A stretch of DNA of 64,000 bases from contig CP158635.1 of NCBI GenBank assembly GCA_050273025.1, forward strand, positions 5,518,001 through 5,582,000. Direction: 5' to 3'. The position numbers and the translations under genes were made by a program. Within the stretch, counting starts at the first letter, position 1; the number at the start of each line of letters is the position of its first letter. The notes under the pieces are model-generated. The model worked only from the letters and a program-made list of their open reading frames with translations. It was not told where the DNA came from and made no database searches. The stretch comes from Cenococcum geophilum. Its lineage: Eukaryota. Positions 1-64,000 of this stretch are shown here, piece by piece.

Positions 1-1934
1 CGCCGCTTATACTTACTCTGCAATACTATATTACGTTAACTTTATATACCACCACTAAAATATAAAGCAACTCTAAAACCCCTATAATAGCCGCCGGCAT
101 TATATCTATACTTTAAAAATAACTAGTAGAGATATAGAAGTCTTTTATAAACGCTCTTATATAAAACTAAGTCACTTTAAATTAATAATAAGCCGAATAA
201 GAAGCATAATACTAGTGTAGGAGGGTACGACCTCTCTAAGATGAGAAAGTCATAGTGCTGTTAGTCAGTCAGTCAGTCGGTCAGTTAGTCGGTTAGTTGT
301 AATTAGTTAGTAGAATAGTTAGTAAGAAAGAAAAGAGTGTATTTCTGGTAACTAGTAGAGTCGTAATATATATAATAGAGGGAAGAAGGAAGGAAGCCGA
401 AGGCTTTATAAATATAGGAAAATGCTAAGATAGTAGGCGACGTCCAATCTACACCACCACACTAGTAACTAATTAAGGACCTCTAAGAAGAAATCCGTAC
501 GCTTAAGATATCTATATTAAGGCCTTAAGACCAAATACTATCCCTAGAGATAAATATATAGAACATAAGCCCTAAACATATAATAGCTATTTACCCTAAA
601 CCAGCTATTGCACTATAACGATCGAATAATTACCTAACCCCCTAGTATTTACTAGTAAACGGCAAGAGCTCTAATTATTAAGCTAGCTTAAGAATAAGCT
701 AACTAGTAACGCTAACCGTTACCTAACTAAAGCTAACTAACTCTACTACACCCTAAGCTAACTAGGAGGAAAGGTAGCTAACCTTATTAAACCCCTTTAA
801 CTAAACTTAGTATAAAGCCTAGTTATACTTCTTAAAGCTATATATAGGGATTTAAACCGCTAAGCTACTACTTAGAGAAAGATAAACTATATAGCTTAAG
901 GAATAAAGAGTTTCCCAGTATACTTCTCCGAATTTAATTATTACGTAAAGACAACTGGCTAGAACGACTCTATACTAGTTAACAGCCTTATTAAATCTTT
1001 AAGCCCTAAACTAAAAACCTCCCTAATAGGCGTAGACCTACTAGGAGCCCTTAATGCCTACGCAAACGTTATTAATAAACGGTATAATAATATACTACGC
1101 CTAACACCGAAATACGCTCCTTAATATAATATAATAGCCCCGCGAACGTCTACTAAGTTATCTTAGCTTAAGCACCCTAATGCTATAGATATTAACACTA
1201 GGACCCTAGAATACGCCCTACTAGGGTCCTTTAAATATAAAAGTAACTCCTACTTCTCTAACTACTACTCTATCCTTATACCTAAACACTATTTATAAAC
1301 GGCTAATACTAGTAACCATTTACCGTATTAATCTTCCTGTTACTATCCCTAATTTTTACCTAGTTCTAGCCCCGTGTCTAGTAAGCACTACTTATAAGGA
1401 TAAAGCTATAACTAATATTCTATAGAAACCCCTTCCCACTTACTACTAAAAGGTATATTTTAGAGTTAAGTTGCTTTCTAGAACGGTTCTGCCTTAGGAT
1501 CTTATTAAATGCTTTAGATATTACAAACCCTAACTCTTAGAAGCGTAGCATAACTATTAACTATTATCTATAGTAGAATAATTAATAGGCTAATATTTAA
1601 GTCCTAATTAATATAGGAGCTAGTAATATAGGATTTATTAACAAGACCTTTACGTAAGATAATAGTTTTACCTTAACCCCCCTTAACCGGCATATTAACA
1701 TATTTGGATTTAATGGCAAACGTATAGTTTTAAGCTAAATTACCTATATAGTATACCTAAGACTTTAATACCTAAACTATAAAGAACTAATTAAACTTTT
1801 CGTTACTACCCTAGATTACTTAGTAATCCTTAAATAACCCTAGATAAAGCTATATAAGGTAACTATTAATTAGAACAACCTTAAGCTTCTATTTACCGCC
1901 TCCCGTTATAAGTAGAAGTGCCTTATAACTTATT

Positions 1935-2220
1935 ACTTAAACCTAAATCTAAAATCTAAAAAATCTACTAAGATCTACTAGTCTAAAATTTCTATAACTG
2001 TCTACCTTATACCTAAGGAATTTACTAAATTCCACTAACCTAGGAATTTTACTAAATTCTACTAACGTAAGATTTCCACTAATATCTACTTTATGCCTAA
2101 GGAATCCACCAGATTCCACTAGCATAAGAATTCTACTAAATTCTACTAATATGGGAATTTTACTGATACCCACTAAGGATCTAAAAACTTTACTAAATTC
2201 TATAAGTTATTACTAAGTAC
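1935..2220 (+). repeat. Degenerate tandem repeats in the PR-RT spacer of Gypsy A
   Basis: Recurrent units such as ctaaggaatttactaaattccactaac and aggaattttactaaattctactaac; the listed ORF 1949..2173 is their antisense shadow. Confidence 0.7.
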
Positions 2221-4349
2221 CGCACCGCCCTAAGCTAAGTAGAAGCTTAAGCTTAATATACAAAAATACTAAAAGGACTAGTATTCTACTATAAAAAGGA
2301 TTTTTGAAGAACCCAAACCTAAATCTAATACTAACTCTATACCTAATACTAAACCTAAACTTAAATAAGAAACTATAGATAATCTAAGCAAGTTTAATAC
2401 CCTAAATATCTATATAATTAGAGCTATCCTACTAGCGCAACTTACTAAGAAACCTAAATATACCATCTTCGCTGTTACTATAGCTAATATTAAGAAGGCC
2501 TTAGCACTAAAAAAGTATACTAACCCTGCTATAAAGGTACTAGTAAAGTACTATAACCGCCTAAAGGTATTCTTACGGAAGGAAGCCGATAAGCTACTAG
2601 AATACTAATTATACAACTATAAGATTGTACTTAAAGAAGGAAAGCAGCCTAGATTTAAACCCCTATATAGGATGTTCTAAAATAAACTCTAAGTGCTATA
2701 AAAGTATTTAGATAAGAACCTAAATAAAGGATTTATTAGAGCAAGCTTATCGCCTATAGCTATACTAGTAATCTTTATTAAGAAACCTAGCGGTGGTTTA
2801 CGCTTCTATATAGACTACTAAGCTCTTAATACCGTTACTATTAAGAACTAATATCCAATCCTATTAATATAGGAGATACTAAACTAACTAAGTAAGGCTC
2901 GCTACTATACAAAGCTTAATATTATCTCTGCATTTAACCGCCTCCGTATAATAAAAGGAGATAAATAGATTAATACATTTCGTACTCGGTATAGATTATT
3001 TAAATACTTAGTAACGCTATTTAGCCTCACAAATACTCCAAGCTTATTTTAATATTATATAAATAATACCCTACATCCCTACCTAGATATCTTCTATACT
3101 ACTTATATTAACAATATCTTAATATATAGTAATAACCTAACCAAATATTGGAAATACGTTAACTTTATTCTATAAGCCCTATATAGAACTGGTTTATAAT
3201 TAGATATAGATAAATATATATTCTATAAAATAGAAGTCCTATACCTTAGACTCCTTATTTTTATAAATGGCATATAAATAGACCTTAAAAAGTTAAAGTA
3301 ATTATAAACTAGTAAGAACCTAAGAACGTTAAGGATATAAGAGCCTTTATAGGATTTACTAATTTCTACTAATAGTTTATTAATAACTTCTCCGCCTTAG
3401 TTTTACTTCTTATTACTCTAACCTAAAAGGATAAAGCTTTTATCTTTAATAAGGAATATAAGAAGGCCTTTACTTATCTAAAGGTTATATTTACTACTAT
3501 ACCTATACTCTAATATTTTAACCTAAAATAAATAAGTATTATAAAAGCCGACTTATCTAATTACGTTACTAGAGGCATTCTGTCTTAATATAATAAAGAA
3601 GGAGTATTATACCCTATAGCATACTTCTTAAAGCAACTAAGCCCTGCTGAATATAATTATAAGATCTATAATAAAGAATTGCTAGCTATTATTAGATACT
3701 TTAAGTAATGGCAACCTAAACTAGAAGGCACTGGATTTCTAATTAAGGTCCTTGGCGACTATAAGAACCTATAGTACTTTATAACTACAAAACAGCTAAG
3801 TTATTATTAGGCCCGCTAGTTAGAATATTTATTACGCTTTAGATTCTTAATTATATACCACTTAGGCGTCTAAGGTTAGAAGCCTAATACCCTAACCTAA
3901 CGCTTATAAGACGCGCCAGCATTAAAAGAAGCGCGCTTTTACCAAAATTAGACCCTACTTTGTCCTAAACTATTTAACCCTTCTACTAAAAACCTTACTG
4001 TATACATCCTTAAAAATAACTAATTAATTAATTAAATAGATTATAATTAATAAATACTTAAATAACGAGTTTATCTAAGAGATGCTTAAGCTAATATAAA
4101 ATAGTATTAGACGCTTTAAAAAGATTTCTTTAAGTAAATGCAAAGCTTATAGAAACTACTTATACTACTAGAACCGCTTAGTTATACCTAACTATAATAA
4201 GCTTAAGCTTAAGCTCCTTAAACACGTATATAATCTACTAGTAGCCGGCTACCTAGGCTAAGGGAAAACCCTAAAGCTACTCTAATAAGAGTACTACTAG
4301 CCGAATATATATAATATAATATAAAGGTATATCTCTAGCTATTATATCT

Positions 4350-7300
4350 TTTTATTTTTATTTTTATATCCATTGTATTATACTACGTACAATACTGCGC
4401 ATGCAGCCTCTAGGCTATGGCGCTATAGTCCTATATACATGAATCCCTTAGGGCAGCTTAACATGTACTAGTAACTATGTCCTAGTAGTTTATAAGCCCC
4501 TAAACTAGGGGTTTATAGTTCCTTAGTAAAATACTAAGTTACAAGCAACTACTAGGGAATGAGAAAACGGTAGAAAACTATAAGAAATAAGAAATCCTAA
4601 CGCCTTTCCCTGTCCTTTTGTAATTTATTTCTGTCCTTTTGCTTACTAATATCTCTTTTCTAGGAGCCTAGTAGGAGTTACCTCCTATAGATCCTGCTGT
4701 TATTAGCCACTTTCTAGTAGCTATCCCTGTCCTACTTAGAAATAGGAAAAGCGCCTCTCTTCCTTTTTGTGTACAAAATAGCTTCTTTAGAGAGAGAGAA
4801 GAGCCTAGTTTCTTTCGCATTTCTCTTCTTTCTTCCCTATATAGGTTGCAGTCTAGTAGTAGATGTCTAGGGGTTTGTAGTGCTCTACATTCCCTAAAGC
4901 ATCTACCTTCTTTATCCTCTCCTATTACTTTAGTAAAGGATTTAAAATAGCCTTTTCCTAGCTTTAGCTGGAAGAAAGCCGATTGTAGCCTTTTAGGATA
5001 TTTATCCTTAGGGGCTTTAAGAGAAAAGGAATGGCTTCCTTTACAGATCCTAGTATAGTGTTTTCCTTTATTCCTATTCTGCTGCCAGTTATTTTTCCAC
5101 TGTTCTAGTATCTCTTCTCTTGCCGCTCTCCCTATATAGGCTAAGGAGGTATAAGAAGATTGTAGTTTTCTTCTAGAAAGGCCCTTTTTTGCTAGCTTAT
5201 CTGCTATTTCGTTCCTATAGATTCCTAAATAGCTAGGAACCCAGTAGAAGTTAATAGAGATCCCCTTACTAGCTAAGTAGGAACAGCTTTGCGTAATTTT
5301 AAAGACTAGTTCTTGCCCCCCTGTAAGAGAATTAAGCTGTAATCTCTTAATAGCCGCTTGGCTATCTATAAAGATATAGACTTGTTTCTCTTCTAGTCTT
5401 TGTTGTTTTAGGTGTTCTAGGGCCCTATAGACTGCATAGAGCTCTGCGTCTATAATTTCCATATAGGGTCCTAGATTCCAGTTCGTTGCATATTTAATCC
5501 TATTTCTCTCCCCTATTTTACATATAGCAGCTGCATTTAATTTATTGTCTTTAGAGCCATCTGTATAGTATATATCTACTAGGTCCCACTCTAGGGATTC
5601 TTATAAACTTTCTACTAGTCTTAGATGTTCTTATGCAGCTTCTTCTTTACTACCCCTTAAGATAGAAAAGAATGCAGAGATAGGAGGAGACCACGGTTTT
5701 TGCCATTCTAGAGAGATTCTCTCTATTTTCCAGTTTTGAATTAGCTGCTGAACTCTAGAGGCTAAAGATAGTAGCTGTATCTTTAGCTGTAAGAGGTACT
5801 TTATAGTAGAGTTTTTAGGGCTAGAACTAGAGCTAGAATTAGCTGCTAATTTGTCCCTATCTTTGTTGATCTCTTCTATATAGACCTTCTTAATTACGTG
5901 GTTTTCCTTGAATTTTAGGATTCTTAATGCGTAGTTATTGCAAAGCTTTTTAAATCTAATTCTAGGAGGAGGAATAGAGGCTTCGATCTCTACAGCTTGG
6001 CTAAGAGATCCTTTAAACGCTCCTAGAACTAGTTTTAGGGCCTCGTTTTATAGAGATTGGTACCTATCTAGTAGGTAGTCTCTAGATTTGCTTTTCCACC
6101 AGCATTGTACACCGTAGTCTGCTATAGTGGTAACGCAAGCTATATAGAGCTGTCGTAGGGCTTATAGAGATAGACCTCTTTATGTATTACCTAGTCTTCT
6201 AATTAAATAGAAGGCTGTTTTTGCTTTAGAGATTTGTATTTCTATATGTTGTTTAAAAGTAAGCTTAGAGTTTAAAAATACCCCTAACCACCTAACTAGG
6301 GGTTTAGGGGATATTTTTACGTCTCCTAGCTTTAACCCTTCTTCTATAGTAGTGCGTTTACTATGGAAGTGTATAAGCTCTGTTTTGCTAACGTCGAAAC
6401 TAATAGCAGCTTCCTTAGCTCTAGACATTAGCTCTAGCGCTATTCTCTCTAGCTTTTTACAATTAGACTTGGCTGAATTTGAGGTAACTGTAATTGCAAA
6501 ATCGTCCATATAGCTAAGAGAGTAGGCTCCTTCTGTTTGTATGCTGCAGATATTGCGTATGTATAGTAGAAATAAAATAGGGGATATAGGCGATCCCTGT
6601 GGTATCCCTGTTTCTAGTTCTACTTTTTCTTGTATTTGCCCATTAAAGGAAAGCTGTAGCTTTCTATTGCTAAGGAAAGTAGCTACCCATTGTGTAAACG
6701 CTATAGGTAGTCCTAGTTCCTTACAGATAGATAAAAGCTGGTTTTTAGAGACATGGTCAAAAGCCCCTCTTACGTCTAGGAATAACGTAGTGGCTATCCT
6801 TTGTCTAGCTTTTTTCCTACTATTTTTAGATTGGATATTATTTAGAAGTAATAAGACTGCGTCTATTGCAGACCGCTGTCTTCTTCCTCCTAGTTGAGAA
6901 TCTTGAAGTAAGCTAGTAGTACTAGCTAGATATCCTAATCTAGTAGCAAAGATCTTTTCTAAAGTCTTTCCTAGGCAGTTTAGTAAGGAGATAGGTCTAT
7001 AGGACTTTGGTAAGGAATAGTCCTCCTTATTTGCTTTAGGGAGAATAACTCCTCGAGCTTCTCTCCAGACCTTTGGCTGATAGCCTAGGATAAACAAAAT
7101 CCTATAGATTCTATACAGAAGATCTTCTATAGTAGGGTAGGCCTTTTATAGAATTGCAAAAGATATCCCATCTGGTCCTGGAGCCTTTTTATTAGAGCTA
7201 GAGAAAATTGCTTGTTTGACTTCTATTTTCTCTAGTTCTGGCCATTCCCATTTATTGTCTATTGTATAGTCCTTCCACTCTATAGGGCTAGTAGAAGGGG

Positions 7301-8410
7301 GGGGTTTAGGGAATAGAGTAGTTGTAAAAGCTTTACACTGGTCCTCGAAGCTTTCTACTAGTCTAGTATTCCCGTCTTTGCTATACTGTAGACTAGGGAT
7401 TATTCGCAATGTTCTCTCCTTTGTGTATTTTAGGGCAGTAAAGACTTCCTTTCCTTGTGCTTTTTCTAGGAAGCTATTCCAGCAGCTAGTCTTGGCTTCT
7501 CTTATTGCGTGGAAGTATTGATTTTTGGCTTCTTTATAGGCTTCTAGTCTAGAACTTCTAGTAGGTTGTTCTTCTTGAAGTCTTCCTAGTTTTGCCATTT
7601 TTTGTCTTTTCTTTAGAAGCTCTTTATTCCACCATGGTTTAGAGAATTAGCAGGTTCTAGATCTAGGGATAGCTTTCTCTGCTACTAGCTTTATACCTCT
7701 AGTAAGATCTATTACTAGATTATCTACTAGTGTACTTAAGCTTCTATCCCTAGGTCTATAGGAATCTTCTAGAGAGGCTAGGGGACCTTTTTCTCCTATC
7801 TCTATATAGGGGTTTTCTCCTACTAGTTCTTCTAGTACTAAAAGTTTCGCTTCTAGTTCTAGCTCTAGAACTTGCTCTTTTAAAGAGGTAGAGAAAAGCT
7901 CCCAGTTTGCCTTTTTTATAGAGAAAGGAGTTTCTTGAAGAGGGTTTAGGTATCTTTGCGTCTCTCTAGTAAATAAAGAGAATGCTATAGTCTTGTGATC
8001 AGATCCTGTTTCTTCTATTATAGTCCAATTATCCCAAGTATTTTCTTGGAAGTTTCCTGAGTAGAAGGCTAGGTCTATAATAGACTTTTCCCTTATATTA
8101 GATCTATAGAAGGTCCCTTCCTGTTCGTCTGAATTTAGTAGTTGGCAGTTATATTTGTCTAGCCAGTCTACTAGTTCCTTAGCCTCCCTAGTTGGGTTCC
8201 TAGCTAGCGCGTTCCACCGTTTATGGTGTAGGTTATAGTCTCCTATTAGTACAAAAGGGAGATCTATTTCCAGTTCTAGAATGGCCCTAGAGATAGTAGT
8301 TATACTACTTCTTTGGGTTCTAGAGTTTTCGTCTAGTTGTCTCTCATTATAGATGTTAAAAAGTAGAAATCTTTCAAGTTGGCCATAGATTTCTAATACT
8401 ATAATATCTT
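4350..8410 (-). mobile_element. 5'-truncated Tad1-like LINE (non-LTR retrotransposon) inserted into the integrase of Gypsy A
   Basis: 12-bp TSD gctattatatct (4338-4349) / gctgttatatct (8411-8422), differing by one G->A. A-rich (ATAAAAA)-type tail at ~4350-4366 on the - strand. ORF2 pieces encode EN, RT and RNase H. Confidence 0.95.
4668..8410 (-). pseudogene. LINE ORF2 (partial APE endonuclease, RT, RNase H, C-terminal Cys/His motif), broken by RIP stops
   Basis: EN motifs GDYNLHH, IIDLAF, TGSDHKTI; KAPGPDGI; YRPISLLNCLGK, GIPQGSPISP, YMDD, WLGV; RNase H AELYAV, FIDSQAA, WVPSY, ADKLAK; CFREC..QTPRHLLLDC. Confidence 0.93.
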
Positions 8411-9524
8411 GCTGTTATATCTACTAATAAGCTAAAGCTTTATATAAAACGTATAACGGCTTTTTAAAGCTACTACCTATTCCAGACCGAAGATAGAAGG
8501 ATATCTTAATTAACTTTATTATTAATCTCCCCGTAAGTAAAGGCTGTATAAATATTATAGTAGTTATAGACTAATTATCTAAGATAAGATACTTAATGGC
8601 CTACCCTAATATATTAACACCTATTATCGCCTAACTGTTCCTAGATTATATATAGAAACTTTACAGACTTTCCGAAATAATTACCTCTAATAAAGGTAGC
8701 TAATTTATTTCTATATTTTAGAAAGAACTAACTACCCAACTCTATATTAAAGTACTACTATCTACTATATATTACCCGGAAATAGACGGTTAAACGGAAC
8801 GTATAAACGCTATAATAGAATAGTATATCTGGATATATATGTCATATTTTATAAAATAACTAAAATAACTAGCTTATATTCGCCGAGTTTACTACAAATA
8901 ATTCCGTCTTAGAAACTATAAAGGTCTCCCCATTTCTAGCTAATTACGGCTAATATCTATAAATAGGTTTTAAACCTTTTAGTAATATTCCTCGCCCCGC
9001 TTATTACGCCTTATAAGTTATAAAAGTAAATAAATTTATAAAGAAGATAGAGGAACTATAATAGTTCTTTACTAATAAAATAATATAGGCCTAATCTATC
9101 TATAAAGCCGCAGTAAATAAGAAATAAACCCTAGTACTAGCCTACTAAATTAATAACTTTGTTTAGCTAGATATAAGAAATCTAAATATAAAACAACCTA
9201 TTAAAAAACTTAATTAGAAGAACGCTGGCCCTTAGAAGGTTAAGAAGGTTATTTCCTCTTACGCCTATTAACTAAAGCTCCCTAATACGGTTAAAATCCA
9301 CCCTATATTCCATACGTTAGTCCTCTACCCTACTATCTCCGTATTAGATGCCCTGCCTAAATAAATATAGGACTCTCCCCTACTAGTTAAAGTAGATAGT
9401 AAGAATAAGTACTTTATTAAAAGAATTAATAATATTAAGTATAATAAACGGAAACGCTAATATATATATCTTACGAAATAGAGAGGCTTTACTAAGTCCT
9501 TATAGAAATCCGTTAACTCTATAA

Positions 9525-9945
9525 TGTTACGGACGCTTTAAGTACAATGTTATAACTACTTGGAGAAGAGTCGGAAGAAGCTAGTTGGTTAATACAAGCA
9601 CGGTCTAGAATGGGACCCGTGGAACTATGTAATGAAGAGTGGTAAGTAAGTTATATAATGTGCTACGTATTAAACAAGAGGAACGAGAGGAACTTACGTA
9701 CCTTATATATAACACGTACATTACGTATAAGAAGGATTTTATAGGAGTACGATTGTGTATTTAAGGACCCTTGGTCCCTACCTAGATAGTTCCTTCCTTG
9801 TAGTGATTCTTAGAATACAATTAGAGTTAATCTATTAGGCAACCACTCCACTAGTTGTTATTACGTTGTTGACTTTCTTGCAATACCTATATACCTAGCC
9901 CATTAATAGGACCTACCGTAGTACTTGCTATAAGGTTCCGTTACA
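9525..9945 (+). mobile_element. Solo LTR (421 bp) of the Gypsy E/G family, inserted in the chromodomain region of element A
   Basis: TGTTAC...TTACA termini; TSD TATAA at 9520-9524 and 9946-9950; closely similar to the LTRs at 32461 and 39885. Confidence 0.96.
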
Positions 9946-10040
9946 TATAAGACTTATATAAGCTATAGAAGACTTTTATAAACTCTACTTAGAACTACTA
10001 TAGCCCTATCTCGCAGAAGCTTAAGTTTAAAGGGGGGTAC

Positions 10041-10411
10041 TATTACGGGATACCCTTATAACACCTTACACACATTTACCTATTTCTACTAACTTAGCAA
10101 TTAGAGACTAACCGTAAAATGGCAATTTAATAGCAATCTAATAGTAATCTAACGGCAATCTACGGCATTCTACTATATTCTGCTAAGTTCTACTAAATTC
10201 TGCTAAGTTCTTTTAGGACTATAACCTAAACCCTATTCTGCCCTATATACGTATTAACTAAGCAACTAAGTTAACGATATATGCCCTTTCTTCCCGTTTT
10301 CCTACCTTCTCTCCTTACGTAACGTCTTGACCTCCTTATAAAGTTTATATATATAGCTTAATAATATCTACCTTGCTATATATTATCGCCGCTTATACTT
10401 ACTTCGTAACA
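10041..10411 (+). repeat. 3' LTR of Gypsy element A (371 bp)
   Basis: TATTACG (RIP'd TGTTACG)...CGTAACA termini; follows the PPT; its end matches the start of the window. Confidence 0.9.
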
Positions 10412-12149
10412 TATATAGAAGATATAAAGGCTCTATAAGTACTGCTCTAATATTAAGAACACTAAGGCGATATTATTATATCTAATATACAGCAACTAGA
10501 ATAGCTTAAAAAGCTTAATCTATAAAAGTTAACTACTAGCCACTATTAGGGGACCCTAGATAGATGGCTTATATAATATCCATATAATAAATCAGTATAT
10601 TAATAACCTTATTATAGCGATTAAAAAAAGTTATACGGAACGTCTTGTTTTAACAAGAGTTAACTATAAGGGAGGTAATAGTTGGGTCCCTAACGTATAG
10701 GCCTATTACCTAATAGTAACTACTTTATTTAATAGATCTTATTAAAGTCCCTTAGATTATAAAATTAACTTTTCAACTAAAAGGTTAGTAATATCTACTT
10801 ACGGATATACCTATATCCGCTAATTTAACTCTCCAGTTAAAGCTTGCTAAGGTAATTAGTATTTTTTTATTTTAATTTTACCCCTATATCCGTTATATTA
10901 TACTACGTATAATACTATATATATAACCTCTAGGCTATAGCGCTATAGTTTTATATATATAAATCCTTCCTAAGCAGCTTAATATATACTAGTAGCTATA
11001 TTTTAATAGTTTATAAATATCTAAACTAGGGGTTTATAGCTCCCTAATAAAATACTAGATTACTATAACTATTAGGTAGTAGTAGGAAAGCGAGATTTTA
11101 ACGCCTATTCCTATCCTTTTATTTATTAATATATATCTTTTACTATTAGCTACCCTTTAATAGCTACTCCTATCCTATTTATAAACGCTAGTAGAATATA
11201 TAATAGGAATTATACAACTAACTGGGCTGCTAGTAGTAGTAGTAGTAGTAGTTATAGTTATAGTTATAGTTATTAGAATAGAGACGGTTTACTATAAAAT
11301 CGTGCTATAAGGTTTTAAACTATAAGTACTAGACCTAGTGACTTCCGGCAAGGTCGAGGTCGAGGTTAAACCGGTTATAGGGGCGACAACGCTAGTACTA
11401 AGGTGTATATATGTGGTTATAGAGGGGATAGCGGGGGAGAGGAGGTAGGTAGTCGGTAAGGTGATTAAGGCGATTAAGGTGGTGGTTTACGTTTCAGTAA
11501 TGGCCGAGGTATATGGCTTGGAAGCGGCTTCTAAGGTATTTAAGGTATAGTAGGCGTAGGCATAGGCGTAGGTAGTACGCGAAGTGTTGAAGTACTTTAG
11601 GGCACGGGCAGGAGATAGTTATAGAAGTCGGCTTTAAGTTTTGGCCACGAGCAATTGTCTTTATACTCCTTCATTAACTCCTTAATAGAGTATTCTTTAT
11701 CATTCTAGCTGTATACCCGCCTATTGTAAAAAGCGCACTTTATAAGGTCTTCGTAGTCCCTATAGACTTAATAGTAGAAGGCGGCGGCGAGTTTTATTGA
11801 AGAGAGGTATTAGTAGGGCTAGTCGGTATACGGGCTTATACGGAGGATATCGTTATAAAGCTAGTGTTGATGGCGGAGGCGAGGGCGAAGGCGAAGGCGA
11901 AGGTATTAGTGGAGGAGATATAGCTGGGTATGGCGGGAGCGGTGATATAGGGGGGCGAGAGTATAAAGAAGAAGGCTATAATAGCGGAGAGAGTGGATTG
12001 GGGTTATTCGTAAAAGAGAAAGAAGGCTGTAAAGGAGGCTGTAATAGTGGAGAGAAAGGATTCGGGTCGTCCGTAAAAGAGGTCCGTTCCTTTTTCTTTC
12101 TTTTCCCTTCCTTCCTCTCTGCAGTCATCGCCTGCGTCTTTGGAGCCAT
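10412..12149 (-). pseudogene. RIP-degraded ORF of unknown identity (Lys/Arg-rich start, then Pro/Ser/Thr-rich), interrupted by the LINE fragment
   Basis: Starts MAPKTQAMTAERKEGKRKKKERTSFTDDPNPFSP at 12149, followed by TAG/TAA stops of RIP type. No recognisable domain; extent below 11190 is uncertain. Confidence 0.45.
10862..11185 (-). mobile_element. Short, heavily RIP'd 3'-end fragment of a LINE related to 4350..8410
   Basis: Aligns by eye with 4350-~4740 (tactacgtataatact..., cctctaggctatagcgctatag, ctaaactaggggtttatag) and has the T-rich tail at 10862. No clear TSD. Confidence 0.8.
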
Positions 12150-12520
12150 CGCGAGTTATATTGTGGTTTGTAACTAGTATTCTAAGGTAAAGACAAATTA
12201 ATCCTTTTTTTTAAAATTTTTTTTTTTCACTTCCTCATTTATCCAATTCAACTTGCAAAAATTCCTGCCTACCGATTCGCAAAATCTCCGCCGAAAGAGC
12301 GCGGTATTTTTGCTGCCCCGTCGTGGCATTCAGGTTCTCGTCTAAACACCACGACAAACAGGTTGACACCATCCGCGGCATTAGATTGGGAGCTTGCTTA
12401 AATGGTTTAAGGGTAAGGCTGGACCTCGTCATTCTTCGGAGAGATGTCTAAAAGCATGGCAGTGCTCTGATCAGATCACATGGAGTCCCCGCAATCAATC
12501 TCCCTCGCCCTGTCAGTTAT

Positions 12521-12744
12521 TGTAACCGACTACCAGTACTACGTCAAAGACACTGCTGTATTACCTACTGTGGAACGTAAAGGTTACAGCCGGCCTTAAT
12601 TAGCCTAAAATGTCAATTACGGCTATATTGAGGATAAGATTAAGGGGTACTAGTGACCCACATTTGTTCGTGTATATATAGATACTCTAGATCTACATTT
12701 ACAATCAAGTCGTTCATTTAATTCTTCGCACTGCAAAGCTTACA
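12521..12744. mobile_element. Solo LTR (224 bp), family not otherwise present in the window
   Basis: TGTAA...TTACA termini with TSD GTTAT at 12516-12520 and 12745-12749. Confidence 0.88.
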
Positions 12745-15701
12745 GTTATCCTTTAAGAAGTCTTCTAGAAGCGGGTGAGGGTGAATACTACTAATAAAAG
12801 ACGAGAGAAAGCTTCTAGAGATGGAAGAAAAAGATTAAGTTAGATATGGTAATAACTATATAATTATAATCAGCCGTTGGATTGCGATTACTATATAATT
12901 ATAAGAGGCGATTGCGATTTAATTGCGTAGTTATATTAATTACCTATATTTGGGGTTAAGATCCGATTTTTAGTATAGTAGATAGCCTATAGGACTTACC
13001 TAGATCTTCCTATATTTACCCCAAATTGGTAATAGCCTCTTAGTGTTTAGGAAGGCTCTTAATTGTACTAATTATCCTTATCTAACACCCGGCTATTGCC
13101 TATATTATTGCTGCCCGTATTACTAACTCCTCCCTTAATATTTAACACCTTAGCTGCTACCTCTGCTGACACAAAGCTGCTAGATTTGGCGACTTTGCGT
13201 ATTTAGCTTTTTAAGCACTCTATTTATTTAACTACCATAACTCTAAGCCTATATTGCGACTATAAGATCGCTTGCCATATACCTAAAAAGACTTATTTTG
13301 CTTTAGCTAACATTACTAGTATAGAGAGGATATTAATAGCTATTTAAGAGAGCCTTAGGTAGAGCTTTTACTAAAAGGGCTTAAGCCACTAAGTAAGGGA
13401 AAAGCCGGCAATTAATTGTAGAGGATTTGCCTATAAAAAGATAAGTTAGGTGGTGTTATAAATATTAGAGGTAGATTATATAGTAATAAATTATTTAAAT
13501 TTATTGTTATTAGATAGGCTTTTAAGCTCCCTTATATATTACTACCTCTTATATATATTTTTAATTAGATCTAGATCTACTTACCTAATTAGCTTACTAT
13601 TAATTAGCTTAAACTTATATTCTTTCTACTATAGCTTTTACGCAACCTTAATTGCTTACTTAATTATACTAGGGTAACACTTATTAATTGTCTTCTAGCT
13701 CTTATTAAAATAGGCTTATTAAAGTATTTAATTAAGTAATAAGGCTGCCGCGTATATTAGTGTTTTATTAATTAAGGTATAGTATTTATTAAAAGCAAAC
13801 TATATCGTTAAAAGAGACGTTAAGAGGTAAGTATTAGAAGCGTACTCCTATTATATCTCTTTTATATATTTAATAAGGAAATCTATACTCTAAAGAACCT
13901 TATTTAAAGTTATTAAATTGCCTTTTAAGGCCTTTATTACATCTTTAAATAGTAATAGGATTGCAATTATTTTATAAATTATATTCTATTTATTGTAACT
14001 AAGAGCATTAGTGCTTATCTCTTTATAGTATAAATTTATAAAGACTTAAATTATAGTTTTAAGCTTTATTGCTAGCTTTAGTATAAGAGGCTATAAGTTC
14101 TACCTTATATTATTATTACGTTTTAGTATCTTTTTAGCTAGCTTTAGAAAGGCTTAATATTGCTTTATTAAACGCTTTAACTATATAGCGATATTATATA
14201 TCCTACCTAGGGCTTTAATCTCTTCCCACTTTTTTTAAAAAGTAGCTTTGTCTTAGTTATACTCTCCTTTAAAATAAATATTTAAGTATTACTCCTCCTA
14301 CTAGAGTTCCTTTATTACGTAAATCGCGACTTTAATAACTTCTTTATCTTTATAAAAAAGGAAGGCTTATACTATAAGGTTAATAATATAGCTAATATAG
14401 CGAATTTGGTGCTATATAGTATTCTAAAATGGGAAGCGCTTTTATAGAATTTAATAGAGCTTATTATTACTACCGTAGTTATTACCTAAATTAGGTATAT
14501 TTAGTATAAAACTTAATAGTAGCAAAGGCAGAAAATAAAGCCTATTAGTAAGGTAACTAATCTAGCTTTTAGGAATCTTATATTCCTTAATTACCTTTAT
14601 ATACCTCTTTATGCTCTCTTAATACGATTATAGCTTTTAATAGCTAGCTTAATTTGTTTATAAAATAGGTAGTAACTACTTAATAAGCTATTTTATTTAA
14701 AGCCGTCTAATAATTAGTAATAAAATAGATCTTTAGCTTAGCTTTCTAGAGCCTTAACTTTATATAATCCTTTTAGATTATAAATATCTTACTAATTAAA
14801 ATAGGCACGTTTCTGTAAGATTTATATAAGGGCCTACCCTCTTTTATTAATATATAGTTATAGATTTATAAAAAGGCTTAAAACTCTAGCTACTTAATAA
14901 TTATATAAGGAAGATTGCGAGTGACGATTAAGTATATAAGGGAATTAAGAAAGGTCTTCTCGTTTACTAACTCTTATAGGACTTTTATAGTTCTTAGATC
15001 TTGCCTAGTTACTTATTTCTTAGCTTATTAATTAAACAATATAGTATAGCTTTAGTATTTATATTAACTTTAGATTGCTTTAGTATAGTAAGAATTTTAT
15101 ACGTGTTTTTAAAGTGTTAATAAAAAGTAGTTATACTTAAGCAGACTTGCTAATAAATAAATAATTTAAACCATAGATCTTTGGATTAGTTAATTGGATA
15201 TTTTAAAGCTTTAAGCTTATTTATTTCGTTTGGTTAATTAAACTAGCAAACGGTTTAGATAGATTTAACTATTTGGATAGATTATTATACATTTTTACGC
15301 GATAGGAGGAGAAGCTCTATACTACAATTTAGTAATAGGCGTTTGGTGTTATACTAGGCTTAAGGGTTAAATAAGGTTACATAACTCCAACTTTAATGCA
15401 GAGTTTTCCTATATAAAAGATTGCTTAAAAAATCGATCGCCTCTATAACGGCAGCAATATTAATCCGGCTATATAGCCAATCCTCCCTATATATCATTAT
15501 ATATATACAAAACAGCTCCTAAAGTAAGAGATACGCCTCTTAATAGCACCACAGTTAGAGGCTAGGGTTAAAAATTTAGGTAGAACTTATTGCTTTATTT
15601 AAAAGCTAGCAAACTAAATTAAATAGCGCAATCTCCGGTTAAGTCCGAACTAGTATACAATTTCCTTATTAGGAAAGGTTATTTTCTATATTTAATAAAG
15701 C

Positions 15702-15874
15702 TGTCGGGAATGAGGCAAGCGGTCGTCACGTGTCGTCACGTGTCGCCGCGGCACTAGCGTGGTGAGGAACCTTAGGTTCCTCACCCACCCCCTAATTCTA
15801 AACAATAAGCTTTGCAACCAACATTCACTGTGTCTACTCGAGTAGCATTGGTGAGTTACCCTATGACACCAACA
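15702..15874. mobile_element. Solo LTR (173 bp) inserted in hAT-B
   Basis: TGTCGG...CCAACA termini; TSD AAAGC (15697-15701, 15875-15879); GC-rich compared with its host. Confidence 0.85.
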
Positions 15875-17098
15875 AAAGCCGTTACGGTTCTAGCTTCGCG
15901 TACACTATAAGGCTACGATAATATTAGGCCGTATTTATAAGCGATAAGGCTTAAGTATATTACCGAGCTTACTAAACAATTGTTTGCAGTCGCAGCTTAA
16001 CGGTAGTATACTTAGTATATTAAGCGCCATTTAGCTAAGGTTAGGAAACTTTATTACTATTATCCTCTAATATAAGAACGGATTGTAAGCTAGTAGGTAA
16101 TCTTCTATTAGTGGATTAAGTTTCTTCTACTACTTATACTTATCTTCTTAATTATTAAATAAGGAAGGTGCTATAGTAAAGGCAGTACCTCTAAAGCTTT
16201 TAATAAAGTTATTAATATTAGGTTATAAAGGCTAATTTTTTTTAGAGGCTTACCCTACCAACTATAGCTTTTTTCCTTTATACTTAAGCTAGAGCTTTTA
16301 GAAGGAAGCGTCACAGCTAGTTATCCAATTAGGCCTCTCTTTCTAGTTATTTTAGCAGAATCGCTTAAGGTTAGAGTATAGTAGGTAAGCTGCGTAGTAG
16401 ATAGGCGTCTAATTAAGCGCTATATAGTATTTTTAAAGCTTCGCCCACCTGCGATTAATATTAATTTCGTAGTAATCCTTAATTGCCTCTTAATTAGGAT
16501 AATCCTCTGTCATTACCTTAGTTAATTAAGCCTTAGCTTCTTCGTAGTGCCTTATTAAAAACGCTATATAAGGGATAACTTCCTATATTACGCCATTGCG
16601 CCCAGCCTTACCTCTTTCTTTAAGCTTAAGTGTAGCTTACTAAAGCGGCTTAAGAAGCTAAATATATTGTTTAATAACGTCCTAATTATAGGAAGGCCAC
16701 TAACTCGTATATAGAGAGGTTAATTAAGAGGCTTCTAATACGGATTCGGATTCTTTCTACGTTATTAACTAGACTTGATTATTATAAGCTTTCTATTCCA
16801 TTTATTAATATCGTACTATATTATTAAGGAAATAGGGCCTTAAAGCTTAACAGCCCGTTTAAATATTATTAAATAACTATTCCACTTAGTCTTAATAGGC
16901 TTAACAAGCTTAAGGACTTTAAAATTAGTACGCAGTAGCATAGCGTTTTCCTCTCGCTAGAAGGTATAGAACTATTTATACTTTTATAGCGAACAGATTA
17001 AATAAATAAAATTAATAAGAGTTTTAAGCGGGCCTTCCTTTCGCCATTCCTTTAGGAACTGCTGCTCTTTCTATAAAAGTCTTAGTTTTAATTATATT

Positions 17099-19135
17099 TG
17101 TCTGAATAAGGTTCTATAATATAGTAGACACAGTTGCTTATAACCAATTGGGTTAACCACGTGAGCTAAGCGAGCTTAGGAGATCCATTAAATTCCACCT
17201 GTAGAAGTAGAAAGGAAAAAGAGAAGAAATCGATTAAAACTAAAACCCCCCCCCGTGATCTAAACACTGATCAGTGCCGCGCAGATCAGCAAAGGAATAA
17301 CGAAGAGAGGCACTGTCTGGTTCTCTAGACCTCTTATTAAAGGCTAAGAATTAAGGTATTGCTTACTAAGCCTAAAGGCCAGTTTATAAGGTTACTCGCG
17401 CTTCTAACCTGCGTCTATTACGCCTTTAGAACGATTAGTTTGTAGGTGTTTCCACGCTTCTAGTCCAACTGTTAAATCGAATCAACTGCGGAACTAAAAG
17501 ATGGCTACCTCCGCGATAAATACTGAAAAATCTACCTCCGCAATAGATACTAAAAAATAGAAGACCAGAATTAATGTGACCGCAACCGATATCAAGGAAG
17601 TCGAAGCATTCGTTAATTGGCGATTATTAATATACAAGGAGAATGGATAGAAGGGATTCGACCTATAGGAGAGCTTTATTGACGATTTTGAGTTGTTTAC
17701 AAAGGACATACTTAATAACCTCGGCAAGGATCGATTAAAGAAGATCAGGGATTACCTCTATAAGAATAGAGTATACGTACGGAAGGAGGCAAGGAAGTTA
17801 ATTGTAGACGGCCTCTTAGTAGCTATTCACGAACTAACTCCCTTAAAATGGCCTACCGACGACCCTGCTAACGGCCCTACCGACAACCCTACCGACAACC
17901 CTACTGACGACCCTACTGACGACCCTACCGACGACCCTACCCCACCCCTACCATTACTATTAACTACTCCCGTTTAAGTAACTCCAACCCTAACTACAAC
18001 CCAAGCTATAAACCAGCTCGCCCTATAAGGAAGCTTCGGAAGAGAGATTACTAACTTAGCTAAGCTCTATATGGACAAAGTTAAATACTCTAGCAAACAA
18101 GACAACTTTAATTTTAAGTTTAAGATCTTCTAAAACTACTGCCTCCGAGCCGGCGTCCCTAAGCAAGCGTATATTATTGCTATTCCTACTATACTCCGCG
18201 GCCTTGCCCTTAAATACTACTTTACCTACCTTAAAGATCTTAACCTTAAGAACGTATGCATAGGCCTAAAATTATACTTTAAAGGCAACGAATATAAACG
18301 CGACATCCTATTAAAGTGGAATGCGATTATACTTAAATAAGTTACTGCTTAAAAAGGACTTAATATAGGCTAAGCATTTCAGGTATTAATTAACGAGATG
18401 TGGTAGCTACAACGCGGGTTAGCAAAGGACCTTTAGAATAACACGACATTCTATAATAAGCTTCTTACTACGTGCTAAGATGTATTAGCTTGCAAACCAG
18501 CCTATTTCCGACCCGCTACTACCCTTGCTGGCCTTATTAGCGATATTAAATCCTTAATCGCGACGTACGGTAAACAAGAACCAGAGATTGAATTATTCTA
18601 TACTAACCGACGATATTACCCCCCTAACCGTTAATATCGCAATAAGGGCAAAAAGTGCTTTGTATGCAGTAAATCTAGATATTAGTCTACGAACCATATA
18701 AAGGACAAAAGGGACCGAAAAATACGTCAATATATCTCCGATTTTGAGGGCAGTAACGGCGATACCGACGACGACGACGATAACTAAGGGGATACCTTTA
18801 CAGCAAGGTTTAGAGCTTCTAACTTCTACCTTAATATAGAACCCTATCCTAGTTATTACGGCAACCCTAAGGCGGAGGTGTTTTGGACCGAATTTAAAAA
18901 GGGAGAGGGATAGAGACTACGGACTTATTTACTAGTACCCCTTTCTCTTATTTCCTAGTTGTTGCTAGTATTTGAATAAGGTTCTGTAATATAGTAGACA
19001 CAGTTGCTTATAACCAATTGGGTTAACCACGTGAGCTAAGCGAGCTCAGGAGATCCATCAAATTCCACCTGTAGAAGTAGAAAGGAAAAAGAGAAGAAAT
19101 CGATTGAAACCAAAACCCCCCCCATGATCCGAACA
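17099..19135 (+). mobile_element. Non-autonomous gag-only Copia (GalEa-type) LTR element, 2037 bp, nested in hAT-B
   Basis: LTRs 17099..17266 and 18969..19135; TSD ATATT (17094-17098, 19136-19140); CTGATCAGTG follows the 5' LTR. Gag from ATG 17501 resembles the gag of 22407..28769 (NLAKLY..KYS..NFNFK) and has the zinc knuckle KKCFVC. No pol. Confidence 0.9.
17853..17941 (+). repeat. 12-bp minisatellite (gacgaccctacc-like) encoding (DDPT/DNPT)n within gag
   Basis: About seven tandem units, visible in ORF 17693..17977. Confidence 0.85.
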
Positions 19136-22100
19136 ATATTAATAGTAGGGGAACGCCTACCTACCGTTAAGTTCTTATTACTGTTCTTAAACGCATCTTT
19201 ATTAGTTTTAAATAGACTTAATTAAGCCACTAGATTAAATATATAAGTAGCGCACCGTACTTAATGTTACTCTTTATTAAATTTAAGCTCTACCGCGAGG
19301 AAGTTAATATAGGTATCGTTATTATAGGCATTATCTATAATAAACTAGCTAATTTAACTACTAAGATTATACTTAGTAATGGTATTGCTAATAACATTAT
19401 GGTAGTTATAGCCGCTATATAGGCTAAGCTACTCTAGTAGAGTAAGTATAAAGTCTTAAATCTGGCCTTAATGGTCTAAATAGTAAATATAGATACTAGT
19501 AAGAGCCTTCTTCTTATCGCGCGTTATCTAGCTATTAAATAATATATAAAATCTTGTTATTAATTAGGCCAGTTCTTCTATTACCACACTTTTATTACTG
19601 TTATATTTAGCGAGAACTTAACTATAAATTAACTTGTGGTTTTGGTATAGATTAAGCTCAGCGTCTTTATTTGCGGCCGTAATTAGGGCTTAAAATTTAG
19701 GTCGCTCGACTTCTTATAGAGGGTAGTTTCCGGTAGCGATCTATAGTATAATTGCTTATTTAAAGATATTGGAGTTATAGGACTTAATAAGCTTATTAGT
19801 AACTGCTTATAATATATAGTGAGTTTCTTAAATCTACTCTAAAATAGTTAAAGCCTTCCGCTTTTAAAATATTATATAATTAATAGGACCACAAGAATTA
19901 ACCTAATAGCTATCTATATCCTTAGCAAGGTATCCTACCGCAGAAGTAGTAGCTCTACTAGTTTTATATAGGGTCACCTTAATTTTATATATATAGCAAT
20001 ATTTATATAAGAAAACGGTTATTTTCTCACTAAATCTTTACTAGAGCCGCCAGCTATAGTCCTATATAAAGCTTGGAGTTCTAAGAAGGTCTTAATAAGG
20101 CCGTTAATATCTCTCTACACAGTCCCAATTAAGGCCTTCGTATTCGTCCTTAAGGGGGGTTAATTCTAATGAGGTATCGAAACCTTTATAGGCTTTGCTA
20201 GGCACAATTACAGGCGTATTCTCTACTAAATCAACAGGGCCAGCTTTAGTAAGGTGGGAAGACATAATATAGGCAGTATAGCAACAGGAATTGGTGGGTA
20301 AAAGAGGAGACTTTAGAGGGTTAAGTCAGAAAGACGCGTTTAGGTGTTTATTTTCGGCGCGTATATTATATCACAATTGTGGTATATTATAGAACTACCT
20401 AAAACTCAACTACTAAGAACCGCCCCTTAACTAATAATAATACCTATATCTTATATATTAAACGAGTAAACCAACTTAATTAAACGAGACGATATAGGGC
20501 TTGATTGACTGCTAAAATTAGGCCTCTAGGCTTAATTGGTTATTTAATTATAAAGTAAATAAACAAACAAACTAGCAAACGGGGTTTGTTTATTAGCAAG
20601 TCTATACTTAAGGAAGATTTCGCGACACTATAATTAGAATACCGTTTATAGTAAAAGAGCTCTTATTTAATTTTACCTCTTACTAGTAAGCCTACTAGAG
20701 CCTTATTAAGGGCAAACAACTAAAGAGCCTTATTCTTACGGGCGCGCTATCGCTTTAGTTGTGGCTTACTAATCTTAGGGTGGTTTTGGATAAACCTTAT
20801 CGCGATAAGACGGAATAGATATCCTTATCGCGATAAGGATAGCCATTCCATCTTATTGCAATAAGTCTTGGAATATCCTAAATAAATTTTCAGTCTTCTT
20901 CTTCTTCTTTATTATTGTATAAATATAGCTTTAAAAGTAGAATTAGAAGCTCTTAACTCTATCAATACTTCTAAATAAAAAAATATAAGAGGTCGCTTAA
21001 CTCTTTTAACATAAGAGCATACCTATTTACTAGGTAGTAATAAGCCCGTATAAAACAAAAATGCTTATCTTTTATTCTATTATAAACACTATATAGAGTT
21101 ATACGCTATATAGTCAACTTCTAACTTCTAAAACTACTTAGCGTTAAAGCATAGCATTATAGTTAAGCCTAAAACTAGTTATATAAAAGAAGCAATATAG
21201 AATTAATTAAAAGATCTTTACCTTAAAGCGTTATCTTAAAATAAGACAGAAGAGCTAGATTTAAAAGTACTCCGAGTAGTCCTAAATAAGAAAGTTATTA
21301 ATAAGGCCCTTATTATATTAATTATCGTACAAAACTTACTATTTTGGATAGTTAAGTAGCCGGAGTTCTATATCCTTTTATAGTTAATTAATCCTAAAGT
21401 AGACGGCTATATAACTATAGCCTATTTAGTAGTTAGTAAAAAGATCTATAACTTATAGCTATTATAAAAGGGTATTATACAAAAAAGGCTATAGTCTGCG
21501 CTAATAAGTATTTATCTCTCTGTCAATATCTAGACCTCTTTAAATAATTACCTTCTCCTTATAATTTACGGCCATTTTATTAATAGCTAGGAAAAGCTTA
21601 TAAACGCTCTCCTCGGCCTTTATATAGTAGCCTCTTATAGTAAAAACAAGTAATAAAATACTCTCCTTTTAGTGCTTAAGGACTACGGGATTATATAAAA
21701 ACTAGGTACCGTTATATCCGATAACTATACTATAAATAATAAGCTCTGTTATATAATAAGCGGCTAGCTTTTTTAAGAAGAGGGAATTAAATAGAATCCC
21801 GTCTACTAATAAATCTACTACTAAGGTTATATTCTAAACCTTACTATATAGGCTTTCCTTTTTAAAAACTTAATTAGTCTTAATAATATTAAGTTATATA
21901 AAAAAGATAAGGTAAAAGGAAAGTAGTTAGATCTAAAAGAGGAGAAAGAGAAGAGTAATACATTTTAAAAACTTAGCGCATTTAAAAAGCTTTATGACGT
22001 TACCGTATATACCTATAGCTTAGCTAGTCGTATAAGGGGGTTTAAAAGTCTTATAGAGAGAAGAATTCTACTTAATAATTATATAAGATAGAATAGCTAG

Positions 22101-22406
22101 TATCTTATACTCAGCGTAGTAATTTAGAAAAAGTCTGCCTTTAATACGTATACTAAGCGTAACCTTAATATACTTAAAAAGGACTATCTTAGTCCAAAGG
22201 ACTAGGAGGCGCTTTATATAATAAAAAGTTTTCTTTAAATATTCCACTAAGTAACCCTAAAATGCTAAGGATATAGTGCAACGCTTAAGAATATACTCTT
22301 TATAATGGATATTATAATTAAGCACCTTAATAAATCTTAGGTTAGTTTATCTCCCTACTCTATTTTCTAATCTAGCTAATATTATATAATAAAAGGAGTA
22401 TATATC

Positions 22407-25400
22407 TGTTCGTACTAACTTAATAACACGAGTGAGTCGTATCCACGGGCACGAAATACATGTAGTATCGTATGCTTGTTTGGATGGTGACTGTCGATTA
22501 TATAAAGCAGACTACGTGGTCTATATACTGATGCACCTCCCCCCTAATTAGTTAGTGCTTTATAAGTGCACCAGACGCGTAAGCGAGTGGTTGGTGCACT
22601 GAACGCGTAAACGCGTACCTAGTGTACCGAACGCGTAAGCACGCGTTTGGTACAACAGGTGCTGTAATTATACACTGGCAGTACTTGAAAAATGAAACCA
22701 CCTATATATAGCCTCCGTAATTGCTTTAATAAAACCATAGAATATAAAGGAAAATACATAGGAAATCTCCCTAAGGTGCCGTCTAGGCTGCCTTCCAAAC
22801 GGTGCCCTAAGCTAGCCGTAAGTTCTACTTACGGTCCGTAAAATGAACCGTACAGCCTTTCGATAGGCAGTAGACGAGCCATAAGTTAGATTTTAAGGGC
22901 CGCTAAGGCGCTAGTGCTAAGCGAACCAATGGCGATTTTCCATCCCGGGGATGGAAAATTGTAATTGGTCAATTTAACTACCCTATAAAATTCGGTAGGT
23001 TACGTAAGTCTACTAAGTTCCACCGTAGCTTTTTACCATTTTCCACCTATACCGTATAATGAGCCGTACGGCCTTCTAACGGGCCGTAGACATACTATAG
23101 GTACTCCGTTAGTCCCGTTCTACCTATTTTATAACTTTTAGGTTGAGCTTATTTATATTAATTAGGGTTTTAAGGGCTTAACACAGCTTTGCCTTAGTTA
23201 TGGCGTCCGCTAGGTTATCTCCGCTGCTAATCCATTTAACCTCCGTAATCTCACGTCGTTTATAGGCCTAATGTAAGCACATTAGGTCAACTATAAGCCT
23301 CTTCTCTTATATTGTACCTAGTTTAACTAGGCAGTTGTAAAGGGACTTTAAATTAGTGCATAAAACTAGGGGTAACTACTCTAGTTATAAAATCTTCTAG
23401 ACCGTTAATTTAATTGTAGCTGCTATATTAAATCTATAAGCTAGTATATATAGTTTAAAAGCTAGTACACTATGGGTTACTTATTTACACTTAATTAAAG
23501 ACTAGTGTAGTATATTTGCGTCCTAATTGCGGTCTATAAGTATAATTATAAAGCCAATTTGTGATAATAGGTCTTTATTATTGGTAAAGAAGGCGTCCGT
23601 AAATACTAGTAGGCTAAGGGAATTTAGGTCTAGTGGTATAAAAGTAAGTCCCCTTACTACATTATTAATTTGCCACTAAATGCGCTTATTAAGCTACTTA
23701 ATATTTTCTTCTTACGGATCTACTACTTAGGCCGTAAAGGATAAGTCGTAGGTAGATTTAGGTTAGCAGACTATGGTAATATAGGCGCCTCTTACACGCT
23801 ATACAGCGTATTAGTCCTTTATATTTACAGTCTTATAGGTTTCTTCGCGGGAACTAGTAAGGTCTATAGGCTTTACTATAATAAGCTTTAGGTTTTAAGC
23901 TTAGCGTTCCTAAGTTAGCTTAATTAGGTTGCCCTTTTATATAATTAGGCCTCTATTAAACTTAATCGGATTCTGCTTAGTTAACTACTTTTATAGCTTT
24001 GCTAAGAACTTAGCCTTTTATAGTTTAGTTTCTTTAGCGTCCGTAAAGGTCTAGTCTACTAGGAATAGGGTATTATCTATTTAAAGTCTAATAATACTAA
24101 GGCCGTTTAATAGGCTATATAGGAGGTAGGGGTCGTAGGTTAACTGTTCTATTTTAAGCTTACTAACGTAATACTAGTAGTACGTCTTAAATTAGTAGTT
24201 CCTAGCTTCTAGTACTCCGTAAAGAGGTTTTACGACCTATAAAATTGTTCCTAGTTATAGGTTAAGCTCATAGGGTGGTTGTATAAAGATGTCCTTACTT
24301 AGGTAGGTATTGGACTACATATAGGCTTATAAGATGTCCCGTAAGTATAGGGCTACGGATTTAGTTTACTGTAGTCCTAGCGTAAGTACAAGTATAATTT
24401 ATTAGCTAACTTATTAAATTATAGGCAATTATATAAGGACTAAGTCCTTTCCCTTATTATTATAAGCTTATATAATAAGCCTTAATTTCTTAAAGGCTTT
24501 ATTAATACTAGGGTGCTTAATCTTATTAATAAAGCGTAAGTTAAATATACGGACGCCTTGCGGGATATCTTTCTCTATTATAACCACAAAGATACCCTTT
24601 TTAAGTAGTCCGTTAATCTCTTTATATCATAAGTCCGTAAACGGGGTTTCCTATACTAAAACTAATATATCTATAGGCGGAGATTACCTTACGGATATTC
24701 CTGCGGAGGTTAGGTGATTTTCTGTTATAGTGTTCTTAGTTATAGGGTGCTTTTAGGGGCGTCCTTAACCACGCTTTATAGTAGGTTTAGTAGGTTCAGT
24801 GGGTTTCTAGGGGACTTCTAGGGTAGGCAAGGGTGCTTCCAGTTCATCTAATTCGGCGGGTGCTTCCGGTTCGTCTAGTTTGATAGGTGCTTCTAGTTCG
24901 TCTGGTTTAACGTTATAGGTATTTTCGGGCCGAAAGTAGGGTTTTACAGACGTGCTTCTAAAGCTGGTTGGCCCACTAGAAAGCTATACGCAGCACGTCT
25001 CATTTTCTACGGCTAGTAGACAATAAGGTCCATTCTAACTGCCGCTTTCACGCCATACAAGGACTTCAGAGTTAAGCGGGAGGTCGTGTACTAGGGTTGT
25101 GTTAGGTCCGTTGCGGTAGTACAGGGCGTTATTAATAGCTTGCTTGGCCCGTAGCTTAACTATTTTAGTTATTACCTTCCGTATTATAGCTGCTCATTCC
25201 GTAATAGACGGGGCAGGAGGGCCTAGGTTACTTATCCTTGGGTAGGCTCCATAAACTAAGAGGGTGGGTACTAGTCTGTTGGGGCCAGCGGTATTATTAA
25301 CAGCTTTTACAGCTATCTGTAAAGCCAGTTCCTTTTAGATGTCCTTACACTCGTCTATAATAATCTAGTAAGCTCTTTATAAGGCTGGGTGAGCTTACTT

Positions 25401-28400
25401 AACAAGCCTAACGGACCAGTACGCCTTAACTAGAATAGCTTTTATTAATATAGCTATAGCCGTAGCATACTGCTAGAATTCCTTGCTAATAAAGTTCCTA
25501 CTAGCGTCGTAGGTAATATACTGCGGAGGTCCAACGTATATATCGATCTAGCAGGTCCGTAAAATATCCTAAGTGTATTTTATAGATATATTTTGCAACT
25601 AACGGGCGGCTTAATAGCGGGTTGCCTTATTAATTATATATAATACTAGACTGCCGTTAATATATATAATGTCTATATATACTAAGTGGTTAAAGTTAAG
25701 GTCCTTATAAAGGGTAAACTTAAATCAGCCTAGGGAACGTCCGTATTTCTAGTAGAAGGAGCAGTATTTAGTTAGGTGGTTAATTGCCTTCCTATTAACG
25801 TCGTCATATCCAGAGCATTCAAGGACTCTATATAGCTTTTCGGCTAATAGGTGGCCGAAACGGCGGTATAGGCGGTAGATCTCCGTACTAGTAAGGTAGC
25901 ACGGGTTATAGTTAAAAGATTCCTAAATATAGGTCTATAAAGTCTCTCCCTATATAAGGAACGGGTGTCTAAATCGTCGTGTAATTGGTAGGGTAATATA
26001 CTTACTTCCTAGGGTAGTTATAGGGCCAATTAGGGTGTCCATAACATTATTATAGTACACCTATAACCTATCCATATCTACAAGATAGAGTAGGAAGAAA
26101 GTATCCGCTTTTACTACGTGGAAGTTAACTAGGCTAATTAGAGTCTTAACTTTAACTAATCCAATTAATGCGGTTAAGCCGATGCTAAATTAGATATTTA
26201 CGGCCCCAGTTTACGTAATATCAATGTCCGTATTATTATTTGTAGTAGTCCTATATACGAGGTATTGTCCATAGCCTACGGTAGACTTCTTAGAGGCACT
26301 TATGTCGATTATAATACCGTAGAATTCCTTAGGGGTATAGCGTTCTATAGTAATATATGCAAATAGGTCCTGCTTATAATTTATAATATCTATAACGGGG
26401 GTACTTACGGAATGGTTTTTGGGCGTAACTAAGTGTATAAAGGAACGGTTAGCTAATACGGTTATAATATTAAAGGCTTAGCTGTCTGTAAAAGGTCCAA
26501 AAGTAGTTAGGAATATCTCTAAGGTCTCTTATTTCTAAGCGTCTAAGTTAAAGTTAATTATAAGGGCTTCTATTAACTTATTAGGGGTCTCTTCTACTTT
26601 CTCTCCTTTATATTCCAAAATAAACTAGTTAATACGGCTATTAAGTCTCTTTCTAAACTTATTATGTTCTTCCCGGGTATACCTTATAGACCAACATCCT
26701 TCCTTACCGCACACGAAGCACTTCTGGCTGGTTTATCTACAGGGGTATGTTTTTATACAGGGGTTGCTATAGGGGTTATAGGTAGGACTTGGTCGGTATA
26801 GGTGCTGCTAGTAGTAGCGGCGGTCCGTAAAGTAGACGTCTAAGTCTATTTACGGATATTAAATATCCGCAATAAAGGCTTAAGTGCTGCTTAGTGGGTT
26901 TAAGACTTTATACATTATAATAGAGGAGTGTAGGTTATTAATAAGGCCAGCTAAGGTATCTACAGGCTTGTAGTAGGCGTACTTATAGGGCTCTACTTCC
27001 TAGCAGGCTGTAATAAGTTTATTATATAGGAAGTCGTCTGTTCGAAGCTTGGTGTTAAGGCCATACTATAGGTGCCGAAGGTCTTTAATGAGAATTTATA
27101 GGCACTCTATAGTCGATTTTTTAGTATTCTTATTAATTACGGTCTATAGCTTGGTTGCATTCCATTGGGTAAGAATATCACGCTTATATTCCGGTCCTTT
27201 AAAGTAGTTACGCGTAGCTTTATATAGCTTATTAAAGGGTACACTAAGGGGGTTGCTCTTAAGGTTAGTGTAGTAGTAGTTAAGTGCTAGGCCGCGTAGT
27301 ATAGTGGAGTAGGCTTAGCTGAATTCCTGTTTAGGAATATTAGCCTTTTAATAGAGGTCCATAAAGATAGTAAGTTTAAAGTTAAAGTTATTGTTTTTAC
27401 TGCTATACTTAGATTCGTCGGTATAGAGCTTGGCTAGGTTAGCTAGCTCCTTACTATAGGTCTTTACTTAAGTAGGTTGCGGATCTATGATTTATAAATC
27501 TATGGCTTGCGGATATATGGCTTGCGGATCTATAACTTAAATAATAGGGGTAATTTAGTCCGTATTTTGGTTTATAGGGGTATTATAGTCCGTAATTTAG
27601 GTTACGGGGGTATTATGGTCCGTAACTTAAGTATTAGGTGTACTTTAGCTAGTAAGATTAATTCTAATGTTACTTAGGTTTATGGAACGAATTTAGTTAA
27701 ATAGGTCAGCTATAAGGCCAGAGATTCTATTAAGTTTAAAGGAGGCAAAGAGGTCGCTGGTTTTAATGTAATCTAAGATCTGCTCTTTAGTCTATTCTGT
27801 TTGGTTCTCTTTATATAGTATGTTATATAGAGACCGTATAATAGTGACTTGTTTGTCCCTTTTAACCTATACGCCTTAGTGACGTAAAAGGGTTTATAGG
27901 TTATAGATGGCAGTAGGGTTATAAGCCTTAAAAATAGCTTCCATAAAGTCCGCAAAGTCTTCCTTATATTGCTCCTATAGGTCGTTATTTATAAGCTTAA
28001 AGTGTTTATATTTAAGGATTTTAAAGCTAATATAGTTGTTAATATTGTTTATAGACGTAACATCAACGCCTTATCTCTACTTCTTTTAACCTTTACTAAC
28101 TTGCTTGCTAATATCTGCCATACTATAGTGTAGTATGGTGCGTAGCGGGTGGTAGTAGCTTATAACGGGTGGGGGAGGTCTTATAACGGTCCGTAAAATC
28201 GATTAATGGGTCCATAATAGTTTATAGGAGGGTAAAGGGTTTCCATAAAAGGTCTAAAGAGGTTTAAGGTTTAAGGGGGTTAAGGATAGGGGTTCCGTAT
28301 AGGTCTATATTTACATCTATAACTTCTAGTAAACTATACTAAGACTTAAATAAGTATATAGAGTTAGAGATAAGTCCGTAATCCCCGACTTCCGACCTTC

Positions 28401-28769
28401 TAGTAGGTCGTACTAGGAGTCTAAACGGGTGGTTGCTGTCGTGTGTATTGCTTAGGGGGAGGTATTAAGTGATTGCTGATCTATGCGCGCTCACTGATTA
28501 GTGTTTATACTAACTTAATAGCACGAGTGAGTTGTATCCACGGGTACGAAATACATGTAGTATCGTATGCTTATTTAGATGGTAACTGTTAATTGTATAA
28601 AGCAGACTACGTGGTCTATATACTGATGTACCTCCCCCCTAATTAGTCAGTGCTTTATAAGTGCACTAAACGCGTAAGCGAGTGGTTGGTGCACTGAACG
28701 CGTAAACGCGTACCTGGTGTACCGAACGCGTAAGCACGCGTTTGGTACAACAGGTGCTGTAATTATACA
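22407..28769 (-). mobile_element. Full-length Ty1/Copia retrotransposon, GalEa type (6363 bp), nested in hAT-C
   Basis: 268-bp LTRs at 22407..22674 and 28502..28769; TSD ATATC (22402-22406, 28770-28774). Order gag-PR-IN-RT-RH on the - strand. RT reads RL*IDNTLFL (RIP'd GLQTDDTLFL); RNase H LLVFTDAFFTNNKD and EKRLIVDLMCL..EVKWI..NLADAITK; CTAATCAGTG follows the 5' LTR. Confidence 0.95.
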
Positions 28770-29450
28770 ATATCTAATAAGGAGTTCTCTAAACGTATTA
28801 GAAATGCTTAGAATATCTTTAATAGGTATTACTATAAAACAGATAACTTGCCCCTTTATGCCACTGCGCTTATTCTTTATCTAGCCCGTTATATAAGATA
28901 TATTAAGTAGATTTAAAAGAAGGAGTAGTATAAGCCTACACTTAATAGCATTAAAAAGCTTTAGGAAAGATATTGGAATAGGAGTTCTACGCCTAAAAGT
29001 ATATTATTATATAAAAAGCTAGCTCTAGCTTAAGACCTTAATAAGTTTAATAAGATTGCCGAGGATTTTAATAGTATAATATTTTGACTAAAAAGTTAGA
29101 ATAAGTATAAAGACTTTATCTTTAAGACGCTATATAAGATTTTAATAACCGCGCTTTAATAGTGGTCTTAAAAATAGCAGCGAAAGCGCTAGCTATGGCT
29201 CTTACTTATAGCAATTAAAATTCTCTTAATTCTAGCAATAAGCGATAAGCTAGAAAGAGTTTTTTTAGGAGGACGTTATATGGTATTGTAGGAGAGAATA
29301 TAAATAGATCCTAAAACCCTTAAGAAAACAAAGTGTTTAAAGAATTAGCATTAGAGAAGAACTATAAAAGGGATAAGGGATTTTTCTTTAAGTATTCAGC
29401 TATTATATAGTTAGGGGGAGAGGTATATAGGACCTGTTCCTACTATAATA

Positions 29451-29508
29451 TCCGCAATATCCGTAATATTCGCAATATTCGCAATATCTGCAATATTTAC
29501 AATATCCG
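29451..29508 (+). repeat. 9-bp subterminal tandem repeat (tccgcaata-like) in hAT-C
   Basis: About six units: tccgcaata, tccgtaata, ttcgcaata, ttcgcaata, tctgcaata, tttacaata. Confidence 0.75.
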
Positions 29509-30561
29509 CCAAATTCTACTAAATTCTACTTGGTTAGGGTAGAAAAGCCCCACATAGGGCACTTTTATCCTTATTAATTGTGATATTTTATGCATTTTCT
29601 ATTGGATAAAGGATATTTTATGCTCGCTTATTCGCATAATCCAAAACCACCCTGACTAATCTAGTGATTAGGATCCTTGCGAGCAGCTGTAACATCATCA
29701 AACTTACGCGAATCGTGATCGCTGAGTGTTGAGCCAGTAGTGGCTTATTCCTCTTTGTGGGCTCTCTTTTGGGTGGTGGGTGGTATAGAGGAGTTAGCTA
29801 AGGGAGGCATAGCTTAAAGCGTGGGTAGTAAAGGTAAGGTAGATTGGTGGTGGATAAAAAGGTAAGGGAGCTATACGCGGTATCCACGACGCGTTATGTA
29901 CACCTATTCTTCTGCAGGCCCGCACAGACGTATATTGTATGTATTTTAATTGATTTGGAGCTATGCACGGATATGTAGATTATTACTGGCGATGCATGCG
30001 CTAACCTAGTACTTAACACCATGGCTCTCTTACCACTACCACCTGTTCTTACCACGGGTGATTATATTGTTGTATCTACGTAACAAAATTACTAGGTGCG
30101 ATTATGATTTGATTGGTAATGTTACTATGTAATCGAACATAACCGTAACTAACTAACTGATTATTGCCATGTCTGGATTAAGTGCAGGAGAGTGCATCAG
30201 ACAACCTGCGGGAACCGTCTTGTATTCAGCCTCCATACACGGGGAATCATCTCCAGCTTTTCTTTTTAGAAATGTTGCCGCGGAAACTTGCACATGCTTC
30301 GTAATCCATCGACAAGCGGCCTCAGTCTAAGAGAACCGAATGAAATCGCAGGTGAACTGTGGAGCAAAAAACTCTGCACCTCTGCAACCTAGTTCTATGA
30401 GGTGTGGACTTAGAGAAAGCCATTCCAGAGTAGGAAGGAATCACTATAGAGATCCGAGATCGGAGTGAATGGTTCTCCTGGTCAAACTAGGAGTGCCAAC
30501 CTCTCGAGGCTAGCATTCCCAGCATGCCATTTTCATTCTCTCGAACTGCTTCGCTATCGCG

Positions 30562-31775
30562 TCAATTTTCTTCGATCCATCTCCGCACTTCAGCGGCGAC
30601 CTGGTCGCTATTCTTCTCCATGAACACAAGATGACCGTTCCCATGGATCCCAATCTTCCCTAGGTCCAAATGATCCGTCTTCACCCCTGCCTGCTGCAGA
30701 TATTTCACAAAGCACCAATCATACATGGAATGGTAGGAAGCCTCAGTCGTTAGCACCAGCACTGGAATTTCCTTTAAGTTAATTAATTGACGTGGCGGTG
30801 GAGAGTCTGCCTGAAGAATGCAGGTTGAGGCATTCGGGGAATTAGAAAGTATGACAGTCTTCACCAAGCCAATGACAGGGTCTACAACTTGGGAATCATA
30901 TGTGAGCGGAATGTCCGTCAAGCCATATTTCCTCGTCGACATATTGGAGAACACAGCTTCCTGAAACGGAGGCCCCTTGGGCTCCAGTGCCACAATGGCG
31001 CGAACAAGCTGAGGCCGCACATCTGCTATAAGCCATGGCATCATTCCACCTTGCGAGTGCGCAAGCAGAATTGTAGGACAACCGATACGGTCCAGCAAAG
31101 CTGCCCCAGCAGCCTGTACTGCTAATTGCTCGTAGCCTTCGTCTTTAATAAATTGGATGTTGGAGGCGTAGTAGGCGTCGAAGATCTCATCGCCCATTAG
31201 GCCCTCGCCGGGCCATTGTGTGTGTAGCGCAGCTTGCGGCCAGAGACCGTATTTCTTCGGGGCTGTGAAGCGCTGCTGGATCATCTCGGCACTGTAAGTT
31301 GCCATTGAACCATTACCCGGAAACCACGCGCTACGTGCTCGAAACGCTTGGTCGATGATGAAGCATTCGTAACCGTGCGAGATAAAATATGATGCCCAGC
31401 CCAAGTTTCCGTCTGGTTTGTTTAGCCAGTTCTGTGCACATATTAGGAAGGTGATAACTTGTGCATGGCGTGTGTTGTTGAGTGCGTAAAGGGTGAGACG
31501 CATACTGTACCACTTTGAGCCTGACCATGAATGAAAACAATAGGGTGGGGCTTCGTGGGGCCGTTAAGAGGCGTCAACTGCTCTACGTAAACCTGGTCTT
31601 TGAAAATGTGGTTTCCCGTACCGTCGTCTGCATAGTGTCCACCGGCATAGAAATATTTGCGCGTGTGTGGTGCGTTCTTCCAACTGGACCCAAGGGCAGT
31701 CATATCGCATGCTCCGTAAGCCATAAGCAATAACGGTAAAGTGTGGAGGAATGTTGACGTTAGGGGAGGAAACAT
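30562..31775 (-). CDS. Alpha/beta-hydrolase fold protein (esterase/lipase-like, possibly secreted), 2 exons: 31775..31506 and 31431..30562, 379 aa
   Basis: Joining ORFs 31443..31775 and 30562..31503 across a 74-bp GTATGC...CTAAT...CAG intron (31432..31505) gives [21 protein letters not shown], nucleophile [15 protein letters not shown] and [16 protein letters not shown]. Hydrophobic N-terminus; no RIP signature. Confidence 0.92.
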
Positions 31776-32460
31776 TTGGTAATCGTGCCCCTCCAGTAAA
31801 CCTATGGGCTGGCTTCCTCTTAGTAATGAATTCTTTAGACGTGGTAATTGATAGACAGGAAAATATCATTTCGGCTAAGCACATGCCGCTTCGTACCGGT
31901 ACACGGCTCGTTCCGGATTATTTCTGCCTCATTCCGGGACAAAACCGTCCTTATTTAGGTGCAAGTTGTGTATCGCTTTAAGAGATTATATATGCCCTAT
32001 TCTAAAATATATTTTATACACAGGCCTTTAAATTTAATTGCTAGCACTATTGTATAACGGGACTACCCCAGTTATAGTAAGATCGTCTTAGTAAAACACC
32101 CGACACGATTTAACTACAGGATTTTCGTATTATTCCTCTCTATTCTTCACGCAATGTCTTATTCTCTACAAGAGCTATAATTCTAGACTAGATAGAATTT
32201 ATACAATTCCTTCGAATCTACCCCAAAGCCTCTTCGTACCCTAATATATTGTTACTAACCTAATAATTAAAATGCCAGGACTACTAAGAGAGGAGTTCGC
32301 GGATACTAGTTAGCTAGAAAAGGCACGGGCTATAATAGAATCCGTAGAACTATACAACTAGTAAAAAAAATATATAAAAGGATATATTTTATATATAATA
32401 GGATTATTATATTTAAAGACCTATATTTACTACTTAAATAGCTTCTCTTTTTATAGTAAA

Positions 32461-35400
32461 TGTTACGGACGCTTTAAGTACAATGTTATAACTACTTGGA
32501 GAAGAGTCAAAAGAAGCTAGTTGGTTAATATAAGTATGGTATAAGATAGAACCCGTGGAACTATATAACGAAGGATAGTAAGCAAGTTATATAATGTGCT
32601 ACGTATTAAATAAGAGGAACGAGAGGAACTTACGTACCTTATATATAACACGTATATTATATATAAGAAGGATTTTATAAAAGTACGGTTGTGTATTTAA
32701 GGACCTTTAGTCCCTACCTAGATCCTTCCTTGTAGTAATTCTTAGAATATAATTAAAGTTAATCTATTAAGCAACCACTCTACTAGTTATTATTACGTTA
32801 TTAACTTACTTATAATACCTATACACCTAGCCTATTAACAGGACCTACTGTAGTACCTACTATAAGGTTCCGTTACACAATTACTACTTAATTACGGTTT
32901 TAATAAATCGAATAATATACTACTAAAAGCAGCTACTATAACGCCATTAACGGCGGCAACTACTTTAAGGTTAGGAGGTAATACTAGTATAGCAAATACT
33001 AACTTATAACAACCTATAATAGTTAAACAACTATAAGAGATAGTTAACTAGTTAATAGAGAATAATGCGACGCTTAAATAAAGGATTAACGGGATAGGGG
33101 TAGTAAAGATTAAGTTACCTTTAATTAAGAGATTCTTAGGGGAGAGATTAAAGCTTAAAGAATTTCTTATATAAATACACTTTAAGGTTATATAAGAAGG
33201 AGTAAAACTGCTAATACCTATGGATCGAATAGTATATATAGGGCTATTCCTATCAGAAAGGGCACTTAAGTAGTTTAAATCTTACCTTATAGAAATATAA
33301 GTGAATGGAATAATAACCACTAACTAAGAGGTGCGGTTTATGTTCTTAAGTTAGGAGGGATTTATAGAGCGACTTATATAAATATTTGGAGACCTAGAGG
33401 TAGTAACTATAGTAGAAAGAAAACTCTAAAATATTACGTAACGAACCTTAGCAATTAAGTATATAACATAGTTTTAAACGCTAGCTATATAAGTTAAGTA
33501 GAATAATAAGGCGCTTATAGTATAGTATAAATAGGGACTTAAGGCTAAAGTCTAGGACGTAATTATTCTAATAGAAGATACGGATACCCTAAGAGATTTA
33601 ATAGATTAAGCGATTAAGATTAATAATTGGATTTACTAAAGGGAATAGGCTAAGAGAGGTTAGGATAGAGTTTTATAGTTGTATAAAATGCAGAGCACGC
33701 AACAACTAAAGCTAAGTTAAAAACTATGGTATGGCGTAGAGCTAATAGACCTAAATAGTACTAAAAAAACCTATAAGAGATAGAGTAAGAAACTATAGAA
33801 ACTTAGAGGTTAAGGATCTAGTAATTATAGGACTAAGGAGTAAAGGCTAAACTAGGGATCTTAGTAGTAGAAGATGTTTAGGCGGACTCTATAACAAAGT
33901 TAGTAGTTTAAAAACAGAGCTTATATAAATTATAGGAAATAAGGTTATTTTTAAGGGATTATAAAGATAGTTAGAGTTACTATATAATAAAGGGAACCAG
34001 ATTAGTAAAAGATATACACAAATAGAGGGTTAATAGTGTACTGCGAGGAATAAAAGAATGTTTAATTAGAAGTTTCGCGTTTTATTAAAATAATGCATGC
34101 CGAATTTATAAGGACGCTAAGTATAGCGTAAGCTATTAGCCATAAGAGCTAGAGTTAAAGGGACTTAGAGGAACTAAAGAGTTAGATAAAGAATAAAATT
34201 AACTCTATAAGCTAGATTAAGATATTATAGTAATATACGGATAATAATTAGTAATAATAATAATGGAGTCGGAGTACTTATTAATTAATAGTAATAAGAA
34301 AGAAAAAGGAACTAACTAGGGGTATCTAAACCTTAATAATATAATAGAAGTAGAAACTAAAACCACTACCAAACGGGGCTTAGTAACGGGTATTATAACA
34401 CCATTAGATACAGCATCCATCGCTTTATAAGATAAAAGGAGTAATATTTAAAAGGGATTAAGCAAGCAGATAACTATTAGTGCTAGCTTATTACTTAATA
34501 AAGGCAAAAGGCTAAAGGCTTAAGATTCTTAAGACGAGATAAGAGAGATCTAAAATTCTAAAAATAGGATAAGAATAGCTTAAGGACCCATAACGGATAA
34601 AAACCAATAGAGTAGAGTAGTAGCTTAGTTTAAAGACATACGAATAAGCTTAGGAGAAGAATTCCTAATAACACAAGATTTTTAAGATAAGATAAGTAAG
34701 ATTTAAGACTTTTAAAATAAGATAAGAACACTATAAACGCCTAGTAGGACTAAGGTGGGAGCTAAGCTTAAGTTAAAAGCAAGCTTAGGATTAAGGATCT
34801 TATAGAACTAAGATTTTAATATATAAATAAAAACTATTAACAAGATTAAAAAGTAAGAAGACTTTAAGGATCCACTTATAAAACGCGAAAAAAAAGAAAC
34901 TATAAAGAAATTTAGAGCTAGAATTACATTATGGCAAGAGCAGAAACTAGATAAGAAATTTAGTATACTAGGTTGTATAAGGGATAGAGCACCTATATAA
35001 AGAATTACTAATAGACCTAGAATAGGCATACCGAGAGCTAAGTGGTTTACTAAATTAGAAGAAGAAGAGGATCTAGGGATTTTAACTAGGTTTAAGGAAT
35101 GATATATAAAAGGCTGTTACGATATAGTAATAAAGAGATACTTTCTTATAGATAAGCCGTATACACTCTAAAGGTTATACTAAAGATAGTATAAACAACA
35201 ACACAATAATAAGTGGGAAGATTTCTATATATAGTTAGATGAAAAAGTTATCTAAAACCACCCGATTATAGAGAAGGCTATAACTTATATTAAAGAATCT
35301 AGAGGAGTAATTAGAGGACTAGAGAAGCGAGAGGTAAATTATAGTACCTGCGAATAAAGTTGTAACGCTTAAATTAATACAATAGAGGTTTAAACTTAAG

Positions 35401-38400
35401 GATAAAGACGAGCTAAGAGTTAACCTAAGACACTAAGTATATTACACGTTAGCGTGGATCGCATATATAGATAATATATATAATATGTATAGAGCACCTA
35501 AAGATAAGCACCAGAAATACTTAGTAAGGATATATTAGGCACCGGATAAAGTAAAGTATTAAAACGCTAAGTATATGCATAGTTGGCACCTAGTAGAAGT
35601 TTAAGGATAAGGGGGCTTAACACTTTAATTAGGAAAATTCCTTACAGAAGAATGCCTAGATGGATAATAGTGGTAGGAATGTCCTAAGAATACGTGTCTA
35701 TAGTATATTAAAGACAAAAAGCAAACTAAATATTGGCTTAAGTTAAACTAAGTATAAACAGGATCTAGCAGCTAATAGTTAGGAAAAGTAGAGGCCTATA
35801 GGACTAGAAGGAGCTAATAGTAGAGCCTTAGACCCTTAAAGGAATTTAAAAATAATACCTAAATTTAAGAATTAAGTGGCAAGATTAGCAGTTTAAAGTA
35901 TTAGTAGATAGTGGAGTAATAAGGAACTATATCTTACTAGTAGCAGTTAAAAGAATAGGGTTACTATATAGGAAAAAGGAGTATCCTTACCTATTAGTGA
36001 TAATTTTAGGAGATCCGATAGCCTATAAAGGAGGCATTATTAATCTTAAAACAGGACCTATTTAGCTAACCATTAAAGGAAAATAAGTTAAGATATCTTT
36101 TAATATATTACTATTAGGAAATAATAAGGCAGTATTAGGAATGCCTTAGTTATAAAAATATAATCTAAAGATTAATTAGATTATAGGTTAGGTTAATATT
36201 AGAGATACTTAACGCCGTAAAATATAATAATAAACTAAGTTAGTATAGTACTAAGTGGGAGCGACCTATAAAGAAATAGAGAAAGGGCTAAGCTATATAC
36301 TAAAGAGATACTATAAATATAGTAAAAAGTTATAGTTACTAGAAAGTGAAAAGTTATTAAAATACGTAGTATAAAACTATAAGATAGAGTTAAAAGTAGG
36401 AATAAGTCTAAGGTTCTTTCTAACCTATAAGCTTACTAAAGAGGAAGGTAGAGCATTAAAAGAGTTTATCTAGGAAAATCTATAAAAGGGATATATTAGA
36501 CTATTATAATTATTAGCGGGTTATCTAGTACTATTTGTACTAAAGAAAAACGGTAAGCTAAGGCTATATATCGACTATAGACAGTTAAACAGTATTACTA
36601 GAAAGGATAGGTATCCTTTACCCTTAATTAGCGAAATTTAAGATAGGATAGGTAATGTATAAATCTTTATAAAGATAGATCTAAGATAGGTATACCATTA
36701 AATTAGAATTAAGAAAGGCAACGAATAGAAAGCAGTCTTTAGGTTAAAAGAAGGACTATATAAACTATTAGTTATGCAATTTAGGCTTATAAATGCACTA
36801 GTAACGTTCTAGAAGCAAATTAATAATATATTAGGAGAATACTTAGATAAATTTGTTATAGTATACCTTAACGATATTATTATCTACTTAATAACTAAGG
36901 AAGAATATAGAGAATACGTTAAATAGATCTTAAAGAGACTATAAAAAGAATATATGCTAGTAGCAATTAAGAAATGCAAGTTCTTTACTAAGAAGACCGA
37001 TTTTATTAGATTTATTATTAAACTAGGTAAATTAAGTATAGACCTAAAGAAAATTAAAGCTATAGTTAATTGGTAAGAACTAGAGAATATTATATAGTTA
37101 AGATTGTTCCTAGGGTTTTGCAATTACTATAGGAGGTTTATAGCATAATGGTTAAAGAATATTAAGCCGTTTACTTAATTAATGAAGAAAGAGGAACTAT
37201 AGATATAGGGAGATAAATAAAAAAAGTTATTTATAGAACTTAAAGAGTTGTTTACCTAGGAACCAATCCTTAAAATCTATTAACTAGGACTAGAGACGGT
37301 TGTAGAAATAAATATATTAGACTTTATACTAGGAGTATACTTTATATAGAAATATAAAAATGGATGGCATTTAGTAGTATATTATAGTTAGAAGATAACA
37401 CTACCAGAGTTAAACTATAATATTTATAATAAGGAGTTATTAGGTATAGTTACAGTACTAAAGAAATAGAGAGCATTCTTGTAAGGTATAAAAAAAACTA
37501 TTTATAGTTAAGATAGATTATAAAAACCTAATAGGATTCCTAATAATAAAGGAGCTTAACTAAAGATAGGTTAGATAGGCAGAAACACTTATAGATTACT
37601 ATTTTAAGATTTAGTATACTAAGGGTACAAATAATACGCGAGTAGACGCTTTAAGTAGAAAAGCTAAACTATAGAATAACGAAAAGCTATTAGGGGCTTT
37701 ACTGCAAAAAGATATAGATAGGTTAATTAGGTACAATTATCTAAAAATCGCAGCTACTTAGGAAAATAAATTAGAGAAAGTCTACAAAATACTAGAAAGC
37801 TTTTAGGTATAAAGAATTCTAAAAGTATAACTAAAAGATCTATAGATGGATATATACGAAAACTAAGAAGTGAAGTATATTCTAAGAAGTATAGTAGAAT
37901 ACTTTATAGAGGAGTTCTATAAAGGGGTAACTTAAGGACATAACGGAGCTATAGGCTTAGTATTGAGACTCTAAAAGGAGTATATTATTAATGGAATCTA
38001 AAGGATAGCTAGGAAGGTTACTAAAGAATATTTAGATTACTAAAGAAATAAACTAATAAGGCATAAGCTATATGGAGGGCTATAACCTATTAAAATACTA
38101 GAGAGACTATGGGAGGTTATATTATAGAACTTTATTATTAAGTTACTAAAGTTAAAAGATCTTATTACTGGATAAGATTATAACGCGATCTTAGTAATAG
38201 TAGATAAGCTTACGAAGTGGGGATACTTCATAGCATGTATAGAAGAAATATTAGTATAAAATATCGCTAGAATCTATATTAAAGAAGTATTTATAAAATA
38301 TAAAGTATTAAGTAAGATTATATTAGATAGAGATCTAAGATTTATAGTAGCATTTTAGGAGGTATTCTTAGCGGAATAAGGAGTTAGAGCAGCAACTTCT

Positions 38401-40305
38401 ATTATATATTATCCGCAGACAGATAGTTAAACGGAAAGATTAAATTAGACACTAGAGTAGTATCTAAGATACTATATTAATTACGTATAGAATAATTAGG
38501 TATTGTTATTACTAGTTATATAGTTTATATATAATATAACACTATAAGAAGGAATAGGTATATTACCATTTAAGGCAAATTATGGATACGAGCTAAGAAT
38601 ATTATTATTGCTATATTAAGTAAAGAAAATAAGTAGTAGAGCTAAGTAAAGAATAGAGACTTTAATAAATCTTTATATAGACCTTATAGAAATAGCAAAA
38701 ACAGTATAGCAAAAAATAAAAAAGTATTATAATGCTAAGAGATCTAAGGGACTAGATCTTAAGGAGGGAGATAAAGTATAGCTACTATATAAAAATTTTA
38801 AGAGTTAATGACTAAGTAAGAAGTTAGACTATATTAAACTAGGACCTTTTAAAATTACTTAAAGAATTTTACCGGTTATATTTAAGTTAAACCTACCAGC
38901 CAAAATAAAGATCTACCCTATATAGTATATTACAATGCTAAAGCTAGTATATAGAAATATTAAGCTACCGGTTTATAAAGCAGATATGTATAAAGAATAA
39001 GAAGAGGACGAATAGTAGGTTTTAAAGATTATTAGTTATAAGGATATTAACGATAAAATATAGTATAAGGTAAAGTAAATAGGCTATAATAAGACTACTT
39101 AAGAGCCACTATAGAATTTAAAGAACGCTATAGGAAAGGTATAGGAGTATTAGAAGAAAATAGGTTAGGTAATATTAATAAAGAAAAATCACCAAAGAAC
39201 GCGTTACCTAAGGGGGACTTAGGAAGAGCGACTATTAAACTACTCGGAGTTATTTCCTTTAAGGGAGGAGAGTTAGTTCTCTTATTACTAAGTTCCTGTA
39301 GACCTTATTTTATAAGTTTCCACTCCTTAAAACAAACTTTCTTACGTACTTTCTTAAGACGAACTAGCTAAGTAGACGTCGCGATGCGAGTATCTAGGGC
39401 CTTCTATTCTACATCTTAAGAACGCTTAAGCTTAGCAAGGGCCTACGCTAGGTTACCGTCTAACTTTATAGCGATAGTTTAAACACAAGACCCTATAACA
39501 AATTACTTAGGGAACTTAAAGACTATTAAGAGTTATAGGATGCGTATATTTAGCGTTAAAAGTAAAATAAACGTCATAAGAGAAACGAATATTTGCTTTA
39601 GTATACTCTAAGTAAGAGGATAGTTGCCGAGATAAAGGACTCGCTAGCGCAATATAAACTAACCCCTTTCTTATATAACGAGAATATAGAGATAGTATAA
39701 TTTTACTAAGCGATAATATGGCAGCAATAGTGCGAGTACAACATTGCGCGTATAAAGAAGAAGAAGCTTTAGGTATAATAAGTAACAATATTAACCAAAT
39801 TAATTAGACGGACATTACACCTCTAGTAGATAACTTAAAGATATTAGGAATCTTTAAGGATAAAGATAAAGAGGAGGGAGATAGTATTACGGACGCTTTA
39901 AGTACAATATTATAACTACTTAGAGAAGAGTTAGAAGAAGCTAGTTAGTTAATATAAGTACGGTCTAGGATGGAACCCGTAGAACTATATAATAAAGGAT
40001 AGTAAGTAAGTTATATAATATGCTACGTATTAAATAAGAGGAATAAGAGGAACTTATATACCTTATATATAACACGTATATTATATATAAGAAGGATTTT
40101 ATAGAAGTATGGTTGTGTATTTAAGGACCCTTAATCCCTACCTAGATAGTTCCTTCCTTATAGTAATTCTTAGAATATAATTAGAGTTAATCTATTAGGC
40201 AACTACTCCACTAGTTATTATTACGTTGTTAACTTACTTATAATACCTACACACTTAGCCTATTAATAGGACCCACCGTAATACCTGCTACAAGGTTCCG
40301 TTATA
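32461..40305 (+). mobile_element. Full-length Ty3/Gypsy chromovirus (element E, 7845 bp), RIP-degenerate
   Basis: LTRs 32461..32877 and 39885..40305; TSD GTAAA (32456-32460, 40306-40310); PPT gaggagggagatag. Gag, long spacer, PR (VLVDSG ~35900), RT (LYIDYRQLN ~36565, VYLNDIIIY ~36860), RNase H, IN, chromodomain (~39000-39150). Confidence 0.96.
39180..39788 (-). pseudogene. Antisense accessory ORF of Gypsy E: RIP'd Zn2Cys6-like motif, predicted 55-bp intron (39493..39547), coiled-coil-like C-terminus
   Basis: Six Tyr codons (TAT/TAC, the RIP products of TGT/TGC) spaced Y-x2-Y-x6-Y-x13-Y-x2-Y-x8-Y at 39576..39686; same spacing at 57371..57481. Confidence 0.7.
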
Positions 40306-40678
40306 GTAAATCTTAGTTTTACTATTAAGTAAACTATATAATATAGTATTATAACTTATATACTTCTAATATATATAGCCTATTTATAAAAGCATTATAA
40401 TATCCCTATTAGTTCTATAATATATTTACTATATTACTAAAATATAATCTATAGAAATAATACAAGCTTTAGATTTAATAGATACTAATATAGAAAATAA
40501 TTAATTATTATAAGTAAATAGATAAGAGAGAATTAAAAGGCGTTAAATATACGCCTTAATACTTCTTTATACTAGCTAGTTATCTATACTCGCTATCTTA
40601 GCAATAAAGGCTATCTTAATAATAGAATAAGGTAAGATTACAGACTTGAAGCTATAATGCTCTACTAAATATAGATAT

Positions 40679-40888
40679 TGTCACGGGAGTCACCCACGTA
40701 CGTTCGTCCCGTAATACTTACACACGTCCTATAACTACCCCTATTTCTTTAACTACGTTAACTTAACCTATTCTATTTCCTTATCTAAATGTCTTTATAT
40801 TAACTACGCATAGTTACGCGTATATAGCCTTCTTAATTACTACCTCGTTTAGTATATTATATTCTAGTTTATGCCTACTTCCGTAACA
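40679..40888 (+). mobile_element. Solo LTR (210 bp), termini resemble the Gypsy A LTR
   Basis: TGTCACGGGA...CCGTAACA; TSD GATAT (40674-40678, 40889-40893). Confidence 0.9.
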
Positions 40889-42034
40889 GATATATATTAT
40901 ATTATATTTTAGGCCTTAAAGTCTCTATATACTAAATTCTAGTTAATAGCTTTATACCTATATATTAATATATTAGCTAATTAGGAAGTATACGCGAGTA
41001 GCTAGGTCTAGTTTATATAAAAGATTGTATTTTTTTTAATTAGTATTTTTTTTATAGGTGTGCTTATTATATGCTAGTTCCTATAGGGCTATTATCTAGT
41101 ATTTTTCTAGGTCTAGGCTATTAAATAAAGGGCGAGTTACTGTTAGGTGAAACCTAAGTAAATAGTTATATAGCCGTAAGGTATGGGCGACCCTGGGGCA
41201 ACCCAGGGGTGACTTGCCCGTAAGGCACGTGCGCTATACATACCTAGGGAAAACCCTTCCTACCTCGCACATAGACTCTTCCTTTTCCCTTAAGGATTCG
41301 TCTCTGTCTATACAATATACCTATTATTCTATTATTAGACTCCCTATCTATATTCTTACCTTATATTTAAATCCTTACTAATCCCCTTAGGAGGATAGCC
41401 GGTTTAATTTTTCTATAATGCCTTTAAAAAGAAAACTAACGCCTACACCTAACGGTAATACGCTAGCGACGCGACTGTAAAATGCCTTAGGATCTAGTAT
41501 AGACGAAACCTCTAGAAGCACACTAGTAGCATTTAAGCCACCTTCTAAACCTTAAAATAATTAAATATCTATAAATGCTAGAGACTAGTTTAACTTATAT
41601 ACCTAGGCTTAATAGGAGCTTAGTAAGGTTACTAGCGTCCTACCTAATACCGCTAATATAAAGGAGCTAGATAAGCTAGCTAAGAAAATAGCCAACTTAT
41701 AGAGTATTATTAATTTAATAAAGCCCTCCCGTTGCCTTGTTAGTAAAGAGTATAAGTTATATAGCGAACGTATACGCCGAATAAATCTTAATGCCCTAGT
41801 TAAAAAGTTACTACCTAATATTAGCGGTACTACTTAACAGTATTTTAACCGGTGGATCGCCGCAGTTAAAACCCGATTTAAGGTTAATAACGCTAACTAT
41901 AACTATAAGTAATGCACGCGCTAGGCCATTAAAGGTTTTATAAAAGAGAAAACAATTACCTAATTAGTTTATTGCCGGTTAGGCACTAAGGATAAGTGTC
42001 CTTTACTATAGGATAAGTTTAAGACTATAGTCTA

Positions 42035-42221
42035 TGTCACAGTACGTGCCGACTGTCAAGGTACGAGGTACGAGGTAACTGTATATCATTGACAAACGAT
42101 GTCGTGTGAGGATCTATGTAGGAGATGAGGCGGTATATATACACGTCGCTTAGGGGTCAGGTCTATGCTCGTGTCATGACAACACTGAGTCAAAACAACG
42201 TGTTAGGTTAGTGCCGTGACA
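42035..42221. mobile_element. Solo LTR (187 bp) inserted in the gag of Gypsy F
   Basis: TGTCAC...GTGACA; TSD GTCTA (42030-42034, 42222-42226). Confidence 0.92.
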
Positions 42222-45200
42222 GTCTAAGACCAGATTAGGAACCCTATAGTAAGACGCTTTAATAACGCTATAATATACTATATAGCTATTATAAAGGAGA
42301 ACTAGAGGTTTAATGTTTTCCTAACCTATATATATAGCTTAAAGGACCTCTTCTTATATACCCCTTTTGTTAATCCTAAACAATAGGTAGACTTTTAGTT
42401 CTTATATCTCCTAGCCTACCTATAAGCAGAGCTTTTCCGCTAGAACTTTACCTAATAGGTAAAAACTGCTAAAGACCTCTTTAACGAAATCCGCTATATA
42501 GAGCAATTACTTAATACTATAAAGCTCGCAAAAGATCGCGTAAGTAATAGCGGTAAATTATCGTATATAAAGCGCGGTTGTAGTATAAGCTTTATAGAGT
42601 TAGGCTTAGGGAACAAAACCTAAAAAGGGTGACGCTTTTTTAAGTAAACTCCTAGGGAAACTACCTAAAAGCTAGATAGCTTAGGGGACTTCTTAAACGC
42701 TAGTGCTACGTAGGCAAGTTAAAGGACCATAGGTAGCTACTGTAAGGAACACTAGAAGCAGGCTAATAAAGAGAAGTCGGCTCGGCCTTTGGAAAACCTA
42801 AAGCCCTAATAGCGTATCTCTTTTAACTGCAACTAGGGCCTAATATAGAGGGAAAAAAGAAACGCATTATGGTATATATTGCGATAGATATGCCCTAGGG
42901 TAAAGTCCGCCTATATACTTTATACAATAATAGGTACCAAATTAACCTTATTAATTAAGACGTCGTTTATAGGTTTAACCTACCTATATACTACGCGCTA
43001 TGTTTATATAAACCTATTATACATTTCCTTAATAGCAACTAGATAATAATTTAGGATACTTATAATCTAACGGTTACTACTAGCGACTCCTAGGGTACCT
43101 CTCGCACTATTAGTCCGCAGACCTTTTAGGGCGGCTTATTTAATAGTTACGATATAGTTCTTAAATAGGATTAGCTCGCGGAAGCAGATCTATTAATTAG
43201 CTTCCATTCTAGATAGTTTATCTAAGGTACTTTGGACCCTAGACGCCTCTAAATAGTTACCCTTAATACTCTCCTAGCAGATATTAAGGCTGGCAAAATA
43301 GTCTATTTACTATAGCTAGAAGACTCCTTTTTTATACTAGTTATAAATATAATAGAGGACCTATTATTGCTGGCAGCGAGTACCTATGTAGACCCTCTAG
43401 ACGTAGAGATACTGGTTATAAATATAGTAAAGGACTTACCGTTACTAGCAGTAAGTACCTATAAAGACCCTCTAATGCTAGCGCAGATTACCTATATATA
43501 AGGGGGAGGTAATTAAAACCCTAAAACTATTAAGTATACTGCAGTAAAGCTATATACACTCTTAGTGTAAGTATACCTATAAAACGCATATTAGCTGCAC
43601 CCTTTTCTTTACTAGCTCCTAGAAGCACACTACTACGCAATAATTACTTCGACCTCTGTAGCCCCTAGCTTACTAGATATATATAAGAAGGAAATTAATA
43701 TCTTTTTAAATAAGCTAGTAAGTATACTACTGTAGAACTCTAAGTATAACCATACAATTAACTTAGAAGAAGGCAAAACGCCACTATAAATGCCCCTCTA
43801 TAACCTCTTATAAAAAGAGTTATAAATCTTATAAGAGTACCTAAATAGTGCTCTTAAAAAGGGCTGGATTAGGCCTAGCAAGTTACCTACTAGAGCGCCT
43901 ATCCTCTTTATACTAAAAGCAGACGGTATAATACGGCTATACGTTAACTATAGACGCCTAAATAAGATTACAATTAAAAATTGGTACCCCCTACCGCTAG
44001 TTAGCGAACTCTTTAATAGGCTTAGCTATACAAAGATATTTATAAAGCTAAATCTTTATAATGCGTACTATAGGATTTATATTAAAAAGGGAGATAAATA
44101 AAAGACCGTATTTAAAATACGCTATAGTTACTTTAAGTACCTAGTAATACCCTTTAGTTTTACTAACGCCCCTATGACTTTCTAAAGCTATATTTATAAA
44201 TCTCTAGAAACCCTAGTAAATACTATCTATATAGTTTACCTAGATAATATTCTTATCTACTTAAATAATAAGGACAAGCACGTTAAGCACGTTAAGCAGG
44301 TACTGCGATAGCTTTGCGCTTGGGGCCTATACGCCAAACTATTAAAATATATTTTTATACTAAGAACGTTAAGTTCCTAGGCTTTATTATTACCCCTAGG
44401 GGTATTTTAATAAACCCTAACCGCGTAAAAGCTATTAAGGAATAGCCTAAGCCTAAGTCCTATAGGGACATCTAGGTTTTCCTTAGCTTTGCCAACTTCT
44501 ATAGGCGATTTATCTAAAACTACTCGGATACTATATACCCCCTATATATATATCTTACATAGGCATATCGCGACCCAACGTTAGATAGGGAGAAGAAGAA
44601 AAAGCATAAGTTAAAAGGGCCCACTAAATGGTATTAACCTTAGTTCTAGCCTAATAATGTATAGTAGGCGTTCCGTAAGCTACGCGCTATATTTATATAG
44701 GCTTCTCTACTTCACTACTTTAACCCTAATTTACCCCTAATAGTAATTACTAACGCTTCTAACTATACCTATAGTGGTATACTTCTATAGCCTTTAGGGT
44801 AGAAAGATTAACTCTACTAGCACCTAATTGCTTATTATGGTTAGAAGCTTACTAGCCTAAAAGTATAGTATAATACGTATAACAAAGAACTACTCGCTAT
44901 AGTATAATACTTTAAAATGTAGCGCCATTACCTTAAATACGCCGCGTATATAACGCGCGTGCTTTACAATTATAATAATCTTAGGTACTTTATAACCACT
45001 AAGAGCTTATCTACTTACTAGGCCTAGTATATTAAAGAACTAGCTAAGTTTAATTTTAAGATTAAATATAAGCTAGGTAAGATAAATCTTACTAATATAC
45101 TATCCTGGCGCCCGAATTATACTAAAGGCTTTAAAGATAGTAGTAAGAGGATAATCCTTAATGCTATACTACCTATATTGTAGCAAAAGTTGCGAGTTAT

Positions 45201-45831
45201 AGGCCTTATAGGTGGCCCTAGTGCTACTATACTAAACTAGTAAGTAGCATATATATAGTATATAAGCGACCCTTATAAACTTGGCGCCGGCGGACTAGAG
45301 CGTCCTACTATTCTCTCTAAGACTACTTTAACTAACCTAATAGCGCTTAACCCTAAGGAAAACCCCTTAGCCTAGGCTATGGTCCCCTATAATAACCCGG
45401 CGAGTTACCTACGCATTATACGTTACTTTACTGGCACTAACTTTACGTAGAGTCTCGTGCTATGGTAAGAGGTAGTAGTAGCTACTTTAGCCAAAATGGT
45501 GTTTATGGAATAACCCCCTAAGTTACTAGTTAATTTTATTTATAGAGTATAAAAAAGGGACGCCTTTATACGCTCTATATATAATTAGTTAACTTAGGGA
45601 TAAGTTTCTACCGGTAATAAGAACTGTACCCTTAATAATTAAGGACTCCTAAGGTAAAATACTAAGGTCTAGGTGCTAAATTGTATACTACTATAATAGG
45701 AGATCCTATAGGCGGCCACTATAGTTTTAACTATACTTTTAAGGTAATTACGCGAAAGTATACTTAGAACGGCCTTACCTAGGACCTCTATAAATACCTA
45801 GATAATTATAATACCTACTAACACTCTAAAT

Positions 45832-48800
45832 TGTAACGGAACCTTATAGCAAGTACTACGGTGGGTTCGTTATTGGGCTAGGTATATAGGTAAAGCAAAT
45901 TAAGTCAACAACGTAATAATAACTGGTGGAGTGGTTGCCTAACAGATTAACTCCAATTATATTCTAAGAATTACTACGAGAAAGGAACTATCTAGGTAGG
46001 GACTAAGGGTCCTTAAATACACAACCGTACTCCTAAGAAAGTTGTTGCTCTATCTGCTCTGTCTGCTCTGTTCGCTCTATTATAGATCTCGCAGATTATA
46101 CAGATTATACAGATTATATCACGTGACCTTGCTTACCATTCCTCGTCATATGGTTCCACGGGTTCCAACCTAGACCGTGCCTGTATTAACTAACTAGCTT
46201 CTTCCGACTCCTCTCCAAGTAGTCGTAACATCGTACTTAAAGCGTCCGTAACACCATCTCCCTCCTCTCCATCTTCGTCCTCGAAGATACCTAGCATCTC
46301 CAGGTCGTATACTAGAGGTGTGCGTAAAGATTCATCAAAGTCTCCATTCTTTGCTTGGCTTTGCTACTTGTCTTCTTTGCTTAACGTGGCGATAATGATG
46401 TTCTTAGCTTATATCCATAATTCGCCTTAAATGGTGACGTGCCTATTCCTTCTTATGGTGTTGCATTGTATATAAACTATGTAACTGGTAATAGTAATAC
46501 CTAATTGTTCTGTGCGTAATTGATATAGTGCCTTAGATACTGCTCTAGTGTCTAGTTTAATCTTTTCGTTTAACTGTCTGTCTGCGGATAATATGCGGTG
46601 GAAGTTACTGCTTGAACCCCTTGCTCTGCTAAGAATACTTCCTAGAATACTACTATAAATCTTAGATCTCTGTCCGATATAATCTTGCTTAGTGCTCTAT
46701 ATCTTGCGAACACTTCTTTAACATAGATTCTAGCGACATCTTCCGCTAAGATTTCCTCTATGCATGCTATAAAGTATCCCTACTTTGTTAGCTTATCTAC
46801 TATTACTAAGATTATGTTATAATCTTATCCGGTAATAGGGTCTCTTAATTTTAGCAACTTAATAATAAAGTCCCACAATATAACTTCCTATGGTCTCTCT
46901 GGTATTTTAATAGGTTATAGCCCTCTATATAGCTTATACCTCGTTAATTTATTTCTTTAGCAATTTAGATATTCCTTTATGACTTATCTTGCTAGTCCCT
47001 AGATTCTATTAATAATGTACTCTTCTTATAGTCTTAACACTAAGCCCGTAGCTCCGTTATGTCCTTAAGTTAGTCCCTTATAAAATGACTTAATAAACTC
47101 CTTTGCAATAGACCTTGGTACGTATATTACTTCTTAGTTTTCGTACTACTCTAAGTCTGGATCCTCTGCCTGTGCTTCTTAGATCTTTTATAACCATTTA
47201 CTCTCTAGTAATTTATGGGTCTAATTAGTTTCTCTTATTACTGCGATTTTCGGATAGTTGTATCTAATTAATCCGTCTGTATCTTTTCGCAGTAAAGCCC
47301 CTAATGGCTTTTTGTTATTCTATAGTTTAGCTTTTCTACTTAGAGCATCTGCTCGTGCATTGTCTGTACCCTTGGTATGCTAAATCTTAAAATAGTATTC
47401 TATAAGCATCTCTGCCCATCTAACTTATCTTTAATTAAGTTCTTTTGTTGTTAGGAACCCCATTAGGTTCTTATAATCCGTTTTAACTATAAATAGTTTC
47501 TCTATGCCTTGTAAGAATGCTCTCTATTCCTAAAGTACTATAACTATACCTAATAACTCCTTGTTATAGATGTTATAGTTTAGTTCTGGTGGTATTATCT
47601 TCCGACTATAGTATGCCACTAGGTGCTATCCATCCTTATATTTCTATAGGAAGCACGCCCCTAGTGTAAAGTCTAATACATCCGTTTCGACCACTATCTC
47701 TAACTTTAGTTAGTAGATTTTGAGGATTAGTTCTTAAGTGAATAACTCCTTAACCTCCTTAAATAGTTTCCTCTGTTCTTTTCTCTATACCCAAGGTTCT
47801 TCTTTCTTTATTAATCTTATAAATAGCTTGATGTCCTTTAACTATTGAGCTATAAACCTTCTATAGTAATTACAAAACCCTAGAAATAACCTTAACTATA
47901 TTATATTCTCTAGTTCTTACTAATTTACTATAGCCTCGATCTTCTTTGGATCTATACTAAGTTAGCCTAGTTTAATAATAAATCCGACGAAATTGGTCTT
48001 CCTAGTGAAGAACTCGCATTTCTTAATTGCTACTGGTATCTGTTCTTTTTATAGTCTCTCTAAAACCTATTTAATGTGTTTTCCGTGCTCTTCCTTATTT
48101 ATTAAGTAGATAATAATATCGTTAAGGTATGCTATAATAAACTTATCCAAGTATTTTCTTAATATATTATTAATACGCTTCTAGAACGTTGCTAGTACGT
48201 TTATAAGCCCGAATTGTATAACTAATGGCTTATATAGTCCTTCCTTTGACCTAAAAGCTGCCTTCTATTTATTGCCTTCCTTAATTCTAATCTAATGGTA
48301 CGCCCATCTTAGATCTATCTTTGTAAAGATTTATGCATTACCAATCCTATCTTAGATTTCGCTAATTAAGGGTAAAGGATACCTATCCTTTCTAGTGATA
48401 CTATTTAACTGTCTATAGTTAATGTATAGCCTAAGTTTTCCATTTTTCTTTAGGACGAATAGTACTGGATAACCCGCTAATAACTGTGATAGTCTAATAT
48501 ATCCCTTTCGTAAGTTCTCCTAGATAAACTCTTTAAGTGCTCTTCCTTCCTCTTTGGTAAGCTTATAGATTGGAAAGAACCTTAGACTTATTCCTGGTTC
48601 TAATTCTATTTTATAGTCCTATGCTGTATATTTTAACAGCTTTTCACTTTCTGGTAACTATAGTTTCTTACTGTACTTGTGGTATCTCCTTAGTACATAA
48701 CTTAGTCCTTTTTCTGTTTCCTTATAGGTCGCTCCTACTTAGTACTATACTAACTTGGCTTATTATTGTATCTTATAGCGTTAAGTATCTCTAATATCGA

Positions 48801-51800
48801 CCTAACCTGTAATCTAATCGATTTTTGGATTGTATTTCTGTAACTAAGGCATTCCTAACACTGCTTTATTATTCCCTAATAGTAATATATTAAAAGACAT
48901 TTTAACTAGTCTTCCTTTAATGGTTAGCTGAATAGGTCCTATTTTAAGATTAATAATGCCTCCTTTATAGGCTATTGGATCTCCTAAAATCGTTACTAAT
49001 AGGTAAGGGTGTTCCTTTTGTCTGTATAGTAACCCTATTCTTTTAACTGCTATTAGCGAGATATAGTTTCTTATTACTCCACTATCTATTAATGCCTTAA
49101 ACTACTGATCTTACCATTTAACTCGTAAATTTAGGTATTGTCCTTAAATTCCTTTAAGGGTCTAAGGCTCTACTACTGGTTCCCTCTGGTCCCGTGGGCC
49201 TTTACTTTTCCTAACTATTAGCTGCTTGATCCTATTTATACTTAGTCCAACTTAGGCCAATACTTAGTTCGCTTTTTGTCTTTAATATACTATAGATAGG
49301 TATTTTCTGGATATTCCTACTATTATCGTCCATCTAGGTATTCTTCCGTAAGAAATCTTCCTAATTAAAGTATTAAGTCTCCCTGTTCTTAAACTTCTAC
49401 TAAATGCCAACTATATATATACTTAGCGTTTTGGTATTTCGCCTTATCCGTTATCTAATACATTCTTATTAAATACTTTTAATTTTTATTCTTTGGTGCT
49501 CTATATATATTATACGTATTATCCACGCATGCTATCTATAATAGTATATAATAAGCTTAATGTTTTAGGTTAACTCTTAGCTTGTCTTTATTTTTAAGTT
49601 TAAACCTTTCTTGTGTTAATTTAAGCGTCGCGACTTTGTTTATAGGTACTAAGATTTACCTCTTACTTCTCTAGTCCTCTAATTACTCCTTTAGATCCTT
49701 TAACGTTATAATTAAGGCTCCCTTAATATAAGTTATAGCCTTCTCTATAATTAGGTGGTTTTAAATAACTTTTTTATCTAACTACATGTAGAAATCTTCC
49801 TACTTATTATTATGCCTTTACCTATACCACTTTTAGTACAGTTACTTAAGTATATACGGTTGGTCCGTAAGGAAGTATCTTTTTATTACTGCGTCGTAAC
49901 AACCTTTAGTGTGTTGTTCCTTAAACCTAGTTAGAATCCCTAGATCCTCTTCTTGTTCCAGTTTAGTAAGCCACTTGGCCCTTAGTATGCCTATTTTCGG
50001 CCTATTAGTAATTCTTTGTACTAGCGCTCTGTCCCTTATACGTCCCAATATGCTAGATCTTTTATTTAGTTTCTGTTCTTGCTATAAGGTAATTCTCGCT
50101 CTAAATTCCTCTATAGTTTCTTTTCTTTTGCGTCTTGCGAGTAGATCCTTAAAGTCTTTATGCTTTTTAATTATAGTATTAAATTTTTAATCTTTAGGCT
50201 GAATACTGCGTTCCCCTGGTAAGTCTTCTGGGTCTATATATTGGTCTCCTAATCTAACTGCTGTTTATATTATAGATTCTCTAATCTATAACGAAGCTCC
50301 TTACCTCTTGCCTATGGGTGTCCTTATTTATACTCTAAAATCTTGGTCCCTTAGATTCTTTAATCCTAAGCTTACTTCTAACTTAAGCTTAGCTCCCGCC
50401 TTAGTCCAATTAGGCGTCCGTAGTGTTCTTATCTTGTCTTAAGAGTCTTAAATCTCACTTATCTCGTCTTAAGAGTCTTATGCCTGTGGGAAACTCTATC
50501 CTAAGCTTATTTGTATATTTCTGAACTAAGCTACTACCCTACTCTATTGGTTTTTGTCCGTTGTGGGTCCTTAGGTGTGCCTTATTTTGTCTTAAGAATC
50601 TTAGTTATCTCTTATCTCGTCTTAAGAATCTTAAGCCTTTGGCCTTTTGCCTTTATTAAGTGGTAAGCTAGCACTAGCAGTCGTCTGCTTACTTAATTAT
50701 CTTTAGATATTACTTTTTCCGTCTTATAAAGCGATGGATACCGTATCTAATAGTGTTATAGTGCCCGTTACTAAACCTTACTCTATAGCGGTTTCGGTCT
50801 CTACTTTTATCGCGTTATTAAGGTTTAGATACCCCTAGTTAGCTCCCTTACTATCCTTATCGCTATTAATTAATAAGTACTCTAACTCTATTATTATTGT
50901 TACTAATTTTTGTCTATATATTACTGTAATATCTTAATCCAGCTTATAGAGTTAATCTTATTCTTTATCTAACTCTTAAGTCCCTTTAAGTTTTCTTAAC
51001 TCTGGTTCTTGTGGCTAATAGCTTACGCTATACTTAGCGTCTTTATAAATTTGGTATGCGTTATTATAACAAAACGCGAAACTTCTAATTAAACACTCTT
51101 TTGTTCCTTGTAGTATACTATTATCCCTCTATACGTATATATCTTCTACTATTAGTCTAGTTCCCTTTATTATATAGTAACTTTAACTATCTTTATAATC
51201 CCTTACGAAATAACCTTATTTCCTATAATTTATATAAGCTCTATCTCTAAACTACTAACTCTATTATAGAGTCCGCCTAAACGTCTTCTACTAATAAGAT
51301 TCCTGGTTTGGCCTATGCTCCTTAGTCCTATAATTACTAGATCCTTAACCTCTAGGTTTCTATAGTTTCTTATTTTATCTCTTATAGGTTTCTTTAGTAC
51401 CGCTTAGGTCTATTGGCTCTGCGCCATACCATAGTTTTTAACTTGGCTTTTATTGTTGCGTATTCTACGCCTTATATAACTATAGAACTCTGTCCTAACC
51501 CTTTTTAGCCTATTCCCTTTAGAAGATCCTATTGTTAATCTTAATCGCCTAATTAATTAATTCCCTTAGGGTGTCCGCATTTTCTATCAGAATAATTGCG
51601 TCCTAGACTTTAGCCTTAAGTCCCTATTTATACTGTGCTATAAGCGCCCTATTATTCCATTCGACCTATATAGTAAGTGTTTAAAACTATGTCATATACT
51701 TAATTACTAAAGTTCGCTGTATTAGGTTTTAAAGCTTTTTCTTTACTGTTGTCGTTGCTTCTGGGTCCCCGAATATCTATATTAATTATTCCGCGAATCC

Positions 51801-52704
51801 TGCCTAGCTAGAAAACACAAATTGTACCTCTTAATTAGTAGTAGTTATTCCGTTAGTCTATATTTCCATTAAGTAGGGTTTAAACTATTTAAGTACCCGT
51901 CCTATTAAGAATAGTCCTGCGTAGGCTATCTGATCTATTATTATGGCTAACTTAGCCCCTTCTTGTATAACTTTAAAATGTATTTATATAAGAAATCCTT
52001 TAAGCTTTAATCTCTTTCCTAAGAATCGTTTAATTAAAGGTAACTTAACCTTTACTACTCTAATTCCATTAAGTCTTTCTTTAAGTGTTTAGTTGTTCTC
52101 GTTTAACTTATTAATAATTTCCTATAACTGCCCGACCGTAACTGGTTGTAAGTTAGTATCTTATATACTTGTATCTCTACTTGTCCTTAAAGTGGTTGCT
52201 TTTATTAACGGCGTTATAGTGGCTGCTTTTGGTAGCATGTTGTTTAACTTCTATATTTATTACTGTAACTAGGTAGTAATTATATAACGGAACCTTGTAG
52301 CAAGTACTACGGTGGGTTCGTTATTGGGCTAGGTATATAGGTAAAGTAAATTAAGTTAATAACGTAATAATAACTAGTGGAGTGGTTGCCCAATAGATTA
52401 ACTCTAATTGTATTCTAAGAATTACTACGAGGAAGGAACTATCTAGGTAGGGACTGAGGGTCCTTAAATATACAACCGTACTCCTAAGAAAGTTATTACT
52501 CTATTTGCTCTATCTACTCTATTCGCTCTGTTATAGATCTTGCAGATCATACAGATTATATAGATCACATCACGTGACCTTGCTTACTATTCCTCGTTAT
52601 ATGGTTCCACGGGTTCTAACTTAGACCGTGCCTGTATTAACCAACTAGCTTCTTCCGACTCCTCTCCAAGTAGTTATAACATTGTACTTAAAGCGTCCGT
52701 AACA
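45832..52704 (-). mobile_element. Gypsy element G (E family, inverted, 6873 bp) with an internal deletion of IN C-terminus, chromodomain and antisense ORF
   Basis: 422-bp LTRs at 45832..46253 and 52283..52704; TSD TAAAT (45827-45831, 52705-52709). Collinear with E, but the sequence jumps from the E 38680 equivalent to the E 39820 equivalent at ~46320. Confidence 0.95.
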
Positions 52705-54279
52705 TAAATCGCGTCGCTATAAACCCTATAGTAAGCTATAGCCTCTTTAGGTCCCCACCTAAGCCTAATAGTATTATTTACTTAACTTTATTATAGATCT
52801 CCTAAAGTCCAAGACTCCTACTAGCGTAGAGTATAACTCCGTCCTTATTCTTATAGACTATTTTATAAAACTAGTGCGCTACTATCTAGTGTATAAGATA
52901 ATTAATGCTATACAACTCGTAGAACTCTTATTTAGAGTCTTTATATAAATAGGACCTCTAAATAATATCGTCTCTAATAGGGGTAGTATATTTATAAGCA
53001 AGTACTAGAGCACTATATACTACTATCTCCGCGTTTAATATAAACTTAGCACCGTATTTTACCCGTAAATAGATAGTTAGACAGAGTATTAGAACTAGGA
53101 GCTTAAGGTATACCTATATATATTTATAAACTGGGAATAGTCTAACTAGGCCTTCCTACTTAAAGAAGTAGCCTTTACCTATAACTCTAAGGTCTATACC
53201 ATAATAAAGCGTTCCCTTATTAAGCTTGCCTATAGCTAGCTACTAAACGTCCCGGATAGAGTCCTAGATAGTATTTAAGACGCCTAATAAGGTAAGGAGG
53301 GGTCTAAGTTAATAAATATTAAACTTATAAAGACGTATTTATAACGCCTACGCCTTATATATAAGGTAGCGGCGGCGTTAATAATACGCCTAACAGCTTT
53401 AGGCAAAATACTATAATCGTTACTATTTGGCTAAGCATTTCGCCGTTAGTAAACGAGTCCTACTCTTCTCTAAGAATATTTACACAAAACGTCCCTATAA
53501 AAAGCTTAACTATAAGTTTATAGGACCGTTTTAGATCCTAGAGTATATAGGGCAGTAAGTATATAAGCTAGAGCTTCTACCTACTATAGCATGGCTCTAC
53601 CTAGTCTTTTATATCTCCTTACTAGAGCCTTATAGGTTATGCCTTAGGTTTTAACCCCTAGCAATAAAAGAGCTTAAGGAAGGCAGCTAGGAAGTAAAAG
53701 CAATTGTTGCCTACTAGGATTGTGCTAGATAACCATAGTACCTTATTAAATAGCTAGGATGGCTAAATAAGTATAATAAATGGAAATACGAGATAGAACT
53801 TAAGAATTATTAATAATTATTAGATAAGTACTATAAGCGGGACACCCTAGCCTTATAGCCGAAGCGCAGGCGAAAAGTAAGCGCCGCTATTAAAATATAA
53901 CTTATATTAAAGTAAAATAGAGGATATTCTAAGGAATTAAAGAATAAGTAATAATTGCTATAAGAACTGCGGCGTATATATAGGGTAAAGTTTTAATTTA
54001 TTAATATTCTATATAAGCTACACTCTAATATAACCTAGTAATGCTAGTGACTTATAAGTGAGGCTACGGCGTATACTAGCAATAAAGCTTAATTTAGAAA
54101 GCACCCTTTTTAGACCTAGTTTATTACTCTATACTAGCTAAGCAGATTACTTATATATTAGAGAATAGGCCCGTTTATAACCGGGGTCTATTTAACTAGG
54201 GTTTACCACCTATTAGTAACCCGCTAGTAGTAACCTATATTAATAACTTACACTATTCTATATATATACTATATAGATA

Positions 54280-54510
54280 ACGCGTAAGGCTAAAGCATAG
54301 ATTAGCGGCGGATTTAATAGGTATATAGCCTTACTGTCCTAAACCTGGCTATATATAAGTAACCTATAACCTACCTATAAAGTATATACGGCGCTACGCC
54401 GGTATAGCGTAAGGCTAAAGTAGGGTTAGTAGTGTGTTTAATAGATATATAGCTTTACCGTCTATAAATCTGGCTATATATAAATAACCTATAACTAACC
54501 TATAAGGTAC
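54280..54510 (+). repeat. Two-copy ~125-bp direct repeat in the long 3' region of Gypsy F
   Basis: gcgtaaggctaaag...tttaatag..tatatagc...ctggctatatataa.taacctataac..acctataa.gta occurs at ~54282 and ~54407. Confidence 0.75.
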
Positions 54511-56700
54511 TAGTGACCTACCTATATAAGTAAGCTTTTAGAATATTTCTGGTCTACTAAATTTAGGTAATAGTATTAAGCTCTACTAGCTCTACCTATT
54601 AAATAAACTAATTAGGATTTTCTATACCAGGTATATAAAATCGCTACTAGCTCGGTTAAATATAGGGGAGTTTTAGCAAGGCAAATCTAACTAATTAAAT
54701 AACTTTAACCGCTAGTTAAAGTTCCTTAATATCTTCGCGCCGCGTAGGTATACTACCTATCTCTCTATACACAAAATTAAAACGCTCTTTTCCCTCCAAA
54801 TTTTTTCCTTACTAAGGTTTTTTATAGGGTTTTATTAAGGCTTAAGTATATAAAGGATTGGGGACAACCCTTTTTAAAGGGGGGGGCATTATTAGGTAAA
54901 ACCTAAGTAGATAGTTATATAGCTGTAAGGTATAGGCGACCCTAGGGTAACCTAGGGGTGACTCGCCTATAAGGTATGTGCGCTATATATATCTAGGGAA
55001 AACCCTTCCTACCTCGCATATAGACTCCTCCTTTTCCCTTAAGGATTCGTCTCTGTCTATACAATATACCTATTATTCTATTATTAGACTCCCTATCTAT
55101 ATCCTTACCTTACAGTTACTCTATAGTTTAAGTATCCGCAGTTATATTATACTATTATTAACCCTTTAATAACTTATTTAGTGACTTATAGGTGTTTTCT
55201 ATTTATATTTAGGGCGTCTTATCTAAAGCCGCTATAGTTAGGATTCTCTACTAAGATAGGTCCCTAGCCGCATTAGTACTACATTATAGATATCCTATAC
55301 CCTATTTTACTATTAGTTAGATAGATACTTCTCCTACTAGGGTAGGTACCCTAGCTCTCTTCTATTATACAACTATCTACCTACTATTATTTATCCTGCT
55401 TATCTCCTTCTCTATATATATATTTCCCTATAATATAGCTAAAATCTAATATAGATAGGCTTATTTTTCCCTAGTAGCTTCTAAGTATACCTAGTAGGTT
55501 TTATATACTATCTTCTACTATACTTTATATTCTTTACTGCAATTTACGTATCTAACTCTCTTATCCTTAGTATTATAGGTATTAGTATACTCTCCGCACC
55601 TCGCATCCTCCTATATACACTTTAGGTATATCCCTACTATAAATATCTAAAGCATTATTAGACTTAGACTCTATAGTAGTATAATCGGGCTTTATATTAA
55701 AGACTATCTATAACTACTCCCTTATAGGCTAATATTGCTTATATCTCTTAGGTTAGTAGGCTAATTATTAAGGTGCCGCGCGTTTTAACCCTTTAGAACT
55801 CTAGTAATTCCCCTATATATATTATATATTCTTTATTAAGCTATATAACCTTTATAATCCTCTAAATAAGCTATATATTTATAGTGCTTTACTTACTTTT
55901 TCTACTTATATATTAAGGGGTACTCCTATAACTTTAACTAGGTAATTTTAGTAAAGGATCTTATACTTAGGGGTGTCTCTTTAATCCTTTACCTACTAGT
56001 TAGGGAGTATAACCTCTATATCTCCGCTATATAGAACTCTTACTACTATTACCCTTAGTATATATGCTTTAATTAATATAAGAATCTATTTTAGTTCCGC
56101 GCCTACTACCTTTAGTATTCTAACCCTAACTATAGCTCTAACTAGTACTACGCTAGGTATACGCTAGAGGGTTACTAGTTAGGCGCTTATAATAATATTA
56201 GCCTATAATAGCTTTACTGCCTATACTGCTAGTATTCCCTATAATTCTATAGCGTCCTTAATACGTCTAAGGCTATTCTATACTGCATTTTAGTTTCTAT
56301 TATACTTTATCTAAAGCTCCTAAGCAATTTAGCCTACTTATTAAGCTACCCGCACTACCCCTATACGTAAATATTTATTACCTCCCTTTTTTAAGATCTT
56401 TCTTAATATCTTTTAGAAGGTTTATTAGTTTCTACTATCTCTAGTCGTTGCCCTTTAGTTGTTGTAATTATATCGCCCCCTATTAGGTTTGTTGTAGTAT
56501 TGTAGTTTTCTATACAGCGTCTATCCTTTAAGTCTGCTACGATCCTCCTATATCGCGTAGGCCTTTTAGCTATACTATATATTAGTTCTAGGGAATAATA
56601 TGCTGTGGGTTTAATTGGAGATGGTTATTTTTTAATTAGAGGATTAATGGGCGTGTTTTAGTGCTATAGCAGCTTTTTATCTAATAATACATTTCTGTTT

Positions 56701-58258
56701 ATCTACTCTATATAGTATATTGTAATACTAGAGCTAGTATATAGGAATATTAAGCTACTAGTCTATAAGATAGATATATATAGAGGGCAAGAAGAAGATA
56801 AACAGTAGGTTTTAAAGATTATTAATTATAAGGGTATAGATAATAAAATATAGTATAAAGTAAAGCAAATAGGCTATAATAAGACTACCTAAGAGCTACT
56901 AGAGAACCTAAAATATGCTATAAGAAAGGTATAGGAGTATTAGAAGAAAATGGGTTAAGTAATATTAATAAAAAAGGATTATTAAAGAACGAGTTACTTA
57001 ACGGGGACCTAAAAGAATTAGCTACTAAGGTATTTAGAGTTATTTCCCTCTCTATTAGAATAGAATCCCTTTTTTATCCTCTTCCAGTTTATAAAGGCCT
57101 TATTTAGTAAGACGCCACTCCTTTAAATAACCCGTCTTATAACCCTTTTTAAGACAGAGTAGCTAAGTATGACTAGCTAATTAAGCGTTAAATACTTGCC
57201 GCTCTTTAGCATAAATACGCTCCCTATTATCTTAAAGTTTTTATACCTTAGTAAGAGCTAAGGTAAGTTTGCCCTTAAGATAAAAGGCCTTAGATTAAAT
57301 ATAAGACTCTATAATAGATTAGATAAGGTACTAAACGCCTATAAAATATATTAGAAACAGATTAAACATTATAAAACGATTGTTTATTTAATTTTATATA
57401 CTTAGTATATAAAGAAGGTTGGTAACTAAACGGAGCCGCGATTATAATATATTTTAGCACTTTCTCTATATAATGAGAATAGGACGGTATAAATTTACTA
57501 AGTAATAGTATAGTAGTTACCAGCCAATTATAATAATTAGATAATAAGGATCTAATAAAAGGTATTATAAATTAAGAAGGTTATTAAATTAAAGAGGGAA
57601 ATACTATACCTCTAATTAATAATTTAGAGATAGGAGATGTCTTTAAGGATAGAGATAAAAAGGAGGGAGATGGTATTACAGACCTTATATTAGTAGTAGT
57701 AGAATTATTAAGAAGAGATATAAATAGGTTAGTTAAGATAATATAGGAGGCATTAGAACTAATTAAGCTATAGGATAAAGAGTAGCTAAGTTATATAATA
57801 AGTTATAAGATTATAACTTAGTATGTAGGTATATAAGTATATAAGTATATATAACGTACTAACGTATTAATATACTACTAGTAAGTACATTTCCTAGGAG
57901 TTAGATTATATATTTAAAGGACTATCCCTTAACCCGTCAAGGCCCTTAGCATAAGTGGTCCGTGCGGAACATTGTTCTTAATAAAGTCAAAGGCTTCGTA
58001 TTTCTAAGAACGGCTGCTTAATTTAACTGGTTTGATTAGTAGGCTCTTATCGATACCGTAAGGACCAATTTTAACGGGTTAAGGGATAGTCTCTACCTAG
58101 ATAGTTCTATTTTTTATAGTAAATCTTAAAATATAATTAGAGTTAATCTATTAGGCAACCACTCTGCTAGTTATATTGACGTTATTAACTTCTTATTTAC
58201 CTATATACTTAGCCTATTATTAAGTCTATTGTAGTATTTCCTGTAAGACTTTATTACG
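56701..58258 (+). mobile_element. 3' fragment of a divergent E-family Gypsy (element H): IN end, chromodomain, antisense ORF, PPT, 3' LTR ~57674..58258
   Basis: 56701 onward aligns with E from 38911; PPT aggagggagatgg; the LTR 3' half matches the E LTR (ctacctagatagttc...gagttaatctattaggcaaccactc). Confidence 0.85.
57925..58086. mobile_element. MITE-like insertion inside the LTR of element H
   Basis: Inverted ends gactatcccttaacccgtcaa / ttaacgggttaagggatagtc; segment absent from the E-family LTRs; non-coding. Confidence 0.75.
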
Positions 58259-58820
58259 TTATAAATTTTCTATTTAAGTTTAATAGGCTTTTATTTCTAC
58301 CTTTTATACCTTTAATAACGTCTAAGAAAGTATAATAGCCTATAACTACTAAGTAGGTAAAGTGGAGTTAGGAATTTAAGCTAGCTATAAGTAAGAACAC
58401 TTTTAGTAGTACTAACTACTATCGATATTTAGGCTGACGTTTTAAGCTTATATAGATAATTAAGATAAGTATAGACTATAACTTCTTCTTATTAAGCTTT
58501 CGGCTAGATATAGGTCTTTCTATATAAGATTTACGTCTTTCTACCTTATTTAAAGCATTTAATAAAGAACGTTAAATTAACGTGACGCGCTTTAAGGAAG
58601 TTTGGTTTTTCCCGCTAGCAAAGCGCGACGATGGCCTTCTAAATCCCATTTTCGATTCGTATATAATTAGAAAGCATAGTTTAATCGATAGAGGACATGA
58701 TTTTGATAATGAAGTTAACGATTTAATAGTTTATCGTTGTGGCTTTTATTGTTAAGATGGCGAGTAAATTTACTAACAATTAAGTGGACCCAATCGAGAT
58801 TGATTGATTAATTGCTTGTA
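58259..58820 (-). mobile_element. pogo/Fot1-type transposase 5' remnant (HTH region)
   Basis: From ~58677: MLSNYIRIENGI*KAIVALC*REKPNFLKA..R*FNVLY*ML*IR*K.RKS..ERPISSRKLN (with frameshifts), resembling the Fot1/pogo N-terminal HTH. Truncated at element H. Confidence 0.6.
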
Positions 58821-58938
58821 AGCAAATAAGATACTATTAATTAAATAATTTATAGAGTTAAAATGCATATATATAAGGTAGGCCTATATATGAGCTACAT
58901 AAAGGACAAGGATTGCGTTACCTGTATTTATTGACATT

Positions 58939-61893
58939 CGGCCTTAGCAATAATTAAATAATTCTAATTACCGACCTAATTCTAATTAATAATATTAATT
59001 ATATAATTATACCTTAATTACCTAATATAAAAGTTAGTGAGACTTTTAATATAGAAGAGTGTCTTAGAAGTTTTACTAAAATACTTAATACTGTGTATCT
59101 ACCTAATTCCCGTATTAGGAAGTCGGCAATAGCTTTTTAGAGTTTATTTATACTCTAAATCCTTATCTCCTGCCTTATTATTACCTAAATCATTATCCTA
59201 CGCCTAATTAAGCCCTTTTTTAAATAGCCTTTATATTAAGTGCGATACTTACTATTATTAAGCCTTCTAATTTAACTGCCTTACAAATCTAGCTCTTTAA
59301 GCACTCTATTTATTCTACTACTATTACTTTAAGGCTTAAACGCTTCTATAAGATTATATAACGTACGCCTAAAAGGATTAAACTAGATTTAGCTAATATA
59401 GTTAGTATAGAGAAAATATTAATAGCTATGCGAAAGAGACGTAAATAGCGGCTTTATCAAGATGGTTTAAGCCACTAGCTAAGAGAAGTATTAGCGATTA
59501 GTTATAGAGACGTTTCCTATAAAATTAAAACTAAATATTAGTAATGTTAAGAATATTAAAATAGTGCTTATATTAATAAAGCGCTTAAATTTATTATTAA
59601 AAGACTGTTATTTAAGTTCCTAAATATACTTATAGCATAAATATAAGTTTTTAATAAGATCTAGGTCTTTCTACTATATCGTCTTACTATTAATAGGCTT
59701 AAATTTATACTCCTTCTACTATAGCTTTTATACGGCATTAATCGCTCGTTTAATCGTCCCTTTTAAGCACTGCTCTAAATACTACTAGTTATTATTAAAG
59801 TACTTTCTTTAATAAGTAGGGTTAAGGAGTAGCGCCGCTACGTACGTAAGAGTCTTATTAGTTAGCTAGTAGTGCTTATTAAAGGTAAACCCTATTGTTA
59901 ATAGAGACGCTAAGAGGGTCTAATTAGCGGCGTATTCTTCCTACTTATTTTTAACGTAATTAATAAGGAAATCTATACTTTAAAGAACCTTATTAAGAGT
60001 CGTTTTATTACCTTTTAAAGCCTCTATTATATCTTTAAAGACTATAGTATATTAATTATTTTATAGATAGTCTCCCATTTATTAGAATTAAGGTTATTCT
60101 TTAATATAAGTTTATAATTCTTATTAATAAAGACTTAAATTTAGTTTTTAAGGTTAATTGCCGACTCTAGTATAACAAGCCACGAATTCTATCTAGTATC
60201 GTTATTATATTTAAGTATCTTCTTTACGAGCTTAAAAAAGGCCTAATAGCACTTAGTTAAATATCTTAACTAGACGGTAATATTATATATCTTTCTAAGC
60301 GCTCTAATCTCTTGCTATTTAGCCTGCGTAGCCTTATTCTAATTATACTTATATTCTAAATAAATATTAAGGCGTTGCTTTTTATACTAGAGTTTCTCTA
60401 CTACCTAAATTGCAACCTTAACGGCTTCTTTATCTTTATATAATAGAAAGGCTTATATAGCGAGGTTAATAATATAGCTAATATATTAAATTCTGTACTA
60501 AACGGCGTCCTATTTTAAAGCGGTTTTAAATAAACTAATAGAGTTTATTATTACTACCGTAATTATTACCTTTACATAGTAGAGTTAGTAGAGAATTAAG
60601 TAAAGGTAAAGGCGCTTAATTAAAGCTTACTGGTAATATAACTAATATAACTCTTCTTAATCTTATACTTACTAATTATCTTAAGCAGTACCTCTACTTA
60701 CTGCTTACTACCGTATTCCTTTTTATATTCCCTTAAAGCTAGTATAGCCTTTAATATTTAGCCGAATTTATTTATAAAATAAATAGTAATAGCTTAGTAG
60801 GCTTTTTTATTTAAAGACGTCTAGTAGTTAATAGTAAAGTGTAGCTTTAATAGGGCCTTTTTAAGCTTTTCTTTAAGTATCTCTTTATATATAACGAATG
60901 TCTTACTAATAAAAAGAGGCACTAATCTACGTAATTTATAAAGAAGGCCTCCTTTATTAGTAAGCGTATAGTTATAAACGTATAAAAAGGCCCTAAACTC
61001 TAGATATTTAAAAATTATATAAGGAAGAGTTTAGGTAATAATAAGGAGTAAAGGGCGTTAAAAAAAGGCGTGTTTATTAATAAGTTCTTTAAGGATCTTT
61101 ATAGCCTTTAGGTCTAGTTCTTTAACCTATTACTTTACCTATTTCTTAAATAGAGCTCTAAGTATAGCTTTTGCCTTAATATTAACTTCTAAGTGCTTTA
61201 ATTTAATATAAATTCCGTGCTGGCCTTTTAAATAACGTTAAAAATAAGTAGTATTGCTAAAGGCTTTTAGGATACATCTTTTATAATAGAAGAGTTCTTA
61301 GTTTAAATTCCTTTATTTTAGTAAGCCCTTAGGAGGCTTCTTAAGGGTATAGAACTAGAGCTCCTTATCCTTGCGTAACTCCTTACACTTTTCTTCTAAT
61401 ATACTAACTTAGTAGTAAGAGTTATTGCGCGTAAGCGTCACGTTATTAAACTCGCGTGAATTATACTTACTAAGGTTAGAACCCGCGTTTTCTTCTTTTT
61501 AATATTAGCGCTTTTAGATATAGGTGCGATTAAGGGGTAAAAAAGGTATCGTTGGTAGGTTTTAGGGGGGTAGTAGTAGTAATGGAGGTTGGCGTTAATA
61601 ATAAGGAACAATAGAATATAGTGCTATACTTAAGTACCTTAACGGGAGCGCGTACGGCTTTTATTTATATATATTCTAGTGCCTTTTTTATATTTTAAAA
61701 GTGCCGCGGTATATCTACTAATAATCGCCAAATTAACTAAACTACTGCTTACTACTTCCTCCCCTTCTTGCCCTAGGTAATTATATAATTATAATTATAT
61801 AATATAATTAGAACCTTAATTCCGATTATATTAGTTATAATTATATGATAATTATAATCAATGTAGCTAATCAACTGATTATTGCCACCGCTG
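58939..61893 (-). mobile_element. hAT DNA transposon (hAT-D, 2955 bp), related to hAT-A, uninterrupted but RIP'd
   Basis: TIRs CGGCCTTAGCAATAAT / ATTATTGCCACCGCTG; 8-bp TSD TTGACATT (58931-58938) / TCGACATT (61894-61901); transposase collinear with hAT-A (e.g. 59390-59480 vs 13300-13400). Confidence 0.9.
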
Positions 61894-62101
61894 TCGACAT
61901 TAGTTTCACTGAGGGTTTATAGGCATAATAGAACTTGATCCGGTTGCGAACATATGGCTCCGTTTTGAAATACACACCTTTGGCTGCTTTCATAAACAAC
62001 AAAAAAAAAGCCATCAATTTATCGAAAATTTTGCATAACGACAATAAGAGGTACAAAATTTCACAAAGAAATATGAAGATCGTGTTTTTACCAACAAAAT
62101 A

Positions 62102-64000
62102 CTAGGCGTATAGTATCCCAATTTGATTTCTTTCATCTGCATTACTCACCCAGGTAGTATGACAGAGACTCCCATCTGACTGCTCAATCCAGTCTTCGCT
62201 TCCGACACAGCGACGACACCAGAGCACACCATTAGGATCATACTGCTTCTTTACTTTTCTTAGCCGCGGATAATTGGCGCCGAAGAACGAGTACTGCCAG
62301 TCTGGCTCGTACGAGTCGCACTAGAACTGTTAGCCTTGGAATAGGATTGACTCCTTCCATTGATGACACTGAAAGTTGTATGAAGGGAATCCTCATCACA
62401 GCGAAGGCCAAAGCCTTAGGAGCGGACGTACTTCATTAAAATAGGCTCCTCCATCCGGCGCTAGCTGCTTGAGCGCATAGGTTTTATTGAATGTGATATC
62501 ATTGTAAACATTCTCAATTAGTGTTTGTGGCATTCCGTCAACCCATCTCTCCCAAATTACAAAATGAACAACCGCGTCACGCCATGCAGGATTCATGCCA
62601 ATGTCAAGGCCGCGATTGCCGCTGTTGGCTACCAGGTGACCAAGGAGGAGGGTGTTAAAGAAAACTCCCTGTCAAATTATTATTAGAATGCGGAATGAGA
62701 TATTATAAGGTAAAAGGAGACGAACGGCTCCACTAAAGAAGCCACGAGTGCCACTTGAGACCAACAGAAGAATAATGGGGGAATCATGACATACACTTGG
62801 TTTCAAAATATTTGGCGACGGCCCAATCTTTTCAAATGTTTTCGCAACAAGAGCCATATCAACCAGAGCGCGCTCTGGTAGTAATCGTGACCCGTAAGCC
62901 GACCCGCCAGTAGCTACCGGTTCGTTACTAGCCGTGGTAAGATATGCGTCATAGAAGTTAGATGCAGTATCGACTGAGGCTTTGTAGATAAAATAACTCG
63001 AGGCATTGCTCAGCCTTGCTGCAATTGGGGCAAATAGAGCCTCTGCAGTTCCATTTGGTTTATCATAAAGATAAAATGACCACAGCAATGACAGTGTTGG
63101 AGCTAGTGGAGGCCCTACCATGTAATAGTAACCTTGCATGCCACCGTTTTTAAGGCGGGGCAACTCGGAGTGGATGTATGCCATCAGTTCCCAGTATTCA
63201 GATGATATGTTAGAGTTCTTTGATCCTACCTGGAGGTTGTGAATGGCGGATTTTGGAGAGGGATATGCTCTCATCACTGCTTCGATGACCACACCATAAG
63301 TTCCCCCGCCGCCACCGCGGATCGCAAAAAATAGCTCGATATGCGAGCAAGCATTTGCAGTGACGACATCCCCATTAGGTGTTATGATGGTTGCTTCGAG
63401 AAGGTTGTCTGCTCCCATGCCATAGGTACTGGATAGATAACCGTGGCCGCCTCCAGTAAACCAACCCATGATGCCCACATCCTTAAAAATGTAAGTTAAG
63501 TTTGCAACTGGAACAAATTGATTATGCAGGCCTACTGGATTTCCACCTACGACAACAACTGCATTGTGCTTTGCCATCTCAGTAAGTACAGTAAAACCTG
63601 TTTCGCCGGCAGAGATGATAGCAGCCATATGTGTGCCACTGATTAGGCAAGATTTTGACTGGAATTTCTTATTAAATGTGACTCCTCGGAAGTTATGCAT
63701 CCATATCCTATAGAGGGTATCAGTGTATGGCCTTTCGAACAAACTATATGCTCGGTTATTGAGTATCTAGGGGAGTGCTTACGATAAACTGCCATAGCCC
63801 GTACTCCTACTGACGCTTAGTCCAACTATTCTGGTATTTTAGAAAGTTTAGAGTTTACCTTCCAGGATAAGAATGGCCAGTGTTCTTAACTACCACTCTG
63901 ACACTCTTCTGATCCGCCCATTTCAGCGCCGTGCTGACATGGTCTGCTTCAGTCGCATTCACCACGTACACAGGATACTCTCCAATAGTGCATCCTCTAC
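62102..64000 (-). CDS. FAD-linked oxidoreductase, berberine bridge enzyme-like (FAD_binding_4 + BBE), multi-exon, 5' end outside the window
   Basis: RVVVKNTGHSYPG (covalent-FAD His motif), STGYGSL, GWFTGGGHG..SSTYGMGADN, LFFAIRGGGGGTYGVV, MNPAWR, GAYFNE, last exon FFGANYPRL..VKKQYDP..C..CVGSEDW; several GT-AG introns; first in-frame stop TAG at 62102-62104. Confidence 0.93.

Follow-up and report, generated by a model that had tools for sequence, protein, structure and literature searches.

The minus strand at positions 39128-39776 of the 64-kb window, that is, of the whole stretch of DNA analysed here, is probably one copy, inactivated by RIP, of a conserved accessory gene with two exons, found antisense in the interval from the end of pol to the polypurine tract of one Ty3/gypsy chromovirus family. 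Comparison of copies from the window and from one metagenome establishes the reading frame, its splice signals and the helix, and shows that position and orientation are conserved across a broad family. The gene copy present here, in element E, is a dead relic and has no function now: it cannot work because its ATG has become ATA, its six Cys are all Tyr, its GT donor has become AT and its exon 2 contains six stops.

Element E and the antisense gene

Element E is bounded on the plus strand by a 5' LTR at 32463-32875, recorded under direct repeat families D1 and D2, and by its partner, a 3' LTR at 39887-40303, the two being about 90% alike (90-91% identity by blastn). The 3' end of pol is marked by a chromodomain remnant on the plus strand (39001-39160, approximate limits), which is about 90% conserved with copy C3 and reads, in the plus frame of 38302, EEDE..VLKIISYKDINDKI*YKVK*IGYNKTT*EPL*NLKNAIGKV*EY*KK. 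Immediately internal to the 3' LTR lies the polypurine tract (39852-39880, plus strand), seen on the minus strand as the pyrimidine run ctccctcctctttatctttatccttaaag.

The antisense gene occupies the minus strand of the interval in between. Its start codon (39774-39776), about 110 nt inward of the 3' LTR, is mutated from ATG to ATA, so that E reads IIPKASS where homologues read MPKASS or MPPIRS. Exon 1 (39548-39776) is stop-free in E and covers an N-terminal helix and a six-Cys module, represented in E by six Tyr. It is followed by a 55-nt intron (39493-39547) with the donor ATACGC, a RIP-type change of GTACGC, and the acceptor TAG. Exon 2 (39128-39492), where the six internal stops of E are found, encodes a long helix, a conserved KEWKLIK(Q)GLQEL block and a Ser/Pro-rich tail, and at its 3' end it overlaps with the last part of pol.

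The window holds two further copies. A second copy of the family of E (45832-52702, minus strand) matches E 1-6213 and 7355-7841 by blastn and is without the stretch equal to E 38675-39817, which comprises the chromodomain and the antisense gene. Copy C3 is a diverged fragment from the 3' part of a related element (about 56701-57800); it carries the same six-Tyr module on the minus strand (57371-57481), reading YSHYIEKVLKYIIIAAPFSYQPSLYTKYIKLNKQSFY, and 21 nt are missing around its donor site.

The six tyrosine codons derive from cysteine codons

The original prediction rested on six TAT or TAC codons between 39576 and 39686, taken to be RIP products of Cys codons. They are indeed there: an open frame of 95 codons on the minus strand (39516-39803), which includes LYSRYIRKGLVYIALASPLSRQLSSYLEYTKANIRFSYDV, has Tyr codons (five TAT, one TAC) at 39686-84, 39677-75, 39656-54, 39614-12, 39605-03 and 39578-76, with the spacing x2-x6-x13-x2-x8. 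Tyr codons are common in RIP-mutated DNA, and the frame could in principle be a chance product of RIP-skewed composition or the mere reflection of a C-terminal extension of pol on the sense strand, with no antisense gene at all, a reading that is extremely improbable. Across all six frames of the window, Y/C patterns that are free of stops and have Gal4-like spacing number just two, one at 39686 and one at the homologous position 57481 in C3, while 100 dinucleotide shuffles gave a mean of 0.04-0.08 occurrences per window and a maximum of one.

The homologues, all of which are metagenome ORF calls, speak to the origin of these codons. A phmmer search with the 95-residue frame returned 82 proteins at E<=1e-3, with E<=1e-10 for 11 of these, and profile searches returned 1211 and 1020 matches. 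Among the 82 proteins, the six columns hold Tyr and Cys in the proportions Y51/C27, Y49/C31, Y70/C10, Y55/C17, Y38/C33 and Y40/C28, with between 1 and 13 other letters or gaps per column. The corresponding [CY] motif is present in 247 of 271 homologous proteins, with zero to six Cys per motif (0:10, 1:46, 2:75, 3:68, 4:38, 5:8, 6:2), and all six Cys are naturally retained in proteins P0090 and P0157 and in exon 1 of locus L016. At the DNA level, the six positions in 47 metagenome loci read TGT 133 times, TAT 115, TGC 21 and TAC 13, so that every one of the 282 codons is TGY or TAY, again at odds with a frame without a gene. The third base is thus a pyrimidine in 282 of 282 codons, as is to be expected because Cys is coded on the minus strand; coding on the sense strand would give a mixture of His and Gln. 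Since the homologue columns hold Cys or Tyr and some homologues keep all six Cys, the six Tyr of E are established, as judged from sequence comparison, as Cys changed by RIP.

Start codon and splicing across related loci

The gene model was evaluated in the 47 related metagenome loci that cover the antisense gene. The start codon is ATG in 25 and ATA in 21 of them, with a gap in one, and exon 1 is 225 nt long in 44. The donor is GT in 23 loci and AT in 24, and the acceptor is AG in 43 and AA in four. In E, exon 1 ends with a T at 39548 and exon 2 opens with GG at 39492-91, thus splitting a T|GG Trp codon, and the junction codon is TGG in 40 of the 47 loci. The less mutated relatives carry the donors GTATGT, GTACGT and GTGCGT, all with TAG as the acceptor and with the T|GG junction unchanged. 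In particular, the least mutated copy, L001, has the donor GTATGT and a 61-nt intron that contains an in-frame TGA. A branch site CTAAC is found in L016, and CTAAC or CTAAT in the long intron class. The intron predicted from ATACGC at 39547 to TAG at 39493, with its split Trp codon, is therefore supported by the GT/AT-AG ends and the junction in the 47-locus set, and the proposed check for an antisense frame and splice sites across copies found both conserved in these related loci. That the shift of frame falls exactly at canonical splice signals is a further point against the absence of a gene.

Introns fall into length classes of 61, 124, 127 and 130 nt, the differences being multiples of 3, and many ORF calls run through the intron to give 106-108 residues. 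On account of these two features of the sequences, a short product from unspliced RNA might exist.

One RNA run yielded 14 reads here, partial and mostly over the chromodomain, none of them joined at the intron and all uninformative on expression; among the 41 listed of the 280 places at which this run differs, the six Tyr positions are absent.

Strand and position of the coding frame

The pattern of substitutions points to the minus strand as the coding strand. Between E and C3, transversions at the three codon positions number 11, 13 and 27 in the exon 1 frame (third-position excess, chi-square p ~0.01) and 11, 13 and 30 in the shifted exon 2 frame (chi-square p ~0.002), and the highest BLOSUM sums for this pair are again in the gene-strand frames. 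The best translated alignment also falls in the gene-strand frames in six of six comparisons of E with L001, L022 and L016. The partner frames on the sense strand, which are aligned to these frames at the wobble position, come second with slightly lower scores (114 vs 159 and 89 vs 96), and the pol frame behind the chromodomain of L001 stays fairly open; both would suit a sense-strand extension of pol. Against such an extension, the pol frame has a stop directly after the chromodomain in L001, L016 and L022, and stops are far fewer on the antisense strand: in L001, exon 1 is free of them and exon 2 has a single one, as compared to seven in the sense frame.

The location of the gene, predicted to be between the chromodomain of pol and the polypurine tract with the 3' LTR, holds for E and extends to its relatives. 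Indeed, homology to the 3' part of pol is found downstream on the opposite strand in 42 of 47 loci with room for it. In L001, integrase and chromodomain lie downstream on the opposite strand, and the pol stop and the antisense stop overrun each other by about 53 nt.

The long helix and the breadth of the family

Exon 2 is 381, 360, 402 or 339 nt long in 43 of the 47 loci, in steps of 21 nt. One or more internal stops are present in exon 2 of all 47 loci, and a fully intact copy was not seen among them. AlphaFold2 modelled residues 1-59 of exon 2 of L022 as a single helix spanning residues 2-58 (57 residues) with a mean pLDDT of 96.7. A simple Fourier measure of heptad periodicity gave no clear-cut signal. 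The helical tail that had been proposed for the second minus-strand frame is borne out by the 21-nt length steps together with the single-helix model.

The lineages of E, C3, the L001 group and the group of 106-108 residues share only 35-65% protein identity, and the gene, its place, its orientation, the intron position and the T|GG junction recur in all of them. This recurrence bears on the possibility that the frame is a fragment of a host gene, captured and passively copied with the element while having no role for it. Retrotransposons do acquire host sequence and the intron has been kept, as in genomic capture; even so, this origin is very unlikely given such recurrence at low identity, the codon periodicity of the substitutions and the frame-preserving indels of exon 2 in 21-nt steps. 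In addition, no Pfam-named host paralogue appeared among the best 120 of 1211 and the best 120 of 1020 profile matches. No name other than 'hypothetical protein' occurred among these same two sets or the 82 phmmer matches, and homologues among longer proteins (351-2000 residues) were not found, which is weak evidence. A conserved accessory gene of the element remains the preferred reading.

Class of the cysteine module

The Gal4-type Zn(2)Cys(6) cluster, followed by a coiled coil, is known from Gal4, Ppr1 and Put3, and its PROSITE-type pattern is C-x2-C-x6-C-x5-12-C-x2-C-x6-8-C. The module of the antisense gene resembles it in several respects: its six Cys form two halves of the type CxxC...C, the second Cys is followed by basic residues (CSRCxKKGLxC), a Pro precedes the fourth Cys at a short distance, a long helix lies right behind the module, and its occurrence is restricted to fungi. 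It differs in the third gap, which is 13 residues long in E, C3 and the L family, one residue outside the 5-12 of the pattern, while the other gaps fit. The gap between the third and fourth Cys is, moreover, hydrophobic (GLVCIAIAAPSSRQPSS). The antisense gene is also without the fungal-specific middle homology region, and its product would be only about 200 residues long and is encoded by a retrotransposon.

Pfam gathering cut-offs are 21 bits for PF00172 (Zn_clus) and 22 bits for PF12511 (DUF3716). On the 95-residue frame of E itself, Pfam gave nothing at E<=10, as expected because Tyr stands where Cys should; natural six-Cys homologues were therefore used for the HMM tests in place of a de-RIPped E sequence. 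Zn_clus scored 16.5 bits against P0157 (profile positions 16-36 only) and 14 bits against L016 exon 1 (positions 20-36 only), aligning half of the model in a shifted register, with its second half placed onto the first CxxC. It matched 3 of 31 members of alignment A3 at E<=1 and 1 of 41 members at E<=10. DUF3716 scored 16.4 bits against P0157 (E 0.0086, positions 7-59 of 59) and 12.1 bits against L016 exon 1 (E 0.19, positions 3-59 of 59), and matched 1 of 31 A3 members at E<=1. No Pfam family reached its cut-off on the homologues tested. The original assignment to the Gal4-type Zn2Cys6 class is thus not upheld: in the PF00172 check that it had called for, the best score of 16.5 bits stays below 21 and is out of register, and the third gap is 13.

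A PDB sequence search with profile A3 gave no match at E<=10. The AlphaFold2 model of L016 exon 1 (118 sequences) is unreliable, with a mean pLDDT of 57.5, and its helices 31-35 and 52-65 begin at the CxxC pairs; this model is too poor for either the absence of Foldseek matches in the PDB or the best Z of 3.2 to unrelated chains in VIA-align wide to be meaningful. The Atlas structure neighbours include both DUF3716 clusters (TM 0.67) and Zn_clus clusters.

The gene may be real and its module of another kind, such as a different zinc or disulphide module, for example a distant relative of DUF3716, in which case the product could serve as an accessory factor that binds proteins or RNA (a chaperone, an adaptor for packaging or targeting, or a silencing antagonist) and would be no transcription factor. 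This variant is somewhat doubtful. It draws on the DUF3716 alignments to two natural six-Cys members, which cover nearly the whole profile where Zn_clus covers its second half only, on the DUF3716 clusters among the Atlas neighbours and on the hydrophobic 13-residue gap. DUF3716 resembles the present module in occurring in Ascomycota, in its length of about 60 residues and in its link to transposons: two genes of REP9, a class II transposon of Zymoseptoria, are reported to contain this domain (PMC8232023). REP9 is a DNA transposon, unlike element E, which is a retrotransposon. Both DUF3716 scores fall short of the cut-off, so that membership in this family is not attained, and a match at E<=1 was obtained for a single A3 member. 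The Zn_clus clusters among the Atlas neighbours and the order of the product also weigh against it, as a Cys module directly followed by a long helix is the arrangement of small Zn2Cys6 dimers.

Antisense genes at the same position in other retrotransposons

An antisense gene at such a position was already published in 2011. Papers that cite the original study (Zhao 2011, Virology 417:248), namely PMC8365987, PMC7264820, PMC4227169 and PMC5987419, report brtn as an antisense gene of Boty-like elements in Botrytis and Sclerotinia, placed after pol and before the 3' LTR; the supplements of PMC8365987 do not mention it. Both brtn and the gene of the present family are extra antisense genes in ascomycete gypsy elements that bear a chromodomain, and both occupy the interval from pol to the 3' LTR. 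The same layout is found in E (gene at 39128-39776, minus strand), in L001 and in the 42 of 47 loci with room. The gene appears as 'brtn-106' in PMC4227169, and a length of 106 residues is common among the ORF calls of the present family, which is a hint only. The likeness of the two is one of position and orientation. They differ in that the present family comprises more than 1000 metagenome proteins and in that the E copy is dead. A literature search for an antisense Zn2Cys6 gene in a gypsy retrotransposon found no related report.

Plant gypsy elements offer a second parallel. As reviewed in PMC7264820, Grande1, RIRE2, Retand and PvRetro13 carry additional antisense ORFs between pol and the 3' LTR, in the same position and orientation, conserved within families and of unknown function. 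They belong to another kingdom and to other element lineages, and the likeness is one of position and orientation. These plant ORFs are not known as Cys-cluster proteins.

Proposed role and meaning

The unmutated gene would encode a product of about 190-210 residues, opening with a Met-Pro start and a short N-terminal helix, followed by the C-x2-C-x6-C-x13-C-x2-C-x8-C module. Behind the module, a Trp codon would be split by a GT-AG intron of 55-130 nt. The long helix after the intron would vary in length by whole heptads and lead to a conserved KEF/WxLxxQGLxEL block and a Ser/Pro-rich tail that overlaps the last pol codons on the other strand. The six Cys may bind zinc, and the helix may bring two chains together in the manner of small DNA-binding dimers of the Gal4-like kind. 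Transcription would start from a putative antisense promoter on the 3' LTR's inner side. To the element, the protein would most likely be of use as a regulator that binds nucleic acids and acts on the element's own expression or integration. The original proposal also envisaged that such a protein may act on LTR transcription, on silencing or on host genes. The intron, in turn, would survive retrotransposition thanks to its antisense orientation, since its splice signals are not displayed in the sense genomic RNA, a line of reasoning that is established and has been applied also to the antisense extra ORFs of plants.

LTR retrotransposons are usually considered to require gag and pol alone. 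In its most far-reaching form, which is unlikely as a whole, the proposal would be that fungal chromoviruses of one large clade code for a small zinc-cluster protein of their own, which binds DNA as a dimer and is translated from a spliced antisense RNA initiated in the 3' LTR. By recognising the LTR of the element or its integration targets, this protein would govern the time and place of the element's expression or insertion, as a fungal counterpart of the accessory regulators of retroviruses. The zinc-cluster protein of chromoviruses may also share ancestry with the DUF3716 genes of DNA transposons. At a practical level, RIP can disguise a putative zinc module as a run of Tyr, which is helpful for the annotation of AT-rich fungal repeat regions. 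If the present reading is true, many fungal chromovirus lineages would possess, in the conserved and spliced antisense gene with its Cys cluster and long helix, a regulator or adaptor of their own, and for the unexplained genes of the brtn type there would be a testable hypothesis, namely that their products bind zinc, form dimers and attach to LTR DNA.

Element E and its relatives in the window

AT-rich, with GC mostly at 0.26-0.40, the window is crowded with degraded repeats, among them element E, a RIP-mutated Ty3/gypsy chromovirus bounded on the + strand by LTRs at 32463-32875 and 39887-40303 that are ~90% alike. The integrase of E, on the + strand, is riddled with stops, and ~700 bases separate its chromodomain (~39001-39160, + strand) from the purine-rich tract at 39852-39880. 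A full-length relative found by blastn at 45832-52702 (- strand, ~80% identical) is without 1.14 kb corresponding to E 38675-39817, a stretch that comprises the chromodomain and the entire antisense gene (39128-39776, - strand). A lone LTR of the same family, ~89% identical to those of E by blastn and with no internal part adjoining, lies at 9521-9945 and is probably a solo LTR. Amid the repeat relics, a GC-rich island at 30562-31865 (- strand, GC 0.47-0.50) holds an apparently intact host gene, in which an open frame of 333 codons matches alpha/beta hydrolases (Abhydrolase_6, E 1.1e-07) and a 140-codon frame lies upstream of it, with an intron probably between the two.

Beyond the window, 12,000-18,000 contig pieces match the 1.1 kb at 38900-40000 at >=80% likeness in runs X1, X6 and X5 (two organisms and a root metagenome), and at most 0.48 of the exact words of this stretch are present in any one of these runs. 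The family of E is highly repeated in the genomes of the two organisms and also occurs in soil and root samples.

A six-cysteine module masked by RIP

The - strand at 39516-39803 is a 95-codon open frame that contains exactly the peptide quoted in the original prediction, including six Tyr codons at 39686-39576 (five TAT and one TAC) spaced x2-x6-x13-x2-x8. A stop-free six-Y/C pattern with Gal4-like spacing occurs twice across all six frames of the window, in E and at 57481 in C3, a diverged fragment from the 3' end of a related element; in 100 dinucleotide shuffles of the window the mean was 0.04-0.08 and the maximum one. The module, its spacing and its open frame stand as predicted. Identity between E and C3 is ~90% in the chromodomain and only ~60-65% in the antisense-gene region, yet all six Tyr align. 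Four more sites have Cys in E and Tyr in C3 (CC versus YY; VICYRVLCL versus LIYYRVLYL), and C3 is without 21 nt around the donor site.

RIP converts TpG to TpA and hence TGY to TAY. With the 95-residue frame of E as query, phmmer returned 82 proteins at E<=1e-3 from 1.84 billion representatives, and the six columns read Y51/C27, Y49/C31, Y70/C10, Y55/C17, Y38/C33 and Y40/C28, the rest of each column (1 to 13 entries) being other letters or gaps. Two profile searches gave 1211 and 1020 proteins; the best 120 listed from either set all come from ENA or JGI assemblies, and no Pfam domain is on record for any of them. The motif is present in 247 of 271 stored proteins, which keep no Cys in 10 cases, one in 46, two in 75, three in 68, four in 38, five in 8 and all six in 2 (P0090 and P0157); exon 1 of the metagenome locus L016 also keeps all six. 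Two six-Cys/Tyr modules stand in tandem within some ORF calls (P0017, P0083 and P0084, the last of 118 residues), which suggests local duplications or nested copies.

Eighty related loci were taken from one metagenome, and the 47 that span the antisense gene provide the gene-model counts. At the six positions, all 282 of their 282 codons are TGT, TAT, TGC or TAC, and this invariable third-base pyrimidine is what Cys coding on the gene strand predicts; the sense strand would there give an unselected His/Gln mix. The proposal that Tyr stands for RIP-converted Cys is thus upheld by the C/Y columns, the natural six-Cys members and the codons.

Gene structure and coding strand

Homologues begin with Met-Pro, and E has ATA at the corresponding start (39776-39774); the third base of the start codon, present in 46 related loci, reads G in 25 of them and A in the other 21. 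Exon 1 measures 225 nt in 44/47 loci. At the donor, 23 loci have GT and 24 the RIP-type AT; at the acceptor, 43 have AG and 4 have AA; the junction codon is TGG in 40, the other 7 having a form that RIP makes from it. The proposed intron of E runs from ATACGC at 39547 to a TAG ending at 39493, with a T|GG junction after which the tail continues in the next frame. Since its donor and acceptor lie at places homologous to those in related loci, this intron, as originally proposed, is supported by sequence comparison. The least mutated copy, L001 (GC 0.41), reads AAG T|GTATGT...CTTAG|GG, and its 61-nt intron contains an in-frame TGA. Intron length falls into two classes, one of 61 nt (21 loci) and a longer one of 124, 127 or 130 nt (26 loci), which has CTAAC or CTAAT ~14 nt upstream of TAG. 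As the differences between these lengths are always divisible by 3, the unspliced frame would also remain in register, and many ORF calls run through the intron, giving 106-108 residues.

Transversions between E and C3 are enriched at third codon positions, both in 39500-39800 read in the exon 1 frame (11, 13, 27; chi-square p ~0.01) and in 39190-39500 read in the shifted exon 2 frame (11, 13, 30; p ~0.002). The same phases suit wobble-aligned sense frames, and periodicity by itself therefore leaves the strand undecided. On several other sequence criteria the antisense frames win over the sense ones: they score best in 6/6 translated-alignment comparisons, by modest margins, with higher BLOSUM sums and lower stop counts, the splice signals are placed exactly at the frame shift, and the TGY/TAY rule holds on the gene strand. 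Homology to the 3' part of pol lies downstream in the expected orientation in 42 of the 47 loci with room for it.

Exon 2 of the antisense gene comprises, in order, SxVQSAAKKLD..., a variable middle, KEFRLVEQGLRELESEE and a Ser/Pro-rich tail. Four lengths separated by 21-nt steps (seven residues) account for most loci, namely 381 nt (23 loci), 360 (9), 402 (6) and 339 (5), and other values occur in 4; the middle varies highly between sub-lineages of the related loci and both ends are conserved. For the first 59 residues of exon 2 of locus L022, AlphaFold2 predicts one helix (residues 2-58, mean pLDDT 96.7), and the helical tail expected after the intron is borne out by this model and by the 21-nt length steps. 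The pol frame ends directly after the chromodomain in L001 (...KKKKD, then stop), and likewise in L016 and L022; as the antisense stop lies ~53 nt past the pol stop in L001, the two genes overlap at their 3' ends.

Nature of the product

In its Cys spacing, and in having a long helix after the Cys module, the product resembles small Gal4-type proteins. Against the natural six-Cys members, Zn_clus (PF00172) scores 16.5 and 14 bits, below its cut-off of 21, with only the second half of the profile aligned, on their first CxxC; DUF3716 (PF12511) scores 16.4 and 12.1 bits, below its cut-off of 22, over a nearly full-length alignment. Among 31 members, matches at E<=1 number 3 for Zn_clus and 1 for DUF3716. 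ESM Atlas neighbours are Ascomycota clusters of both families, all under the Atlas confidence bars. The AlphaFold2 model of the Cys module is poor (pLDDT 57.5; helices 7-24, 31-35 and 52-65), and no match came from PDB fold searches with this low-confidence model or from searching PDB sequences with the family profile. The spacing and the module-then-helix order of the predicted Zn2Cys6-like gene stand; membership in the Gal4-type family is not supported by the profiles, which both stay under cut-off. The module is a six-Cys, probably zinc-binding one with Zn2Cys6-like spacing. A passage in PMC8232023 describes two DUF3716 genes in REP9, a class II transposon found in Zymoseptoria tritici; this is a hint that cysteine modules of this kind turn up repeatedly in fungal transposons that are not related.

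The copy in E is dead: it has lost its start codon, all six Cys have become Tyr, AT stands at the donor, and six internal stops interrupt exon 2 (39492-39128, - strand). Beyond the anatomy of the gene, which is the demonstrated part, we infer that in active relatives transcription would proceed from the inner side of the 3' LTR, with the start codon ~110 nt away, that the intron would be spliced, and that a zinc-bound, helix-paired product would bind nucleic acid to the element's benefit.

Precedents and significance

Passages in PMC8365987, PMC7264820, PMC4227169 and PMC5987419, citing Zhao et al. 2011, describe brtn as an additional antisense gene between pol and the 3' LTR of Boty-like gypsy elements in Botrytis cinerea and Sclerotinia sclerotiorum. 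Antisense extra ORFs at the same place are mentioned for plant gypsy elements (PMC7264820), and a 2010 survey (PMC2864245) marks, by its figure legend, an 'add. ORF' in certain chromoviruses of fungi. The architecture was thus already known. The label 'brtn-106' recalls the many 106-residue ORF calls in the gene family of E, which is only a hint. A literature search that covered few subscription journals found no link between such an antisense gene and a Zn2Cys6 or six-Cys motif.

All in all, the original observation holds and its first interpretation does so only in part. The gene in E belongs to an already-known type, the antisense accessory genes of fungal chromoviruses, and the build of its product, as read from sequence, appears regulator-like and informative, if unproven.

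Follow-up and report, generated by a model that had tools for sequence, protein, structure and literature searches.

The window examined here is a stretch of 64,000 nucleotides of Cenococcum geophilum (contig positions 5518001-5582000) from a 178-Mb host assembly of 7 contigs. It is AT-rich, and RIP indices are strong across nearly all of it. Within it lie a full-length Ty3/Gypsy chromodomain element, E, and the 3' piece of a second such element, H (Table 1). The LTRs of E have TG..CA ends, are 90% identical and are accompanied by a target-site duplication; the 3' end of E is RIP-changed. In six-frame translation the coding order is gag, protease, RT, RNase H, integrase and then chromodomain, of which the protease, RNase H, integrase core and chromodomain were assigned by their characteristic motifs. 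Among related copies, RVT_1 (36.8 bits) and SH3_Tf2-1 (40.4 bits) scored above the Pfam cut-off, and an integrase piece searched against Pfam gave no match.

Of its two LTRs, H retains the 3' one only. By BLASTN, positions 38911-39374 of E and 56701-57169 of H are 77% identical, and the chromodomain region of H lies at a transversion distance of 0.02-0.05 from E-type groups, with a pol-frame dN/dS of 0.17 (E x H) over the H pol end. The insert within the H LTR is a repeat in its own right, matched at 83-100% by all 40 of the scored sequences among 233 candidates in the host genome. A further copy of the E family, F, is missing about 1.14 kb, comprising the chromodomain and the entire antisense gene described below. 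An amplified gene-less derivative of this kind was considered and rejected, the F junction being present in 1 of 40 scored matches, which is F itself.

Table 1. Features of the window, with positions counted from its first letter.
Feature	Position	Strand	Particulars
E-family LTR	9523-9945		89% identical to the E LTRs
Different RIP-mutated repeat, two copies	13201-15096; 59287-61214		69% alike; the second resembles a DNA-transposon remnant beginning near 58560
Non-RIP island	~29500-32000
Element E, full-length	32461..40305	+	LTRs ~420 bp; target-site duplication GTAAA
Antisense gene of E	39128..39776	-	197 codons; start 39776, stop 39130
Intron of the E gene	39547-39493	-	55 nt
Ligand codons of E	39686, 39677, 39656, 39614, 39605, 39578	-
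Copy F of the E family	45834-52705	-	LTRs 92% identical
Element H, 3' piece	~56700-58250	+	RIP-mutated Ty3/Gypsy chromodomain element
H pol end, chromodomain region	56701..56920	+	RIP-mutated, E-type allele (BLASTN, transversion distance)
Antisense accessory gene of H	56918..57565	-	dead copy; start-equivalent ATA 57565, stop-equivalent TAG 56920-56918
H exon 2	56918..57308	-	long Ala/Leu/Lys/Arg/Glu helix, then Ser/Pro-rich tail overlapping the pol tail
H intron remnant (of 55 nt)	57309..57349	-	CTAAT 57322, acceptor TAG 57311-57309
H exon 1	57350..57565	-	basic N-terminus, hydrophobic stretch, six-Cys cluster
C-x2-C-x6-C-x13-C-x2-C-x8-C motif of H	57371..57481	-	all six codons TAT
H 3' LTR, purine-rich tract ahead	57674..58250	+	similarity to the E and F LTRs
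MITE-like insert in the H LTR	57920..58091	.	172 bp; 21-nt terminal inverted repeats
Non-RIP stretch, intron-containing	62000-64000	-	GC 0.44-0.46; by its motifs presumably a FAD-linked oxidoreductase gene

The gene of E consists of a 229-nt exon 1 and a 362-nt exon 2. In H the donor has been lost to a private 21-nt deletion at ~57350, and a 4-nt loss at ~57075 shifts the frame of exon 2. An earlier note, made from the letters of the window, had placed a CTAAT branch site and a TAG acceptor at matching positions of the two copies. Both signals are present in H, but E-type copies read GTAAY and not CTAAY at the branch column. The similar tail that it had described (LLCLKKGYK..KEWRLTK*GLYKLEE) is found in H at ~57160-57080. 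Across 174 copies, the start column holds ATG in 28 and ATA in 144, and the stop column TAG in 153 and TAA in 10; the donor G is retained in 27, and the acceptor is mostly TAG. The modal lengths of exon 1 (223, 226, 229 or 232 nt) and of exon 2 (362 to 401 nt) are in frame in the 12 groups with at least two copies, the exception being the four-copy L012 group with four different exon-2 lengths; these commonest lengths show no fixed frame-breaking indel. One RNA run (X1), about 12% of it read, gave 43 reads, all less than 90% alike, with no splice joints among those distant reads. The H region is almost certainly what remains of a real former two-exon gene of about 200 codons.

Some groups (L126, L131, L188 and related metagenome loci) have an intron of 127-130 nt instead of 55. 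Read-through from exon 1 into this longer intron yields a recurrent short peptide in five metagenome proteins (P0014, P0029, P0101, P0115, P0138), possibly a retained-intron product or a micro-exon. In the metagenome protein P0003 the six-Cys segment occurs as a tandem pair, and P0151, similar in length and score, may do so as well.

Ancestral cysteines and selection on the antisense frame

The motif attributed to H in the earlier note does lie on the minus strand, with its first and last Tyr at 57481 and 57371, and its Y-x2-Y-x6-Y-x13-Y-x2-Y-x8-Y spacing is indeed common to E and H although the residues between them differ (18 of 37 motif residues are shared). At the nucleotide level 66 of 111 bases are the same, and the remainder divides into 24 transitions and 21 transversions. 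With that many transversions, the difference between E and H is not due to RIP alone. When all six frames of the window were searched with a loose stop-free pattern, [CY]x2[CY]x6[CY]x5-16[CY]x2[CY]x6-9[CY], there were exactly two matches, one in E (39686) and one in H (57481). Local shuffling, repeated 300 times, produced the loose pattern 0.17 times on average and at least once in 15% of the trials, and never the exact x13 and x8 spacing.

Evidence for the original identity of the six tyrosines comes from natural copies. Searches of the host genome returned about 2000-3100 candidates each, 40-150 of which were scored, and 80 metagenome loci were added; after removal of duplicates and loci that were too short, 202 copies were aligned, 74 of the 80 metagenome loci among them. 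Over the six ligand columns of these copies there are 508 TGY, 698 TAY and 6 other codons, so that 1206 of 1212 cells are TGY or TAY; the sampling favours such retention, since Cys-bearing protein queries brought in about 130 of the 202. For 30 H-like copies picked by DNA alone, TGY or TAY fills 175 of 180 cells, only 10 of these being TGY, and ligands 2 and 3 are never Cys. All six cysteines are kept in 4 of 265 metagenome proteins (P0086, P0121, P0207 and P0211), always with spacers x13 and x8, and P0211 and P0207 are of the Lys type of H (see below). No group deviates from the purine/pyrimidine pattern at any ligand, as is true of 34 of the 76 exon-1 codons. On this evidence the six Tyr of H are RIP products of Cys.

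Among 2758 host-genome candidates, the 150 that were scored included no un-mutated copy, the best identity being 57%. Word-based protein searches limited to 162-2000 aa and to 409-2000 aa, the latter excluding the expected size of 200 aa, gave no intact un-RIPed relative. A HMMER search gave 161 matches (best 150 listed) and a profile search 699 (best 120 listed); those viewed among the listed matches are RIP-mutated exon-1 ORFs, and no listed name goes beyond 'hypothetical protein'. A search of viral contigs for relatives of the motif, of the integrase tail and of RT was negative.

RIP makes transitions only, and for this reason selection was measured on transversions. Over 103 well-aligned codons, dN/dS is 0.29 (95% bootstrap 0.18-0.45) between the E and H groups (300 pairs, with 25 of the 71 E-group copies sampled), 0.29 (0.20-0.39) across all 11 groups of at least 4 copies and 0.40 (0.25-0.67) for E x H of the window, values in which RIP still blurs the assignment of silent sites and for which the bootstrap resamples codons, not lineages. 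Broken down by part, the E x H groups give 0.28 in the exon-1 core, 0.52 in the first 20 codons of exon 2 and 0.17 in its middle, and the exon-2 tail is without clear constraint (1.16 and 0.79). The control, the pol frame over the integrase tail and chromodomain, gives 0.31-0.36, with at least 0.95 in the other two sense frames; these figures supersede a control of 0.6-0.7, whose interval spanned 1 and which came from a ragged alignment end.

Transversion columns that separate groups (13 groups, 148 of the 174 copies) tell the same story when scored by codon position 1/2/3. In exon 1 the counts are 7/3/19 for the core (p=0.0003) and 10/5/16 for the N-terminus, and in exon 2 they are 6/5/16 at the start, 7/4/16 in the middle and 12/18/24 in the tail. 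The coding pattern is absent from the intron (5/7/4) and from the upstream region (10/6/9). Private transversions were intended as a neutral control and failed as such, being third-position rich too (10/7/20 in the exon-1 core); the probable reason is that many copies each represent a separate sublineage that was once active. The earlier note had proposed purifying selection on a protein before RIP, and a dN/dS near 1 or frame-breaking indels fixed in the subfamilies would have spoken against it. With dN/dS well below 1 in the antisense frame, commonest exon lengths in frame and six Tyr derived from Cys, the proposal is supported, and the substitution pattern indicates that the antisense protein was under purifying selection while the element family was active.

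Since antisense and pol wobble positions coincide in exon 1, it had to be asked whether the conservation comes from the sense strand, with pol reading past the chromodomain into the LTR and the antisense motif as a by-product. Stops for which there is no natural RIP precursor are indeed fewest in the pol frame (9 of 11 groups have 1-2; the two remaining sense frames have 9-15 and 3-5), intron lengths of 55, 61, 127 and 130 nt and upstream lengths of 108 and 114 nt differ by multiples of 3, and one copy (L122:457-795, minus strand) is stop-free in this frame for 113 residues. However, the null for these stop counts is badly calibrated, another sense frame showing 3-5 stops where 11 were expected, and pol-frame dN/dS is 0.93, 1.11 and 2.74 in the exon-1 core, exon-2 start and exon-2 middle, where the antisense frame gives the low values above. 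Pol read-through as the sole explanation of the motif is contradicted by this absence of amino-acid constraint, and we regard it as very improbable. An open but unconstrained pol tail that runs over the antisense gene into the 3' LTR (window 39100-39884, plus strand) is a separate matter, and an unlikely one in our estimate.

H as a mosaic of two subfamilies

The gene belongs to the family as a whole and is present in essentially all sampled members. A further 11 copies were chosen by their integrase DNA; every one continues across the gene region, and 8 of them have the strict motif. Where a metagenome locus offers more than 1200 nt of room, an integrase-chromodomain is encoded on the opposite strand in 68 of 69 cases, at a distance of 560-820 nt. 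Placed between pol and the 3' LTR and running against gag-pol, the gene is present in most copies, and it is conserved like the other genes of the element (dN/dS close to that of pol).

The earlier note had called H a divergent second copy. Its antisense allele does differ from that of E, but age and divergence alone do not account for H. The chromodomain and exon-2 tail of H stand at 0.02-0.06 transversions per site from E-type groups, whereas its exon 1 stands at 0.11-0.31 from them and at 0.04-0.06 from three H-type groups, most members of which have a different tail. Judged from these distances, H is a recombinant of an E-type chromodomain and a different antisense allele. Silent transversion divergence between E and H amounts to 0.31 in exon 1 against 0.05-0.07 in pol, and old alleles of the antisense gene have therefore been joined onto a common pol. 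This joining was likely brought about by template switching between co-packaged RNAs. As a locus H is modest, one dead copy of a gene, but its mosaic structure suggests that subfamilies exchange the gene as a module.

A putative zinc-cluster protein and its possible role

The sequence of the protein invites comparison with Gal4-type regulators. PROSITE gives a range of 5-12 for the middle spacer of Gal4-type Zn(II)2Cys6 clusters, and we take the equivalent of Gal4 Lys18 to lie four residues after the second Cys of the cluster, a place held in such proteins by a base-contacting Lys, His or Asn. Like the Gal4-type proteins (Pfam PF00172) as described in the passages drawn on here, the element protein has six Cys near the N-terminus in a C-x2-C-x6-C..C-x2-C..C arrangement, followed by a long helix (PMC8079791, PMC6265462). 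Both halves, C-x2-C-x6-C and C-x2-C-x6-8-C, are present. However, the middle spacer is 13 in the four natural six-Cys proteins and in the DNA copies, outside the usual range, and the last spacer is 8. The middle spacer of the Gal4 type is quoted as x6 (PMC8079791), and extra helices in AlcR mean that longer ones exist in the family (PMC6265462). The element protein also differs in its length of about 200 residues, in having no middle regulatory region and in being encoded by a retrotransposon. Pfam Zn_clus scores of natural copies with six or nearly six Cys, 13.1 (P0211), 11.1 (P0207) and 9.4 bits (P0016), are below the 21-bit cut-off, these copies still being changed by RIP, and Pfam gave nothing relevant for the window and own-genome copies.

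The Lys18-equivalent residue divides the family. The three H-type groups have Lys there, in most of their copies, and H itself has Val; the other eight groups have Gly, and six of them owe some or all of their copies to a search with a Gly-type pattern. Among the 265 metagenome proteins Gly (148) is followed by Lys (90) and Arg (11). In the sections of the structural source used here, the base-contacting side chain is Lys18 in Gal4 and Asn299 in Pho7, and the CGG triplet is also read by main-chain atoms (PMC6265462), so that Gly at this position does not exclude DNA binding.

Structure prediction added little. AlphaFold models had a mean pLDDT of 50.5 and 48.5, too low for a fold search, and a PDB profile search gave no match. 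These failures, like those of Zn_clus, weigh little because all queries were RIP-damaged and no intact relative was found. In the ESM Atlas there was no usable match for L043, and P0016 matched unnamed Ascomycota clusters only (0.78-0.85), at most a lead. Exon 2 encodes an Ala/Leu/Lys/Arg/Glu-rich helix and then a Ser/Pro-rich tail; from this composition the helix is likely a coiled coil, and a crude heptad count in P0016 is mildly supportive. The metal ligands of the motif are putative, as the earlier note had them. That the six Cys would bind zinc is very probable, and a Gal4-type binuclear fold is, on balance, the expectation we lean towards. We stop short of classing the protein as Zn2Cys6; its mode of action is probably that of such proteins or that of a zinc-and-helix adaptor.

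The best explanation, which we hold with about even confidence, takes H as the dead, recombinant 3' remnant of a family that carried a selected antisense gene for a trans-acting, zinc-binding, dimeric regulator. In active ancestors this additional gene would have filled the space between pol and the 3' LTR, facing the other way, and its transcription may have started from an antisense promoter within or beside that LTR. The antisense transcript would have been spliced, and the backward intron would survive reverse transcription because it is not removed from the genomic RNA. The predicted protein, a zinc-binding module with two Zn on six Cys as in Gal4 and then a dimerising helix, would act in trans in the nucleus, where it may bind LTR DNA or chromatin and so tune transcription or resist silencing. 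That the protein regulated transcription of its own element, or shielded the element from silencing, by binding the LTR or chromatin seems to us an evenly balanced proposition, and direct binding to DNA a tentative one. It is doubtful, though worth stating, that the lineage encodes its own Gal4-like factor binding its LTR, with Lys-type (H) and Gly-type (E) alleles swapped together with the adjacent LTR onto a shared pol. If true, such swapping of allele and LTR would amount to subfamily-specific pairs of regulator and promoter; in the boldest form an extension of the pol C-terminus into the 3' LTR, open and unconstrained, would also cover the whole of the gene.

The same gene and zinc module could act through protein contacts instead, as a silencing suppressor, a cofactor of nuclear import or integration, or a particle component. 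This we consider plausible without thinking it probable. The Gly at the Lys18 equivalent in E-type copies and in the majority of metagenome proteins, the long middle spacer and the missed Pfam cut-off point in this direction, as do the excess of silent divergence over pol and the swapping between subfamilies, as in a host-facing accessory gene; roles like those of retroviral accessory genes have been suggested for such ORFs in the part of the review used here (PMC7264820). Set against these are the order of cluster then helix and the first Cys spacing, which fit Gal4-type regulators, and the main-chain reading of CGG noted above, which leaves DNA binding possible with Gly (PMC6265462). The Cys spacing and the intron also resemble a host gene, as would be expected of a captured fragment of a host Zn2Cys6 transcription factor carried as a passenger. 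Passenger status is refuted by a dN/dS below 1: at least 11 groups have kept the gene in frame and show purifying selection on it, it is present in all 11 integrase-picked copies, and the inspected sequence matches are all RIP-mutated copies of the same gene, with no host regulator among them. This leaves the passenger reading with hardly any probability, though the gene may have come from the host long ago. Equally improbable is that the region acted as antisense RNA, through silencing or self-limiting dsRNA, with the frame incidental. Such a role has been raised for antisense transcripts of LTR elements in the passages drawn on (PMC7264820), but an RNA-only role does not predict selection at the amino-acid level and in-frame indels in both exons. 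An antisense-RNA role could coexist with that of the protein.

Returning to the regulator, a selected six-Cys cluster with a dimer-type helix turns the gene into a concrete, testable guess, an element-encoded nuclear regulator comparable to retroviral accessory factors. It also carries a warning for annotation, as such ORFs can be miscounted as host zinc-cluster genes. An antisense gene at this position is already known from Botrytis (Boty) and from plant elements; new here are the E-versus-H selection test, the mosaic origin of H, the Lys/Gly split and the sense-frame test. Our literature search did not find a six-Cys cluster in the antisense gene of fungal elements; the original brtn description and supplements lay outside that search and may contain the domain. 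The terms zinc, antisense and transcription factor are absent from PMC3248453. The brtn gene of Boty-like elements reportedly goes back to Zhao et al. 2011. Boty is a fungal Gypsy element with a chromodomain, and its brtn is described, in the portions of the sources used, as an extra antisense gene of unknown function between pol and the 3' LTR (PMC7264820, PMC8365987, PMC4227169). Antisense accessory genes of LTR retrotransposons in general are there said to have no known function (PMC7264820). The E/H-family gene resembles brtn in its place between pol and the 3' LTR, in being antisense to gag-pol and in belonging to a chromodomain Gypsy element; compared by description only, and as far as those portions go, which name no protein domain for brtn, what sets it apart is its intron, its six-Cys cluster and the swapping of its alleles. 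In plants, the aORF-3R of Grande, RIRE2, Retand and PvRetro13 are kept in most copies and conserved like the element proteins, and some of their products are nuclear and have been proposed as accessory regulators (PMC7264820). With these the E/H-family gene shares place and orientation and is likened to them by position, whereas the passages on them drawn on here describe no cysteine cluster of the kind that the fungal gene encodes (PMC7264820).
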